Positions 1 to 61,408 of a DNA stretch of 61,408 nt are shown in pieces. This stretch comes from an uncultured virus (IMG/VR IMGVR_UViG_3300044729_003978) (Duplodnaviria > Heunggongvirae > Uroviricota > Caudoviricetes). Position numbers and translations under genes: made by a program. The stretch lies in IMG/VR virus record IMGVR_UViG_3300044729_003978; one strand, 5' to 3'. Within the stretch, counting starts at the first letter, position 1, and each line of letters opens with the position of its first letter. The notes under the pieces were generated by a model. The model was not told the DNA's origin. It searched no databases and saw only the letters and a program-made list of their open reading frames with translations.

Positions 1-56
1 TTTGCTCCATAAAAAAAGCAAACTCGCAACCTCTATAAGAGTTTATTGAAGAAGCT

Positions 57-497
57 CTAAGAAATTTTATTTCCATTTTTAACCACTTTGATTTCTAAGT
101 TTTTTTCGGATGAAACTATGTTTATTATATAATCTGATTTTTTATAAACATAATTGTTCATATCTTTTATTTTTTTTGGATTAAATCCGCCAGTAGAAAC
201 CAAAAAAACAGAATTAGAGCTTTTTATTATTTTTTTAAACTTGTTCTTTATGGGATCTGGCCAACTATGATCATTATCTTCGTAAGGAACGACTACTTCT
301 CTTAAGATGCCTATTTCAGAACAGACCTCGCAAAAATCCATTGATATTCCGTTTTTATATTTTCCAATACAATGAATGGTTCCTTTTGGGAATGAAGCAA
401 GAAATTTTCTTATGGAGTTGTATATCTTAATCCTTGCTGGATTATCGCTGTCGTATATGTCAGACAGTATTGAAGATTCATTCATCGCAACTATCAT
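57..497 (-). CDS. SLOG/YspA (DUF1273)-like protein
   Basis: G-x-x-M-D-F, VVVPY..W and MNNYVYKKSDYII segments resemble the YspA/SLOG fold. Confidence 0.5.
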   Translation of the reverse strand: MIVAMNESSILSDIYDSDNPARIKIYNSIRKFLASFPKGTIHCIGKYKNGISMDFCEVCSEIGILREVVVPYEDNDHSWPDPIKNKFKKIIKSSNSVFLVSTGGFNPKKIKDMNNYVYKKSDYIINIVSSEKNLEIKVVKNGNKIS

Positions 498-1131
498 TAA
501 TTATCTCTTTCATTATATTTTTTAGTTTTTCATTCTGTTCTTCTATGGACATATGTTGGTTGTCTATGGTGTAGCTTTTTATGGTGTCGAAATTGTAATT
601 ATCTAAAGCTACTTCGCTCTCATGATTGTTTGATGTGACGTTTCTAGTCAATCTTATTACTGTAGGCTTATATTTTAAACAATAATCTATTTCGTTTGGA
701 AATCTAGCGTCTGCAATAATTGCAAAATCAAGACTCTCTTTTTTGATTCTCTTTATTGTAGAGCGAACCCAGCAATCGTTGTCAAATTTTCTAAAAATAT
801 CTGTACCCCATATTTGCATAACCTCACGAGCAGTTAAGCTATCGTCTAGCTTTGGCGCACTTGGTTTATTCATTATAATAGCCAATCTGTCTTTTGGTAA
901 GGGTAGATCTCGCCACTTAAAATTTGTTTTGGTGTTCTTATCAAAATCAGAACCCCAACACTGCTGATTAGCAAGCCCAAATATGTTCTCGCATATGTTT
1001 TTTAATTCTCCAGCAAATGCGTATATATCGCAAGTTTTACCAAAAGAACACAGATTTTTTTTAATTAAATTCGCGGAGGTATCTTTTCCGCTTTGTGCTT
1101 TACCCGTTATGATTATTATCTTTGTATTCAT
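478..1131 (-). CDS. deoxynucleoside monophosphate kinase
   Basis: P-loop GKAQSGKDT, REVMQIWGTD and DARFPNE motifs of phage dNMP kinases. Confidence 0.85.
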   Translation of the reverse strand: MNTKIIIITGKAQSGKDTSANLIKKNLCSFGKTCDIYAFAGELKNICENIFGLANQQCWGSDFDKNTKTNFKWRDLPLPKDRLAIIMNKPSAPKLDDSLTAREVMQIWGTDIFRKFDNDCWVRSTIKRIKKESLDFAIIADARFPNEIDYCLKYKPTVIRLTRNVTSNNHESEVALDNYNFDTIKSYTIDNQHMSIEEQNEKLKNIMKEIINDSCDE

Positions 1132-2176
1132 AGCGCCTTCTCAATACTGATAGTTGAGGTTTTATGAACATATTATAGTCTTCTGTCTTAAGATCTCCAG
1201 GATCCTTGTTGTCAGGAAGTATTAATTTTTCTACTGAAATTCTATCTTTAAAAATAGAATCAGCTTTTTCAAAGCCAGATTTACCAGCAAGGTCAGAGTC
1301 AAAAGCTAGGGCTATGCATTTAAAATTATGTTTCTTTATTTTATCAAACTGATCCTTTGACAATGAGCAACCAAAAGAAGCTACGCAATTTTTAACACCA
1401 AACTCCCAAAGTCTCCAAGCGTCAAATGGACCTTCGACTACTATAAGAAATCCTAGTCTTTCGGCCCATCTTTTTGCTTCGTGAAAATTATAAAGCTCCC
1501 CGCTCTTGTTAAGACCTTTTGGGTAGTGTCTCCATTTTGAAAAAATTGCAGTGAAATTACCCTCAGCATTTGCCCATTCTGGATGATATCCGCCAGTTCT
1601 ATCACTTTTTTCATAAACGCTTCTGCCAGTAAAACCAACCAGCTGCCCGCCCTCATTTCTTATAGGTATCATCAATCTATTGTGCTGCATTTTAACTTTG
1701 TTTTTGGGAACCCCAGACTGAAAATGAAACAAAGTCTTTTCCGAGAAACTTCTATCAGATATGCTTGAAAAGTCAGCCTCTAGATTTTCTAATATTGATT
1801 CGTCTAGTATTTTATTTGGCGGATTTGAAGTGAAGACTTTTTCTTCAGGTGTATATCCAGCGTTTATTTCTGGATTGTTGACAATCTGAAGAATCCAATC
1901 AACGCAATCATTGTAGCCAAAGTTCTTTACGGCTCTTATCAAGCCTATTATGTCGTTTCCGTATTTTTTGTGACAGCCGTGAGTGAAGCACGACCAGCAC
2001 ATTCTTCTTCTATCAAAAGAAAATGCGGCTGGATTATCACCGCCGTGTATTATGCATTTTTGCTGAATTCCCTTTGGTGTTATAGAATCAAAACCTAGAG
2101 CCTCTAGGATTGGAAGATCGTATGAATCTGCTAATTTTTTAAGTTCAGAACTGGAGATCTTCGTCGTCGTCATCAT
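1100..2176 (-). CDS. dnaG: DNA primase (CHC2 Zn finger + TOPRIM)
   Basis: CIIHGGDNP..WSCFTHGC zinc finger, RLMIPI, VEGPFD and AFDSDLAG..KDP TOPRIM motifs. Confidence 0.92.
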   Translation of the reverse strand: MMTTTKISSSELKKLADSYDLPILEALGFDSITPKGIQQKCIIHGGDNPAAFSFDRRRMCWSCFTHGCHKKYGNDIIGLIRAVKNFGYNDCVDWILQIVNNPEINAGYTPEEKVFTSNPPNKILDESILENLEADFSSISDRSFSEKTLFHFQSGVPKNKVKMQHNRLMIPIRNEGGQLVGFTGRSVYEKSDRTGGYHPEWANAEGNFTAIFSKWRHYPKGLNKSGELYNFHEAKRWAERLGFLIVVEGPFDAWRLWEFGVKNCVASFGCSLSKDQFDKIKKHNFKCIALAFDSDLAGKSGFEKADSIFKDRISVEKLILPDNKDPGDLKTEDYNMFIKPQLSVLRRRYEYKDNNHNG

Positions 2177-3608
2177 TTTCTAGACCTTCACCAATAACCT
2201 CAAAGTTAAACTTTCCTTCCGTGAATTGTGACTTGTCCATGTTTGAAACTACATTTATGTACTCTGAGGAAGAATCCATGCCTTTTCCGTATCTAGTTTC
2301 AACAACAACCATTTTTCTGTCGCCGTTAGCCTTGCTGTCACCAGCGGCTATATCTTCGTCGGTCTTCTTCTTTAAATAAGCTAAACTTGAGCAAAGCCAA
2401 AGAATTCTATCGCTTCCAGAAACAACACTAGTGTCTTCTTTATTTATTCCATCTCTATTTAACTGAACTGTTGCTAGAACTGGAACATCGCTTTTCACGG
2501 CAAAGTTGTGAAGCTTTGTTATAAAATCTCCTAAGTATTGGTACTCCTGAAAATCGCCCAAATCTCCTAGATCCATTGTTTTTAGATAATCCAAAATAAT
2601 TAGGCAGTCTTTAGTCGATCCATCTTTGTTTTTACCAACAATGCTAGCTAGCCATCTTCTGCAAACCGAGAATATCTCTTGCGGCTTAAGTCCTGCTACA
2701 GACGTGTGATAAAAAGGAGTTGATTTAAGGTTCTCTATAGTTTCCTTAATTATAAATGAAGATCTCTCGCTAGAGGCGAAAGCGCCGGTTTCGATCTCAG
2801 ATTGTGGTATTCCAGAACAAAGAGAAACCCATTTTACAGTCTGTGTTTCTTTCTTCATCTCTGTATCTAGGTAAAGAACAGGAACGCCGTTTGAGGCAAC
2901 ATTCTTTGCAACGTTAAGGCAAAAGGTGCTTTTACCGACCTTTGGTCTAGCGCCAACTACATTAACCGTTCCTCTCCTATATCCACCACCTATGCACTGG
3001 TCGTACCTAGGGAATCCTGTCGGCATACCAGCATAGCTTACTGGATTATTTTTAATATACTCTATATGCCCAAGAGCAAAGTCACATATATTTACATAAT
3101 CGTTTTCCTTCTTTATCTCTGGAATGAAACTAAATATGGTCTCTTCTACCTTGGTTACTATTTCGACTATGTCTTCGTCGCCGCTAGTCTTGCAGAGATC
3201 TGAATAAGACTCCTTTAGCTTACTGCCTAGCTTTCTAACTATATGCCAATACTTGACACGCCTAAGCGCGAGATTGGCATCGGCCTCGCTAACATTCTTT
3301 GAGTAACAGGCTTCCAATTTTTCTAGGAAAGTTTCTTTATCATGGGTTGTCCATGATGCGGAATTTCTAGCAAAATTTGCCACGGCCTCTATTGACGGTT
3401 CTTCTGAATGGCGAGACTCATATGAATTTTTGATAGACTCAAAAATAAGACCGTGATCTTTATCCTTGAAAAAGGAAGAGTCTATATCTGATATGCCAGA
3501 ATAAAAATTCTGAGACCCGCATTTTACAGCGTATCCCAGAATTGATACCTCAGAGTCTATATCGAAAGACTTATCCTGCACGACACTTGTTGCATTTGAT
3601 CTTGGCAT
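2145..3608 (-). CDS. dnaB: replicative DNA helicase
   Basis: Walker A GARPKVGKS, ILDYL and QLNR motifs; adjacent to primase; true start may be slightly downstream. Confidence 0.93.
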   Translation of the reverse strand: MPRSNATSVVQDKSFDIDSEVSILGYAVKCGSQNFYSGISDIDSSFFKDKDHGLIFESIKNSYESRHSEEPSIEAVANFARNSASWTTHDKETFLEKLEACYSKNVSEADANLALRRVKYWHIVRKLGSKLKESYSDLCKTSGDEDIVEIVTKVEETIFSFIPEIKKENDYVNICDFALGHIEYIKNNPVSYAGMPTGFPRYDQCIGGGYRRGTVNVVGARPKVGKSTFCLNVAKNVASNGVPVLYLDTEMKKETQTVKWVSLCSGIPQSEIETGAFASSERSSFIIKETIENLKSTPFYHTSVAGLKPQEIFSVCRRWLASIVGKNKDGSTKDCLIILDYLKTMDLGDLGDFQEYQYLGDFITKLHNFAVKSDVPVLATVQLNRDGINKEDTSVVSGSDRILWLCSSLAYLKKKTDEDIAAGDSKANGDRKMVVVETRYGKGMDSSSEYINVVSNMDKSQFTEGKFNFEVIGEGLENDDDDEDLQF

Positions 3609-4071
3609 TCGCGCCCGATTCTAGCATACCGACTGGGTATTCTTTATTAAAATCAAAATCAGAACCACATAACGCACACTTAACTACATTTGCTTTATAA
3701 TCTGGTCTTTTTTCTTTTTTTCTTTTTGGGATTGATTTAGCTAGTTTTTCGTACTCTGGATTATTATCTTCTGGAAGCTCAAAGTCCTTGCTAGATATAA
3801 ATTGCATATCAGAGTTGTTAGTAGCTGCAGGCCTTGGTTTTTCCTTGACAACCTCATGAGTGTCTATATACTCTAAATCTTCAGCTTCATCTGAGAGTAT
3901 ATGAATTGCCATTCGGATTTTTTTACGATAGTCTTCAGCCACAGAGCTTTTATTTGTAGATGCTAGAGTCTTCGGCGGCTTATCCCCAAATATATATTCA
4001 TAAAAATCCCTGACAAGCTCCATATCATTCGTCATTATTGCTTTTTGTAATTGTTCTTTTCTGTCATTCAT
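3571..4071 (-). CDS. hypothetical protein with C-terminal CxxC..CxxC zinc ribbon
   Basis: CALC...CNKC; tiles with neighbouring genes. Confidence 0.6.
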   Translation of the reverse strand: MNDRKEQLQKAIMTNDMELVRDFYEYIFGDKPPKTLASTNKSSVAEDYRKKIRMAIHILSDEAEDLEYIDTHEVVKEKPRPAATNNSDMQFISSKDFELPEDNNPEYEKLAKSIPKRKKEKRPDYKANVVKCALCGSDFDFNKEYPVGMLESGANAKIKCNKCRAG

Positions 4072-4072
4072 T

Positions 4073-4570
4073 TTAAACTCTCTTTTCTATAGCTAGAGAT
4101 TTCATTGAGTTTGCTAAAAATTCAATCTTTCTGTCTATGTCTTCAAGCATCGTAACCTTGGAGGCAAATTGTATTTTTGCAGATTCTAATTCCTTGGCCA
4201 CGGGATCATTTCTTTTAATTATAAGACTTTTCTCGCCCAAGCCGTATCCGTTTGTATTTGATATCTCTCTCCCGATTATACTATCTATGTTTGCCTCACA
4301 CCAGTCCCTAGCTGATTTCATTTTATTTATCTCAGTCTTTATAAATAGCGCGTATTGAGCTAGTCTTATACAGTTTATAGAAAGCTCTTCGCCTCCTATG
4401 CTCTTAAGCTGTTGTCTAGATAGATTTATTATAGTATCAATTTCTTCTGGAACAGTAAAATTTAAAGAGACAGTTCCTTGCATCTGGTTTATCTTTTCTA
4501 GAATCTTATTTTTTATTGACTTGTCTTCAGAAGAAGTATTTTGCTGCATCTTTAATATTCCTGATCTCAA
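4073..4570 (-). CDS. hypothetical helical protein (possibly UvsY-like mediator)
   Basis: coiled-coil character; lies between RecA and DnaB. Confidence 0.45.
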   Translation of the reverse strand: MRSGILKMQQNTSSEDKSIKNKILEKINQMQGTVSLNFTVPEEIDTIINLSRQQLKSIGGEELSINCIRLAQYALFIKTEINKMKSARDWCEANIDSIIGREISNTNGYGLGEKSLIIKRNDPVAKELESAKIQFASKVTMLEDIDRKIEFLANSMKSLAIEKRV

Positions 4571-4922
4571 TTAGTCTTATATTATTAAGCTCGCAGAAGA
4601 ATTTTTTTGTTTCGTCTCTTTGCTTCTGACCTTCAAACTCAGCATTAGATTTATGAAAAAACGGATTCATTTCGTCGTGTTGTTCGCCCTGAACTTCAAC
4701 CGCTATCTTCCTGTGCGGAATATAAAAATCTAACGAAAGCCTAGTGTCTGGTATTGTTATATCTTCAAGAACCGGGTCTAATGGATATCTACCCTTTATA
4801 ATCTTGCCTATCTCATGTTGGATTTTAGATCTGCAAGTGTAGGATGATTTCATTGGCCATGAACTTTCTCGAAGATCCCAAGTTATTATCTTGGTCGGAT
4901 CGTTCACAGATTTTACTTTCAT
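4527..4922 (-). CDS. DUF559/Vsr-like PD-(D/E)XK endonuclease
   Basis: LDFYIP..IAVEVQGEQH..RDETKKFFCELNNIRLIEI signature. Confidence 0.8.
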   Translation of the reverse strand: MKVKSVNDPTKIITWDLRESSWPMKSSYTCRSKIQHEIGKIIKGRYPLDPVLEDITIPDTRLSLDFYIPHRKIAVEVQGEQHDEMNPFFHKSNAEFEGQKQRDETKKFFCELNNIRLIEIRNIKDAAKYFF

Positions 4923-5230
4923 TTCTTCTTTGTCTTTTTCTTTGAGTTAGAAATTATGTCTTCTAGACTTATATCGTGATTTCTGTGGTAAAAGTACCAT
5001 CCCTTGACTTCTTTACTATATTTCACAAGATCTTCAACTGTTACAGAGGATTCCTCTATTTCGTGTGGGATATCCTCTAGACTCATATCATTAATTTCTG
5101 CCATTATATCCCTAACAGCCCAGTCTTTCCAGACTGGAAATGTGAAAGAAACCTTTACCATTTTTAGGCTTTCAGCGGAAAGTGGACTCGCGATTATTTC
5201 ATTATTATCTTTTATTTTCTTGAAATTCAT
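4919..5230 (-). CDS. hypothetical protein (paralog of 34502..34852)
   Basis: AGGAG SD; shared motifs with 34502..34852. Confidence 0.65.
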   Translation of the reverse strand: MNFKKIKDNNEIIASPLSAESLKMVKVSFTFPVWKDWAVRDIMAEINDMSLEDIPHEIEESSVTVEDLVKYSKEVKGWYFYHRNHDISLEDIISNSKKKTKKK

Positions 5231-5239
5231 ATATACTCC

Positions 5240-6211
5240 TTATATAGCCATTGTTCTTATTTGATCATAAATTTCTTTGCTTAGCTGTTCGTTTTTTCTC
5301 AAGTGATCTATTACATTCATTTGGCCTTGAAGTTTTTCTTTGTTTCCTGGGACTGTGTACCATGCTCCAGATTTTGATATTATACCAAATTCACAGGCTA
5401 GATTAAAAAGATCCATCGTTTCATCGACGCCCTTTCCGTATATTATAGGTATAGACACATCGGCGCCTGGCGAACCAAGAGCCGAAGCGACTATGTAAAA
5501 ATGCGCATTTTGGCCTATCGTTTTACTGTTTGTGTCCTCTATATCTTGTTTCCAACCACCCTCAAGCCAAACAGAAGCTCCGTATTGAGGCGCATTTCCA
5601 CCGACCCCGTAACTCTTTTTGCCAGGTCCAGGGTTGGGATTAGCAATCATGTGAGTGAGTGCTATGAAGGTGCTTTTTGTGACAGGTAATATTTGGCTTA
5701 CTCGTCTAAACATTTTATACATTAGACTAGCAGTTCCAGCCATTTTAACGCCATCGCCTATATTTGAAGAAAGCTCAGCCTCAGGACATAGTGCGGCTAT
5801 CGAATCTAGTATACAAATGCATCTAGGGTAGTCTTTGAGCGTAGTGTACAGCAGATTAAGAAAGTCTTCGGCGCTGAGTATCTTGTTTTCATTTGATCTG
5901 ACTATTGCAACATTTTCTCTGTTCAAGTCTGGAAAACAGTCTAGAAGTTCTGTTCTAAGACGACCCTCAACATCAAAAAAGAAGGCCTTTTTAGTTGGAT
6001 CTTCTCTGTGACATTGTTGAACGTAATGCAGAGCAAGAGTCGTCTTTCCAACCTTTGGCTTGCCGCTCATCAAAACGCTAGAACCCTCTGGTATACCGCC
6101 AGATAAGGCTATATCAAGAGATAGTGTTGTCTTGAATGTTCTTCCCTGTTCTTCCTTAAGCGACGTTATTGGTATTAAAAAGTTTTCTAGGGTTAGATCT
6201 GATTTACTCAT
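5240..6211 (-). CDS. recA: RecA/UvsX-like recombinase
   Basis: SLDIALSGGIP, Walker A GKPKVGKT, ILDSIAAL, GGNA and KSGAWY motifs. Confidence 0.92.
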   Translation of the reverse strand: MSKSDLTLENFLIPITSLKEEQGRTFKTTLSLDIALSGGIPEGSSVLMSGKPKVGKTTLALHYVQQCHREDPTKKAFFFDVEGRLRTELLDCFPDLNRENVAIVRSNENKILSAEDFLNLLYTTLKDYPRCICILDSIAALCPEAELSSNIGDGVKMAGTASLMYKMFRRVSQILPVTKSTFIALTHMIANPNPGPGKKSYGVGGNAPQYGASVWLEGGWKQDIEDTNSKTIGQNAHFYIVASALGSPGADVSIPIIYGKGVDETMDLFNLACEFGIISKSGAWYTVPGNKEKLQGQMNVIDHLRKNEQLSKEIYDQIRTMAI

Positions 6212-6666
6212 ATTATTGATTCTTTCTTTGTGTTCCTAGTAAAGGTTAGGTCCTTCGGGATATCGACAACCTTCTTTTCTTGTTCTTCGTTTGAGCTAGA
6301 AAGCTCTGATTGGTATAGGTTATATATAACAGTTTTTTGCTTGTCTAAAGGCAAAAATCTAAATGTTACAATTCCCCTGCCTTTAACGTATGATAAAACG
6401 TTTTTGCTACTGAATACCTTAAGAAGGTTTTTGACGTACGAAATTTCTAAGCCATACTCTTCGGACAATTGTTTAAGCGCAGGATTTTCCTTGCAAACAG
6501 ACTTTCTCCAAAAAGGAACCAGGGGCCTTGTTATTTCAGCCCCTGATTTTGCCCGCCACTTAATTTTATTATCAATTATAATTTCTGTGATGTGGGCGGA
6601 TATTGGTACTTTGAGCTTTGGTACGAAGATGCTGTCGTAATCTTTGGGATCAATATGTCCTGGCAT
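6208..6666 (-). CDS. hypothetical protein
   Basis: stop overlaps recA start (ATGA). Confidence 0.55.
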   Translation of the reverse strand: MPGHIDPKDYDSIFVPKLKVPISAHITEIIIDNKIKWRAKSGAEITRPLVPFWRKSVCKENPALKQLSEEYGLEISYVKNLLKVFSSKNVLSYVKGRGIVTFRFLPLDKQKTVIYNLYQSELSSSNEEQEKKVVDIPKDLTFTRNTKKESII

Positions 6667-7055
6667 ATGTAAGCTTCTCTTTCTTCTTTTTCAACGAGAT
6701 TCAAATTTGAGTCATACCAAGATATCAAAACCTTGCGTGACTCACTATCATGATAGCCTATGCCATAATGTTCTTTTGATGAATCTTCTCCGAGAATTAA
6801 AGACGCTCTTTTTGAAAAGAAGAAGCTTTTAGCTGTTCCATTTCCAACGCAAACGCTCTTATAATCTTTATTACCTTGACTAGTTCTTTTAAACAACTTA
6901 AGAAATACTGGATATTTTTCTTTGTTTACTAAATCTTGAATGCAGAACCATTCAGATTTTTCTCCAGGGGTTTTTACATCCTCAAGAGCATGAGAACCGT
7001 CGTTAAACTTAATACCCCAAAAAACTTCTAGTGATTGGTGTGGTTCTGTTCTCAT
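6576..7055 (-). CDS. hypothetical protein
   Basis: tiles in the operon. Confidence 0.55.
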   Translation of the reverse strand: MRTEPHQSLEVFWGIKFNDGSHALEDVKTPGEKSEWFCIQDLVNKEKYPVFLKLFKRTSQGNKDYKSVCVGNGTAKSFFFSKRASLILGEDSSKEHYGIGYHDSESRKVLISWYDSNLNLVEKEEREAYICQDILIPKITTASSYQSSKYQYPPTSQKL

Positions 7056-7318
7056 TATAATCCCCTCGCTCCATCAGCTCTCTGAGATTCGCCTTTGGTT
7101 CTTATTGCAAAGGTTTGCTTTTCAGTAGACCCAGTTGATGCTAGATATGGCTTAGATTTTGACGACTTTTGCTCAACTAGATTGAAGTGTTCATCTAAAA
7201 TTGCTGAAATTTTTTCACAAATAATCTCTGAATCTGAATCTCTGCAATTGTTAGATACGGCATTGAATACGTCTTTTTTTAACTTCAATATTTTTGTTTT
7301 GTTCATTATCTTTTCCAA
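7055..7318 (-). CDS. hypothetical protein
   Basis: tiles in the operon. Confidence 0.5.
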   Translation of the reverse strand: MEKIMNKTKILKLKKDVFNAVSNNCRDSDSEIICEKISAILDEHFNLVEQKSSKSKPYLASTGSTEKQTFAIRTKGESQRADGARGL

Positions 7319-7644
7319 AATGTGTTTGCCTGCATTAAAAAGTAACTATTTCTATTCTTTAGATACTTTAGATATTCCTCAAAGCATTCCTTGTTTACCT
7401 CTTGAAACAAAAACTCATTTTCAGTTCTGAGAACGCTTTTCTGATCTATATCATCTATTATAGGATTGAATAGTCTTCTTTGTCTTTTTGATTGCTTTAC
7501 AAAGTGTTTTGTTGTAGATCCAGCTAGAGTCTTTTTTGCTGCAGCGCTTTCTTCCGATTCACAACCAACGCCTTGTTCATTGTAGTATTCAACGGAAGGA
7601 CTGTCATTGTTAATTATTTGTTTTTGTTCGCTTATGAATTTCAT
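7306..7644 (-). CDS. hypothetical protein
   Basis: ATGA coupling with the upstream gene. Confidence 0.55.
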   Translation of the reverse strand: MKFISEQKQIINNDSPSVEYYNEQGVGCESEESAAAKKTLAGSTTKHFVKQSKRQRRLFNPIIDDIDQKSVLRTENEFLFQEVNKECFEEYLKYLKNRNSYFLMQANTFWKR

Positions 7645-7940
7645 ATTTTTTTAACAACAAGTCTATTTATTTGCTTGTCATCCTTGCTTATTACAACCGA
7701 TTTTATTATAGCAGTTTTTTGTGTTGGAGTTTCTATTGGGCTACAAGAAAGTTTTCCTTTAACAAGATGCGTGCCAGAAGTTGGAAGCTTTTCATTTTGC
7801 CAACGAGCCTCGATATAGTTATCCATATCAGAAGATCTTATTATTATTTCAGCCATCTTAAGACCTGTGTTGTCACATATTAAGGTTCCAATAGTTGCTT
7901 CAAATCCTTCTTTTTTTATTTGTTCAACTTTAAAGCTCAA
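7641..7940 (-). CDS. hypothetical protein
   Basis: tiles in the operon. Confidence 0.5.
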   Translation of the reverse strand: MSFKVEQIKKEGFEATIGTLICDNTGLKMAEIIIRSSDMDNYIEARWQNEKLPTSGTHLVKGKLSCSPIETPTQKTAIIKSVVISKDDKQINRLVVKKI

Positions 7941-8287
7941 ATTTTTTTCTCTCCTGTCATTATGTAATGAGTCTTTTGCGCCTGAGTCATTTTGGCTAGA
8001 TCGCGCATGTGCGCCTTCCTCTTTCTAAGAGCCTTCTTTTTAGAATCAAATTCTAGCGCAGACTTCGGAAGTTTGCCTTCTTTCACAAGATTTTCCGTAT
8101 TTTTATTAGCTAAATCACCAATTGTTTTAGGTTGGCTAGCATCTATTACAGTATTTATTCCAGAGTAGTCTCTTATGTATTTTCCACCGCATTTTTTGGG
8201 ACACGAGGTTGGCTTTTCATCTGTCATTTTTAAAAAAAGCTCTTCTGAGAAACCGCAAGTATCACAGTAAAATGGGTATATTGGCAT
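7937..8287 (-). CDS. FmdB-family zinc-ribbon protein
   Basis: MPIYPFYCDTCG...CPKKCGG N-terminus. Confidence 0.8.
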   Translation of the reverse strand: MPIYPFYCDTCGFSEELFLKMTDEKPTSCPKKCGGKYIRDYSGINTVIDASQPKTIGDLANKNTENLVKEGKLPKSALEFDSKKKALRKRKAHMRDLAKMTQAQKTHYIMTGEKKI

Positions 8288-8664
8288 TATTTGACTCTTA
8301 TATATTTTTTATATCTAGGAATAGTCTTAAAATCTTCTGAAGAGGAAGACATGTAGAAATCGCCCTCTCTAGTTAGGTTTCCTATTTTTACTTGCTCTTC
8401 GCATAAAACTACAGAGTAGAGTTCCTCTATTATATACTCGTCTGTTTTTGTGATTAGAATATTTTTATTTATAGAAAATTCTAAATCGCTATTTGCATAT
8501 TTGTGGCAAAGAGAGGCTAGCTCGCAAGCCTTCTTTTTTATGTCTTTTTCTAAGACGTTTTCGTATATATATGTATCTAATTCAAGACCAGCATAAAATG
8601 CCGAGTACAGCTTGAGCAATTCAACTTTGTTTTTCATTATATATTTTTCTGCGCTGATTGCCAT
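8287..8664 (-). CDS. hypothetical protein
   Basis: ORF preceded by GTGTAT-N8-ATG. Confidence 0.55.
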   Translation of the reverse strand: MAISAEKYIMKNKVELLKLYSAFYAGLELDTYIYENVLEKDIKKKACELASLCHKYANSDLEFSINKNILITKTDEYIIEELYSVVLCEEQVKIGNLTREGDFYMSSSSEDFKTIPRYKKYIRVK

Positions 8665-8677
8665 AAAAATATATACA

Positions 8678-9115
8678 CTATTCTATACCCGTAGAACCAA
8701 AGCCGCCATCAGCTCTTTCTGTTTTAGAAATCGATTCTACGATTATGATTTCAGCTCTTTCGTATTTAGAAAGAACGGCCTGAGCTATTCTATCTCCTGG
8801 TTTTATTATAAATTCTTTATCACCTATATTATAAAGTATTACCCCTATCTCTCCTCTATAATCAGAATCTATAGTACCTGGAGCATTCAGAACAAAAATA
8901 CCGCTTTTTGCGGCTAAACCGCTCCTTGATCTTATCTGTATTTCATGGCCGCTTGGTATTTCTAGTGAAAGATTTGTTTTTACCAAAGCTATTGATTTTG
9001 GCTGAACAATAATTTCTTCAGAAGAGCAAACGTCCATACCAGCAGATCCAACTGTTGAATATTTTGGTATTTGCTTTAGTTTTTTATCATCAACAAATTT
9101 AAGATTTACCTGCAT
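8678..9115 (-). CDS. dut: trimeric dUTPase
   Basis: AGMD, RSGLA, GTIDSDYRGE, RIAQ and RADGGFGSTG motifs. Confidence 0.97.
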   Translation of the reverse strand: MQVNLKFVDDKKLKQIPKYSTVGSAGMDVCSSEEIIVQPKSIALVKTNLSLEIPSGHEIQIRSRSGLAAKSGIFVLNAPGTIDSDYRGEIGVILYNIGDKEFIIKPGDRIAQAVLSKYERAEIIIVESISKTERADGGFGSTGIE

Positions 9116-11044
9116 TTATCCTCCTATATCAACTAGTTCACAACCATTTGCGGAGCAAGCTAAAGTTTGCGAACTAGAAGTTTTGTCTTCTTTTTCATAA
9201 ATCTTAAGATTTGCCCAGTCAACATTCTTAGGCATTTTAAGAAATAGCGATTCGTATTCTTCTTTTGAGCAGTCCTGATAAGGAGCCTGTCTATATGAGT
9301 GATCTGAATGTGGTAAGAATGAAATTCCGCTAATCTCATCAAAATGCCTATAGACCCAAGCTCCAACATCTAACCACTCATTTTCTTTAACAGTTATTGT
9401 TATTGATGGCTTGTGTTCACACCAGTACTTTTGGTAAGCAAGCCATAGCTCTAGATGGTCAATAGCAGCAATATCGTTTCTAGTGACAGATCCAACAGCC
9501 TTCATCGGGAACGAAAAAACCATAACGCTGTCTGGCTTCATAACGCAAGGCTCAGCAGGAAAACCCATATCTAACATCATCTGACAAAGAGGATCTTTTC
9601 TATCAGCTCTAACAGTTCTTATATAGTATTCATTGTGTCTAGGATGTATTCCAGACGCTGAATCTGTAAGTTGAGAAACAGTACCAGAAGGCTTAATGCA
9701 TGTTATCGCCGCAGCCCTGTTTATCCCAATATTTTTAGCCCAAATAGAGTTGGTTTGTACAGCAACATTTTTTAGACGAGTCAATAATCCTGAAAGTTCT
9801 TGATTATTCGTTCTCATCATTTCATTGTCTAATATTCCAGTTAAGGACACCCCAAGTAATGCTTCCTCTTCGCAATTCTTTTTCCAAGCAGAAGACAGGT
9901 ATGGAAAATACGTAAGCGAAGCCTGCCAAGTTCCTAATATAGTGGCTAGCTCTACTTTCCTGGCTAAAGACTTTTCGTCATCATCCGAGCGCACCACAAC
10001 TTCTGTAAGATTACAGAACTGCTTGTCTCGCAAAATTATTTCAGAGCATGGGTTTGTTCCGAAGTCATGGTTATGATCTCTTCTTTCACCAAGCTTTGCT
10101 ACAGTCTTTCTACAAGCATCCCTGTTAAATATACCGCGTTCACCACTCTTACTCTTTATCAGCGAGTGCCATTCTTCTATAAAGATTGTTGCGTCTGGTT
10201 TTTCTTTGTAGGCGACCGAGTTATTTGCCAGTGCGCGTTGAGGATTTTCGTTCCACCAGGCTCCGCTTTTTGCGTCTCGCATTCTTTCATCAGTGAGGTT
10301 ACTAAGGGATATAAGAGCTGATCTTCTGACACCTCCGACAACGACAATTTCTGCAATTTTACAAACAATATCGTGGCACTCAATGGAATTAAGTTTTCTT
10401 CCAGCAGCCTTTTTAAAAGTTTCTGTTGTAAACTTGAAGAGTTCATTAAGAGGTTCGGGTCCAGACGCTCGTCCTCCGAAAGTTTTAAGTCTTTCTCCTG
10501 CAGCACGAACTTTACTGAGATCCCATTTCGGTATCTGGCCGCCAACAAGTAGAGCGATAAGTTCTCTGAAGGCGTTCTTCCAACCAGCTTTGCTATCTTG
10601 AACGACAATTGTCGTATCAGATTGACTAAAGTTTTCACTGATTGTTGGAAGCTTTTCAACATATTGACGCTCTACGCTAAATCCTACACCAGTACCACAC
10701 ATCAATACATACAGAATTTCATCAAAAACTCTTAAATTACCAACTGCTACGTAAGAGCAATTGTAGCCAGCAGTATTGTCTCTAGAGAGTGCATCACCAG
10801 CAGTCATTAAAGCTCGCATGCTAGGCATTACCTCTAGATTTATAATCGCATTAAAAAGTTCTTTTTCCACCTCTTGGGTAAGTTCATACCCTTGGTTTTC
10901 TTTTAAGTGCTTTTTCATAAACCTAAAATATCTAGAGACAGTCTCTTCCCATGATTCTCTTCTGTTTTCAGAAGGAACCCACTTAGAGTATCTAGACATA
11001 TGTATGAAGCTCTGGTATTCTGTTGGAAGTGATTTTTCTTGCAT
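9116..11044 (-). CDS. nrdJ: class II (adenosylcobalamin-dependent) ribonucleotide reductase
   Basis: PSMRALM, GYNC, GGVRRSA, TNPCSE, CNL and KPSGTVS motifs; C-terminal ACSANGCE; no nrdB in the window. Confidence 0.92.
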   Translation of the reverse strand: MQEKSLPTEYQSFIHMSRYSKWVPSENRRESWEETVSRYFRFMKKHLKENQGYELTQEVEKELFNAIINLEVMPSMRALMTAGDALSRDNTAGYNCSYVAVGNLRVFDEILYVLMCGTGVGFSVERQYVEKLPTISENFSQSDTTIVVQDSKAGWKNAFRELIALLVGGQIPKWDLSKVRAAGERLKTFGGRASGPEPLNELFKFTTETFKKAAGRKLNSIECHDIVCKIAEIVVVGGVRRSALISLSNLTDERMRDAKSGAWWNENPQRALANNSVAYKEKPDATIFIEEWHSLIKSKSGERGIFNRDACRKTVAKLGERRDHNHDFGTNPCSEIILRDKQFCNLTEVVVRSDDDEKSLARKVELATILGTWQASLTYFPYLSSAWKKNCEEEALLGVSLTGILDNEMMRTNNQELSGLLTRLKNVAVQTNSIWAKNIGINRAAAITCIKPSGTVSQLTDSASGIHPRHNEYYIRTVRADRKDPLCQMMLDMGFPAEPCVMKPDSVMVFSFPMKAVGSVTRNDIAAIDHLELWLAYQKYWCEHKPSITITVKENEWLDVGAWVYRHFDEISGISFLPHSDHSYRQAPYQDCSKEEYESLFLKMPKNVDWANLKIYEKEDKTSSSQTLACSANGCELVDIGG

Positions 11045-11055
11045 GTTAGTATGTA

Positions 11056-12063
11056 TTATAGCGCTAAGTCTTCTTCGGATTCAGTTTCTAGATATTGTCT
11101 CATTACTTTTTCAGAAAAGATTCTTGACCCGTATTCCAGATATAGGTCATAATTTTTTTCTCCTATTTCCTCTCTTTCTGAAGGGGCGCGGTTTATCATT
11201 GCGGCAGTTTTGTTTATCATGTCATCAACATCGTCAGCTAGCCAGTCGTTGTAATCAAAAAATTCCTTTACCGCGTCTAGCTTATATGATATAACAGGCT
11301 TTTTAGCCGCCATCGCTTCTAGTACAGAGAAACAAAAAACTTCTGAGGAAGTTGGGTAGTGCCATATATCGCAGTCTTCTAAAATTTTTGCTACGAGATC
11401 ATCTGAGGCATTTGAGAAAATCCTGAGGTTATCTATCTTTTCGGTCTCTTTTAAAGAGATTATGTGCTTATAGTATTCCAAGTCTTGAACTTCTCCAGCA
11501 ATTATAAAATTGTTTTTGGGAAATTTCTTTGCGGCAAAAACAGTGTGATCTACGAGCTTTGATGGGCAGAATGCAGAAACCCTTGCGATTACAGGGTTTT
11601 GTCTTTGCGGCTTGTGCTCAAAAGAGTAGTCAAAGCCAGGTCTCAATACCATGCCATTTTCAATCGGCCCACTGAATAATTCTCCGTACTTAGATAGAAA
11701 GAAAACTTTAGTAAAATTACTGCTTTCAAAGCCTAGTTTTTGATTACACAGAACAGTAACGAACTTTTTCGCTTTCTCTGGCAATTTCTTAAAATAGCTA
11801 GGATTTTGATTGCCAGGAATAAATATGTGAATAATATCAGGATTAAAAACTCTTATGTTTTCAATCATTAGATCGTCATAATCAAAATTATTTGATTTTA
11901 ATAAAAAGGTTTCACCAAGTTCAGAAAATTTTTCTCTGTATATACCATCCCAAAATCCGTAAAACTGCATTTCGTGATTTTTAGAGAAGTTTTCAGCTAG
12001 CGCGTAAGCGGTTTTTGTTGATCCTCCGGCATTGTAGAAGTTGTTTACAAAGACTATTCGCAT
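11056..12063 (-). CDS. GT-B (family 4-like) glycosyltransferase
   Basis: N-terminal GG motif; EVFCFSVLEAMAAKKPVI signature. Confidence 0.85.
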   Translation of the reverse strand: MRIVFVNNFYNAGGSTKTAYALAENFSKNHEMQFYGFWDGIYREKFSELGETFLLKSNNFDYDDLMIENIRVFNPDIIHIFIPGNQNPSYFKKLPEKAKKFVTVLCNQKLGFESSNFTKVFFLSKYGELFSGPIENGMVLRPGFDYSFEHKPQRQNPVIARVSAFCPSKLVDHTVFAAKKFPKNNFIIAGEVQDLEYYKHIISLKETEKIDNLRIFSNASDDLVAKILEDCDIWHYPTSSEVFCFSVLEAMAAKKPVISYKLDAVKEFFDYNDWLADDVDDMINKTAAMINRAPSEREEIGEKNYDLYLEYGSRIFSEKVMRQYLETESEEDLAL

Positions 12064-12158
12064 GTGTATTCTATTATAGATTTTATGTGTTTTAATAATT
12101 CAATTCTAAATCAAGCGTTAAACGATTAGGACCCGTAGGATCGATTATATAAACTATA

Positions 12159-12635
12159 CTATACTGTAAGTTTAGATATATTTCTAAGCTTTTCCTGAGA
12201 CAAACAGTAAGTTAAACCGTGACCTAGATCAACTAGGTTACTGTTTTTTATTAATTCTTCACAATAACACCATCCAGCAATTGTGTAGTTTTGATAGTTT
12301 TTAATAATTAGAGCGTAAATATCCGAATCCTCTAATTTTTTGTCTTTTGTTGCTAATAACTTGCCAGTTTTATATCGAGTTGTTTTTATATCTATTTTTT
12401 TACCATTCCAAACTAAATCAAATCCGCCTTTTCTAGGCTCTATAGACATGTCTGGATATAGATTAAACGCTTTACAAAATGCAAACTCTCCACAGATTCC
12501 ATCTAAATCAGTTATATCGCAACTCTGAGGACCAATTTTTTTATCTAAAACAGATGCAACTCTGTTATTTTGGTAACGGCTTTTACCAAGCCACTCGCAT
12601 ATCTTAACTTCTGAATCAGTTAGTTTTATTTTCAT
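12159..12635 (-). CDS. putative PD-(D/E)XK-type nuclease-like protein
   Basis: G..GEFAF..., GGFDL...IDIKTT. Confidence 0.5.
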   Translation of the reverse strand: MKIKLTDSEVKICEWLGKSRYQNNRVASVLDKKIGPQSCDITDLDGICGEFAFCKAFNLYPDMSIEPRKGGFDLVWNGKKIDIKTTRYKTGKLLATKDKKLEDSDIYALIIKNYQNYTIAGWCYCEELIKNSNLVDLGHGLTYCLSQEKLRNISKLTV

Positions 12636-13806
12636 TTATATAAACGATAACTAGGTTGTTCAAAGGTTTAGAAACTATTGGATTTCTGTGCTTAACTATT
12701 TTGAGTAGATCCGATATTGCTATTGATATCTCGCCCCAATCGGCATCGTCTATTGCTATTATAGTTCTGTGGTTGATTGTAGCTACGTTTATCATATCTC
12801 TGATTGTTGTTGTGTAGCTATGCCCGCCGTCTATGAAGACCATAACATTTTCGAGATTGGTTCCATTTACTTTACTAACCACGTTAGCTAGAGTTTTATT
12901 TGAATCGCCTTTAACAAGCGATACACGAGAATGATCTTCAATGCTGTTGGCTAGAAGCTCTGAAGCTTCTGTTATTGATAATGGCGGTTGTTCTGGAGGA
13001 ATCTCGTGAGGCGGAGCTTTCTCAAAAAGATCGAATAAATAAGCAGATTTGGGCATATGGAGCTTCATTAAGTTTATAGCTGTATTCAGTCTGAAGCATC
13101 CTATCTCTAAGTAACAGTCTGGCTGATTGGCAAGATAAACATCTCTAAGCGCTTCGAATTTTCCACCAATTAAAATATTGTTGGATAAATCGGTCTCTTT
13201 TTCTTTAGTATAATTTTTAAAAAGCATATCCTTTTGTACCGTTTGTCCTTGAAATTTATTTTCTCCATCAATTGCAACAAAAACAAAACCAAGCTTGTTT
13301 ATTGCATAAATTATTTCACTTGAATTTGCTGAGCCTTTGTTATATTCTACAACTGGCGTTTCTAGCAAAATCCACTTTGCTTTTTTGATTGTTTTTTCAC
13401 CACCAATTATAATTGGAAGCTCAGATCCTTGAGTGTCTATCTTGATAAAATCGTATTCTGCATCTCCAATTAAATCATCAAGCTTATATGTTTTTATCTT
13501 AGAGATATTTACGTTTCCGTCTTTGTAGAAAGCTGTTTGTTCTCTGAAGAATGACGCGCCCTGGCATGTTGGTTCGCTTTTGTTAACGAAAAATTCTTTT
13601 TCAGAAGAATCAGAACCAAGAGCAGCTATTAGGTAGCTATCAGCTCTTTTTTTTAATTCTAATTCGCAGGCTGGATTCGCTTCTATGGAAAGGATGTTTG
13701 CCTTCGGATTTATATTTTTGAAAAGGGTAGCCGACTGCCCTATATTGGCCCCGATATCCAAGATGCTCTTTGACTGCTGTATTGCGCGCTTAGTTATATT
13801 ATTCAT
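12616..13806 (-). CDS. two-domain SAM methyltransferase (FkbM-like + Methyltransf_24-like)
   Basis: LDIGANIG and IKIDTQGSE in the N-half; LEIG, GDS, FIDGGHSY and IDD in the C-half. Confidence 0.85.
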   Translation of the reverse strand: MNNITKRAIQQSKSILDIGANIGQSATLFKNINPKANILSIEANPACELELKKRADSYLIAALGSDSSEKEFFVNKSEPTCQGASFFREQTAFYKDGNVNISKIKTYKLDDLIGDAEYDFIKIDTQGSELPIIIGGEKTIKKAKWILLETPVVEYNKGSANSSEIIYAINKLGFVFVAIDGENKFQGQTVQKDMLFKNYTKEKETDLSNNILIGGKFEALRDVYLANQPDCYLEIGCFRLNTAINLMKLHMPKSAYLFDLFEKAPPHEIPPEQPPLSITEASELLANSIEDHSRVSLVKGDSNKTLANVVSKVNGTNLENVMVFIDGGHSYTTTIRDMINVATINHRTIIAIDDADWGEISIAISDLLKIVKHRNPIVSKPLNNLVIVYINENKTN

Positions 13807-14707
13807 ATGCTAAAACAGCCTCTATTATTCGAGCTAGGTGGTCTTGAGAAAGTTGGCTTATTTTTGGATTTCTTATGTCATATCCAAAACTCAAAGCGCC
13901 AACATTTTCATTCACTATTAACTCGCACCCACATAAAGCCGCCTCTACGACAGTTCTTGCTGAAGGTTCTTGCCATCTTGGAACATGAACAAATTTTTGC
14001 GTTCTATTGTATACTTCAGAAAGTTGACTTGGAGTTTTTTCCCCTAAATAAACTATAGATTTTGGAAGTGACTCAATAACCCCAGTGTTTCTTCCGACTA
14101 TGTGTAATCCTTTATCCCCAAACATTGCTATAGCATCACCAAGACCCTTGAACCAATTTAAGGCTCCGACAAAAAGATAAGGTATGTCTCTTTGGAGCTT
14201 TTTATCGTAAAAAATTTCTGTGTCTATTGGCTGAAAGAAATGATATATATTAGGTGGTGTTGAGCCTAAAAACTTTGAGAATTCTAGACTGTGAAGCGGA
14301 CTCAAGAATATGTTAAGTTTAGATCCGCTCATTAGCGTTGACATATATTCAGATATCTTGTTTGGTTCGTAAGAACCCCCATCAACCTTGCCACCAAGAC
14401 CATAAGGGGCATGTGTGCAGCCAGTGTACGCGCACTCAACAACTATATACTTTTTACAATCTAAAAAGCTAGAGTATTGATGATTTTCAAACCACTTTGA
14501 ATTTTCTGGGTCATTAAATATGTCGGCGTAAACGGACAAGTCAAAATTTTTGCAATCAATGAACTCGTCCTCTGGAGTTATTACTTGAACTAAATAACCT
14601 ATGTTCTCAAGTAATTTTGCTATAGTATTTATAGCTGCAAAACCGCCCGACATGTGACTGTCGGGCTTATTTGGTTTTATTATAGTATATATTGCTGCTT
14701 TTTTCAC
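13799..14707 (-). CDS. GT-B glycosyltransferase
   Basis: LFVGALNWFKG and EPSARTVVEAALCGC motifs. Confidence 0.8.
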   Translation of the reverse strand: MKKAAIYTIIKPNKPDSHMSGGFAAINTIAKLLENIGYLVQVITPEDEFIDCKNFDLSVYADIFNDPENSKWFENHQYSSFLDCKKYIVVECAYTGCTHAPYGLGGKVDGGSYEPNKISEYMSTLMSGSKLNIFLSPLHSLEFSKFLGSTPPNIYHFFQPIDTEIFYDKKLQRDIPYLFVGALNWFKGLGDAIAMFGDKGLHIVGRNTGVIESLPKSIVYLGEKTPSQLSEVYNRTQKFVHVPRWQEPSARTVVEAALCGCELIVNENVGALSFGYDIRNPKISQLSQDHLARIIEAVLAYE

Positions 14708-14719
14708 ACACTATTCTAG

Positions 14720-15814
14720 TCAGTCGCAGTCTGTCCAGTCCATAAATCTTGGGGTTCTAACTATTTCTTCTGCTAGTTCTTTCCATCTATTGAAAAGAAA
14801 TTCATCAGTAATAGTGTTGCAAGGTTTATCTCTGATTTCAGAGTTCAGCGCGGCCATTACAGCTTCCGCTAAGGCTGTTATTCCATTAGTACAGTTAATG
14901 CCAGAACCAGTTCCACCCAAACCTAATCCGGTTTGCCATGAGTTATAAGTGGTTCTATCCCATAGTTCTATAAGCCAATCTCTCGCAAGTCCCTTGCTGT
15001 ATATGTATTGGGAGACTTGTGCGTAAGTGTATTCTAAATCTTGTAAGACTACTATATTATCTGATATATTTTCGGTTTGTTTTTTTACACCCTCTGCTAA
15101 CTCCGAAAGAGATTCTATTACATCTTCTTTTGTTAGTTCTTCGTTTATTTGCTGCCGCCTTAAATCATCAATTTTTTCTTTAAGCTGCTTTATATAATCC
15201 TCTAATGTTTGTGCCTCTATATTAGGATTATCATCTATAGTTAGATTTGGAAGAATATAAATTGGCGGTAAAGATACAAAACCAACTTGTTGTCCTACTG
15301 GATTATTAAATATTTCTGGAGAAACTGGTTCTACAAAGGCTCTTATATATATTTTTTTTCGGGTCGAATCTAGAGATGCTTGTTTTTTTATCTTAATTTT
15401 ATTTGATTTTTTACCACTATTACCGATTATAAAAAAGGAACCTTCTGGAGCTTCAATTTCAACAGGATCAAATTCTTCATATGTATTTAAAAACTCGGTG
15501 TTAGAAAATGAGTAATAACTTTTACAATATTTTCCAACAGGACCACCTGGTAGATTGGCGTCAATAGAAAATTGGAAAATTGTAACTCCGCCAGACTGTG
15601 AAATTGTAAATACAGAATTGCCACTTCCTATTTTAAAAAACTCATTTACAATGCTCGCATAATCTTTTATTAACTTAACATACGCTTGAATAATTTTATT
15701 TCTAGCCCAAGCGGACACAGTTTGGTTATACTCTGCAATTACTTTATTTTTTTGCAGATTTTTTATTACAAATTTGTTTATGTTTTTATTTATAATATTT
15801 TTAAAATTCGTCAT
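14720..15814 (-). CDS. hypothetical protein (possible virion protein)
   Basis: ATG at 15814 is coupled (ATGA) to the upstream stop. Confidence 0.6.
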   Translation of the reverse strand: MTNFKNIINKNINKFVIKNLQKNKVIAEYNQTVSAWARNKIIQAYVKLIKDYASIVNEFFKIGSGNSVFTISQSGGVTIFQFSIDANLPGGPVGKYCKSYYSFSNTEFLNTYEEFDPVEIEAPEGSFFIIGNSGKKSNKIKIKKQASLDSTRKKIYIRAFVEPVSPEIFNNPVGQQVGFVSLPPIYILPNLTIDDNPNIEAQTLEDYIKQLKEKIDDLRRQQINEELTKEDVIESLSELAEGVKKQTENISDNIVVLQDLEYTYAQVSQYIYSKGLARDWLIELWDRTTYNSWQTGLGLGGTGSGINCTNGITALAEAVMAALNSEIRDKPCNTITDEFLFNRWKELAEEIVRTPRFMDWTDCD

Positions 15815-17265
15815 GGCGCCTCTATTCCACACAAGGCTTCAAAATTGCATCCTTGCTCGCAAAACCAAGAGATATCTAAGCCTTGCTCTTCTAGAAGATA
15901 GAGCGTGTCTAGTTGCTCGCTGGCCGATCTAGGCCAAGGAAAATCTGCTGGTAACCACTGACCATTTATAGGATTTAACCATACCATGCAGTTGTAACAG
16001 CCTTTGCTCCAGGTTTCTGGATCTACTGCGCCGCCGCCATTTGGGTGGTTTCCAGCTTGTGGTTTAGAAATATTAAACAGATTAGCCAAGAACTTCATGC
16101 TTCCAGCGCAAGCATTTTTAATTTGTTCTTGAGCTGGATTTAAATTTCCTACACCAGTTAATATTGGACACATGGTTCTTGGGTCAAATATTTCTGGACC
16201 GTAATTAGAATCCCAATTATATATATTATCTTGGCCCGATTCAACATCAGATATATACTTCTCTAAAAGAGAGCATATAGACTTTTCGCAATCTCTAATG
16301 CCTGTGCCGCCAGCTATTATTTCTGGAAATGTTCTCTCAAAGTAATCTTCAAATTTTGCATCGTCGTCACAAAGACCAAATTTAGACATAATACATCTGT
16401 TGACTATAATGCCGCCAAAAGGAGGCATCCTTCTGTTCTGTATATATCTATCAAATCTTATTGATCCACTAAGTGAACCGCCGCAAATATACTGTTTGCA
16501 CTGAGGAACTTTTTCTTTTATATATTTTATAAATTCAGGATTAGGTATAGTAGCTACTGGCCTAAATCCTCGCCATATACCACCGTCCCAAGGAGACCCT
16601 CTTGGGCCAGGCTTTAGATGCGTACCAGGGGGCGGATATCTACTTCCTTCTGGTGATAATGGAAGCGTTCTCGTGTCTATAACCAATGGTATTACTGGTA
16701 TTGGAACTTCGCCTTCTGGCATTTTAACCGGATTACCGTCTTTGTCAACACAACTGTGCAAGGTAACAAAACCGTTAACGCCTTTTGCTTTACTATTTTT
16801 TGTAACTGGATTATCAAAATAGACTTTACATTTAGGATGCCAGCCTATATAAGGATCCGAGCAAGTATTGCCACCGCCATACCAGCCACGTGGTATATCC
16901 CCATCAGGATTTGTGAATGGTGGCTGAGGGGGGTTGTTAAACCTTAGATCGCAATCTTGAGCTTTAACTATTTGAGATCCTGAAGATCTGTTGTCTTCAT
17001 TTAGTGGTCCTCTATAACAAAACTCTGTATCGTCATTGCATTGTCTTAATGTGAATTCACCACCAAATCCAGCACATTCTTCTTCAGAATATGCAGGCAT
17101 ATAAACTCTAGCTGGACCAACTTGAAATATACAACCACCAAATGTATTAGACTTATCTCTAGGACTGTCTCCGTCCCCAGGAGTTGTTCCTGTTGATTCA
17201 GCAACAACCATTCTCTCAGAGAGCGCCTCTGAAAGTCTTTTTAGAAGACTATCTAATTTTTTCAT
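15811..17265 (-). CDS. Cys/Pro/Gly-rich hypothetical protein
   Basis: long ORF with many Cys and a basic amphipathic N-terminus. Confidence 0.65.
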   Translation of the reverse strand: MKKLDSLLKRLSEALSERMVVAESTGTTPGDGDSPRDKSNTFGGCIFQVGPARVYMPAYSEEECAGFGGEFTLRQCNDDTEFCYRGPLNEDNRSSGSQIVKAQDCDLRFNNPPQPPFTNPDGDIPRGWYGGGNTCSDPYIGWHPKCKVYFDNPVTKNSKAKGVNGFVTLHSCVDKDGNPVKMPEGEVPIPVIPLVIDTRTLPLSPEGSRYPPPGTHLKPGPRGSPWDGGIWRGFRPVATIPNPEFIKYIKEKVPQCKQYICGGSLSGSIRFDRYIQNRRMPPFGGIIVNRCIMSKFGLCDDDAKFEDYFERTFPEIIAGGTGIRDCEKSICSLLEKYISDVESGQDNIYNWDSNYGPEIFDPRTMCPILTGVGNLNPAQEQIKNACAGSMKFLANLFNISKPQAGNHPNGGGAVDPETWSKGCYNCMVWLNPINGQWLPADFPWPRSASEQLDTLYLLEEQGLDISWFCEQGCNFEALCGIEAP

Positions 17266-17266
17266 T

Positions 17267-17686
17267 TTACATTTCCGTCATTATGGTTGGCGCGGATGTT
17301 TGTTGATTAGTACTATCTAATAAACCACCTCCACCACATGCTGGTTTATCTGCGCAGCTTAGACCTGCTTCAAATACTCCACCTTGAGAAGCACACTCTC
17401 CAGCCATTACTCCGTCTTGGCAGTTCCAACCAAGAGTTGGATCAAAAGTGCAGCATCTACCTTCGAACTCTGATGGTGGGCAGTTACCGTCTGGGCACGC
17501 CTGAAGAACTAATGAGTTAATTCTTCCATTTGAAAAGTCGGCCTTTTTTACAATGACTTTCGAAGAACCACCATCTTGACTTACCATAGTCCCTGAGTAT
17601 GATTGGTCTTCTGGCATTTGAGACATAATCTCATCTGCGGCTTTTATTACTCTTCTAAGAGACGCTAAAAGTTTTTCTTTTTTCAT
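17267..17686 (-). CDS. small Cys-rich protein with GxCC...C...C..GG.F...C repeat unit
   Basis: GRCCTFDPTLGWNCQDGVMAGECASQGGVFEAGLSC. Confidence 0.65.
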   Translation of the reverse strand: MKKEKLLASLRRVIKAADEIMSQMPEDQSYSGTMVSQDGGSSKVIVKKADFSNGRINSLVLQACPDGNCPPSEFEGRCCTFDPTLGWNCQDGVMAGECASQGGVFEAGLSCADKPACGGGGLLDSTNQQTSAPTIMTEM

Positions 17687-17690
17687 TTTA

Positions 17691-18305
17691 TTACTCTAAA
17701 TAATTTCCAGTTCTACCAGGAGCTATAACTCTTCTGAGGACTAAAGTGACAACTAATCCTGCTATGCTTGTAACTGTTCCACCAAAATCAAGGGCTATTG
17801 ACTGTCCCTTTGATATTTTTCTGTTCGCCTCTGTTGTGGTTAGTGTACCAGAAACAGACGTATCAGCAGTTCCAGCTATTGAAATAGTTGAAGATAGAAC
17901 GCTTGTGCCTGCCGAGGGGGCTTCTCCGTCGTCACAGATTTTAACGTCTATTGTACCAGAAGATGAAGCTGTTACGAATTTAGCTTTAACCGAGTCTACT
18001 ATGTATTCGTAATTCGCTACCATTACATGTGTATCTACGCAATTTGCCGCCGCAGCAAATGAGAACGAGTATACCTCGTTGTCATCTTCAAACATTGTTG
18101 GTCTTACATCAAACACCTCTTGTGTTCCAGTAACTGGTGTTACTAGTTTTGGTATTCTAGGCACGTTTTGACCGAGAGAAAGGTTTTGCGGATTTGCTTC
18201 GTTAGAAACAATATCGTTGCCTAGCGACACAGCGCTAGAAACCGCCATTGAGCCGCCGCCTTTTTGAAATGAATAAGTTGTTGATTGTGTTCCAGATACG
18301 GACAT
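17691..18305 (-). CDS. putative virion structural protein (beta-rich)
   Basis: Ser/Thr/Gly-rich, beta-strand pattern ending GLVVTLVL. Confidence 0.55.
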   Translation of the reverse strand: MSVSGTQSTTYSFQKGGGSMAVSSAVSLGNDIVSNEANPQNLSLGQNVPRIPKLVTPVTGTQEVFDVRPTMFEDDNEVYSFSFAAAANCVDTHVMVANYEYIVDSVKAKFVTASSSGTIDVKICDDGEAPSAGTSVLSSTISIAGTADTSVSGTLTTTEANRKISKGQSIALDFGGTVTSIAGLVVTLVLRRVIAPGRTGNYLE

Positions 18306-18313
18306 TTTATTTA

Positions 18314-18814
18314 TCAGCTAGCTAGCTGATCTCCAACTGTTAGTGTTGTTACCGAGCTTCCAGCAGTCATTTTTGTAAAGTACACAAGGCCAATGTTGTC
18401 TTCGTAAGACTTTGTTCCAGGCGCAAGGTCTGCGGAGAAAGTTGTTGCTGTAGTCGAAAACTTTGGCTGACCAGAAGCGGTTTTTTCAACCTCAATATTT
18501 GCACCGTTTATAACAAGAACTCTACCATACTGATCAAGAACTTTTGTAGCTCCTGCTCCTGTAAGGTTGTAATCCTCCTCAGTTGTTATAAACGTATAGT
18601 CTCTTTTTCCGCCAAGTTTTGACGCCTGTCTTAATCCGCCAAGCGCGTAATCAATTTTAGATATAACGCTATCTGTAGTTTTGTTTGCGCTAGCATCTGG
18701 CGTTTCTAGCTGACCTTGAGCCACGCTAGTAAACGTCATAGTATTTTTATTGCTTGAAGCGCCAACTCTTCTTACGACTGCGGGTGTGTTGTTGTTTGTT
18801 CCAGTTGTTGCCAT
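18314..18814 (-). CDS. putative virion structural protein
   Basis: Thr/Ala/Gly-rich; start MATTG with GAGG SD and an upstream GTGTAT. Confidence 0.55.
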   Translation of the reverse strand: MATTGTNNNTPAVVRRVGASSNKNTMTFTSVAQGQLETPDASANKTTDSVISKIDYALGGLRQASKLGGKRDYTFITTEEDYNLTGAGATKVLDQYGRVLVINGANIEVEKTASGQPKFSTTATTFSADLAPGTKSYEDNIGLVYFTKMTAGSSVTTLTVGDQLAS

Positions 18815-18852
18815 TTTTACCTCTGAATTAAATACACAAATAAAAGTGATAC

Positions 18853-19506
18853 TTAAATCAGTGGTCCTAAAAACTGTCTTGGCATTGCGCAATACGCAAA
18901 TCCACTACTCAGTATCTCTACGACGCCTTCTTTTTTTGATGGTATAGCACCAAAATAAGAATATTTACAAGAACCGTTAGAGTTCAAGTGTTTGCCTATA
19001 GCAGTTATTTCTGAAAGCTTGTCTGGTTTTTTTGCATAAGTTGATATAACTAGACCGTGTCTTTCATATGGTTCTAGTATGGAGCAGACTTTGTCTACGG
19101 TTTCTTTATTTTTTAGCCAACAATGCTCTAAACAATAGTTTATTTCATTTTTGTATAGTGCTGAGGTCTTTTGTATAAAAGATCTTAACTCGCCCATGTT
19201 TGGCTTCTGTATAATAAATTTATCTAGAGATACGTAGATATTTTTAATAAACGGAAACTCAGAACTTTTTTTAATTAGCTCCAAGCAAGACCCTTCGTCT
19301 ATTCCAGAAAAAGGAAAATTTATCGCTAAAAATATGTTTTTATGCTCAGCGGCTTCATTTTTCATGCGGACTATTGATGACAAGTCCAAAACACAACCCT
19401 TAAGATCTTGCTCTGAGGCTATAGCCATAGAGGATCTTATTTCTTTCTCAGAAGCAATTGCTGAAAAAGCAGTGCATATTATCCTATCTCTTATATCAGT
19501 CGGCAA
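18853..19506 (-). CDS. divergent DeoC-like (aldolase TIM barrel) protein
   Basis: AINFPFSG resembles DeoC VIGFPLG; CLEH, VISTY and FGAIPS fall in register; catalytic Lys not evident. Confidence 0.45.
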   Translation of the reverse strand: MPTDIRDRIICTAFSAIASEKEIRSSMAIASEQDLKGCVLDLSSIVRMKNEAAEHKNIFLAINFPFSGIDEGSCLELIKKSSEFPFIKNIYVSLDKFIIQKPNMGELRSFIQKTSALYKNEINYCLEHCWLKNKETVDKVCSILEPYERHGLVISTYAKKPDKLSEITAIGKHLNSNGSCKYSYFGAIPSKKEGVVEILSSGFAYCAMPRQFLGPLI

Positions 19507-20197
19507 CTAAAGCCTCCCAACTAACTGGAAATAGTTCTTTCAATATTTTTCCTATAGTCTCGGCATAAACCCTAACTTCCCATTGCGCGTTACTATCAAC
19601 CCTTTGTTTGTATACTCTTGAATAGCTAGCTAGACTTCCAGTCCAATACCATTCAGTATAAGTACCCTGAGGCAAAACCGATCTAGCCTGCTCAGGCGCA
19701 ACACCCTCTTCCATCAGGTGAAGGTATAGATCAACAGCATCATCACAAATATTTTGATAGTAACCAGTTATATGGTCTGTATACTTCATTGGAGCAGAAC
19801 TCCCTTGCTTAGCTCCGTTTGTAGGTGCAGATCTCCAAAAAGGAACATAAAATTCGGGCTTGTCTTTGACATATCTTCTTGATATTTCATTTTCAACAAA
19901 CCCTACCTTATGCTTAAAAAGTTGAGTTCTTATGAATATGGGGGCTTTAAAATGAAGAGAGATTTGCGGATGCGCAAATGGCGTCCAGTGCTTGTGATCT
20001 GCTAGATATTTAACTAGCTTTTTATCTTTTTCAGAAAGACACAGTTCTTTCGCATTATTTTCCGACTTCTCCCAAGAACTTTCCTTGCTGAAGGAGACTC
20101 TAGCGGAGTTAACAACAGTTAGATCAGAACCCATATGGTCTATATATCTAACAAATCCGTTGTCTAGCACATCAAATTTTTTGCTTTCTAATTCCAT
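19496..20197 (-). CDS. thyX: FAD-dependent thymidylate synthase
   Basis: VVNSARVSF, HWTPF, QLFKHKVG..NEISRRY, PEQARSVLP and AQWEVR motifs. Confidence 0.95.
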   Translation of the reverse strand: MELESKKFDVLDNGFVRYIDHMGSDLTVVNSARVSFSKESSWEKSENNAKELCLSEKDKKLVKYLADHKHWTPFAHPQISLHFKAPIFIRTQLFKHKVGFVENEISRRYVKDKPEFYVPFWRSAPTNGAKQGSSAPMKYTDHITGYYQNICDDAVDLYLHLMEEGVAPEQARSVLPQGTYTEWYWTGSLASYSRVYKQRVDSNAQWEVRVYAETIGKILKELFPVSWEALVAD

Positions 20198-20600
20198 TTA
20201 TGAACTCACGATATTTTTTATTGATTGAAGCTCTAACCTGGGTGTCATCAAACTGCTCACCGATTGTTACCGTTATTTTATACGGTGATCTTACAATGAC
20301 CGATTCTACACCTTCTATTTCAGCAATAACGTTTGCTAAAGCTATAGAAACTGGATAATTGAAAAAAACCCAGTAATCATTATTTGTTCTATAATAGCAT
20401 TGTTGTGAAAATAAAGGAAATAGCTCGCCGTTTACCTCTACGGTTTTTGCTTCTATTTCTTCTGGGCCGCCAATCATATCTCCAGATCTATCTAGCATGT
20501 TGTAGCACATACTAGACTCGCCAGTAGGCTCTCTACAAATTGGGCAGATTTTCTTTTCCCAACGTATCTCAGGCTCTTTTGTCCAGTCTACCTTTTTCAT
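20172..20600 (-). CDS. hypothetical protein, C-terminal NifU-N (Nfu_N)-like segment
   Basis: ALANVIAEIEGVESVIVRSPYKITVT resembles the Nfu_N scaffold. Confidence 0.45.
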   Translation of the reverse strand: MKKVDWTKEPEIRWEKKICPICREPTGESSMCYNMLDRSGDMIGGPEEIEAKTVEVNGELFPLFSQQCYYRTNNDYWVFFNYPVSIALANVIAEIEGVESVIVRSPYKITVTIGEQFDDTQVRASINKKYREFINGIRKQKI

Positions 20601-20902
20601 TTTTGCATCCTTGGTGAAAGAAAAACAACAGGCGTTGCTGGCGCCTCAGGGTCTAGAGCTAGAGAGTTTTGAACAAGCTCTCGGAAGCTGTTAACTATTT
20701 CTGACATTGAGTTTATAACCTTAGAGTGGTATTCTTCGCCGTATGTTTTTTTAATCTGAGAATTAAGCGAATCTGTCGCTTTGTGATCAAATTGACATAT
20801 CATAACGGTTTTTATTATTGCATCAATAGAAGGCTCTTTTTCTGGAAGAGTTACTTCTACGTAATTTTCAGACTCGTTGATTTCTATACTTAGCTTTATC
20901 AA
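20597..20902 (-). CDS. hypothetical protein
   Basis: coupled to neighbouring genes. Confidence 0.5.
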   Translation of the reverse strand: MIKLSIEINESENYVEVTLPEKEPSIDAIIKTVMICQFDHKATDSLNSQIKKTYGEEYHSKVINSMSEIVNSFRELVQNSLALDPEAPATPVVFLSPRMQK

Positions 20903-21147
20903 GCAGTTTGCTCCATTGGAGTTTGTCTTCCGTATATTCTAAAATGCGCTAGCTCTGGCTCATAATCCCTATAGCTAACCCAGTGTATTTTTGGATTAGC
21001 TCTGTATGTCATCCCTTCGATTAGGGGATGGTCGGACGTTGCGATCTGTTGAATCTTGCTCTCTGGAGAGACAACAGTTACATAATAATGGTTGCCGTCG
21101 TGATTTATCTTAGATACTATTTTCACAAACATTTCCAAATACCTCAC
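20899..21147 (-). CDS. hypothetical protein
   Basis: coupled to neighbouring genes. Confidence 0.5.
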   Translation of the reverse strand: MRYLEMFVKIVSKINHDGNHYYVTVVSPESKIQQIATSDHPLIEGMTYRANPKIHWVSYRDYEPELAHFRIYGRQTPMEQTA

Positions 21148-21745
21148 TTATCTTTTGCGTTGAAAACTTATATGGCTTACTTAGTTTTTCTGACCAATAC
21201 TTTGGTAATGGTATATTTACCTTGATTGGTCGCTCCAGCTGACTAGGGCTGTAAAGAATACCTTCTGAATTCTCAAGCCTGAAGGAACTAGGCATGATGT
21301 TATAGTATTTTTGTTTGATGATTTTTTGTGTTATGCTTCCCTGCTTAACTAGATTAAAGTCTAGGTTCTTAATAAGCCATGTGTCCACATAAGACTCCAT
21401 ACCCCTGTTTATCCATCTTGTATCGCTTGTTGAAAACATGAGAGTTACATCGCGTTGACGAGCCAAAGAGCACATCATCATAAGAGCATCGTTGCTTTTC
21501 TTTTCTCCCTTAGGGAAGACCAATTGAGGCTCATCAATCCAAACGGCGCTGTCGCAAACGTCCTCAAAATTAACGTTTGGGATATTCTCTATACCAGTGC
21601 TAGCTAGAGCCTCTGGAAACGGATGGTCTACTATGTACTTCGACCTGCCTTTCATTGAGTCCATAATGTTATAACAAGAAGCGGTTTTTCCGCTTCCTGT
21701 GTGACCAACTACAGCTATTACTTTTGATTTGTTCCAATCAAACAT
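21110..21745 (-). CDS. P-loop ATPase, Zot/FtsK-HerA-like
   Basis: VVGHTGSGKT Walker A, WIDE Walker B, ARQR arginine motif. Confidence 0.7.
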   Translation of the reverse strand: MFDWNKSKVIAVVGHTGSGKTASCYNIMDSMKGRSKYIVDHPFPEALASTGIENIPNVNFEDVCDSAVWIDEPQLVFPKGEKKSNDALMMMCSLARQRDVTLMFSTSDTRWINRGMESYVDTWLIKNLDFNLVKQGSITQKIIKQKYYNIMPSSFRLENSEGILYSPSQLERPIKVNIPLPKYWSEKLSKPYKFSTQKISEVFGNVCENSI

Positions 21746-22283
21746 TTGTTGTTACCATTGATACAGACCAGAAAATACCACCGTTACGACCCTTCTTGAA
21801 GGCGATTTCCTTTCCATACTTGTCAATGATTGCTTGCTTCATATCTGCTGGATAAAGGTTGTACTTTTCCGAAAGCTTTACTAGCTTTGCGGTTCGCTCA
21901 TTGACTGACTTTTCAAAATCGGTCCAGTCAATTGTTGTCTCTGACACGTTGTTCTTCTTGTTCTTCGTCATTTTTACGTTCCTTTTGTCTGAGTTATCTA
22001 ACTGCTCTAGGTCAAGCATACACAGCCTGCAAAGAGGATAGACATATTTTCCATTGTATATCGGAGAGATACCTGTGCGACTTAAGCATTTCGTGCATAA
22101 GGAATCACAAATTTCTTCTTTCTCGTTATACATTACGTAGCATTTAATTTTACCAGCGATTAGTAATGGAGAAAATGAAAGGATATACTCTGAAGATATG
22201 TTAAGATTTTTCCTTGATTCTAAATCAGAAAGACATTCTTCGTAGCTTCTATATTTGAAACGTGATAAGCTTAGCTGTCCCAT
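21738..22283 (-). CDS. hypothetical protein
   Basis: CxxC pairs in the N-half; may be two genes, the second starting at MTKNKK. Confidence 0.45.
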   Translation of the reverse strand: MGQLSLSRFKYRSYEECLSDLESRKNLNISSEYILSFSPLLIAGKIKCYVMYNEKEEICDSLCTKCLSRTGISPIYNGKYVYPLCRLCMLDLEQLDNSDKRNVKMTKNKKNNVSETTIDWTDFEKSVNERTAKLVKLSEKYNLYPADMKQAIIDKYGKEIAFKKGRNGGIFWSVSMVTTNV

Positions 22284-22641
22284 CGTGTACTCTCCTGTCT
22301 GAAAGTCTTATCTCTGTTTTTTCCTTGATGCTATCCCAGGGAATAACTAACCACTTATTCGGTGATACGCAAGCGGCCAAAATATCAAAGTCGCCGTCTA
22401 AATACCTAACTTTGCTACCGCGCTTCTTGTTATTTCTACGCAGGTCGCATCTATATTCTCCGATTTTCTCGTCTAAATAAAAACTTTTTATCTGTACTTT
22501 TTTAAAACCTTCTCCAAAGTCTGTTATATAGTCGTACCTCATGAAATCGAATATAGGCTTACAGCAATGAAAACCCATGTTTACGCACATAAGCTCAAAC
22601 AATACTTCTGAAGATTTTCCTTTTATATTTGTCTTATGCAT
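22249..22641 (-). CDS. PD-(D/E)XK endonuclease (group I intron-associated/homing type)
   Basis: KGKSSE...YDYI...KVQIKS...FDILA signature. Confidence 0.8.
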   Translation of the reverse strand: MHKTNIKGKSSEVLFELMCVNMGFHCCKPIFDFMRYDYITDFGEGFKKVQIKSFYLDEKIGEYRCDLRRNNKKRGSKVRYLDGDFDILAACVSPNKWLVIPWDSIKEKTEIRLSDRRVHDGTAKLITFQI

Positions 22642-23035
22642 TCTTGCCGCATTTTGCTCTCATTTCACAGAGGATTATGCTAGTTGTATTTGAAATCTTT
22701 TTATAGTGTTTACTGTAAAGTGAAAGATCTCCGTTGCTGTAGGCTTCCCACATAATCTGTGTTATAATGTAAGGATCGGTTATTCCTAGGCAGTAGTGCC
22801 AAGAGAAGGCCGAAACCAAAGCTGCGCTAGTGTCAAGATCTTCTTCGCAAATCGGAAGCCCATACGCCTGAGTCTCCATTATTGTATAAACAGGAGAAAA
22901 AACTTTCATTATAGCATTTAGTTCAGATCCGTCAATAACATCTACCTTTGGTTGTCTCACTAGTTTTGCTTTGGATTTCTTGAAATTCTCTACTAGTTGT
23001 AGAAAGAAGAAGGATGAAAGGATAGATGATTTCAT
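22634..23035 (-). CDS. hypothetical protein
   Basis: coupled to neighbouring genes. Confidence 0.5.
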   Translation of the reverse strand: MKSSILSSFFFLQLVENFKKSKAKLVRQPKVDVIDGSELNAIMKVFSPVYTIMETQAYGLPICEEDLDTSAALVSAFSWHYCLGITDPYIITQIMWEAYSNGDLSLYSKHYKKISNTTSIILCEMRAKCGKNA

Positions 23036-23451
23036 ATAAGTCTAATATCTTTGCCTTGAGCTTTAGAGTCGGATTTACCTTTTTCTGTGAGGAAAATTTC
23101 GTATACGCCAGAGCTTGATTGTTTAATCGTTATTAAGCCCTCTGTTTTAAGTTCGTGTATGTGGTTTTCTGTTATTATCTCAGCGGCTAGGTCTAGATCG
23201 TTTTCGTCTAGAGCAAATTCTGGGTTTTTAGCTAGGTAAGCGTCTATAGCGTAGACTATTGGTGGAATATCGCCAGCCTTTAAAAATACGAGAGTGTAAT
23301 ACGAAGCAAAAAGAGGAATCTTTTCTTTATTTGAAACCTCTCCAAATTCTAGCTGTGTACATATGGCACTAAAAGCAGACATGATCTGCTTGTAGTCTTT
23401 ATTTAGTCTTGTTCTAGCTATATATTTATATTCCATTTGTTTTCTATACAC
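23032..23451 (-). CDS. hypothetical protein with C-terminal winged-helix-like end
   Basis: LKTEGLITI...YEIFLTEKG. Confidence 0.5.
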   Translation of the reverse strand: MYRKQMEYKYIARTRLNKDYKQIMSAFSAICTQLEFGEVSNKEKIPLFASYYTLVFLKAGDIPPIVYAIDAYLAKNPEFALDENDLDLAAEIITENHIHELKTEGLITIKQSSSGVYEIFLTEKGKSDSKAQGKDIRLI

Positions 23452-23945
23452 TTCATTTTAGCCTCTCTTATCATAGAGTATATCTTTTGAGGGTTTAAAT
23501 TCAATTTTTTAGAGATATCAACGACATCAATTGAATCTATAAATCTCATTTTAAGAATCTCAAACTCCTCCTTTGTTAGTATTGAGACTAGAATATTAAA
23601 CGACTCTACAGCTTCTATATTCGACTCAGATTCATAGAACGGTTTTCTTTTCTGAGAAGAAATCCTATCCCTTACTCTAGATATCTTTATATAGTTTTGA
23701 AGCATAGATTTAACAACACCTCGACCTCTGTTGTAGGCATAGGTTGTAAAATCAGCCTTCAATGGGTCGTAGTTGAATCTGTTATTCCATAGATCTATGA
23801 AAACTTCACTTATCGCGTCTTCTCTTTGATCCCTTGGAAGCTTTCCGATTATAGGTCCGTTTTTAGTAAAACGTTTTTTTATGTGATTGGCAATGAAAGA
23901 CTTTGCGTCATCATCGCTCATTGATTTAAAGTCTGGCTTTGCCAT
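23418..23945 (-). CDS. sigma-70 family (ECF-like) RNA polymerase sigma factor
   Basis: region 2 REDAISEVFIDLW...YDP..ADFTTYAY plus a region-4 HTH; start taken as ATG 23945 because upstream codons lie inside the tRNA. Confidence 0.8.
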   Translation of the reverse strand: MAKPDFKSMSDDDAKSFIANHIKKRFTKNGPIIGKLPRDQREDAISEVFIDLWNNRFNYDPLKADFTTYAYNRGRGVVKSMLQNYIKISRVRDRISSQKRKPFYESESNIEAVESFNILVSILTKEEFEILKMRFIDSIDVVDISKKLNLNPQKIYSMIREAKMKCIENKWNINI

Positions 23946-23947
23946 AA

Positions 23948-24021
23948 CACTCCCGAGAGGACTCGAACCTCTGACCAATAGCTTAGAAGGCTATTGCTCT
24001 ATCCAACTGAGCTACGGGAGT
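23948..24021 (-). tRNA. tRNA-Arg(TCT)
   Basis: ACTCCCG/CGGGAGT acceptor stem, anticodon loop CT-TCT-AA, T-loop TTCGAGT; CCA not encoded. Confidence 0.95.
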
Positions 24022-24027
24022 AATTGT

Positions 24028-24240
24028 TTAAACTGCCACAACTAGGCAGTGTGGAATTATATTCTTCCAGTGATTCTTTATCTTAAGATAATCGTTCTTT
24101 GAACACTGGTATGATATACTTATGGTGTTGTAACCACAAGACATGTTTTCGTGCAAAAATGGCTCAGTGTTTAGAGCTGCTGTTATTTTATTTAAAGATT
24201 CTGCGTTTGACGCTCTTGGTATTTCTACATTAATATACAT
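24028..24240 (-). CDS. hypothetical protein
   Basis: fills the gap between uvsE and the tRNA. Confidence 0.45.
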   Translation of the reverse strand: MYINVEIPRASNAESLNKITAALNTEPFLHENMSCGYNTISISYQCSKNDYLKIKNHWKNIIPHCLVVAV

Positions 24241-25138
24241 AAGTGCTTCTATTCTTTATAAGTGCTTTATCTTTTGCTTTTGCCTCAATCATCACATCGT
24301 AATATACGCTTTCACTTACGTTTGGTATGCGAAATTCTATAAAATCCGAGTGTGCTTGCGGCATTTTTCCTTCAGCAGACTCAGAGTAGTGAATCTTAGG
24401 AGTTTCCTTTTGCCAAGTAGAAAAGCATAGACTGGCAGCTTGCTCAATAGATTCGTCGTTTCTAAATTTATGGTGATGCACGTCAAGAACAAGTTTGACG
24501 CCGCATTCCGAATAGATTTTTTCATAAAGCTCTGTTACCGACCACATTCCTGGTTTATCGTCATTCTCTATCGTCACTTGATCTCTTACGCTAGAGTCTA
24601 GTGACATGAAGTTTTTACAAAATCTTTTTGCGGTCTCTATCTTGTCTAGATAGGCGCCGCCTATGTGGAAATTTATGCAGAAATTTTCAGACCCAAGCAT
24701 TTGTCCTATCTCGTAGTGCATCTCGACAGACTTTATGCTTTTGCTACAAACATCAGGATCTTTTGATGCTAGACATGTGTAAGGCCCGGGGTGGCAGGAT
24801 AATCTGATGCCATAGGTTTTTGCTAATGCGCCAGCCAACCTCATATTTTCAATTATCTCTTCCTTGTCTTTGAGTTGCTCAATCTTATATCCAATCTCTG
24901 TGTGGTCGTAAAAAGGGAATAGGTTGCTACTCACCCTGAAGAACTTAACACTGTTTTCTGAATTCCATTTCATAATGGAGATTAGATCTTTTGTGTTTCT
25001 TTTTATCAGCTCGCTAGCGACATCAAGATTAAAGTTAGCAAGACGACAAGTCCTGTCAGTAAGTACCTTTTCATTTTTAGTTTTGTTATCATTGATAGTT
25101 AGATTTTGACAGGCGTATCCAAGATTTCTAACGGGCAT
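24230..25138 (-). CDS. uvsE: UV-damage endonuclease UvsE/UVDE
   Basis: LGYAC, FFRVSS, RLSCHPG, IENDD, DVHHH, HYSE, AHSD and MIEAKAKD motifs. Confidence 0.93.
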   Translation of the reverse strand: MPVRNLGYACQNLTINDNKTKNEKVLTDRTCRLANFNLDVASELIKRNTKDLISIMKWNSENSVKFFRVSSNLFPFYDHTEIGYKIEQLKDKEEIIENMRLAGALAKTYGIRLSCHPGPYTCLASKDPDVCSKSIKSVEMHYEIGQMLGSENFCINFHIGGAYLDKIETAKRFCKNFMSLDSSVRDQVTIENDDKPGMWSVTELYEKIYSECGVKLVLDVHHHKFRNDESIEQAASLCFSTWQKETPKIHYSESAEGKMPQAHSDFIEFRIPNVSESVYYDVMIEAKAKDKALIKNRSTYVY

Positions 25139-25151
25139 TGTATTACCTAAT

Positions 25152-25697
25152 TTAAATCTCACATATAACAATATATTCATCGGGATGTGTAGTTTCATCT
25201 ATTCTACACGAACCCACGCTAGAAGCAATCTCTTTTATCTCATTTTTTGTATAAGAAACAAGTTGCAAAAGAGAAAGTCCTTTGATGTTTTCTTGTTTTA
25301 TAACTGTAAACAGAATATATTTATTTGTAACTTTTTTACTTTGTTCAAGTAATTTTTTAAGTATTTCTTTATTATCTTGAATATTTTCATTTATATTGTA
25401 AGTTACTGTTCCGTATAAACAAACAATATCATATTTGTTATTTGGTATTTCAGTAAATGTTTGACAGTTACATAATGCTAATGCATCAGTTCTTATATCA
25501 ACTGCATGATATATCACATCATAATTATTATATTTTAACCATTTATGTAAATTACAGCAACCAGAACCAACATCAAGAATACTTTTAAACTTTAATTGAT
25601 TTAATACTGAAAATCTTTTGTTAGATAATACTAAATCATATCCTGTATTTTCTGCTTTAGGATAATAATAATTTATTTCGCGGGTTCTGTTGGCCAT
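25152..25697 (-). CDS. class I SAM-dependent methyltransferase
   Basis: SILDVGSG, AVDI and YDIV motifs; very AT-rich. Confidence 0.8.
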   Translation of the reverse strand: MANRTREINYYYPKAENTGYDLVLSNKRFSVLNQLKFKSILDVGSGCCNLHKWLKYNNYDVIYHAVDIRTDALALCNCQTFTEIPNNKYDIVCLYGTVTYNINENIQDNKEILKKLLEQSKKVTNKYILFTVIKQENIKGLSLLQLVSYTKNEIKEIASSVGSCRIDETTHPDEYIVICEI

Positions 25698-26140
25698 ATT
25701 ATATCAAATGGATCCGATTGATTGGTAATATCACGAAGAGATTGACGATACGATGCCCATTCTGCTTTAGTTTGTAAATCAAGCGGTACATCTGAAAGTT
25801 GAGTCCAATCACAAAGAGATAATTTATAATTTCTTTGTCTACGACAAATTTCCCATGCTTCGGTGTTAGATACTGGAGTTACAGTATATGTCCCCAAAAC
25901 AGTTTTATTTTCTTCATCAATTGTATATTGTATTGTTGAAACAATATAAAGACGATTATTTGTGCTTGGTTGAGATTCTTCGACTACTTGATAAAATTTA
26001 CATCCATTGTTTTCAGACCACGAAAGATCCGACAATTCTAAATCAGACAAAACATGAAAATTGGATACATTTTTCCATGCTGTCGGAAGTTCATTATGAA
26101 TTTTAATTATTGTGTTGTTGTTTATTTCTGCGTATTTCAT
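25673..26140 (-). CDS. phage tail-fibre assembly chaperone
   Basis: RRQRNYKLSLCDWTQLSD...WASYRQSLRDI..Q...IWP signature. Confidence 0.88.
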   Translation of the reverse strand: MKYAEINNNTIIKIHNELPTAWKNVSNFHVLSDLELSDLSWSENNGCKFYQVVEESQPSTNNRLYIVSTIQYTIDEENKTVLGTYTVTPVSNTEAWEICRRQRNYKLSLCDWTQLSDVPLDLQTKAEWASYRQSLRDITNQSDPFDIIWPTEPAK

Positions 26141-26152
26141 TTTTCTGTATTG

Positions 26153-26665
26153 TTACATTATTTGCTGAAAAATAATCGTGTCAAGAACAGCATTTGAGTC
26201 ACTTTGATTATTTATTCTTATCGTTACACTATGTACAGCAGGCGGAAATGGAGGCGCATTCCCAAATCCAAAGAATGCAAGATAGTCTCCTGAAGACACA
26301 GACAAAGAAGAAACGACCAAAGAAGATCCGTTGTAAAGAGTTGAAAAACCACCAGTAGTTTTACCTTCTGGTGTAGGTGTACCACCGTATTGATTGCTGC
26401 TATCGCAATACTCGGGCGAATAGGATGTGGGCGACGATGCTTTTCTGTAATACACACTTGGTGGAGTTCCACTTGTTGCTGTAACTGTAAAGGTTAGGGT
26501 AATTGCTTGGTTGATACCCAGTATTTGTTCTTCAGTATAGTCTGCACATGGAGAAATATCATCATTTCCCAATGTCCCTGTCCAATTCACAGCGGCAGGA
26601 GTAACATCTACCGCAGATCCCTTTTTTGCTAAAGTTCCTATTTTACTTGCTATTCCACCGTACAT
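26153..26665 (-). CDS. putative tail/receptor-binding accessory protein
   Basis: Ser/Thr/Gly-rich, beta-rich; inside the fibre module. Confidence 0.55.
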   Translation of the reverse strand: MYGGIASKIGTLAKKGSAVDVTPAAVNWTGTLGNDDISPCADYTEEQILGINQAITLTFTVTATSGTPPSVYYRKASSPTSYSPEYCDSSNQYGGTPTPEGKTTGGFSTLYNGSSLVVSSLSVSSGDYLAFFGFGNAPPFPPAVHSVTIRINNQSDSNAVLDTIIFQQIM

Positions 26666-27444
26666 TAGAAGTTTTGACCTCCAACAAATCCATAAAATGT
26701 AACTCCAGCATCATCTGAAAGGAAAGATATTATGTCTTTTTTACCGTTTGTGCTTGTCATTGTTGGTGCAGTTCCACCAGGCCATTTTACAGATGCAGGC
26801 CATGTTATGGTTCTTGCAGTTCCATCAGCAGTAAATATTATGGTAAATCCAACAGCATTTATTGTTGAAGCATTATCTGGAATATTGTTTATTGTTATGC
26901 TAGTAATACTAAGACTTAAAGTAACTTGAAATACTTGACCACTTGAAAGATCTAATGTAAGTCCTCCTCCTTTTGCTGCGGAAACCAACACTGCTCGTTC
27001 AAAATAATCAAGCATTTCCATTCTACTTAAAGTTTTATCTGATAATACAACACCGTGATTAAATGTAGTAGAACCAGTAGATGCACCAATAGAGATAGAT
27101 GTACCAGCACCACCAATATTTAAAGTAGTTGCTGTTGCATTGAATAAAGATGCAGTCGCCGACGATGTGGTTAAATCTCCACCGTTTACCGCAACATCGC
27201 CTGTTACTGTTAAAGTATCGGTAGTCTTGTTATAGGTTAATCCAGAGTCTCCTCCGAGATTACCACCATCATTAAATTGAACTTGAGTATCGGAACCCGC
27301 TGGTGCTGCACCGATAAGAGTTCCAGATCCATCGGCAGCACCAATATAGATACGCTTATTTGTTGTATCTACAGCTAATTCATGTTGAGTTATTGTACCT
27401 GTTGTCGGAGCAGTAGTGCCCCGTCTTGGTTTAATTGTTGCCAT
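26665..27444 (-). CDS. tail-fibre-like protein
   Basis: MATIKPRRGT N-terminus, GSDTQVQFNDGG repeat, ITWPASVKWPGGTAP...DIISF C-terminal domain. Confidence 0.75.
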   Translation of the reverse strand: MATIKPRRGTTAPTTGTITQHELAVDTTNKRIYIGAADGSGTLIGAAPAGSDTQVQFNDGGNLGGDSGLTYNKTTDTLTVTGDVAVNGGDLTTSSATASLFNATATTLNIGGAGTSISIGASTGSTTFNHGVVLSDKTLSRMEMLDYFERAVLVSAAKGGGLTLDLSSGQVFQVTLSLSITSITINNIPDNASTINAVGFTIIFTADGTARTITWPASVKWPGGTAPTMTSTNGKKDIISFLSDDAGVTFYGFVGGQNF

Positions 27445-27457
27445 TCATGACTCCACA

Positions 27458-27952
27458 TTAGTAAGAATCGCCATCCAAAATGTATTCCGATTCTTTGATC
27501 TTTGACTTCTTCTTTTTCGGTTCTGATGCTTCAATCTTATTGTTAGCAGTATTTAGTTGGGTTTTAAGATCTTCGATTATCACTTGCTGTTCACGAATAG
27601 AGTTTCTATTTATAGAAATAGTGTTGGCTTGCTCTTCGCAAGTTTTACGCAACTGTTCTACTGTATTCTGCAATTGAACAACTAATTGGGTTTGTTGTCC
27701 AACTTCGTTGTTTTTATTCTGTGTTACTTGATTTAAAGTTTGCTGAAGTTGTCTATTGGACTCTTCAGAATTAGAAAACTTAATATTAAAGGTGTTTTCT
27801 GCATCCTTTAATTTATCTTCTAGTGTTTTGTACCTAGACTGTTCTACCAAAAGATGCGCTTCAAGAATCATGTTACTGTTTAACAGATCTTGAGTTTTCT
27901 TTTGTAAGAACGGTATAATTACAGTTTCATTATAATTAGATTCTTTTGACAT
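27458..27952 (-). CDS. coiled-coil protein of the fibre module
   Basis: Gln/Glu heptads; ends ILDGDSY. Confidence 0.6.
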   Translation of the reverse strand: MSKESNYNETVIIPFLQKKTQDLLNSNMILEAHLLVEQSRYKTLEDKLKDAENTFNIKFSNSEESNRQLQQTLNQVTQNKNNEVGQQTQLVVQLQNTVEQLRKTCEEQANTISINRNSIREQQVIIEDLKTQLNTANNKIEASEPKKKKSKIKESEYILDGDSY

Positions 27953-27967
27953 GCTTTATTATAGCTT

Positions 27968-29662
27968 TTAGTAGGTTCCACCGTCAACTGTATCTATTGT
28001 TATTACGCCAGAAGCTGAATTAAAGTCGCTAGAATTGAAAGTTGCTAAGCCCTTGGTGCTTCCGTCAGCAGAGGCATCTTGAATAGCAAGTGTTAAAGTT
28101 CCAGAGCCAGATGTTACAGATCCGTTGGTGAGCGATATTGTCTTATACTGAGGCGCAGAAGCAGATCCTGTGCTTGAAAGAACAGCTCCAGCAGTTGAGG
28201 AAGCTGAAAGTTTGCTGATTGTAGTGGATCCGGAAGCGTAAATAATGTCGCCTACCGTATATGTAGTTTGCCCAGTACCACCATAAGCTGCGCCAACAGC
28301 TGTTCCCTGCCAAGTTCCTGTTCCGATCGTTCCGACACTCGTGAGGCTTGAACTCGTTACGCCAGAGCCAAGCGTGGACGCACTCAATACCGAAGAGCCG
28401 TTGATATAGAAGGCTTTGCCTGTGAGCAGATTCAGATGCTCGCTTGAAGTCCAAGCGTCGGTCGCATCAACCCAGTTGAATGTCTTGTCAGAGGCTCCTT
28501 TTAGGGTTATACCACCTCCATCTGCAGCGGAATCTAGTGTGTTGTCAGCACCTAATACTATATTTTTATCATCTATTGATAGCGTAGTAGAATTTACAGT
28601 TGTTGTTGTTCCATTTACGGTAAAGTTTCCACTTACAACTAAATCCTTGTTTACTGTTACAGTGCCACCGTTTGAGGAGCCTAGGTTAATATTTGTTGTT
28701 GATCCAGAAGCCGCGCCAGTTCCTATGTTAATTGTTTTTGTGTTTCCAGAGCCAGTAGCGCCTGTCTGTATGTTTAAAGTGTTTGTTGAAGTAGCAGTGT
28801 CTGCTATGGTAAAGCTACCAGGAAGCTCTAGACTTGTTGATCCTACTCCGAAAACACCGTTTCCGTTTAATGTTATTGTCGCTGCATCTAGGGTTATAGC
28901 AGTAGAAGGTGTGGCGGCGCCTGTTATCGTTATGCTTGCGCTAGTATCAGAGCCTGTTGAACTTATTGATAGATTGGCGTCTACACCGTAAGATTGAAAT
29001 ATGTTAGATGTAATTATTCCAGCAGATTCTGATACAGATAGGTTTTTAGACCCCAGGCTGCTTGTGCTTGGATTGTATGAAAGCGGCGTTGTTGTATCGT
29101 CTACATAAAGAGTCTTACTAGAGCCAGCTGTTGTGCTAAAAACCAAATATCTAGTAGTATTTGTGTTATCGCTAGTCGTGCTTACGGTCGTAGCAGAGGC
29201 GTCTGTCCAAGAAAGCTGTGACACATTTGAAGAAGGTGCTGCCGCTGAAAGCATTTGACCAGAAGTAGGATCTGTAGTCGGCATAACATAGGTTATGTTT
29301 GCCGTCCTAGCAGATCCTCGAAAAGCCGAATAATTAGTGCCATCATCAGAGTCTTCTAAAAGCCTAAGTTCACCAGCAGCACTTGATCCTTGACCAAAGC
29401 TAACGGCGCCAGTAAATGTTCCTCCACTCTTCGGCATAAACGTAGTGTTTACGGCGCTTTGTGTTGCTAGCTTAGTTGCGCTTGTCCAGTCTGATGGAGA
29501 AGATTCTATCTGAGCGCCTATCCAAACAGGCGCAGTTAAAGAATCGTCAGCTGTTTTTATAAAAAGTTTTGGAGTGCTTGTGTTTGCGGCAAGCTCTCCA
29601 GAATTAGTTACATTTGTTGCTGAGGGGTCTGTTGTTCCTCTTTTAATTTTAATAGTTGCCAT
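27968..29662 (-). CDS. tail-fibre protein
   Basis: MATIKIKRGT..GELA N-terminus; VNGTTTTVNST..IDDKNI and GGTG repeats; ends VDGGTY. Confidence 0.8.
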   Translation of the reverse strand: MATIKIKRGTTDPSATNVTNSGELAANTSTPKLFIKTADDSLTAPVWIGAQIESSPSDWTSATKLATQSAVNTTFMPKSGGTFTGAVSFGQGSSAAGELRLLEDSDDGTNYSAFRGSARTANITYVMPTTDPTSGQMLSAAAPSSNVSQLSWTDASATTVSTTSDNTNTTRYLVFSTTAGSSKTLYVDDTTTPLSYNPSTSSLGSKNLSVSESAGIITSNIFQSYGVDANLSISSTGSDTSASITITGAATPSTAITLDAATITLNGNGVFGVGSTSLELPGSFTIADTATSTNTLNIQTGATGSGNTKTINIGTGAASGSTTNINLGSSNGGTVTVNKDLVVSGNFTVNGTTTTVNSTTLSIDDKNIVLGADNTLDSAADGGGITLKGASDKTFNWVDATDAWTSSEHLNLLTGKAFYINGSSVLSASTLGSGVTSSSLTSVGTIGTGTWQGTAVGAAYGGTGQTTYTVGDIIYASGSTTISKLSASSTAGAVLSSTGSASAPQYKTISLTNGSVTSGSGTLTLAIQDASADGSTKGLATFNSSDFNSASGVITIDTVDGGTY

Positions 29663-29665
29663 ATC

Positions 29666-30997
29666 TTAAAATACACCACAGTCAATAATGGCCTCCAAGA
29701 ATCCTTGTCCAGAACCAAGAATTAAGTTGTTAGTATTTGGATTCCATAGTAAATCTGAATCAGTTCTTATTAATTGGCTGCCAGAAGGATCAGATGCGAA
29801 GTTTATGTAATAAAGACCAGAAGAAGGATTATTTGTCGGGTTTAGAACGACACCAGTAGGAGAACCTGAAGAAGACACATTTCCATAAGACCAGTAAGAA
29901 CCGTTATACAGTAAGACTTGGCCGCTAGCCGCCCCGCTAGATGTTACATCTGAAAGACTGTCTAGCGTAATATTGTTAGGAACATCGTTGGTTCTTCCTG
30001 GTCCTGTTACTACTATTTCACCGTTGTTTGAATTTACTCTTCCGACCCTGCCAATATTTTGTACTAGTATGCTTACACCAGTTGGTCTAGTGTTAACTAA
30101 ACCGCCAGTTGGACCAACATAGACTGTGTTTCCTACGGAAAAAGATGACGTGTTTAAGCTTGAAAGAGTTCCAAGTATAGTAACATGCCCTGTAGCATTT
30201 GCAGAAAGCTGTGTTTCCAACAAACCTAAGGCTGGCATTTTTGTTGGATCGTCAGCTCTTGCTATAGATACTTCTAGTGTTGTTGTTGCGCCTACAGTTC
30301 CAGTTACATAAACGGGAACACCTTTTCCTATTACTCCACCACTTGTATTTTTGACGGGACACTGAACGGCACCTATTAGTCCACCTTGAAAGTGAGGTGA
30401 TATCATTAAGCCACTAGCTTGTATCGTTCCAGAAACTATTAAATGGCTTGCGTTATAGTCGTAAAGAAAACCAGAAGAAGAGTCTATTCCGCCAGAGAAG
30501 TTATAAAGAACACTTCTGTCTATTCCTGGGGCGCCTATATGGGTGTATGCATGAGTGTGTGCAACATCTGCTTTTGAGTCTAGCGCTATTTGCAAAGCCG
30601 AAACATCAGATATGGAATGCACGTGTACAACATCTGACTTATTATCTAGAGATGCTTGAAGATTTGTTACATCTGATATATTGTGAGTATGAGATAGAGG
30701 CGCTAGGTTGTTTATTGTGCTTTGAAGATTAGATACGTCAGATATTGAGTGGGTGTGCGATGAATTAGCTTTAGCGTTAAGAGCAGCCTGAAGTCCGTTA
30801 ACTGTAGATATTTCTTGTGTATGGGCGCCAACATCATAAGCCACATAATCAAGCACTGTCCAAGAAGAAGAACCGTCGCCGATCTTTAGTTTTCTTGTAT
30901 CAATTTCGAAACCTATTTCGCCAAGGCCTAGAACTGGATTTTTAGAAGTCCATGTCGCAGCCAAGTCTCTTCTAGCTCTTATCTTATATATTGACAC
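29666..30997 (-). CDS. tail-fibre protein with Mtd/hyaluronidase-type N-terminus and His-repeat stalk
   Basis: NPVLGLGEIGFEIDTRKLKIGDG; about 4 x HxH.ISDV..LQ..L repeats. Confidence 0.8.
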   Translation of the reverse strand: MSIYKIRARRDLAATWTSKNPVLGLGEIGFEIDTRKLKIGDGSSSWTVLDYVAYDVGAHTQEISTVNGLQAALNAKANSSHTHSISDVSNLQSTINNLAPLSHTHNISDVTNLQASLDNKSDVVHVHSISDVSALQIALDSKADVAHTHAYTHIGAPGIDRSVLYNFSGGIDSSSGFLYDYNASHLIVSGTIQASGLMISPHFQGGLIGAVQCPVKNTSGGVIGKGVPVYVTGTVGATTTLEVSIARADDPTKMPALGLLETQLSANATGHVTILGTLSSLNTSSFSVGNTVYVGPTGGLVNTRPTGVSILVQNIGRVGRVNSNNGEIVVTGPGRTNDVPNNITLDSLSDVTSSGAASGQVLLYNGSYWSYGNVSSSGSPTGVVLNPTNNPSSGLYYINFASDPSGSQLIRTDSDLLWNPNTNNLILGSGQGFLEAIIDCGVF

Positions 30998-31425
30998 TAC
31001 GCACCACCGCCGTCAATATCTAGATCCTGGTTTTGAGATAGATCGCCACCATTTATATCAATATCTGCTATTGAAGGCACAAAAATAGGCTCGTCTAGCT
31101 GCGATCTAGAAGGCTTGTCTTCGAACGGCGGAAGATAAGACTTTTGCCTGTTTATATCATATGATATAGTTTTTGGAGAGGCTATAGGTGAAACGAAACT
31201 ATCATATCTAGTTTTTTCTGCGTCTGCTAGTGGGACAGAAGAAACTCCGTAATTAACTGTTGGGAACTTTAATCCACCACTAGCGAAAAAGGCTGGGGTT
31301 AAGTCTTTTTGATATTCTGAATCAGTGGAATATGTCTTAGCCAATTCTGGGCTAGAAACTATTCCTTTTTCTGAATAAAATCCTCCAAGAGTTCCGTCTT
31401 GATTAAAGACTCTGATCCTATACAT
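30997..31425 (-). CDS. hypothetical protein at the head of the fibre module
   Basis: GTGTAT-N8-ATG upstream; ends DIDGGGA. Confidence 0.6.
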   Translation of the reverse strand: MYRIRVFNQDGTLGGFYSEKGIVSSPELAKTYSTDSEYQKDLTPAFFASGGLKFPTVNYGVSSVPLADAEKTRYDSFVSPIASPKTISYDINRQKSYLPPFEDKPSRSQLDEPIFVPSIADIDINGGDLSQNQDLDIDGGGA

Positions 31426-31439
31426 GATATTATATACAC

Positions 31440-31976
31440 CTAAGTTTCAAGTTTGGCACAGTAATCATACATAGCAATTGCACTTGCGCAAGCCACATTC
31501 AAACTCCTCACACTGCCAAATTGAGGAATATAAACTATATCAGAACAGGCACTTATAATATTTTGGTCTAGACCAATTTGTTCTTGGCCAAACGCCATTA
31601 CAAAATGCTCTTTTGGCCACTGATATTTTTTAATGCTTACTGCGTTAGAAACATTATCTATTCCGACTATTTTAGAGCCAGAAAAGTATTTCAGCATTTC
31701 TTCTAGCGAATCTTCTTTAAAATGCTTTACGTGAATATATTTATGAGTTCCGACAGTGCCGCGCTTATCATACTGTTTTGAACCCCAAATCACAACTTCT
31801 TTAGGAAGAAAGGCCCCAGTGTTTCTTATGACGCTGCTTATGTTAAAGTCTTGTCCTAAATTGCAGCACAACACAGAGAAATTATGTCTCTTAGTGTCTA
31901 GATCAGCGATAATTGCTTCATGTTTCCAGTACCAATAATGATCTATGATATTTCTAGTTTCTTTAAGTGTATTCAT
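31440..31976 (-). CDS. SpoU/TrmH-family RNA 2'-O-methyltransferase
   Basis: NISSVIRN, FGQEQIGL and IPQFGSVRSLNVACA SPOUT motifs. Confidence 0.9.
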   Translation of the reverse strand: MNTLKETRNIIDHYWYWKHEAIIADLDTKRHNFSVLCCNLGQDFNISSVIRNTGAFLPKEVVIWGSKQYDKRGTVGTHKYIHVKHFKEDSLEEMLKYFSGSKIVGIDNVSNAVSIKKYQWPKEHFVMAFGQEQIGLDQNIISACSDIVYIPQFGSVRSLNVACASAIAMYDYCAKLET

Positions 31977-31980
31977 TTTC

Positions 31981-32670
31981 GTGCCTAAGCTAAATGTAAA
32001 TATTCCTCACTTCTACTGCCTCCTTAGAAAGCAACATTTATACGGAGGTTTAGATTATGTTGGAGAGTTCGAAAAGGTCTGTGTTTTTTCTGCACAATCC
32101 AACGCTGGGAAAGCGCTTCTTTTTAATGTTATGTTGGACAATGGAACTCTTCGTAGCAGGGTTCCTATTCACATGCTAGCCTCTTGTGATGACGCAGATG
32201 AAATACCTTTGGATTTCCTGCAACTTTGGGACTGCTATAGTGAAAATGTCACAGTTATTGAATACGAATATCTTTCGGAGATGAGATGCAAGATCGTATT
32301 TAAAGACGGGTCTGAGCATTGGGGTTCTTACATGATGACTTTTGATTGGTATAGAAACTCTTTTTCAGATGAGCCTACACAGTACAAGTGCTTGCATATG
32401 ATTGAGTTGGACAACGGTTGCTATACACTACAGCCAAATAATAGAATATTCTGGAGAGACATGTCTTTCACGACAAAGCCTTTTCCAGAAAAGCCAGATT
32501 ACAAGGTTGATACAAAAGTATATAAAACAGAAAGCGTCAGCGACAGATGGGTTATATCTGGAGAAGATTCTAGCTATTACTATAAAATAGAAAAGGCCGA
32601 AGGGGTTAATGACTCCGTGGACTTTGACGATCCTAAGGGTCCACCCGATAATCGGCCTTCGGCTATTTGA
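31981..32670 (+). CDS. conserved phage hypothetical protein (lone plus-strand gene)
   Basis: LNVNIP..., LQLWDC..., LDNG...LQPNNRI family pattern; GTG start preceded by GTGTAT-N8. Confidence 0.75.
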   Translation: MPKLNVNIPHFYCLLRKQHLYGGLDYVGEFEKVCVFSAQSNAGKALLFNVMLDNGTLRSRVPIHMLASCDDADEIPLDFLQLWDCYSENVTVIEYEYLSEMRCKIVFKDGSEHWGSYMMTFDWYRNSFSDEPTQYKCLHMIELDNGCYTLQPNNRIFWRDMSFTTKPFPEKPDYKVDTKVYKTESVSDRWVISGEDSSYYYKIEKAEGVNDSVDFDDPKGPPDNRPSAI

Positions 32671-32679
32671 TATACACTA

Positions 32680-33066
32680 TCAGTTATATTTTTGAATTGT
32701 TTTTTCCATCAATTCAATTGATTGAATAACATCGTTCTTATTATCAATTGAAATTTTATATGTCTTATCTTCAAGGCAAAATTTTCCAGTATTTATTAAA
32801 CTTTTGATTTTCGACAATAGATTTAAATAATCTTTATTAAAATCTTTTGATGATGAGCTTTTTGTAGGCTCAACAATATAAAGGTCTGAGACTAAAGACT
32901 CCATGCCATTATCAATTGCGAATTTTAAAACATCTGAAGTATTAAACCTTCTGTCGTTATTTACTTTCCACTGCTTAAGTTTTCCAGAATCACCCCATTT
33001 AGAGATGGTTCTTGCAGAAACAGAAAAAAGATTTGCAACTTCACCAGTAGTCATTACCTTTTTCAT
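32680..33066 (-). CDS. MerR/excisionase-type HTH DNA-binding protein
   Basis: MTTGEVANLFSVSARTISKWGDSGKL...RRF. Confidence 0.85.
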   Translation of the reverse strand: MKKVMTTGEVANLFSVSARTISKWGDSGKLKQWKVNNDRRFNTSDVLKFAIDNGMESLVSDLYIVEPTKSSSSKDFNKDYLNLLSKIKSLINTGKFCLEDKTYKISIDNKNDVIQSIELMEKTIQKYN

Positions 33067-33563
33067 TTATTCGCCTTTCTTAGCTTAATAACTCTATCAG
33101 CTAAACTGTGTGATATTTGACAAATTCTAGATTCGCTAAGACCAATGACTTTAGAAATATCTTTAAGCGTCATATTTAAATTACGCATTGATAGAATCTT
33201 AATTTCATTTTCCGAAAGCTGGTATTCTAACCTTAAGAAGTTTGTTTCATCTTCGTTGAGTTTATTGTCGTGATATGTTTTCGACGCTAGCAAATCAAAA
33301 TCGCTTATTGAAACTATATTCTTATTTGCTTCTGATCTTTTAGACCCACTTCTACCACACTCTGATCTTATTATATCGATAAGCACAAACTTGCTTTTGT
33401 TTGTAAGATATTTAATATCCTTACCAGTAGAAGCAAGTGCTATATATGCTGTGTTTACAACTTCCTCTGCTTTTATTGATTTGATATTTTTATGTTTTAT
33501 TACTTTATTGATTACTTTAATAGCCGCCCTGTATCTCTTCTTTATTTTCTGTTCGTCTAACAT
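33063..33563 (-). CDS. sigma-70 family factor (FliA-like region 4)
   Basis: IDIIRS; MTLKDISKVIGLSESRICQI. Confidence 0.7.
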   Translation of the reverse strand: MLDEQKIKKRYRAAIKVINKVIKHKNIKSIKAEEVVNTAYIALASTGKDIKYLTNKSKFVLIDIIRSECGRSGSKRSEANKNIVSISDFDLLASKTYHDNKLNEDETNFLRLEYQLSENEIKILSMRNLNMTLKDISKVIGLSESRICQISHSLADRVIKLRKANK

Positions 33564-33741
33564 TTATTTTTATTACCGTTCTGCTGGCTATATAAAAGCA
33601 TCCCAAGACGCAGCCGCATACCATCATATACTTTGAGTTCTCTGTGTTTTCTTCTGAGATTTTTGAAAAGCTCAAAATTAAAGGAGCCAATGATACCCAA
33701 AATTCACTAGTTTTTGCTCCAGATTTAATATCTTCATTCAT
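33517..33741 (-). CDS. small two-TM membrane protein (holin-like)
   Basis: KSGAKTSEFW + two hydrophobic segments + YIASR. Confidence 0.55.
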   Translation of the reverse strand: MNEDIKSGAKTSEFWVSLAPLILSFSKISEENTENSKYMMVCGCVLGCFYIASRTVIKINVRRTENKEEIQGGY

Positions 33742-34408
33742 GCGTTTCCCATCGACTCATTATAATTGATACATCTTGAGAGTCAGTAGTTCCATCTAAA
33801 TTTACATCGCCTTCAGCTGTATTCCAACTAGCTAGACAGATTTCTGCGTCTTTTTTGTCTGTTTGACCATCCATATTTATATCGGTAATATCGAAAAAAT
33901 CTACCTTAAAGGCGATATTATCGTTAGTATCTATTTTAGTTACTATACGATGCTTAATATAAGGTGTTGATGTTTTTCTCCCATCCCAAATAAGATCAAC
34001 GTATTTTTCTGTACTTTTAACAGTATCTAGTTGCGTTCCATCAAAAGAAAACTCGTTTTGACATTTTACGTAATTAATAGATGCTGTATCTTGAACAGAT
34101 TTATTCTGTTCATCTATTTGTTGTTTCACGCTTTCTGGAATTTGAATTCGTACTCTCTTTGGTTCTGATTCAGTTTTCATATTGAGGTCTAAAATAAAAT
34201 ACAAAGGACACTCAAAAGAATTTGCGAGATTTAGGGTATATCCCTTTTCAGATTCTTGAATATTAATGAATGCAGGCCCAATTAAAATTTGCTCGTTTAG
34301 ATCTTCAGACCTTACGGTAGCAGAGTTGTGGACAGCTAGTTTTGTTTGTGGAAATTCGTTTAAATTTGATTTAAAAGATAGGCTTATTAGCAATTCTGAA
34401 ATATCCAT
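33734..34408 (-). CDS. protein with C-terminal dockerin-like double EF-hand domain
   Basis: DINMDGQTDKKD...W and DVNLDGTTDSQD...W repeats. Confidence 0.7.
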   Translation of the reverse strand: MDISELLISLSFKSNLNEFPQTKLAVHNSATVRSEDLNEQILIGPAFINIQESEKGYTLNLANSFECPLYFILDLNMKTESEPKRVRIQIPESVKQQIDEQNKSVQDTASINYVKCQNEFSFDGTQLDTVKSTEKYVDLIWDGRKTSTPYIKHRIVTKIDTNDNIAFKVDFFDITDINMDGQTDKKDAEICLASWNTAEGDVNLDGTTDSQDVSIIMSRWETHE

Positions 34409-34422
34409 TTTGTTTCCTTTAT

Positions 34423-34535
34423 AGTCTTCGACTAGATTCGAACTAGTTTATTTGCTTTGTCGATTGATTTAATAAATCGTTTTACGCAAGAGCAAGTCTT
34501 GTCAACTCCGCCGTTTCCCACTCGGCTGCGAAGAC
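34423..34535 (-). ncRNA. tRNA-like RNA with greatly expanded central/variable region
   Basis: acceptor GTCTTCG/CGAAGAC, D-arm GCCG-AGTGGGAAA-CGGC, T-arm ACTAG-TTCGAAT-CTAGT. Confidence 0.7.
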
Positions 34536-34852
34536 TTCTTGAAAATTTTTCCAATCTCATATTCTTCGTCTGACTGTAGGTTATAGCAAATCCAGGCGGA
34601 GGTTGTTTTATTTTTTGCCGTCCACTTTGAGATATCTTCCTTTGTCACTTCAGATTCTTCAATAACCATAAAGTCTTCGCTATCCTTTTCTGGAGGATAG
34701 GCAGAAAAGATTCCTTCTAGTTCTGATAAGATATCCTCAAGACCTAGAGACTTGTGTGCTGGAAAAGTAATTGTTGCACGAATCATTTTGAAGTCTTTTT
34801 CTGTTACCGCTGAAGGTTCTGTATTTTTTGTTTCGATTTTCTTGAATTTCAT
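34502..34852 (-). CDS. hypothetical protein (paralog of 4919..5230)
   Basis: AGGAG SD; shared FKKI, TFP, DI..E and IEES.VT.ED motifs. Confidence 0.65.
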   Translation of the reverse strand: MKFKKIETKNTEPSAVTEKDFKMIRATITFPAHKSLGLEDILSELEGIFSAYPPEKDSEDFMVIEESEVTKEDISKWTAKNKTTSAWICYNLQSDEEYEIGKIFKKSSQPSGKRRS

Positions 34853-34867
34853 AACTTACTCCTTTAA

Positions 34868-34940
34868 TGCTCCCTGTAGGGATCGAACCTACGACCTATC
34901 GGTTAAAAGCCGAATGCTCTACCAACTGAGCTAAGAGAGC
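34868..34940 (-). tRNA. tRNA-Lys(TTT)
   Basis: canonical cloverleaf; loop CT-TTT-AA; T-loop TTCGATC. Confidence 0.95.
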
Positions 34941-34946
34941 TTAAAA

Positions 34947-35031
34947 TGGCGAAGTGGGATTCGAACCCACATTCCACGGTGACCGTGGGTAATGCCCTAA
35001 GAGGCTCATACGTCCTTTATACCATTCGCCC
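34947..35031 (-). ncRNA. atypical class-II tRNA-like RNA (anticodon arm non-canonical)
   Basis: GGCGAA/TTCGCC acceptor, GTGGG-TTCGAAT-CCCAC T-arm, CCACGG-TCA-CCGTGG extra arm. Confidence 0.6.
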
Positions 35032-35035
35032 TTTT

Positions 35036-35134
35036 GCGTTCTTCTACAGATTGCCCGCATCCCTCTGCGAACTCTTGCGACGAGTTCGATTTTTTGCTTA
35101 ATCGCGTTCTTCTACGGAGTGCGCGCCCCTCCGT
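35036..35134 (-). repeat. two copies of a candidate H-type pseudoknot separated by a hairpin
   Basis: shared GTAGAAGAACGC tail; both stems covary between the copies. Confidence 0.65.
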
Positions 35135-35153
35135 TGACTGGGGTTTCTAAAAG

Positions 35154-35226
35154 TAGCTTCCGTGGGACTCGAACCCACACTGTGAAGATTTTAAGTCTTC
35201 TGTCTCTGCCTTTGGACTAGGAAGCC
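35154..35226 (-). tRNA. tRNA-Leu(TAA), short variable loop
   Basis: GGCTTCC/GGAAGCT acceptor, GAAGA-CTTAAAA-TCTTC anticodon arm, TTCGAGT T-loop. Confidence 0.9.
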
Positions 35227-35227
35227 A

Positions 35228-35329
35228 TCTAAACACAGAAGTGCCGTCCGTCCTCGCCACTTATTCTGTAGAATAATCTACTTAAGAGCTAAAACCTTCT
35301 GTGTCTAGTAGAGATCAACGCGATCTCTT
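35228..35329 (-). ncRNA. structured inter-tRNA spacer (long rod + hairpin)
   Basis: TAGACACAGAAG/CTTCTGTGTTTA stem; AGAGATCG/TGATCTCT hairpin. Confidence 0.4.
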
Positions 35330-35331
35330 AA

Positions 35332-35404
35332 AGCGAATGGCGGGATTTGAACCCGCGACAATTGGTTTGGAAAACCAAGGCTCTGCCAGCTGAGCTACAC
35401 TCGC
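35332..35404 (-). tRNA. tRNA-Gly(TCC)
   Basis: GCGAGTG/CATTCGC acceptor, U73, TTGGT-TTTCCAA-ACCAA anticodon arm. Confidence 0.95.
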
Positions 35405-35411
35405 AACCAAA

Positions 35412-35482
35412 TGCGCCGTCAAGGTGCTGCCCCTTGTTGAACCGATTATAAGTCGGTCTGCGAAACTCTCCGCCCACAGCGC
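35412..35482 (-). tRNA. tRNA-Ile(TAT) with non-canonical T-loop
   Basis: GCGCTGT/ACGGCGC acceptor, ACCGA-CTTATAA-TCGGT anticodon arm, T-arm CAAGG-GGCAGCA-CCTTG. Confidence 0.75.
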
Positions 35483-35491
35483 TTACATCTT

Positions 35492-35497
35492 ATTATA
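35492..35497 (-). promoter_or_regulatory. candidate -10 box (TATAAT) for the tRNA cluster
   Basis: perfect TATAAT 9 nt upstream of the first tRNA; -35 poor. Confidence 0.4.
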
Positions 35498-35777
35498 CGT
35501 CTTCTGTAACTTTCTTCTCCAAGAAAATTTTGGTTTTTTTCGTGGAGCCGTGTCCCGATTCTGTCATAACAAGATAATTTCTATTCTGCCTGTCCTCATC
35601 ATGACCAAGTCTATAATTGATCTGATCAATACCAGAAGAAAGTATGAAGGCCTTGTTATCTTCTGAAACAACAGTTCCTTCAATAATCTTTCGTGCGATA
35701 AGAACAGCCTCCTCTGTCGAGGAGGCGTTGATTGGATAGTCGATGAATAGTCTGTACATTTCAGCGGTTCTTGTCAA
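35493..35777 (-). CDS. hypothetical protein
   Basis: tiles in the operon. Confidence 0.5.
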   Translation of the reverse strand: MTRTAEMYRLFIDYPINASSTEEAVLIARKIIEGTVVSEDNKAFILSSGIDQINYRLGHDEDRQNRNYLVMTESGHGSTKKTKIFLEKKVTEDV

Positions 35778-35946
35778 TTGAGACGCTGAGGTAGCGCCCC
35801 TTGCGGTTCTTTCGTTCTCTAACTCTATAGTTTTGATTTGTGCCGTTTGTAATAGCTCTAACTATCATTCTAACTTGATCAATCTGATTGCTGCTTGTCA
35901 CTGGAATGTGTATCGTGTTTTTCATTTGTTGCTTCCTTCGAATCAT
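35761..35946 (-). CDS. hypothetical protein
   Basis: likely start at MKNTIH. Confidence 0.4.
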   Translation of the reverse strand: MIRRKQQMKNTIHIPVTSSNQIDQVRMIVRAITNGTNQNYRVRERKNRKGRYLSVSIDKNR

Positions 35947-36475
35947 TGTAGGTTGTAGAGCCTGAGATTTTTTCGATTTCTGGAGCCATTATGTCGGCAA
36001 GCTCATCAAGCTCGTTTTCGTCAACAGAGACAGACTCGACTATTTCTATAGTCTGATTAACTGGAGTAAGCGGGTCATCCTTTCTAGATGCTCCTATTGA
36101 TTCAGCAAGTGTCGAGAGGGTGAATTCCTTTAGTTGTTTCATTCTACCACCGACCTCTTTGAAGCTTCCAGTGCCGCGCTCATCTTTATGTAGATTCTTG
36201 GGGCAGTTTGATTTTGGCATCCATAGTCTAACACTGTGGTCTTCCTCAACAGGAACGCCTTCTATGTAAAGTGCGGCCATGGGCCTAGCCCCGCACCCGC
36301 ATCCTCCGCAGAAGTGTTTCTTTGTGCTTTGATTTATGTTGTTTTGATCACATGATTCACAAAGCTTTCTTCTTTCGTTGTAAACATCTCTAGATACGCA
36401 ACCATCTTTCATTAAACCTGAGAATGATTGCAGCAGTTCTGTGGCTTTGTTTATTGTAAATTTATTTTCTTCCAT
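35879..36475 (-). CDS. Cys-cluster (CxxC..CxxCxC..CP) protein
   Basis: RRKLCESC...CGGCGC...NCPK. Confidence 0.6.
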   Translation of the reverse strand: MEENKFTINKATELLQSFSGLMKDGCVSRDVYNERRKLCESCDQNNINQSTKKHFCGGCGCGARPMAALYIEGVPVEEDHSVRLWMPKSNCPKNLHKDERGTGSFKEVGGRMKQLKEFTLSTLAESIGASRKDDPLTPVNQTIEIVESVSVDENELDELADIMAPEIEKISGSTTYNDSKEATNEKHDTHSSDKQQSD

Positions 36476-36479
36476 AATG

Positions 36480-37529
36480 TTAACATGTTGTGCAAGGCTG
36501 AGCCAATGTCCATAAGAATGGCAAGTTTATATCTAAAAAATTTAGACCAGTGAACATACCATTTGGATTGCAAGCAGCATTAATTGTTGCATCAACTTGA
36601 TTAGTTCCTGGGCATCCACCATCATCTGGATCTAATTGAGAAAACATAGCTATAGATACTGGTGACGTGAGAACACAGTTAACATCAGAAATAACTATGT
36701 GATATCCACCAGAAAGCTGTGAATACGCAGCTGGATAATATGTTCCTAGTAATCCGCCACCGCAAGAATTTGGTGAAAAATATGAAATTCCACCAGTTAA
36801 AAGCTGAAATTCATTGCTGCTGCCAGGATAGAAAAATGCTAAGTACGTACCACTTCCTTCTGGATCTGTCCAGATACCATTGTTTGGGTAGTAAGAAAAA
36901 GGCGTGTTTGGAAGAACTTGTCTAAGAGCTGTTCCTTTTGCGCATTTTGGAGATGTGCAAAAACATTCTCCGAAACAATTAGTACAAGCTGGAGGATTGA
37001 TAAACTGTACGCAAGTTGAAGCATTGTTATTGTTATTTGCAGCTACTAATATTGAATTACACTCGGTAACAGCGGCAGCCCTAAATGCTGGCGTGGCGTT
37101 GACTCCTGGACCGTCGCCAAGTAGCACTAACTTGCCTCCTTTTGCTACGAATTTACTTAAAGCTTCTGATAGAGAAGGTGATGACCACCATGGTGAGGAG
37201 TATCTAACAAGACCGTTACCAGTAGATCCTGTTGATGTTGTGCCCGTACCTGGCGTAAATACAAGTTTAGGTGAGGCAGCGTTTGATGTTGAGATAGCTC
37301 CAGTTAAAACTCCGAAAAAAGCAACATCGCAAGCCATAAGAGTTGCTTCTGAATCTATTCTAACTACCTTCCCCTTTTTTCTATCATCATATATATATTG
37401 ATATATACGCTCAAGAGTATGAACGCCTAAAGCAGGACTAACATTTTGTCTAAAAATTGTATCGTTTGGGCAAAATATTCCAACATTGCCTTTTCCACAA
37501 CAACAACCGGCTGCTCTTATAGCGGTCAC
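36480..37529 (-). CDS. Cys/Gly-rich putative virion protein with GCCCG N-terminus
   Basis: MTAIRAAGCCCG; FVAKGGKLVLLGD. Confidence 0.6.
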   Translation of the reverse strand: MTAIRAAGCCCGKGNVGIFCPNDTIFRQNVSPALGVHTLERIYQYIYDDRKKGKVVRIDSEATLMACDVAFFGVLTGAISTSNAASPKLVFTPGTGTTSTGSTGNGLVRYSSPWWSSPSLSEALSKFVAKGGKLVLLGDGPGVNATPAFRAAAVTECNSILVAANNNNNASTCVQFINPPACTNCFGECFCTSPKCAKGTALRQVLPNTPFSYYPNNGIWTDPEGSGTYLAFFYPGSSNEFQLLTGGISYFSPNSCGGGLLGTYYPAAYSQLSGGYHIVISDVNCVLTSPVSIAMFSQLDPDDGGCPGTNQVDATINAACNPNGMFTGLNFLDINLPFLWTLAQPCTTC

Positions 37530-37530
37530 T

Positions 37531-37941
37531 TTATATTTTAGCCATAATAATCTTTCCGTTAATCATTTTGGCGTATTCACTTGAAAATATCTTTGAATTT
37601 TCTGGTTCTTCTGATATTTGAGGACAAAAGAAAAACATAGAAACTTTTGGTCTGTAGGTAACAATTTTAAGGTCTTTTTCAAGATCTAATCTGTCTTTAC
37701 AAACAGTGCCGTAAACAAATGCGTGTACATTCTTTACGCCTGTTTCAAAGACGTTCTTCCAGCCGCCAGTTCTCACATGAAAAACAACATCACTTAAAAC
37801 AATGTTGTTTGCGTGATAGATGACAGTTCTTGTTTTTGGATTGATTACGCTAAAGTGGTCGTTGTGAAGATTCCTGTAAACGCCAACTCTTACATTCCCA
37901 CAAACTTCGCTTGTAAGACTTTCAAAGAATTGTTTACTCAT
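37531..37941 (-). CDS. conserved phage hypothetical protein
   Basis: VYRNLH..FSV...KNVHAFVYG pattern. Confidence 0.65.
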   Translation of the reverse strand: MSKQFFESLTSEVCGNVRVGVYRNLHNDHFSVINPKTRTVIYHANNIVLSDVVFHVRTGGWKNVFETGVKNVHAFVYGTVCKDRLDLEKDLKIVTYRPKVSMFFFCPQISEEPENSKIFSSEYAKMINGKIIMAKI

Positions 37942-38168
37942 GACAGATTCTCGTCCATGTCTAGGTTTCTCTCAAGCTTGAAGATAATCTCTGCGCAGTG
38001 AGAGATTTCAACATGAGTATCAATGCCGAACTTATCAGCTATGTAAGAAAGGCTTGCGTCTACTGTTTTATGTACAGCATCTGGTTTTTCCTTGACTGGA
38101 TCATCGACAAAAACACCGTATTTAGAAGCCCCGATGTAGTCTACATAAATAACAATCTCTTCAATCAT
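37938..38168 (-). CDS. hypothetical protein
   Basis: coupled to neighbouring genes; GGAGG SD. Confidence 0.5.
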   Translation of the reverse strand: MIEEIVIYVDYIGASKYGVFVDDPVKEKPDAVHKTVDASLSYIADKFGIDTHVEISHCAEIIFKLERNLDMDENLS

Positions 38169-38637
38169 AGTGCCTCCACCCGCTATCTGTTGTGTATATA
38201 ACTTGTTTTATCTCTGGGTTGGCTAGAATTAGTTTCTGACAAGACGGACAAGGTCTTGAATTCCTTAAAATAGGAACTCCAGTCCTCATTGATGCAGCAC
38301 TTAATCTTATATTTACAAGCGTGGCGTTGTCAAAATCAGACATCTTTTTTGCCCTGAGTATTGCTGAAAGCTCAGAGTGTATTGTTCCAAATCTGCAATT
38401 GAGCTTGCTTGCCAAAGGATGGGTTTGCATGCTTTTATTTACACCGAACCCAAGAATCTTATTTTTCCTTACCACAAAGGATACGTGCTTTGAGTCAGAG
38501 TCAATCTCTGGTATCAAAGCCATAGACATATTTAGTAGCCTGTCTAGAAAGTCTTGTCTCATGCTTTGTCTAGTACGAAGTAATAGATGTTCCAAACAAA
38601 CTTTGGCTGCATAAACTTTGGGGTATTGGATATCCAA
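38161..38637 (-). CDS. cytidine/dCMP deaminase-fold zinc protein
   Basis: IHSELSA...SRPCPSC...IKQVIYT. Confidence 0.8.
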   Translation of the reverse strand: MDIQYPKVYAAKVCLEHLLLRTRQSMRQDFLDRLLNMSMALIPEIDSDSKHVSFVVRKNKILGFGVNKSMQTHPLASKLNCRFGTIHSELSAILRAKKMSDFDNATLVNIRLSAASMRTGVPILRNSRPCPSCQKLILANPEIKQVIYTTDSGWRHYD

Positions 38638-38652
38638 AAGTCTATGACAGTC

Positions 38653-39213
38653 TCAATCGCCTGAATGTACTTTGGCATTTTCTGCACTAGAGATCCTTTC
38701 TCTTATCTTTGCCGTTGCCCTGTAAAGCTTAGATCTTACAGTTCCTTCAGGTAAGCCAGTAGCCTCAGAAACATGCCTGTATTTCATACCTTCAACATAT
38801 TTGAACCTGAGAAGTTCAATATCTGAATCGTCTAGAAACTCCAAGCCCTTAATCCTTACTAGTATGTTGATGTCGATTTTCGCTTCAGTCTTCTGGTCGT
38901 CTGGACTTGTAGCTAGTTCTGGCCTGCACTTCTTGCGCCTGAATAGATCCATTGCTACAGATTTTGCGATCATTGAAACCCAAGTTGCCAGCTTGGATTT
39001 ATCGCTATTGTATTTATCCTTCATCCTAAAGCATTTCATCAGGCTTTCCTGAACTACATCCTCTCTCTCCGACTTCAGACATCTCCTAGAAACTGCCATG
39101 ATTATCACAGTCTTATATTTATCACAAAACTGGTTGAACGCCTCAGGATCTCCGGATTTGAACTTAGAGATAAACTCCGCACTTTCGTCGCAGTTTTGGC
39201 GCAGTTTTTCCAT
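38653..39213 (-). CDS. ECF sigma factor (RpoE-like)
   Basis: GDPEAF, EDVVQE, LATWVSMIA..DLFR and GTVRSKLYRA motifs. Confidence 0.9.
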   Translation of the reverse strand: MEKLRQNCDESAEFISKFKSGDPEAFNQFCDKYKTVIIMAVSRRCLKSEREDVVQESLMKCFRMKDKYNSDKSKLATWVSMIAKSVAMDLFRRKKCRPELATSPDDQKTEAKIDINILVRIKGLEFLDDSDIELLRFKYVEGMKYRHVSEATGLPEGTVRSKLYRATAKIRERISSAENAKVHSGD

Positions 39214-39231
39214 TTTTGTTTATCCTAGAAA

Positions 39232-40146
39232 CTAGTTTCTTACCACAAACTTAAGGTCATCGCAGCCGCTTACAATCAGGTCATTGCTTTTTCCAGTGCT
39301 CTTGTACTTGAGTCCGACAATACACCCCTTCTTATCTAGGAATCTGTAGTCGTCTAGATCTCCATTTACTACAACGAATCCTTTATATGTTTCTGGAATA
39401 TAGCTGCTGAAAACTACAGCAACTCTTGCTGTTTTGTTATTCAGAACACACTCACAGTCTGACCAGTTTGTGCCGCTGTAACTCAGAGTAAAATCGTACC
39501 AAGGCTTAGGCTTTGATGCTCTAGCGAAAGACTTTGTGTAATCATAAAGATTGAACTTGACTAGTTCTTTGATCTTTGGCAACTCTTCATCGGTATGGCC
39601 GTTTTCGCAGAAGTGTTCGATAAAAGGCGCCGCAGACTCCCAAACGATATCTGATGTTCCATTTAATCTCAATGCCAAACTGTAATTATTTTTCGTTGCG
39701 TGTCGCATCGCATAGTACATTTCCCAAAGAAGATTTTCCATGAAAATGTATGGAAGTTCAACCATCATCGCTGTCTTAGCAATTCTAGCTTTTTGTACAG
39801 ACATCATGGCGCCCCTTCCAGAAGTATTCAGGCAAAGCTTTACGCATTCTTCGCTAGACCAAGGGCATGTATTGTATCCGCTTGATCCAGCAGGAGCAAG
39901 GAAAAGACTGTAAAGCTTGTAGCCTTCGGTTCTTTGGGTCGATTTTGAAAGCTTCGTGTTTGTGTTTGGCTTTGATAGAATACTTTTTGTTAGCTTGGCA
40001 GGACTATTGTCATTAAGCGACTTCTTGAAGTTATTGAACGCTTTAAGAAACTCCTCAGCAATCTTCTTATACGGCATAGCCAGAGAGTATTCTTTTGTTT
40101 TTGGAGTAGAATTTGCTTGAGGAAGAGAAATGGTATTACCACCCAT
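39232..40146 (-). CDS. Gp88-like phage protein
   Basis: N.KL.K, LAPA, CPWSS.EC...CL..SGRG, RLNGTSDI, YDYTK and GD..D.RFLD motifs. Confidence 0.8.
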   Translation of the reverse strand: MGGNTISLPQANSTPKTKEYSLAMPYKKIAEEFLKAFNNFKKSLNDNSPAKLTKSILSKPNTNTKLSKSTQRTEGYKLYSLFLAPAGSSGYNTCPWSSEECVKLCLNTSGRGAMMSVQKARIAKTAMMVELPYIFMENLLWEMYYAMRHATKNNYSLALRLNGTSDIVWESAAPFIEHFCENGHTDEELPKIKELVKFNLYDYTKSFARASKPKPWYDFTLSYSGTNWSDCECVLNNKTARVAVVFSSYIPETYKGFVVVNGDLDDYRFLDKKGCIVGLKYKSTGKSNDLIVSGCDDLKFVVRN

Positions 40147-40333
40147 TGAAAGGCTCCTTTTTCTGAAGTTTAAAAAGCAAATTTTCGCCTAAAATCTTCT
40201 TATAATCTGATTCAGCCCTATCACGATCTTTTTCATTAATTACAAATGAGTATATTTCAACTTCTCCAGTTTTTACATTTATACCAATCGCCCAACAAGG
40301 ATATTTAATATCTTTGTGTTTTTGTGTATTCAT
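40136..40333 (-). CDS. hypothetical protein
   Basis: likely start MNTQKH. Confidence 0.45.
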   Translation of the reverse strand: MNTQKHKDIKYPCWAIGINVKTGEVEIYSFVINEKDRDRAESDYKKILGENLLFKLQKKEPFNGW

Positions 40334-40346
40334 AATTACAACGACT

Positions 40347-40604
40347 ATGTCTATTAAAAAATCACTAGAAAAGTTAAGGTCAGCAATAGCTAGAAAATCT
40401 TCAGAACCTATTGGTGGAGATATGTGTAACTGCTGCACAGTTATGGTTAATGGTAGCGCATTTTGCGACTGTCAAACAATGCAAACAGGCGTTGGCACAA
40501 TTTTTTCAATGAGATACGATGGACCATGTACTGGATCTGGCGGAGGTCCAGCTGGATCTACTAGAAAATGCCCTTGCTACGCGAATCAGCCAACAATTGG
40601 CTAA
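40347..40604 (+). CDS. small Cys-rich protein (8 Cys) with basic leader; lone plus-strand gene
   Basis: MSIKKSLEKLRSAIARK...CNCC..CDC..C..CPC; fills the gap exactly; GTGTAT upstream. Confidence 0.6.
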   Translation: MSIKKSLEKLRSAIARKSSEPIGGDMCNCCTVMVNGSAFCDCQTMQTGVGTIFSMRYDGPCTGSGGGPAGSTRKCPCYANQPTIG

Positions 40605-40997
40605 TTATTCGTAGTTAACGACTCCGCTTAGTCTACGGAAGTTACCTTCCCTGAATTCGTTTTTCCATAGAGCGCCGTCTTCACCGGTCCAAAAGATTTC
40701 GCCCCGCGTAACAAACGGGGCGATTCTTTTTAGAAACACTTCTTCGTCCATAATCTTATTATCAAAGTCGATGATGTATCTTCCTTCTTCATCGCCTTGC
40801 TTCTCAATAGAGAATCCCCATTCCCTAAAGATTGCGGAAATATTCTTTGATTTACACGCCTCTGAAAGCTTGTAACTATCAACCCATGCGAAACCTCTTT
40901 GGTTTTCGTTGATGAGGATTTTTACAGACAAGGCAAGCTTTGCAATCTTTGCGTTTTGAATGACGATAAATCCAGTACCTCTAGCGAAGTATCCCAT
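40605..40997 (-). CDS. hypothetical protein (paralog of 47790..48311)
   Basis: MGY..AWV..EWG..KI.DEE.F...IAP.V..GEDG. Confidence 0.7.
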   Translation of the reverse strand: MGYFARGTGFIVIQNAKIAKLALSVKILINENQRGFAWVDSYKLSEACKSKNISAIFREWGFSIEKQGDEEGRYIIDFDNKIMDEEVFLKRIAPFVTRGEIFWTGEDGALWKNEFREGNFRRLSGVVNYE

Positions 40998-40998
40998 A

Positions 40999-41592
40999 TT
41001 AGCCCCACTGGTTAGCCATTGCTTGTGCGATTCCAGGAAAAGTACGGCTTCTTAGCTTAGATCTTTCTGCTTTTGGTAGCCTAAATGCGTCTGCATACCA
41101 TTTAGGCATTGTCCTTCCGCTTTCGTATGTGATAATTTCTCCCTTGCCAACGATCTTTGTAGGCTCAAGCTTTGGTAGGTTCTTTAGCCAAAGACATGTC
41201 TTTTTGCTAAACTCGTCACCAAACATCCAAGGCTGTATGATCTGATCTGGCTTTCTCCACTCTTTCGACATGATCGAAACAGGATTCTCAACACAGATCT
41301 TATTTACATTTGCTTTTGCTAGTCTCATAAAGAATTCGATTGAGGCCTTCTGAGATCCGTTTTCTCGCTTTTCCTTAAACCATCTAGCGCCAGCAACAGA
41401 TAAATCTGTGCAAGGAGGATGGGCGATCATTAGATCCCATCCTTTGTCTAACACAGTGAACACATCGCAATTAAGATGCTTTTCTGGATCACCTTCACAA
41501 GGAAGAATATCACAACTCCAAGCATCATGGCCTTTTGCTATGAAGGAATCTCTCACAGCTCCAGAACACTCGCATGCGATCAACACTTTCAT
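40999..41592 (-). CDS. short C5-cytosine DNA methyltransferase-like protein
   Basis: VLIACECSG, HPPCT, VENP, KKTCLWLKNLP and RSRTFPGIA..MA.QW motifs. Confidence 0.8.
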   Translation of the reverse strand: MKVLIACECSGAVRDSFIAKGHDAWSCDILPCEGDPEKHLNCDVFTVLDKGWDLMIAHPPCTDLSVAGARWFKEKRENGSQKASIEFFMRLAKANVNKICVENPVSIMSKEWRKPDQIIQPWMFGDEFSKKTCLWLKNLPKLEPTKIVGKGEIITYESGRTMPKWYADAFRLPKAERSKLRSRTFPGIAQAMANQWG

Positions 41593-41903
41593 TATATGCA
41601 TTCTATGTACCTTTCTACCATATTTTCTTCGAAGTATCTCCAGTCAATCTTATCATCCACCCAGTCTTTTACATACTGAGTAACAATTTCCTGAGGCATT
41701 TCTTCCGAACCTTCATAGACCCAGATTTCATAGACATCTACCTCTACATTTCGTGGATTATATTCACGACCGTAAAAATCATCATCGTCCACATCAATGT
41801 CAAAATAGATATTGAAAGCACATATGACGGAATACTGCTTTCCGTCTATCGTGATTTCTTCTTTGATTTCGTGGTAGTCAATATCAATTTCGTAGTCTTG
41901 CAT
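41592..41903 (-). CDS. acidic hypothetical protein
   Basis: very Asp/Glu-rich; likely start MQDYE. Confidence 0.55.
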   Translation of the reverse strand: MQDYEIDIDYHEIKEEITIDGKQYSVICAFNIYFDIDVDDDDFYGREYNPRNVEVDVYEIWVYEGSEEMPQEIVTQYVKDWVDDKIDWRYFEENMVERYIECI

Positions 41904-41904
41904 T

Positions 41905-42321
41905 TCAGACCTTGTAGTTATCGATGTAATTACGCATGAAATTGTAGACGAGATTAACACGATTTAGATCTTCTTCTTTGGTGTACCCGCTGCACTCAAC
42001 AATCCAGCTAGATGTGTTCATTGCGTATTCTTTGCAGCTATAGCCCCTGACAATGAACTTCCTTGTGAAAACCCATCGTTCACCAGTATCTCTTTTATCG
42101 ATATTGTAAATCACAAAGCTCTTTGCGTAATTTTCGCTACCACTGTTCAAAACGCATACTGTGATACCCTTTTCAAAGTCACACTTTCTAGTGCCACCCT
42201 TGACCCATTTGAAGTTCTTATTATTAATCTCTACTTTTCCATTGAAGCTTAGGATGTGAACTGGAAAATCAATAAGTTCTGCAGCGTTGTCGATTTGCGT
42301 AAACATTTTTCCTCCGATCAA
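41905..42321 (-). CDS. hypothetical protein
   Basis: GGAGG SD before MFTQID. Confidence 0.55.
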   Translation of the reverse strand: MIGGKMFTQIDNAAELIDFPVHILSFNGKVEINNKNFKWVKGGTRKCDFEKGITVCVLNSGSENYAKSFVIYNIDKRDTGERWVFTRKFIVRGYSCKEYAMNTSSWIVECSGYTKEEDLNRVNLVYNFMRNYIDNYKV

Positions 42322-42322
42322 A

Positions 42323-42369
42323 GGCGGGGCGTGGCAAAAGCTTTTTATCGCTCTTAACCACGCCCCGCC
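42323..42369 (-). terminator. GC-rich hairpin downstream of the DUF932 gene
   Basis: 12-bp perfect inverted repeat GGCGGGGCGTGG/CCACGCCCCGCC. Confidence 0.6.
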
Positions 42370-42375
42370 GATTTA

Positions 42376-43362
42376 TTAGAGTGTCAGAGCAAGTTCAAAC
42401 GCCTGTCGCTTCTTCTGGGCGCCAGTTGTAAACAGTACGCTCTCCATCTTATTGTTACGACGATCACTGTCATCAGAACCCTTGGTGCTTCGCTGGTGGT
42501 CAACGAATCGGGTAACGGCATTGAATGCAGCCCACGCGGTTCCATCAGTCTCCTTGAACTCGTTATCATCGAAGTTCAGACTTACCATGTTACGCATGTT
42601 GATCGTCCTAGTGTTGTTCTTTGCGTCCTTGTTGTCAGGAAACAGCGTTTCGATGTAGGTCTTGAACTGAGCCTTGGAAAGATTGATGGAAGCGAGGTAA
42701 TTGGCCTGATCACCGTAGTCTTCAATCTGCTTGGTGATGATGCTGAGTCGCTCCCTTGCGAGATCGACCTTTGACTTCATGTTGCGGGTGTGTCGAACCT
42801 TGATACCACTCTCAACAGAGAACTGCTGAATTGCGAGAGTGTAAGTGTTGTTGCACACAACCCTTGTGATTGTCGGCATCATCATGAGTGCCTGTGATCC
42901 GTCATGGGAAGTTCCGAGAAGAATATAGGTGTTGCTACGATCTTCAGTTCCCTTGATGTAGAGATCCTGTGGGAGCTTTGCAAGAATCCAAACCTTTCGA
43001 CCTCCGTGCAAGGCTCCTGCGGTTTCGTAGATTGCAAGCTTGTCGCCAACAATCTCATCGAAGAAAGAGAATGCTTCGCTGTTCTGAAAAATGTGGTAGT
43101 TCTTACCAACGATACCGAGCGGTGAATTTGTGTCTCCGCGAACAACAGCGAAAGAGTCGGGAACTTCAATCTTATGACCATCTGGGTCGATGGTAAAAAC
43201 CGGCGTCTTGTACAGGTTGTAGTCGAGTCCAGCAAGCTTGATCGCATCGGCGGATGTGACAGCGTCTTCATTGATTACGGTTCCAAGACCGTGCCAAGGA
43301 AGCATGCCGCGAGACGAGAACATGGAGGCCTTACCATTGACGATGTCGAGTTCGTGAGCCAT
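42376..43362 (-). CDS. DUF932 (phage/plasmid TIGR03299-like) protein
   Basis: MAHEL..PWHGLG, ETAGAL.GG, SHDGS, RVVC.NT and GTAWAAFNAVT motifs. Confidence 0.9.
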   Translation of the reverse strand: MAHELDIVNGKASMFSSRGMLPWHGLGTVINEDAVTSADAIKLAGLDYNLYKTPVFTIDPDGHKIEVPDSFAVVRGDTNSPLGIVGKNYHIFQNSEAFSFFDEIVGDKLAIYETAGALHGGRKVWILAKLPQDLYIKGTEDRSNTYILLGTSHDGSQALMMMPTITRVVCNNTYTLAIQQFSVESGIKVRHTRNMKSKVDLARERLSIITKQIEDYGDQANYLASINLSKAQFKTYIETLFPDNKDAKNNTRTINMRNMVSLNFDDNEFKETDGTAWAAFNAVTRFVDHQRSTKGSDDSDRRNNKMESVLFTTGAQKKRQAFELALTL

Positions 43363-43432
43363 TTGTTTTTACCTACTTTATACAGGCGTTTGTGAGGTAC
43401 GATCAATCTTATCGTCTGTGTTTTAAAATCTA

Positions 43433-43450
43433 GGGCGGTCGCATCGCCCC
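43433..43450 (-). terminator. terminator hairpin (identical copy at 54071..54088)
   Basis: GGGGCGATGCGACCGCCC followed by a T-run on the minus strand. Confidence 0.55.
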
Positions 43451-43469
43451 GTTTTGTTGTCAGTATTTA

Positions 43470-44327
43470 TCAGCGACGGCAGCGGCAGCAACGGTCGCAG
43501 TCGTCTTCCATGTCGTCATCAATCTCATCTTCGAAGTCGTCTTCGAAGTCATCGTCGCAGAAATCATCATCAGCGTTGTTGTTTGTCCACTCCTGACCAC
43601 ATGAAGTGTAGCAGGGCTTGGAAAGCTTGTCCTTGAACTCAGAGAGAACAACATACTGACATGTGCGAAGCTTTCGGCAATCCTCGCTTGGTACGCTAAC
43701 AACATCCGCAGGATTGATCTTTACGATGATGTACTTTGAGGACGCGTTTCCATAGCCACGTACATATTCAAGAGAACCAGCGTGTAGGCCGCTGCTGCAG
43801 CCGTTGTTGCAGTCATCGTCAACATTCATTCGCGGCATCTTGACGATGGTTCCAATACCGTTGTAGATCTTTCCAGAGTAGATGTCAAGCCAATCGTTTC
43901 GAACAGCCTTGTATGCGAGGAAGTGTCCGTCTTCGGTGATTGGCAGGTTCTCGTTCTCAAGGAACTTGTAGAGTTCCTGACGAGCGCGATACGATGGGTT
44001 GTCCATGAGATTCTTGAGGAAGTTAACAAGAGGCTCAAAAGGCATTCCTTCCGACATGAACTTCAGGATTCGGTCAACAACGAGATTGTGAACTAGCTCG
44101 TTCTTGTAGAAGACACTGCCGTTCTCGACCTTGAGATCGCCGCTGATGTAATCGCGAACAGCAGACTCAATGTCGATGTTCTTCTTAAGCTCTTCCCAAT
44201 TGCGGTTCTTGATGCTATCCTTGCACTTTGCGAAGTTTGGATGATCGGAGGTGATCACCTTTGGTGACTCTCCGAAGAAGACGGCAGTGATGGAGTTGTC
44301 AGTAACGATGATGGAAGGAGTGTTCAT
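43470..44327 (-). CDS. rIIB: rIIB-like protein
   Basis: NPS...ELY.FLE, ITEDGHFLAYKAV, CSSGLHAG and VKINPADVVSVP motifs; directly follows rIIA. Confidence 0.85.
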   Translation of the reverse strand: MNTPSIIVTDNSITAVFFGESPKVITSDHPNFAKCKDSIKNRNWEELKKNIDIESAVRDYISGDLKVENGSVFYKNELVHNLVVDRILKFMSEGMPFEPLVNFLKNLMDNPSYRARQELYKFLENENLPITEDGHFLAYKAVRNDWLDIYSGKIYNGIGTIVKMPRMNVDDDCNNGCSSGLHAGSLEYVRGYGNASSKYIIVKINPADVVSVPSEDCRKLRTCQYVVLSEFKDKLSKPCYTSCGQEWTNNNADDDFCDDDFEDDFEDEIDDDMEDDCDRCCRCRR

Positions 44328-44390
44328 GGCTTTTATAATTTCGTTTGCGGTAAGAAAAAGTTCCAAAAATCTTATTAATTACGAAAAAAA

Positions 44391-46553
44391 TCAATTTTCA
44401 ATCTTATTCACATAATCAATCATTGAGACGATTGCTTGATCTCTATCTTGTCTAGTTGCTGCTGAAAGATACTGAAGTAGTGGATATTTAGACCTGAACT
44501 CACTGATGATCTTATCAAATTCGTCCCTGTGTGTCTTGTTGATCTTATCCCTGTCGATTTTTGCAAATTCAGAAATGCATTCGATATGACTGAATTCGCT
44601 ATTTACCGAGATATTTAGAGTCTTAATCTTTCTGATGAACTTCTCAAATGTTCCGCTAGGAATCTTGTTCACGTCAATCTGGTCAATGCAAGAAGAAAGA
44701 AGCGGGCATACAGACCATGCATTGCAATCCGCGATTGAATACCTACCGAAGATACTTGAGATAGCAGATGAAACCTTTGGGTGTGTAATAACCTCGTTAT
44801 TTATCCACTGAGTTATCGAGATTCCATTCTTTGCCTTCTCAACATCAGAAACCTTTATGCCATAGAAATCTGGCATATTAATTCCAAAATACTGCAGAGA
44901 AGACCTAAGTTTTGCAATGTTGTCGATGTTCCTTTCGTGGCCATTGATGAAAGGCTTGAATTTGTTTATCTCAATGTATACAAATTCTTGAGAAGATGGG
45001 ATATAACAAGATTCCCAGTTATTCTTCTGAACACCCCAGTTAGTTACCTTGTTGGAAATCTTGAACACTGGAATACTTCCACGGCTAGCTCTTTGTGTTT
45101 GCTTCCTTTCTACCTTTTCCCTCTTAAGTTCGTATGTTGAGATTAGCTTAAGATAACTCTTTGGGAAGTCGTTCTTATCAAAGAACTGAGATCCGTCAAC
45201 AGTTTGCCCGTCCGATGTCTTTGTTTCAGTTAGTTTGAAAAGATAGAATGTCCTGCCAGGATTCTTCCTGGCCATGTCAGACATCTTCAAGATGCAATTC
45301 TTTGAGTCATCGACAAGCCAAAAACAATCTTGCTTGAGACAATCTTCTGTGATCCGAATATTGGCAACATGTGTTGACCTGTGCGTCTTAGAGCCTGTAT
45401 GAACAAACTCATCTACGGCTAGACCAGTAAAATCTGTATTAATGAAGTGGTTTAGATTCTTCTTACCTCTCCAAGAAATTGAGTTCCTGATCTCGCCCCA
45501 ATTACCAGCCCTTGTAAATCCGTCAACCTTTGATACGGCGATTCTAGCCTTAATTGCATCTTCTGCTAAAGAAACTTCGGAGTTGATCTTATCAATTAGC
45601 TCATCAAAGTATTTCCTTGCCTTATCCTTGATTGCCTTGACTGTAATGCTGTTGTACTCAAGCTCCTCTCTAGACGCTGCGATTGATAGTTCGCCAATAT
45701 CAAAGTCAATCTCTACAAGTCCGCTGATAAACTTGTATTCCTTAGACATGTCTTTAGCCCAATAATCCTTGATTTCAGGAAAAACTAGGCTTGTGTCGAT
45801 TGGGTATCCAATGTTTCCCATTACGGCCACAGCATTCTTGTAGCCGTTTACAGAGGAATAATTGTAATAGGAAGATGCAGGATCCAAAACCCGCCAACCA
45901 TTTCCTGAAAACGCAATCTTTCTGTAGCTATCTTCGATATTTCCTCTTACTACAGGCTTTACCTTGAAGAATCTAGTTACATGTGCGATCTTCTTTGAAA
46001 ACACATCCACATCGTTTGACTTTACGGGAATGCAGATTTCAATACCAGGTTCTTCGCTAGTAGAAGTCTCAGAGATCTTCGCGATAGAGCCTAGTCTGCT
46101 TTCATCAATGTACGCAGAGTAGACTGTCTTCAGTCCATCGCAGAAAGATGTGATTGTGAATGTGTCACCGTAAGCAAAACCGCTCTTCGATCCTAGGCCA
46201 AGTTGACCAGTAAAAGCGTTTGAGTTTCGCTTTGTTGACCTACCATACATGCAGTAGATGCTTCTGACATCTTCTTCAGACAATCCCTTGCCGTAGTCCC
46301 TGACCTTGAACAAAGGATTCATCTTGTTAGGAACTGTGATTACGATTGGATCGTTTGAAAGCCCATTCTCAGTGTTTGCATCTGCCGCATTTGTGCAGTA
46401 CTCTCTTACTACAGCTAGTACCTTGTCTGAGTACAGCTTGTTACGCAAGATATCGAAGATGTAAACAAGGTCTTCGCTGCTTGCAATGCCAAACTTCGAC
46501 TCAGAGAAAGAGCCTACCTTGGTAACGACTGGTGAGATTGAGTTGTCTTTCAT
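44391..46553 (-). CDS. rIIA: rIIA-like protein (GHKL ATPase N-terminus)
   Basis: LYSDK..AVVREYCTNAADA, VRDYGKGL and STKR..GQLGLGSKS motifs. Confidence 0.88.
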   Translation of the reverse strand: MKDNSISPVVTKVGSFSESKFGIASSEDLVYIFDILRNKLYSDKVLAVVREYCTNAADANTENGLSNDPIVITVPNKMNPLFKVRDYGKGLSEEDVRSIYCMYGRSTKRNSNAFTGQLGLGSKSGFAYGDTFTITSFCDGLKTVYSAYIDESRLGSIAKISETSTSEEPGIEICIPVKSNDVDVFSKKIAHVTRFFKVKPVVRGNIEDSYRKIAFSGNGWRVLDPASSYYNYSSVNGYKNAVAVMGNIGYPIDTSLVFPEIKDYWAKDMSKEYKFISGLVEIDFDIGELSIAASREELEYNSITVKAIKDKARKYFDELIDKINSEVSLAEDAIKARIAVSKVDGFTRAGNWGEIRNSISWRGKKNLNHFINTDFTGLAVDEFVHTGSKTHRSTHVANIRITEDCLKQDCFWLVDDSKNCILKMSDMARKNPGRTFYLFKLTETKTSDGQTVDGSQFFDKNDFPKSYLKLISTYELKREKVERKQTQRASRGSIPVFKISNKVTNWGVQKNNWESCYIPSSQEFVYIEINKFKPFINGHERNIDNIAKLRSSLQYFGINMPDFYGIKVSDVEKAKNGISITQWINNEVITHPKVSSAISSIFGRYSIADCNAWSVCPLLSSCIDQIDVNKIPSGTFEKFIRKIKTLNISVNSEFSHIECISEFAKIDRDKINKTHRDEFDKIISEFRSKYPLLQYLSAATRQDRDQAIVSMIDYVNKIEN

Positions 46554-47215
46554 TGGTTCCTCAGTTTCTTAAGAGCAGACTCTTGAATCTGCCTTACTCT
46601 TTCCCTAGAAATGCCGCCAAGAATATTTTCTCCAATGTAATCTAGCGTTCTAGGCTCTGTGTTTATGCCAAACCTGAATCTTATAACCAATGTCTCTCTC
46701 TCGTTCAATCTTTCTAGATTTTCTAGCTCTAATTTTTCGCTTGCTTTTTGTTGTTGAATCTCAGCTTCCGAAAAACCAAAACCATGCATGGTCCAGCAGC
46801 TGTATAGGTTGTATCTTTCTGTGGCCCACTTTATATAGAGTAAAGATGAGTTAGGGCCTTTTCGCGCAAGTATTCTTCCTGCGGCAAAAAGAATCTGAAG
46901 CATTTGTATCTGCTTCGCCCTTGGTATTCTTACTGGATGCCTGTCACCAGACCACTTATTTGTGCAGCCTCTAATCCAGTGGTGAGCGTATGTAGAGAAT
47001 TTTCCCTTTTCTTTTTCAAATCTACAACTCGCTTCACAAAGGCCTAAAAACGCACACTGAAGTCTGTCTTCAATCTCTCTAGATCCGTTAAGCGCCCAAT
47101 CTGGTCTTGAGAATGCGTAGTATCTCGCTAACTTAACATTTGATCTAACTCTTTTAATCTGCTCCTTGCTTGACAGGATTCGAGTCTTCTGTTTTTGGCT
47201 TGTCTTTCTTTTCAT
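46550..47215 (-). CDS. RpoD/RpoS-like sigma factor
   Basis: GLCEA..RF....KFSTYAHHWIR, VRIP and RFG...TL..IG..GISRERVRQIQ..ALKKLR motifs. Confidence 0.88.
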   Translation of the reverse strand: MKRKTSQKQKTRILSSKEQIKRVRSNVKLARYYAFSRPDWALNGSREIEDRLQCAFLGLCEASCRFEKEKGKFSTYAHHWIRGCTNKWSGDRHPVRIPRAKQIQMLQILFAAGRILARKGPNSSLLYIKWATERYNLYSCWTMHGFGFSEAEIQQQKASEKLELENLERLNERETLVIRFRFGINTEPRTLDYIGENILGGISRERVRQIQESALKKLRNQ

Positions 47216-47584
47216 CCTTGTCTGCCCCGATCATTGGGAATGGGTGCGAAAAGATATGATAAACCATCTTAATGAAGTCGTCATTGTGCTGTTTATCTGT
47301 TTTATTGTTCATTTTGTTTTCTTTTTTATTATGACTATATTATTTTCTTCAAAAAGCGTTTTCTTACAACCCTAAACTACTCTTGGAGTTAGCTAGCACC
47401 CTACGCCATTTCTTATTGACTTTACCAAACACAAGAGAGTAACCACACACAACTAATCTTCTTCTAGAAAGAAATGAAAACATGTTGTTTTCTACGTCAC
47501 AAGTCCAGCAATTTCTCCACTAGAAGCCAAAGAATCCAAAACAAAAGCAGCACTAAAATAGCTGCACCAATTGCTGTAGCGATC

Positions 47585-47770
47585 TCAATCACGTTTCTTT
47601 CCCATCCATCCAGTTATTGCGCCTACATAATAGCAGAATAGAGCAGCTGCGATTGAGTACCATCCTCCGCTCCATGCCATCCACATACTTAAGCAGGTTA
47701 CCGCCGCAATGATGGCGCATAAAATGAATACTAGCACGAGTTGGATTATAATTATCTTTGTGTTTGTCAT
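47585..47770 (-). CDS. small membrane protein
   Basis: two hydrophobic helices after MTNTK. Confidence 0.5.
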   Translation of the reverse strand: MTNTKIIIIQLVLVFILCAIIAAVTCLSMWMAWSGGWYSIAAALFCYYVGAITGWMGKKRD

Positions 47771-47789
47771 TTGACTACCCATTGTACTA

Positions 47790-48311
47790 TTAAACTTTAT
47801 CGTTCTTTGCGTCTTCAAAAAAGATTTCAATAGGTTCACTAAAATGAATCTCTGTACGAATAGCGTTTTGAGAGTAGAATTTTCCATTCTCCCATATCCA
47901 ACGAAATTGTGAGCCGTCTTCTCCACGAACATCAATGAAAGAACCATCTTCTACGACAGGGGCGATTGCTGCGAAGAACTTTTCCTCATCACCAATCTTT
48001 CCTTCTCCATAACGAATGTTAAGTTCGAAATGCTTAACTCCATCTGTTCCTTCGATTTTTTCTTTGAGATCGTATCCCCATTCTTCGAAGACGAGACAAA
48101 TGTCACGTTCGAGAACTGCGCGACGAACATGGTCGGTGCTTACCCAAGCGTACCACGATGAAGTCTTTCCAGCCGATGTAAACGATCCGCCGCGTCCGTT
48201 CTTTTCGATATTCTCATCAGACATTAGGTTTCTAACAAGATCGAAGAAACGAGCGAGATTTTCTGCGCGGATAGAGAAAAAAGTATTAGGTGTGCTGATG
48301 TGGTAGCCCAT
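47790..48311 (-). CDS. hypothetical protein (paralog of 40605..40997)
   Basis: AAGGA SD; shared motifs. Confidence 0.7.
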   Translation of the reverse strand: MGYHISTPNTFFSIRAENLARFFDLVRNLMSDENIEKNGRGGSFTSAGKTSSWYAWVSTDHVRRAVLERDICLVFEEWGYDLKEKIEGTDGVKHFELNIRYGEGKIGDEEKFFAAIAPVVEDGSFIDVRGEDGSQFRWIWENGKFYSQNAIRTEIHFSEPIEIFFEDAKNDKV

Positions 48312-48324
48312 TTTATTCCTTTAT

Positions 48325-48750
48325 TCACATATTACGAAACTGAAGCTCTATTTCGTTAGCTAATTCAGTAAAAGATCTGTTTAAAGTATCATTAAGCGTT
48401 ATGATCTCAATAAGATCTTTTTCAGAATGTAGCCCTCCAGTGTTATTCTTAACGAACGGTGTTCCTGATTTAAGCCCAGCCCACAATACAACATCTTCTG
48501 GAAGAACGGAAGCGTGTCCGTTAAAAAATCGAGATTTATATGGCTTGTTAGAGTTCTTTTCGTACTCAAGGGATTCTGAAGTAAAAACCTCGCAAGCCTT
48601 ATCGCCATGTTTGGTGTAAATATCACAAAGTACACCAAGACAACAAAACGCGCAACCATCGCTATACTCCTTGCAAAGAGCGCTTTTTGTTTGCTTATAG
48701 TCGCCAGATCTAAGGGCGTCAATCCAAAGTTTTGCGATTTCCTCTTTCAC
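48325..48750 (-). CDS. conserved phage hypothetical protein
   Basis: W..ALRSG.YKQ...FCCLGVLC...LND...F..LA pattern. Confidence 0.7.
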   Translation of the reverse strand: MKEEIAKLWIDALRSGDYKQTKSALCKEYSDGCAFCCLGVLCDIYTKHGDKACEVFTSESLEYEKNSNKPYKSRFFNGHASVLPEDVVLWAGLKSGTPFVKNNTGGLHSEKDLIEIITLNDTLNRSFTELANEIELQFRNM

Positions 48751-49151
48751 AGAGATTCCTCCATAATACTTATAATCTTTTCAACCACAAACTTGAGACT
48801 CTCGATATCTCTTTCTAAGATTGTAATGTCAGGAGAAACGCTTGTTCTCTTCTTTACAGGAAGTGTGTAGACGACAGAAAAAACATCCTTGTCCACACCA
48901 AACAAGTCCTCGCTAATCACAATTGGCCATCTAATCTTTACGAAAGCCCACTCATCTTTTTGATTGTCTGGCTTAGATGCATAGTCGAAAACTATCATCC
49001 AAGAAAATTTCCCATGCCTGTAGCATGTTTGTTGGATCTTGTAGCACCAACCGTCTGGTATTAGGTCTTTTGCTGCTTTTGCAGCAATTCTCTTTTTCTT
49101 GTTGAATGACTTGTAGCCCTCTAGTGCCGCTTCGAATCTGTGGTCTTTCAT
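48747..49151 (-). CDS. hypothetical protein
   Basis: coupled to the downstream gene. Confidence 0.55.
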   Translation of the reverse strand: MKDHRFEAALEGYKSFNKKKRIAAKAAKDLIPDGWCYKIQQTCYRHGKFSWMIVFDYASKPDNQKDEWAFVKIRWPIVISEDLFGVDKDVFSVVYTLPVKKRTSVSPDITILERDIESLKFVVEKIISIMEESL

Positions 49152-49296
49152 TGTTGCTTCTCCTCAAAGCGATCCTTCCACGGGACGATATTACCTTCGT
49201 CATCTTCCATCATTGAGGTATAAATGATGATTTGACCGCTATTGTCGGTTGATCCGTCCCAGTGCTTTTGGATGAAGTCTATCATTTCTTGAGTAG

Positions 49297-49659
49297 TCAT
49301 TGTTGCTCCTTAATGATTTCACTAAACCTTTCGAGAGCCTCCTTGTCTTCTGATCCAATCCCGAAAATCATATGAGAATTCGCGAAAAATTCATCCTTTG
49401 TCCTCCAGCACACTTGATCCAAAAGATGCTGGATTACAGGTTCGTAGATGCTATCTGGGTAAGGGCCATGCCAACCGTGAGATTCTTCGATCTGCATAAC
49501 CCAATCACAGTGTGAGCAAGATCCATATGTCAGCTCAGAAACTGAATACTTTCCATCCTTGCGCAGGAGATAGTATGTAGTTCCCCGCCAATCGCCAACT
49601 GAAAGGGTGTAAGTAAAATCAGCTCCAGTCATTTCTTGGAGCCTCTTTTCAAAATCCAT
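49297..49659 (-). CDS. hypothetical protein with GSCSHCD motif
   Basis: AGGAG SD; YGSCSxCD motif. Confidence 0.6.
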   Translation of the reverse strand: MDFEKRLQEMTGADFTYTLSVGDWRGTTYYLLRKDGKYSVSELTYGSCSHCDWVMQIEESHGWHGPYPDSIYEPVIQHLLDQVCWRTKDEFFANSHMIFGIGSEDKEALERFSEIIKEQQ

Positions 49660-49670
49660 GTTTGTCTCCT

Positions 49671-49853
49671 TTACTCTAGACCGATCTTGTCATCAAGCCT
49701 AGAAAATTCGTCTAGTGCGTATTTACTAAGGCTTCTTTTTTGAGACTCTATCCTTTCATAGGCCTCAGAAAGAATCCTTACCACATCAATCGGCAAATCT
49801 TTTCTTTTTGTCATTTCTCTTATTCTGTAAGACAAATCATCATCTTCTTTCAT
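49671..49853 (-). CDS. hypothetical protein
   Basis: tiles in the operon. Confidence 0.45.
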   Translation of the reverse strand: MKEDDDLSYRIREMTKRKDLPIDVVRILSEAYERIESQKRSLSKYALDEFSRLDDKIGLE

Positions 49854-49864
49854 TGTTTCTCTTT

Positions 49865-50062
49865 CTATTGAAAAGGCACTATGACATAGTAACCGTTTTC
49901 AATCTTGTTCTGTATCTCAAAAACCTCTGGAACATCTTGAAAAGCACAGTCACATTCTAGAGGTTCAGAATGGTTTGGCCCGTGCCTTTCGTAAAAGACT
50001 CCACTCCCATTGCAAAGTTTGCAGTTTTTAACCGCCATAAGTGTAACAGGTTTTTCGCTCAT
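49865..50062 (-). CDS. small zinc-ribbon protein
   Basis: CKLCNGSG...CDC. Confidence 0.55.
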   Translation of the reverse strand: MSEKPVTLMAVKNCKLCNGSGVFYERHGPNHSEPLECDCAFQDVPEVFEIQNKIENGYYVIVPFQ

Positions 50063-50373
50063 GGCTTGTCAGTTCCTAGATCTCCTGGAAGTACTCCATC
50101 GTACTTATCAAAGTATTCTGTGAACGGTTCTTGATTCCTATAATCCAAAAGCTCTTCTTCTGTTGGACTAACGAATTGCTTACGACCATTTTCCTCAAGT
50201 ACGTAGTTAACTCGTACAATTGCTGCCTTTGCGTTTTTACTAAAATCTAAACCGCTAATTCGCGCATCAGAAACCTCATCAATCAAATCAGCCATGTGAT
50301 ACAACAGATCCAACATCTTATTCTTCATTTTTGAGTCAAAAGCATCTTCGCTAACAGAATCATTGTTTTTCAT
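50059..50373 (-). CDS. hypothetical protein
   Basis: SD plus coupling. Confidence 0.5.
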   Translation of the reverse strand: MKNNDSVSEDAFDSKMKNKMLDLLYHMADLIDEVSDARISGLDFSKNAKAAIVRVNYVLEENGRKQFVSPTEEELLDYRNQEPFTEYFDKYDGVLPGDLGTDKP

Positions 50374-50397
50374 TTTGAAATCCTTTATTCTAAACCA

Positions 50398-50745
50398 TTA
50401 CTTGCGTTCTTCAAAACAGTCCCAACCACGAATCTTAGATTGTTCGACCGCGTCTGGCGATTCATAAGAGGACTTTCCGTGTTTGCCTGACAGGATCGCG
50501 CAAATCTCCTTACGAGCTGCATCGCGCTGAGTAGCTATAGTTTCTAACTCTGCAGCATATGCGGTTTTGAAGGCTACGGCTGCGTCACGCTCCAAACGAA
50601 GATTATTGTTTTCTTCTTGCAGTGCTATGATTTGACGCCTAAGTTCGAAGATTGTTTGTCCACAAGCCTCAAGATTCGCATCACGCTCCTTGAGTGCCTT
50701 GGTCAAAAGTTCTGAACGATTTCGAAAGATTTCTTCATCAGTCAC
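50398..50745 (-). CDS. coiled-coil protein, RDxAR..C..GWDC family
   Basis: QRDAARKEIC...RGWDCFE. Confidence 0.6.
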   Translation of the reverse strand: MTDEEIFRNRSELLTKALKERDANLEACGQTIFELRRQIIALQEENNNLRLERDAAVAFKTAYAAELETIATQRDAARKEICAILSGKHGKSSYESPDAVEQSKIRGWDCFEERK

Positions 50746-51005
50746 TTTCCGTCCTCCATCAAGAAGTTTCGCTCATTTAGCTTTTCAAGTCTATCGTCAA
50801 GCCCCTTCTTCATCCTCTTGCCATCTTCCGATTCCTTCCATCTTTCAATTGCAGGATTACCGCAAGAACAGACAAGTGCTTCATCGGTATTAGGACCGAC
50901 AAGCATATAATCGAACTCGCCGCACCAATGCCAACCTCGCTCCAACTCTTCATTGGTTAGCCCCATCCCAGACTTTGATAGTTCGATGTATCGCTCTCTA
51001 TTCAC
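50742..51005 (-). CDS. hypothetical protein
   Basis: GWHWCGEFD...CSC. Confidence 0.55.
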   Translation of the reverse strand: MNRERYIELSKSGMGLTNEELERGWHWCGEFDYMLVGPNTDEALVCSCGNPAIERWKESEDGKRMKKGLDDRLEKLNERNFLMEDGK

Positions 51006-51289
51006 TTTACGTCCTCCTTGAAACCTTGCTCCTTCGCAATCTGTCGTGCTTCATCTTCCTCGCAATGATCCGTCATTGCATTGCAGAACATTTGCCGCGC
51101 CTCGTCGCGTTCGGCTGTAAGTTCAAGAATCTTTTCTGAACGCATATCACACATATGAATACGTTCAGTCAACTCATTCCTGAGCCGCAAAATCTCTTCT
51201 GATGCCTCCAATCGCTCCGCATTTCCCATGTCTGTCATTGATGTCCAGATGATACGGAGCCTGTCTACTATGTCAATGTCTTGTCTCAT
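51002..51289 (-). CDS. coiled-coil protein, RDxAR family
   Basis: DIVDRLR...ERDEARQMFC. Confidence 0.6.
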   Translation of the reverse strand: MRQDIDIVDRLRIIWTSMTDMGNAERLEASEEILRLRNELTERIHMCDMRSEKILELTAERDEARQMFCNAMTDHCEEDEARQIAKEQGFKEDVK

Positions 51290-51594
51290 TTGCCATTCTC
51301 CTTCTCAACCTTTTGGAGTTTCCGAATAGTTGAATCCAACTCGTCAGTCTTTGCTGCAAGTTTGGTTCGAACGCGCTCTAAATCCTCAAGCAGAAGAGCG
51401 TATCGACTCTCAACATGGTAGATGTAAACATTCAGTCGAGCATTCTCAACCTTGTAGTACTCCAACTCTGTCTCAATCTTTTTGAGTTTTCGTGAATCCA
51501 ACTCATCAGATTTATTTGAAAGTTCGCATTTCATTTCTTCTTCGCCGCTAATCACCGCAGCAATCACCGCAGGATTTAAGTCCTCGTTCTTCAT
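51286..51594 (-). CDS. coiled-coil hypothetical protein with internal duplication
   Basis: KSDELDSRKLKKIE / KTDELDSTIRKLQKVE. Confidence 0.55.
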   Translation of the reverse strand: MKNEDLNPAVIAAVISGEEEMKCELSNKSDELDSRKLKKIETELEYYKVENARLNVYIYHVESRYALLLEDLERVRTKLAAKTDELDSTIRKLQKVEKENGK

Positions 51595-51908
51595 GGCTTC
51601 TTAACTCCTTCGTAGCAATCCCACCCCAAGAGGCTAGCACACTCGTACTTGTTTTGTGGGGCAAATAAACCGCCCCTGGCCTTATCAAAGAAAATTTTGG
51701 CCTTATGCTCCTCCGCAAGTTCACACGCTAGCCGTCTTGCGTCAAGAAGCTCTAGGTTGATTCTACGCCCCTCCTTTCTTAGAGCGTCAATCTCTTCAAT
51801 CGCAGCCGAAATGATTTGCGGAGAGAGAACCTCAAGAGCGTCTTTGCTCTTAAGAACCTCAAGAATGTCCTTATTCTTTAGGTATGTATGCGGATTGCTC
51901 AAGACCAA
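51591..51908 (-). CDS. coiled-coil protein, DARR..C..GWDC family
   Basis: LDARRLAC...LGWDCYE. Confidence 0.6.
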   Translation of the reverse strand: MVLSNPHTYLKNKDILEVLKSKDALEVLSPQIISAAIEEIDALRKEGRRINLELLDARRLACELAEEHKAKIFFDKARGGLFAPQNKYECASLLGWDCYEGVKKP

Positions 51909-52396
51909 ATCTCCTGTTCTGCTGGGATTCCCCGTTTCTGGGCATCGAACTTGAAAACGAAAGACCCTGGAGAAACTTCAATCTTCTTCATATAGAAGAA
52001 AACAGTTCTTTGGAATCTAGGACTTACATGCTCAAAGAAACTGCCTAGAATAGCCATGTAAGTAGTCTCAGAAACACCCTCTGGACTCATCAGAATTGAG
52101 AAAACAAACTGCTCAAGTCTTGACTGTCTCATAACGACATTCGGTTCTTCTGATACATCCCAAAGGTACATCTGACCTGCTACATCAGGGATTGCTAGTT
52201 CTGACATTTGGTTGGTTTTGTTGTCGGGGTTCATATCCCCAATTTTAGCAGGTCTTTTCTTATTCTTTTGTTTAGAGTGGACGGCTGGCGGACTTTTGTC
52301 AACTTCGCCAACCTGATCCATGTCGGTGATCGCGTCCATACAAAACCTCGTTTTCAGCCCAAAAATGCGGCTAAAAGTCCGATTATTGATCCCCAA
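51899..52396 (-). CDS. hypothetical protein (start uncertain)
   Basis: open frame abutting the downstream gene. Confidence 0.45.
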   Translation of the reverse strand: MGINNRTFSRIFGLKTRFCMDAITDMDQVGEVDKSPPAVHSKQKNKKRPAKIGDMNPDNKTNQMSELAIPDVAGQMYLWDVSEEPNVVMRQSRLEQFVFSILMSPEGVSETTYMAILGSFFEHVSPRFQRTVFFYMKKIEVSPGSFVFKFDAQKRGIPAEQEIWS

Positions 52397-52627
52397 AACA
52401 CAAAATAAGCCCTCGCCCTCCCTCCCAAACTACCCCATATACATATAAGAGTATATAGTAGTAGTATAGGGAGAGAGAGGAGGAGTATTGGTCTGGGGAG
52501 TTTCTTGAAGTTGGAACAAAAATCCTCACAGAAATCCACTATGGTTTTCTTTGGTTTTCTATGGTTTCCCATAGCACTACATCCAATTCTACCCATAGAG
52601 CCTGTGGGTTTTTATGGTTTTACTTGG

Positions 52628-53095
52628 TCAGGGTTCGTTGTCGCCAGAACCCCTATCAGGGTAGTTGACACACTTTCCCTGGTGGTTGATGTTATCCCAG
52701 TTGTGATCTCCTCTATAGAAGCCACTTAGAGAAACGATTCCAGTGTAGCCCCTATAACCCTCAAAACGCCCCTTAAGGTACGAAGTAATATGACTGGCTA
52801 GAAGCACAGCCTCCTTATCTTGAGCGTTGTCATTGAAAGTCGGAAACTCTACGCGCAAATGCTGAACATTCCTGTCCCAACCGTCATCTTCAGATGTCAT
52901 CTGCGAAACATCAATCTTGACAAATACGTCTTCGATCTTCCCTTTGTACGATGGAAGCAGTTCCTTGAACTGCGTGTAAGCTTCTTCAGGAGACTTTGCC
53001 CAAAAACAAACTTCCCCAATCGCACCACTAGAGGATGAATATCGGAACTTGAAGAACATTAGCTCGTTTGATTTTTCGGTTTTAACGCTTGACAT
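52628..53095 (-). CDS. hypothetical protein
   Basis: AAGGAG SD before MSSVK. Confidence 0.55.
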   Translation of the reverse strand: MSSVKTEKSNELMFFKFRYSSSSGAIGEVCFWAKSPEEAYTQFKELLPSYKGKIEDVFVKIDVSQMTSEDDGWDRNVQHLRVEFPTFNDNAQDKEAVLLASHITSYLKGRFEGYRGYTGIVSLSGFYRGDHNWDNINHQGKCVNYPDRGSGDNEP

Positions 53096-53120
53096 TTTGA
53101 CTCCTTGCGGACTTTCGGTT

Positions 53121-53573
53121 TTAAACCTTGGATTCCACTTCGAACTCGACAGAAAAGAACTTGTCGTTAGCCTCGACAATCGAAAGCTTTGTAACGACAC
53201 CTAGTTTCATGAAATCTTCACCCACAGAGACAAACGGGCCTCCCTCTGGGTCAAAAAATGATGTCCAACCGTCATTGTCTACGCCAGCCCTAGAAGAGAT
53301 GGCGTTACCAGACATCGAGTAGAGACCAGGCTTCTCTTTCCTTATGATTCTCTCCTGTCCGTATCGGGAAAGAACCCTAAACGAATCGCTGTCTGACTTG
53401 GGCTTCGAAGTGAAGTCCTTTTTGAGTTCCCAGACAGAAAGAACCTGGTAGTTAGGCAGCTTTGCCCGCTCCATGTTTGTCTTCAGCATTGCGACAGCCT
53501 CGATGTATGAGCCTGCCGAGAATGTTTCGTGAAGATCGTCACCGTCGAGATTGTAAACAACTAGGTAGTTCAT
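53121..53573 (-). CDS. hypothetical protein
   Basis: DPEGGPFVSVG motif; ATGA coupling. Confidence 0.6.
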   Translation of the reverse strand: MNYLVVYNLDGDDLHETFSAGSYIEAVAMLKTNMERAKLPNYQVLSVWELKKDFTSKPKSDSDSFRVLSRYGQERIIRKEKPGLYSMSGNAISSRAGVDNDGWTSFFDPEGGPFVSVGEDFMKLGVVTKLSIVEANDKFFSVEFEVESKV

Positions 53574-53782
53574 CGTGCCCTTTCGTTGAGCCTGATAGCT
53601 CTGCGGAGATTTTCTTTGTTACTAGGATCTACGGCCACACACTCTCCGCCTGTCTTGTGACCGAAATCCATGAAGCCTACCACCCTCTGAACAGACGAAC
53701 ACTTGACACACTCCTCCGTATTCGGAAGAATCGCAAGCCTTTCTACGGGGATGGGTTGTGAGCATTTTGTGCAGCGCTTCAT
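53570..53782 (-). CDS. TraR/DksA-type C4 zinc-finger protein
   Basis: CTKCSQPIPVERLAILPNTEECVKC. Confidence 0.8.
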   Translation of the reverse strand: MKRCTKCSQPIPVERLAILPNTEECVKCSSVQRVVGFMDFGHKTGGECVAVDPSNKENLRRAIRLNERAR

Positions 53783-54031
53783 TCAGTCCCCCGAGTCAAC
53801 CTCATATACGAAGTGAACGGCGAATGTAGCGCCAATCGGCTGCACCTTCCACTTTGTATCTCCACAGTTTCCTCGTGAGCGGACTGCGTCAGTTGTTGAG
53901 AACTTTTCGGCCCAACTCTCCACATCGCCCCTAGAAGGGGCGGCAACAACGAAGATCTTGTTGTAAGAGTGGAAACAGTTTCCAAGTCTCTTGTGCGTCC
54001 ACCGTTCTGGTTCTGAGATTACACTTACCAT
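53783..54031 (-). CDS. hypothetical protein
   Basis: AAGGAG SD before MVSVISE. Confidence 0.5.
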   Translation of the reverse strand: MVSVISEPERWTHKRLGNCFHSYNKIFVVAAPSRGDVESWAEKFSTTDAVRSRGNCGDTKWKVQPIGATFAVHFVYEVDSGD

Positions 54032-54070
54032 GGCTTCTCCTTGTTTGGTGTGCGTGCAGGAAAAAATCAG

Positions 54071-54088
54071 GGGCGGTCGCATCGCCCC
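54071..54088 (-). terminator. terminator hairpin (identical copy at 43433..43450)
   Basis: hairpin followed by CTGATTTTTT on the minus strand. Confidence 0.65.
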
Positions 54089-54109
54089 ACTTGTATGTTC
54101 AGCTATTGA

Positions 54110-54535
54110 TTAGCTGATGTGACCAGACTTCTTGAGAGCAGCAGTGTTGCGCTCGATGGCGCCCTTCTTGCTACCCGGGGCGAAGACCTCAGCGACAGCG
54201 TCGTCGCGGTGGATTCCTCCTTCGCCAGTCGTGCCGCGCGGGATGGAGCGCAGCGCGTTAGCGCGCTCCTCGATACGGTCGAGTCCAGCGAGAACTGCCG
54301 CCTTTGCGGACTCGATCATCACATGGAGCTGCTCCTTCGTCATTCCGCCGTTGAGAAGAGCCTCACCGAGCTTCTTGTTCAGGTCCGTCACGGCCTTGCT
54401 CGCAGCAGAGCGGTCGTTGCGGTGGCCCATGACAGTCTCGGTGATTGCCTTGGCCTGCTTCTTCGAAGCGTTTCCGATGCTGGCATCAACGGTGGTGGTG
54501 GCGACGGTCTCGACGGCGTTGTTGGTGTTGGACAT
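54110..54535 (-). CDS. Ala-rich hypothetical protein (paralog of 57354..57794)
   Basis: GTTGEGGIHRDD..EVF...ERNT.AL..SG.I; GC-rich codon usage. Confidence 0.75.
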   Translation of the reverse strand: MSNTNNAVETVATTTVDASIGNASKKQAKAITETVMGHRNDRSAASKAVTDLNKKLGEALLNGGMTKEQLHVMIESAKAAVLAGLDRIEERANALRSIPRGTTGEGGIHRDDAVAEVFAPGSKKGAIERNTAALKKSGHIS

Positions 54536-54625
54536 TTGATTTTCCTTTTCTGTCATTGCGAAAGTTTGAACGATGATCTTATATGTTGTGATCTTATCAG
54601 TTTTCAATCTTATTGTGACAGCGTG

Positions 54626-54916
54626 TTACGAGACCTTGAAGGTCTCGCCGTGGATGGTGACTTCCTGGATCGTGTCTGCGTTGATCATGCGGTAACCATT
54701 GTTCTGCATGTCGTAGACAGAGATCAGCCTGTGTTCCTCTGGGTCGAACTTGAGTTCGCCACCAGTGAGTCCCTTGAGAACTCGCCCCCGACAGTTCATG
54801 ACACGGAACTCTCCCGTTGTGCGCTTGTAAAAACGTACAGTGAAGATTCTGCCAGAACCCTTCGCGGCATTGATCTTGGCAACAGCCTCTTGGCGACTAA
54901 TGATCTTCTCACTCAC
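54626..54916 (-). CDS. WYL-like/SH3-fold phage protein
   Basis: IFTVRFYKRTTGEFRVMNCR...VYDMQNNGYRMIN. Confidence 0.7.
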   Translation of the reverse strand: MSEKIISRQEAVAKINAAKGSGRIFTVRFYKRTTGEFRVMNCRGRVLKGLTGGELKFDPEEHRLISVYDMQNNGYRMINADTIQEVTIHGETFKVS

Positions 54917-55215
54917 AGGATTCCGTCCTTTCTAAGATCGTCAAGGATTGCATCAGCGGCCTGTTCGGGAGGCAACGCTTCTACAACACGAATGTCGTAC
55001 TCGATGTTTTGAAGCTCATTCAGCATGCTTTCTTTATCAGAAAGAACGCCGTGGAGCTTTGTGCCTTTCGCTAGTGACTGCCTTACAGACAATAGCACAC
55101 TAACAGTTTCATCTAGTGTCATCGAACTCCTGCCAGGAGGCATAGACTTCCTAAGAAGGTTGAGGTAACACCAAACACTGTCAAGTAGCCGAATGTTCTT
55201 GATGTTGTCTTCCAT
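54913..55215 (-). CDS. hypothetical protein
   Basis: GGGAG SD; coupling. Confidence 0.55.
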   Translation of the reverse strand: MEDNIKNIRLLDSVWCYLNLLRKSMPPGRSSMTLDETVSVLLSVRQSLAKGTKLHGVLSDKESMLNELQNIEYDIRVVEALPPEQAADAILDDLRKDGIL

Positions 55216-55218
55216 GTT

Positions 55219-55548
55219 TTACTCCCTATGGCTGTGGAGCGACCACTCGCGCTCCTTGAGGATCTTGTCGTTGAGCATCGAGTCAATCGTGAACGGATTG
55301 GTCCTATGCCCATGTCTGGTGCAATATGCGTGAAGAATGATCTCCACATACATATCCTTGGGCAACCGAGTATTGCTGCGCTTGATTGCCCAAACGGCGA
55401 GCCTGAAATCTTCGTATGCTTCTGTCCAGGTTCCTGGCTCACTGAGAACCTCCGACAGCAGGCTGCAGGGCGTACCCACCCACTCACCGGGGTAGCGCTG
55501 TACTGGGGTCTTCCAATAGACCACCCTGAAAACCCTGAAATGTTGCAT
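55219..55548 (-). CDS. hypothetical protein
   Basis: tiles in the operon. Confidence 0.5.
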   Translation of the reverse strand: MQHFRVFRVVYWKTPVQRYPGEWVGTPCSLLSEVLSEPGTWTEAYEDFRLAVWAIKRSNTRLPKDMYVEIILHAYCTRHGHRTNPFTIDSMLNDKILKEREWSLHSHRE

Positions 55549-55567
55549 GTCTTTTCCTATCTGGGGA

Positions 55568-55951
55568 TTATCCCCTCTTGAGAATCTGAGCCAGTCTCGC
55601 CCGAACCGAACGCTTCGTTTCGGCAGCGAGCTGCTCCTGAGTGGTTTGCCAATCCTGAGAATCGCCCCTGTACTCGATCCTGAAGAAACAGGGAATCCTG
55701 CTGCCGTACTGGTCTGGCGTCTCCTGAACCCTGTCCAACCAGTGGTCGAGCAACTCGTGGTACTCCTTACGAGTCTTGGGAGGAATTCCAGACTTGGGGA
55801 TGTCGTGCATCACCTCCCAACCAAGTGGGATAGGAAGATCCCAACCCGGGGCTGGCCCAGTATGTGCCATATCAACTCTCAAAGTGAACGTTTCCATACT
55901 ACTCCTTTGATAAAGCCGCACAATTGCGGACTTTGGGGGCAAACGGCCCAC
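55568..55951 (-). CDS. hypothetical protein (likely start METFT)
   Basis: AAGGAG SD before METFTL. Confidence 0.5.
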   Translation of the reverse strand: MGRLPPKSAIVRLYQRSSMETFTLRVDMAHTGPAPGWDLPIPLGWEVMHDIPKSGIPPKTRKEYHELLDHWLDRVQETPDQYGSRIPCFFRIEYRGDSQDWQTTQEQLAAETKRSVRARLAQILKRG

Positions 55952-56005
55952 CTATTAAACCCCTGGTCGCATCAGGGGGTCCAAGGTTTGTCGTCTACTT
56001 ACCTT

Positions 56006-56503
56006 TTACTTCTTGTTGATGATACCAGAAAGGATCTCGCGAGCCTCCGTGATGGTCCAACTTGAGTGGTGCTCGAACTCTCCTCCATTCAACAAAGTCC
56101 GAATGTCCCTGACAAGATCCTGCGTGCTACCGCCCTTGCACAGCCACTCATCGTGCAATTCTTGCAGATAGAGCAGAAACTTGTGATTCTTAGTCCCTAC
56201 CTCCTCATAGAGAGAGTTTAGAACACCAACCCAGGCATTGTCGTACTGCGATTTCTCAAACATCGCTTCCATCGACAGCCTGCAATTGAAGAAGTTGTCA
56301 AAGAGCCGATCTTTCGTCAGATCGGAAATTGAGACTTTTGCAACGTTATCTGCCCACTCTGGAGAGACCAGGCAGCCGATTGCGCACATGCCTCCGTCTT
56401 CTGTCTTGTAAACACAGACCCTTTTAGTACTATCCCAACCTGTCTTGACGTCCGGCTGAGAGAAGTGGTTCATGACACGTTCGAGAATTTCTCGTTCCTT
56501 CAT
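56006..56503 (-). CDS. conserved phage hypothetical protein
   Basis: CVY...G.MCAIGCL...LQELHD pattern; AAGGAG SD. Confidence 0.65.
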   Translation of the reverse strand: MKEREILERVMNHFSQPDVKTGWDSTKRVCVYKTEDGGMCAIGCLVSPEWADNVAKVSISDLTKDRLFDNFFNCRLSMEAMFEKSQYDNAWVGVLNSLYEEVGTKNHKFLLYLQELHDEWLCKGGSTQDLVRDIRTLLNGGEFEHHSSWTITEAREILSGIINKK

Positions 56504-56632
56504 TGTGTTCTCCTTCTGAGTGAATGACCAAGGAGTTGACCACGCTGGCAACAACTCCGCAATACTTGACCATCAGATCCCCGTTATCCAGGATGTTATT
56601 CAGCTCTCTTATGAGCCTCGCTTCTTCTCTTG

Positions 56633-57013
56633 TCACCGATCTCCCTTGCTCTGCTTGTAGGCGTACTCTGCAGGAACTGGGGGCGCGTATTCACAGGTCC
56701 TGTCGTTGGCCAACCAATTGCTAGCCAACTTCTTTGTGAAATCCTTGAGATCACAGGCGCCCCACCTAAGGATCAAAGAGATCCAATGCACGATCGTTTC
56801 TTTGTCGTTGGTGGAGAGATCATCTTTTGTCTCAAGACTCTCAAGTAGAGCGTTCACAAGAACAACGTTACTAGCCAGATCATTCAGAGCGTTGAGATTT
56901 CGGATCTTAGAAAGAGTCTGCTCGCAAATGAGACGCTCCTCCTTATCTTCAGACCTGCTCAAAACACGCTCGAAATGCGCAGTCAATTGACTGCATGTGA
57001 GGAAAGCTGCCAT
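56633..57013 (-). CDS. hypothetical protein
   Basis: GGAGG SD. Confidence 0.55.
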   Translation of the reverse strand: MAAFLTCSQLTAHFERVLSRSEDKEERLICEQTLSKIRNLNALNDLASNVVLVNALLESLETKDDLSTNDKETIVHWISLILRWGACDLKDFTKKLASNWLANDRTCEYAPPVPAEYAYKQSKGDR

Positions 57014-57021
57014 AATACCTC

Positions 57022-57258
57022 CTAATTGTCAGGAAATTCCTTCTTGTCAGACCGATGGATCACACGAGCCACCGGACAACGCTGACCCTGGGGGACGTCC
57101 CTACCAGAGTCCCTGTTGAAATCCTTACACCATCGCTCCATTGCCACGCGTGTCCGTGCTGGCCTGATGTAGCGGTTGCCGTCCGGTCCAGGTCGAAAGA
57201 TCTCAACGATCCAGTCCTCGTCGTTGGTGATCACCTGAACATTGCTATCACGGCTCAT
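57022..57258 (-). CDS. hypothetical protein
   Basis: AAGGAG SD before MSRDS. Confidence 0.5.
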   Translation of the reverse strand: MSRDSNVQVITNDEDWIVEIFRPGPDGNRYIRPARTRVAMERWCKDFNRDSGRDVPQGQRCPVARVIHRSDKKEFPDN

Positions 57259-57298
57259 TGCTAACTCCTTCTGGGCTTTGCCCAAACCAATAAAGCCA

Positions 57299-57323
57299 GT
57301 GGGGGGAGAACGCCTCCCCCCAC
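57299..57323 (-). terminator. GC hairpin after the 57354..57794 gene
   Basis: GTGGGGGGAG/CTCCCCCCAC inverted repeat. Confidence 0.55.
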
Positions 57324-57353
57324 CAGCCTTAGTAACGATGCGGACTTTGAGTG

Positions 57354-57794
57354 TTAGGCGATGCGGCCCGACGCACGCAGAGCGCGAGTGTTGCGCTCCA
57401 CCGCAGCCGACTTCTTGTCGGTGGTGAACACCTCAACCACCACGTCGTCGCGGTGAATGCCACCAGGGCCAGTGGTCCCACGACCAATCTTGGCCAGATC
57501 GAGCGCGCGCTGGAGCTGCGCCTCGATGACCTCTGCCGCCGCCTTCTTGGCGCGTTCGGCAGCCGCCTTCAGGCGGTGGGCGTCATTGTCGTCCATCAGG
57601 ACGCCTGCGCAGTCAGCAGCGAAGGTCGTCATGACCTTGCTCGGCTGCGACTTGCCCTTGCGGAACCCCATGGCGATGTCCGCGAGAGCAGCAGCCTGCT
57701 GCTTGGTCGCGTTCTTCGGCTTGGAGGCCGCCTGGGCAGCGCCCAGGTTGACGGAGGCGGTGGTGGTCTCGACGGTCACGTTGTTGTTGCTCAT
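57354..57794 (-). CDS. Ala-rich hypothetical protein (paralog of 54110..54535)
   Basis: GTTGPGGIHRDD..EVF...ERNT.AL..SG.I; AAGGAG SD. Confidence 0.75.
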   Translation of the reverse strand: MSNNNVTVETTTASVNLGAAQAASKPKNATKQQAAALADIAMGFRKGKSQPSKVMTTFAADCAGVLMDDNDAHRLKAAAERAKKAAAEVIEAQLQRALDLAKIGRGTTGPGGIHRDDVVVEVFTTDKKSAAVERNTRALRASGRIA

Positions 57795-58096
57795 GGCAAC
57801 TCCTTCTGGGTCTTTCCCAGACTTGGAACCCTATCAACAGATAACTCGCCCATCGAAATTGTGGGCAGACAGCTCCTGTTGCGTCGGGAATGGGAGCGCT
57901 ACCCTTTCGGGTAGCACCCCCTGTCACTTGTTCACCTCCTTGAAACCACGAGGAAGGGGCGGATACGCGCAGCAGATCTGCACGCCCTCCCCACCCCACG
58001 CCACCGCCTCACTCTTGACCTTCTCGAAATCACCCCTGAACTCGCGGAACTCTCCGCTGTTGAGGTCCTGACACAGGACGATGTGCATGTGGTTCC

Positions 58097-58369
58097 TCAC
58101 TTCTTCTGAGGGAAGACGATGATGCTCGTGTCGGCCTCGATGATGTCCCAAATCACGAAACCGACGATCTGGACGTCAGACAGGCCAATGATGTCACGAC
58201 CACAAGCGGCATCAGCGCAGGACATCGCCAACGCGGCGACGTCCTTCACGAAGTTGAGGTCGTGGTTCATCGCCCAGAAATCGCGCTGAGCGAGCGTGGA
58301 CCCCTCGACCTGATCTCCGTTGTTGCGAGCGATGTACCGACACATTCCGCGAACGATGTACTTCTTCAT
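58097..58369 (-). CDS. hypothetical protein
   Basis: AAGGAG SD. Confidence 0.55.
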   Translation of the reverse strand: MKKYIVRGMCRYIARNNGDQVEGSTLAQRDFWAMNHDLNFVKDVAALAMSCADAACGRDIIGLSDVQIVGFVIWDIIEADTSIIVFPQKK

Positions 58370-58384
58370 GACATCTCCTTTTTT

Positions 58385-58681
58385 TCAGAGTTCCCGAACC
58401 AGACGACCGAGATGCTTCTGCACGTCCTCCACGTTGGAGTACGACCACGGAAGCCGTCCCCTGCTGCCCATCCCGCTGAGGTAGGACTGGAGGAACGCCG
58501 ACCACTGCTCTTCGGCCTGGAGCATGTGGCGACGCTTGTGGTTCTCACGGCACTTCTCCCACAGGACGAGCTGCACGAGAGTCGCCTCAAGGGCGTTGCG
58601 CTGCGTTTCGCTCGTTCCAGCAGCCCTCAGCAGGTTGTTGATCCCGATCCTGACGCTGTTGATGCTCTTGCTTTCCTTCAT
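58385..58681 (-). CDS. hypothetical protein
   Basis: AAGGAG SD before MKESK. Confidence 0.55.
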   Translation of the reverse strand: MKESKSINSVRIGINNLLRAAGTSETQRNALEATLVQLVLWEKCRENHKRRHMLQAEEQWSAFLQSYLSGMGSRGRLPWSYSNVEDVQKHLGRLVREL

Positions 58682-58693
58682 GGTATCTCCTTG

Positions 58694-58734
58694 AAAAAAT
58701 GAAGGGCGGGCCGCCAACGAGACGACCCGCCCTT
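58694..58734 (-). terminator. intrinsic terminator
   Basis: AAGGGCGGGTCG...CGGCCCGCCCTT stem followed by CATTTTTT on the minus strand. Confidence 0.65.
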
Positions 58735-58751
58735 GGTGTGGACTTTGCGGT

Positions 58752-59129
58752 TTAGTAGTCGATGTCGATCATGTCTGGCAGCGGGATGTACCACGTATCA
58801 TCCATCAGCCAGTACACGGGGATGCTGTACTCAGACCAGATGAGAACAGCCTCGTCTGGAGCGAAGCACCAATCCTCCCTCTTGTACTCCGCGAGAGAGC
58901 ACAGACGACGCATGGTCAGATCATTGTTGCTGACCCAGATCTCCACATCATGTGGAGTTTCGAGTACAGCCCTGAACAGCTTCAGCTGCCCAATTTGCGG
59001 CAGAACAACCAGCTGCAGACGCTTCTTCAGCGTGTTCTTCTGGCCGAAGACCTCGCAGCCAGCAGTCTGAGACCACCGCCACTCAGCCATCACGGCCTTC
59101 CAGTACATCTTCGCGATCTGAAGTTTCAT
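58752..59129 (-). CDS. hypothetical protein
   Basis: ATGA coupling. Confidence 0.55.
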   Translation of the reverse strand: MKLQIAKMYWKAVMAEWRWSQTAGCEVFGQKNTLKKRLQLVVLPQIGQLKLFRAVLETPHDVEIWVSNNDLTMRRLCSLAEYKREDWCFAPDEAVLIWSEYSIPVYWLMDDTWYIPLPDMIDIDY

Positions 59130-59254
59130 CGGCGGTTCCCCCTCTTCAGCGCAGGGCGGTCGCCCTGCTCAGCCTCTTCTGCCCACGAACCCATCGTGAG
59201 CCACAGGCACAGGACGAATCCCGCGCCAATCATGATCAAACCGAACTCGAACAT
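59126..59254 (-). CDS. small single-TM protein
   Basis: AAGGAG SD; MFEFGLIMIGAGFVLCLWLTMG. Confidence 0.5.
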   Translation of the reverse strand: MFEFGLIMIGAGFVLCLWLTMGSWAEEAEQGDRPALKRGNRR

Positions 59255-59271
59255 AGCAGTCTCCTTGTCTT

Positions 59272-59345
59272 CCTGTGATCCGCACAGGTACGGTTGCCTC
59301 GGAATGAGGCGAATCCCACGAGCGCCCGTTAGGGCGCGGGTGGGG
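59272..59345 (-). promoter_or_regulatory. structured 5' leader, copy 1
   Basis: three hairpins; homologous to 59722..59794 with compensatory changes. Confidence 0.6.
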
Positions 59346-59351
59346 CTTTGA

Positions 59352-59699
59352 TCACTCGGCGTACATGTTGTTGATGCGGTCGAAGTCCTCCAGCAACATG
59401 CTCCTGACCACCGCAACCCGGCGGGTCAGGTACTGCAGGCGATCCCAAAGGAACGCCTTCGCCTGCTGCTCATCATGGAACCCCTTGACGAAACTGACGT
59501 TGATCGCCAGATCGTCAAAGCCGCTCTCCCACGCCGCCCACATTCCAGACACGGCGTGTCGGGACAGGTACAGAGATGCCGAACGCTCGACCTCTCCGTA
59601 GAGAGTAACATCGACATCGACCCGCTCCCCCTGGACTTTCCAGTCCGTAGGCTGGTCCTTGTGGTCATGAATGACCCCGTCGTTGATCCTACCGACCAT
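59352..59699 (-). CDS. hypothetical protein
   Basis: AAGGAG SD before MVGRIN. Confidence 0.55.
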   Translation of the reverse strand: MVGRINDGVIHDHKDQPTDWKVQGERVDVDVTLYGEVERSASLYLSRHAVSGMWAAWESGFDDLAINVSFVKGFHDEQQAKAFLWDRLQYLTRRVAVVRSMLLEDFDRINNMYAE

Positions 59700-59721
59700 C
59701 TGACACTCCTTTCTAGGAGTT

Positions 59722-59794
59722 CTCGTGAACTGCACGAGTCAGTGCGTCTCGGAATGAGACAAACCCGCTGCAACCAGTTAAGGCTACAGCGGGT
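59722..59794 (-). promoter_or_regulatory. structured 5' leader, copy 2
   Basis: three hairpins; homologous to 59272..59345. Confidence 0.6.
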
Positions 59795-59820
59795 GAGGAG
59801 TTTGAGGTTTAACCCAAGCG

Positions 59821-60348
59821 TTAGCTCAGGTCCATCAGCCAGTTGATGGTGACGATGAACGCGTCACCAACAATCTTGCCCGACACCTGACGGCGGTCGA
59901 TGTAGTTCTTCCGCCAATCCGTGATCTTTGCTGACCACGCAGCATCAATCAACTCGGCAGAAGTCGTCATCGCCGCAGGCACGGCAATAACAACCTCGAT
60001 GTCCTCGAACCCGCGCCCCGAGTAGTCCTGCCAGGACCGCTCTGAGACGCGCACCCATGCCGTGCAGCTGCGTCCATCGGCAAACCGCACCATCTCGTAA
60101 TCCCTCTGCATGCGGAGAAGGAGCAGCCCGTCCCGAACAGGGGGCAGATCGGGGCCGGTCACAGGCTCCCAATTCTCCATCCCGTCCGCCGTCACCGACT
60201 GGATCTCAGCCCAATCGGCGTCGTCCTTGAACTTCCGACGAGCCTCGTTCTCGTCGGCAGCCCACACTGGTTCCACACCGACCCCTTCGTCCTTCGCCAT
60301 CACATTGATGTACGTGATGGTGTACAGCTTGCGGTTCTTCCACTTCAT
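59821..60348 (-). CDS. hypothetical protein
   Basis: AGGT SD; GC-rich codon pattern. Confidence 0.6.
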   Translation of the reverse strand: MKWKNRKLYTITYINVMAKDEGVGVEPVWAADENEARRKFKDDADWAEIQSVTADGMENWEPVTGPDLPPVRDGLLLLRMQRDYEMVRFADGRSCTAWVRVSERSWQDYSGRGFEDIEVVIAVPAAMTTSAELIDAAWSAKITDWRKNYIDRRQVSGKIVGDAFIVTINWLMDLS

Positions 60349-60389
60349 GTCATTTTACCTTTCTGAGGACTAGAGTCCTCGTGCGGACT

Positions 60390-60935
60390 TTAGCGGACGG
60401 CGTTGCCGAGCCGTGCCGCCATTTCGCCGAATGCCTGCTGCAGAGAGATCTGCTGCAGGGTTGCGATGCGCCTACCTTCCGCGGTAGCCTCGCGCTGAGC
60501 CTCTGCGGCAGCCGACCGCAGAGCGTTGTTGAACTGCTTGGCGAGCAGCTCGCGCTGCTCAGTGTCCTTGCGCTTGGCTGCAGCTGCAACCTTGGCGGCC
60601 TTGCCGGGGCGCAGGTCGGCAGGCTTGGCGGGCTTGTTAGCCGCAACCATTGCCTTCCACCCCTTGGGGCGGCGGGTTCCGTCCAACCTGATACCCTGCT
60701 CGGGCTGAGTCACACGGTGACCCAGGCCGATGACCCGCCGCTCAAGCCCCACGGCGGGGATGCGGTTGCCGCCCACGCGGTCTCGCTCGAAGCCGTGGCT
60801 GTGGCCACGGACACCACCCGACTGCGCTCGCAGCCGGATGTTCATCTTCGGCATACGCGGCTGCCGAAGAACGCCGCTGTCGGTGATGTACGCTGTGCGT
60901 ACCTCACCTATGATCGTCGGATATCCGTTACTCAC
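60390..60935 (-). CDS. basic, Ala-rich hypothetical protein
   Basis: GGAGG SD; overlaps the upstream stop. Confidence 0.55.
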   Translation of the reverse strand: MSNGYPTIIGEVRTAYITDSGVLRQPRMPKMNIRLRAQSGGVRGHSHGFERDRVGGNRIPAVGLERRVIGLGHRVTQPEQGIRLDGTRRPKGWKAMVAANKPAKPADLRPGKAAKVAAAAKRKDTEQRELLAKQFNNALRSAAAEAQREATAEGRRIATLQQISLQQAFGEMAARLGNAVR

Positions 60936-61173
60936 GAATCACCTCCTGGATGACTTCACCCATCCCCTTCACCTGTCCGATGAAGTCTTCGAATTCTTGC
61001 TCGTCGAGCGTACCGCACATGTAGTTGTCCTCTCCATCCTCGCTAATCAGGTAGGAGAATACCTCGTATCCAACACCACCAGCGTGCCCCTCGCAGGGCT
61101 TGATAACAACCTTAAAAGTATCAACATCGATGATGTTGCCGACATTTGTCCGAACCGTCAACTTGCTGATCAT
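60928..61173 (-). CDS. hypothetical protein
   Basis: likely start MISKLTV. Confidence 0.5.
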   Translation of the reverse strand: MISKLTVRTNVGNIIDVDTFKVVIKPCEGHAGGVGYEVFSYLISEDGEDNYMCGTLDEQEFEDFIGQVKGMGEVIQEVIRE

Positions 61174-61408
61174 TTTGATCTGCCTTTCTGCGGACTTTCG
61201 ACCGCGGTTGAATGTCAAAGCCCCCACACAACCTTTCGGATGTGCAGGGGGAAAGCGCGAGCGGCGGATTTCTCCGCCGCCCGCGGGTTATGCGGTTTCG
61301 AGCATTACTCGGCGCTTGGCTTGCGCACGCTCACCTGAGAATCGTCCAGACTTACCCCACTCAGGGAGCGTAATTTCAGTGCAAGTCCCTTATCCGGCCA
61401 CGATGCGT

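Follow-up and report, generated by a model that had tools for sequence, protein, structure and literature searches.

The window, by which we mean the whole 61,408-nt stretch of DNA analysed here, is part of the genome of a large tailed phage, with genes for a primase, a DnaB-like helicase, a UvsX-like recombinase, ribonucleotide reductase, rIIA/rIIB and tail-fibre proteins. The runs listed with the stretch are lake or freshwater metagenomes without exception (24 of 24); eight of them are possible sources of it, and the run contigs compared below come from four of the others. No cultured phage matches the window at the DNA level, its helicase stands at only about 30% against those of cultured phages, and a sigma-70-family protein encoded in it has no match among cultured phages. 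Four tRNAs are found in the window by Rfam at the gathering score. The GC content, about 0.38 (0.35–0.40) over positions 1–50,000, rises to 0.57 toward the right end (52,000–61,408), a rise that may point to a GC-rich host. This right end is a region of small minus-strand ORFans, with weak Pfam matches in 2 of 20, and the name “early genes” that the original prediction gave to them we infer only from the GC-rich run of small ORFans itself. Two products encoded here, a WYL_2 Sm-like protein (54626–54916) and a DksA/TraR-type zinc finger (53570–53782), both below the Pfam cut-off, are candidate regulators by sequence. A paralogous ORFan pair (57354–57794 and 54110–54535; about 41% identity) shares a GTTG.GGI.RDD motif and is kept in both of the phage groups described below.

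Within the ORFan region, two successive intergenic regions of the minus strand carry the same structured element, and its parts are given in Table 1 (the labels H1–H3, copy A/B and “box” were coined in this analysis). Each copy sits past a stop codon and ahead of the following ribosome-binding site, and it folds into a long first hairpin, H1, of 12 bp with a 6-nt loop; after a brief TT linker come the hairpin H2, 7 nt and the hairpin H3. The original prediction had described both the duplication and the three hairpins, and these hold up well: the three-hairpin fold has a z of −6.1 in copy A and −4.7 in copy B, and 0 of 200 shuffles were equally stable. Both copies recur with zero differences in contigs from public lake runs (X13 record 5, X23 record 22 and X18 record 15). 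The Shine-Dalgarno sequence (SD) of one copy had been thought to be sequestered, and the folding model agrees for copy A, where the SD hairpin is predicted to be closed (unpaired probability at most 0.1 at 5 of the 6 SD bases); this hairpin is retained with 5 bp in the close relatives L014 and L015, and the SD, GGAG or GGAT, is at least partly paired in all six related cassettes that were folded. For the 115-aa ORF between the copies, we found no Pfam or PHROGs family and no IMG/VR locus, and its ESM matches are below 0.9.

Table 1. Coordinates of the element, its neighbours and related features (window positions unless a relative is named)
Feature	Position	Strand	Details
Copy A	59793-59722	-	intergenic
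Copy A H1	59764..59793	-	12-bp stem, loop TTAACT (Y-U-R-A start), then TTT
Copy A H2	59746..59760	-	5-bp stem, ATTCC loop
Copy A H3	59722..59738	-	6-bp stem (GTG...CAC core), 5-nt loop; preceded by 7-nt linker 59745-59739
Copy A SD-sequestering hairpin	59705..59720	-	SD AAGGAG at 59711-59706
Box of copy A	59794..59803	-	ends directly before H1
Copy B	59344-59272	-	next intergenic region
Copy B H1	59315..59344	-	12-bp stem with 2x2 internal loop, loop CTAACG, then ATTC
Copy B H2	59296..59310	-	5-bp stem, ATTCC loop
Copy B H3	59272..59288	-	6-bp stem, 5-nt loop; preceded by 7-nt linker 59295-59289
Copy B SD	59261..59266	-	pairing incomplete in the model
175-aa ORFan, upstream of copy A	59821..60348	-	remains with copy A in the two close relatives (37% and 76% identity)
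115-aa ORFan, downstream of copy A	59352..59699	-	basis includes 4 homologues
42-aa ORF, downstream of copy B	59126..59254	-	N-terminal hydrophobic helix; Kyte-Doolittle 19-mer mean 2.07
Intergenic boxes	61198, 60391, 59803, 58746, 57348, 55934, 53115	-	also in L014, L015, L051, L071-L073
Sigma-70-family protein	46550-47215		regions 2 and 4
Second cassette type in relatives	L014 about 11995, 13070, 13392-13420; L015 about 11933, 12997, 13439-13467		
tRNA-Arg(TCT)	L071 6516-6589, L073 6533-6606, L150 1613-1686		no encoded CCA
H1-type hairpin	L072 1705-1732		same intergenic slot as the tRNA

How much of this structure has selection actually held in place? The two copies are identical at 45 of 72 bases, with one indel and a longest exact run of 11. 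Among the 46 paired positions 17 differ, and 21 of the 23 pairs are kept, 6 of them through a change on both sides; when 17 substitutions were placed at random, as many pairs were kept in 2 and in 61 of 150,000 trials (two transition rates). Aligned locally, A and B score 35, more than any of the 3,281 other tiles of the window does (maximum 26). The stems of H2 (GTCTC/GAGAC vs GCCTC/GAGGC, around a fixed ATTCC loop) and of H3 covary as originally described, on the single comparison of A with B; H1 covaries too and, as had been overlooked, aligns without a gap across its 12 bp and 6-nt loop. Adding sequence from two related IMG/VR contigs (L004 and L006) brings the pairs changed on both sides to seven, against at most one in slid controls, a count that has just three distinct sequences behind it. 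Neither the window nor G002–G006 holds a third full copy. We conclude that the cassette is a real, selected RNA element of narrow distribution.

Two details of the fold as first proposed have to be given up. The TAAC apex of H1 is not fixed, because both close relatives (2 of 2) have TGAT there, and the part held in common is Y-U-R-A. The linker ahead of H3 was also supposed to pair with the H3 loop in a covarying pseudoknot; an ungapped alignment gives no two-sided change at all, and copy B breaks three of the four pairs. A register shift of one base yields 3–4 pairs and leaves a last loop of 1 nt (A) or 2 nt (B), and 1–2 nt is too short for a loop that crosses the shallow groove. Spanning that groove is what the last loop of an H-type pseudoknot must do, as stated in the relevant part of PMC2853144.

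Relatives of the full element are few. Among 13 matches to our first IMG/VR pattern, 2 were real, and a second pattern, with 35 matches, led to the same two contigs; a pattern scan of GTDB gave none that was real out of 17, and the model, run on 61 other pattern loci, reached a best E of 0.062. Of 119 metagenome stretches, L051 is the sole relative, and it ends before copy A. The nearest virus record, G001, does not extend over this part of the window. L014 and L015 keep the upstream gene, the copy A cassette and the first codons of what follows, and copy B is absent from both. The gene downstream is, in both of these close relatives covering the site, an SLT/destabilase-like gene with a hydrophobic N-terminus, which takes the place of the 115-aa ORFan. 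The point of exchange at copy A falls past the start codon and outside the hairpins. L015 has an additional H1 ahead of another gene. Contigs from 4 of the 24 runs hold no junction at which the gene between the copies had been excised, a result that is silent on rare circles, since contigs drop rare variants. A reading of the element as attC-like was dropped because the TAAC/GTT flanks are missing in L014.

The element is one of several intergenic cassettes, each a box plus a hairpin, in a region where genes are swapped. The box, AAASTCCDCA, occurs eight times on the coding strand of 52–61.4 kb and never on the other (Markov mean 0.08, maximum 2 in 500); seven are intergenic, mostly shortly 3′ of a stop codon and ahead of a hairpin or an SD. 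The perfect box is confined to copy A, and copy B has only a degenerate one. The box is a candidate promoter or start site for the phage’s sigma factor or, alternatively, a candidate processing or protein site. It also sits directly before a tRNA, at times forms the arm of a hairpin and, in the complete genome G002, clusters in one region. A twister-P3 match at 61158–61211 (18 bits vs a cut-off of 39.9) reflects the box and was set aside. A second type of cassette, a box followed by a long GC hairpin with a CGTT-type apex, lies at 58734–58702 and has multiple copies in relatives, with different flanking genes.

A more distant group of phages takes the story beyond the close relatives. Three contigs of 122–125 kb were reached through alignment of the conserved paralogue pair (about 45% identity), and a pattern scan added a fourth; a pattern for the distant hairpin matched 85 stretches, and among the matches listed (at least 2 outer pairs, fold below −30 kcal/mol), 4 contigs have cassettes. 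These four share the box, a WYL_2-like gene (54–55%) and tandem cassettes before two adjacent genes. A scan with the WYL gene gave 17 loci, 13 of them more distant and without box or cassette (the model was run on 8 of the 13). Each distant cassette is made up, in order, of an opening element, a linker rich in U, a GTGG...CCAC hairpin resembling H3 and an SD hairpin. Cassette one opens with an 11-bp hairpin that has a TTRA loop; cassette two opens with a tRNA-Arg(TCT) in L071, L073 and L150 and with an H1-type hairpin in L072. Whether the slot holds the tRNA or the hairpin, the downstream hairpins are the same, and 5 nt separate the end of the helix from the next hairpin. This swap is seen in the distant group only.

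Are the hairpins of the two groups really the same thing? Taken together, the eight H1-type hairpins can pair in 85 of their 88 stem cells. Counted on the coding strand, there are 12 G-U combinations and no C-A, a wobble count that is partly built in, since pairing was a criterion by which several of the eight were chosen. Their closing C-G is invariant, the third pair is G-U in 6 of 8, the stem is 12 bp in four and 11 bp in the other four, and every loop begins with Y-U-R-A, a YUNR U-turn motif, with (A)TT at the foot in all eight. Copy B and the first cassette of L071 have a common flank, GAGTGATCA, as well as the outer stem. A model of the close group scores the distant H1s at E 0.04–0.7; a model of the distant group finds copy A as its best match in the window (E 0.022), misses copy B and the L014 copy and lets unrelated terminator-like hairpins reach E 5e-4. 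On these sequence comparisons, H1 homology across the groups has only moderate support. An origin of H1 from a D-arm is conceivable, given its TRGC start (compare tRNA positions 8–11), but MAFFT set the L072 loop over the T-arm instead. What the original prediction missed is that the element belongs to a family of intergenic cassettes in which H1 is the widely shared part and the ATTCC hairpin is limited to the close group. The search for homologues that it had called for is answered by the full form in two contigs and H1-type cassettes in four more, but not by any third full copy in the window.

The structure is established by covariation; what the cassette might do we infer, step by step. 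Maturation of a tRNA that lacks an encoded CCA needs a cleavage at its 3′ end. In the distant phages, a stable hairpin begins 5 nt past such a tRNA; therefore, if the tRNA is functional, the linker must be cut, and the message so freed starts with a hairpin. All eight H1s match RN-WUU at the foot, though its R and N belong to the stem and so short a motif turns up often; in the portion of PMC5222698 that treats it, RN-WUU is the core motif of RNase E. The RNase P of Escherichia coli is described, in the relevant part of PMC4919922, as accepting hairpins that mimic the acceptor plus T stem, helped by RCCA and a D/T contact. H1 has the helix of about 12 bp expected of such a minihelix, but not the 7-nt T-loop or the 3′ RCCA (its loop is a 6-nt YURA loop, and its 3′ side reads (A)TT). 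The exchange of tRNA and H1 in one slot, the RNase E-type foot and the tolerance of RNase P therefore lead us to favour, tentatively and at somewhat less than an even chance, the view that the cassette is punctuation at the RNA level in a polycistronic phage message, where it would cut, protect and damp translation.

The steps would be as follows. A host endonuclease, RNase E- or RNase Z-like, would cut the U-rich foot of H1, perhaps with a further, RNase P-like cut at its 5′ side. H1 would then guard the upstream message at its 3′ end, the downstream message would begin with H2 and H3 as a protective 5′ end, and translation of this second message would be damped by the SD hairpin. Standing in the slot of a tRNA, with the length of an acceptor-plus-T helix and a U-rich foot, H1 could direct the same cut as the tRNA would, and the cassettes could also provide short homology for gene exchange, as do the PeSLs discussed below. 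Protection alone does not explain the invariant loops, and the tRNA may have simply inserted or been lost, with no role shared with H1.

A bolder form of the same idea, which we regard as doubtful, is that H1 is a minimal tRNA mimic, an 11–12-bp helix with a U-turn loop that would recruit the host nucleases of tRNA processing, so that real and mimic tRNAs would interchangeably punctuate the early message. If it were true, the phage would make gene-sized mRNAs with ready protective 5′ hairpins, and swapped gene cassettes would be expressed as independent units. The hairpin-for-tRNA swap offers a direct test of a wider question: do some phage tRNA genes act as signals for mRNA processing as well as supplying codons? 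A precedent may lie in the C4 antisense precursor of phages P1 and P7 (cited in PMC4919922), which is reportedly an RNA processed by RNase P. It is a non-tRNA substrate with a phage helix of acceptor-plus-T length within a longer message, and tRNA punctuation in general resembles the present case in that the H1 slot is interchangeable with a tRNA gene. The element differs from both C4 and tRNA substrates in that it has no cloverleaf, closing stem or RCCA, and its loop is 6 nt; there is no Rfam match to C4 or tRNA at the element, and no target was found.

The other explanations partly overlap with the punctuation reading and with each other and are not fully exclusive. The one that survives best, unlikely though we think it, is that the cassette is a true composite of the PeSL type, in which H1 and its short U run would attenuate or stop upstream transcription and a promoter would overlap the hairpins, with a −35-like hexamer in the H1 loop and the −10 around the H2 loop; alternatively, the box would be a promoter for the phage’s own or an alternative host sigma. 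As described in the parts of PMC2839356 and PMC4122927 that concern them, the PeSLs of T4-type phages are, like the cassette, stem-loops repeated between genes, each leading into an SD and an ATG, within a hyperplastic stretch of small ORFans; genes are swapped beside cassettes that stay, and the breakpoints fall close to the SD/ATG. The stem-loop of a PeSL is often found between the promoter boxes or on top of them (PMC2839356, same part). The H1 loops look like TTGACA, a sigma-70-family protein is encoded in the window, and the box keeps to one strand, is largely intergenic and frequently stands immediately ahead of an SD, hairpin or tRNA; recognition at the DNA level would account for the invariant loops. 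Against all this, none of the eight H1 loops has a TAnnnT hexamer at 16–18 nt, the five sigma-70-like sites in 52–61.4 kb all lie off the coding strand, and both H1s fail a terminator scan on the U-tract, although the same scan picks 58734, 57331 and 54088. The loop-plus-CTCATT pattern is found nowhere else in the window, and copy A alone has the perfect box. Compared with the PeSLs as those parts of the two papers present them, the cassette lacks a sigma-70 −35/−10 pair and an AT-rich upstream tract, has three or four hairpins where a PeSL has one and shows conserved loops, RNA-type covariation and, in relatives, a tRNA in the same slot. The cassette is thus PeSL-like in genome layout but lacks the sigma-70 promoter by which PeSLs are defined; a promoter of another sigma type is possible.

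Somewhat less probable again is a translational operator, in which the ATTCC loop or the Y-U-R-A loop of H1 would be read by an antisense RNA, or by an RNA-binding protein of phage or host, that switches access to the SD; ATTCC and the SD may themselves pair, as a sterically open pseudoknot. The duplex of ATTCC loop and SD comes to −4.0 kcal/mol in copy A and −2.3 in copy B, with loop costs left out. Neither partner of such a duplex varies, which leaves no room for covariation, and in copy A the local SD hairpin is a competitor. The YUNR U-turn start of all eight H1 loops would suit an operator, as would the WYL_2 Sm-like protein, kept in both groups, and the strongly hydrophobic start of five of the nine downstream ORFs. 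Fast antisense pairing is what the YUNR motif serves according to the part of PMC6562991 devoted to it, and the hok/Sok leaders treated there resemble the cassette in their YUNR loop, structured leader and occluded SD and, for copy B, in the small membrane peptide encoded downstream. Unlike hok/Sok, the 52–61.4 kb region gave us no antisense promoter or trans partner: no plus-strand sigma-70-like promoter lies near the element, and the complement to either copy in the 52–61.4 kb message is at most 9–10 nt. The downstream genes, moreover, vary freely.

It is improbable, in our judgement, that the cassettes are modules for gene shuffling at the DNA level only or near-neutral remnants of duplication that template switching has kept palindromic. 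Compensatory change can be imitated by quasi-palindrome repair; genes are exchanged beside these and other cassettes, and the hairpin at 58732 has more copies in L014 and L015. Set against this are the divergence of A and B (alike at merely 45 of 72 bases, longest exact run 11), the retention of spacings, loops and wobble polarity and an exchange point at copy A that lies past the start codon, outside the hairpins.

The two remaining readings, both raised by the original prediction, are very improbable. A self-cleaving ribozyme with the linker-loop pseudoknot as its core would be in keeping with a small, structured element that has conserved unpaired bases and a conserved third-pair G-U in 6 of 8 H1s, but the pseudoknot fails, no Rfam ribozyme matches at the element, and three serial hairpins offer no conserved closing stem or multi-way junction. 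A single-stranded DNA hairpin promoter of the N4 type would place hairpins ahead of small, probably early genes, as here, but the wobble polarity favours the coding strand, and as DNA, the sense H1 is more stable than the template in 6 of 8, a count in which the copy B hairpin was taken one base out of place. The N4 promoter hairpin has a short stem and a 3-nt loop, whereas the stems here are 11–12 bp and the loops 6 nt; no ORF among those listed for 1–52 kb of the window, itself part of a genome, exceeds 720 aa, 52–61.4 kb has only small ORFs, and no gene for a virion RNA polymerase is among the ORFs of the window. What stands of that prediction is its first suggestion, an undescribed cis-acting RNA and possible processing site, with which covariation, coding-strand G-U pairs, the lack of an Rfam match and the swap of tRNA and H1 all agree.

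Does the motif have a name already? The Rfam scan that had been proposed matches no family to the element, whether at the gathering score or with E allowed up to 10 (9 weak matches in 57–61.4 kb, none on the element). The put antiterminator RNAs of HK022 are adjacent stem-loops in an early transcript, upstream of terminators. The cassette shares with put its adjacent stem-loops, a probably early transcript and a place upstream of terminator-like sites; unlike put, it has three stems, no Rfam match and an intergenic position that is not right behind a known promoter. Our literature search found no published description of the motif, which is apparently uncatalogued. In a catalogue of viral structured RNAs (PMC10690425), supplement files 3–6 hold no match; the larger files and zips, perhaps with alignments, lay outside the search, so absence from the catalogue as a whole is not established. 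That phages carry structured intergenic cassettes next to swappable genes is already a known theme, and what differs here is an RNA motif without an Rfam family and a swap with a tRNA. A portable cassette of 72 nt that sets both the ends of a message and its level of translation would help to explain how phages take up new genes.

The surroundings hold a few further structures. The end of the window (61230–61408) lies inside an apparent long, GC-rich and mostly non-coding region with many GAAA-capped hairpins, about 80% conserved in relatives (L014 about 8600–9740; L051 1–260), which is possibly a long structured leader or an origin. At 52380–52490, 3′ of a box-like site at 52503, there is a long imperfect palindrome with purine/pyrimidine skew, and L071 has a similar tract near 13500–13570. 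Far to the left, at 31945–32670, a plus-strand ORF amid mostly minus-strand genes matches a PHROG labelled ferredoxin, in the auxiliary metabolic gene category.
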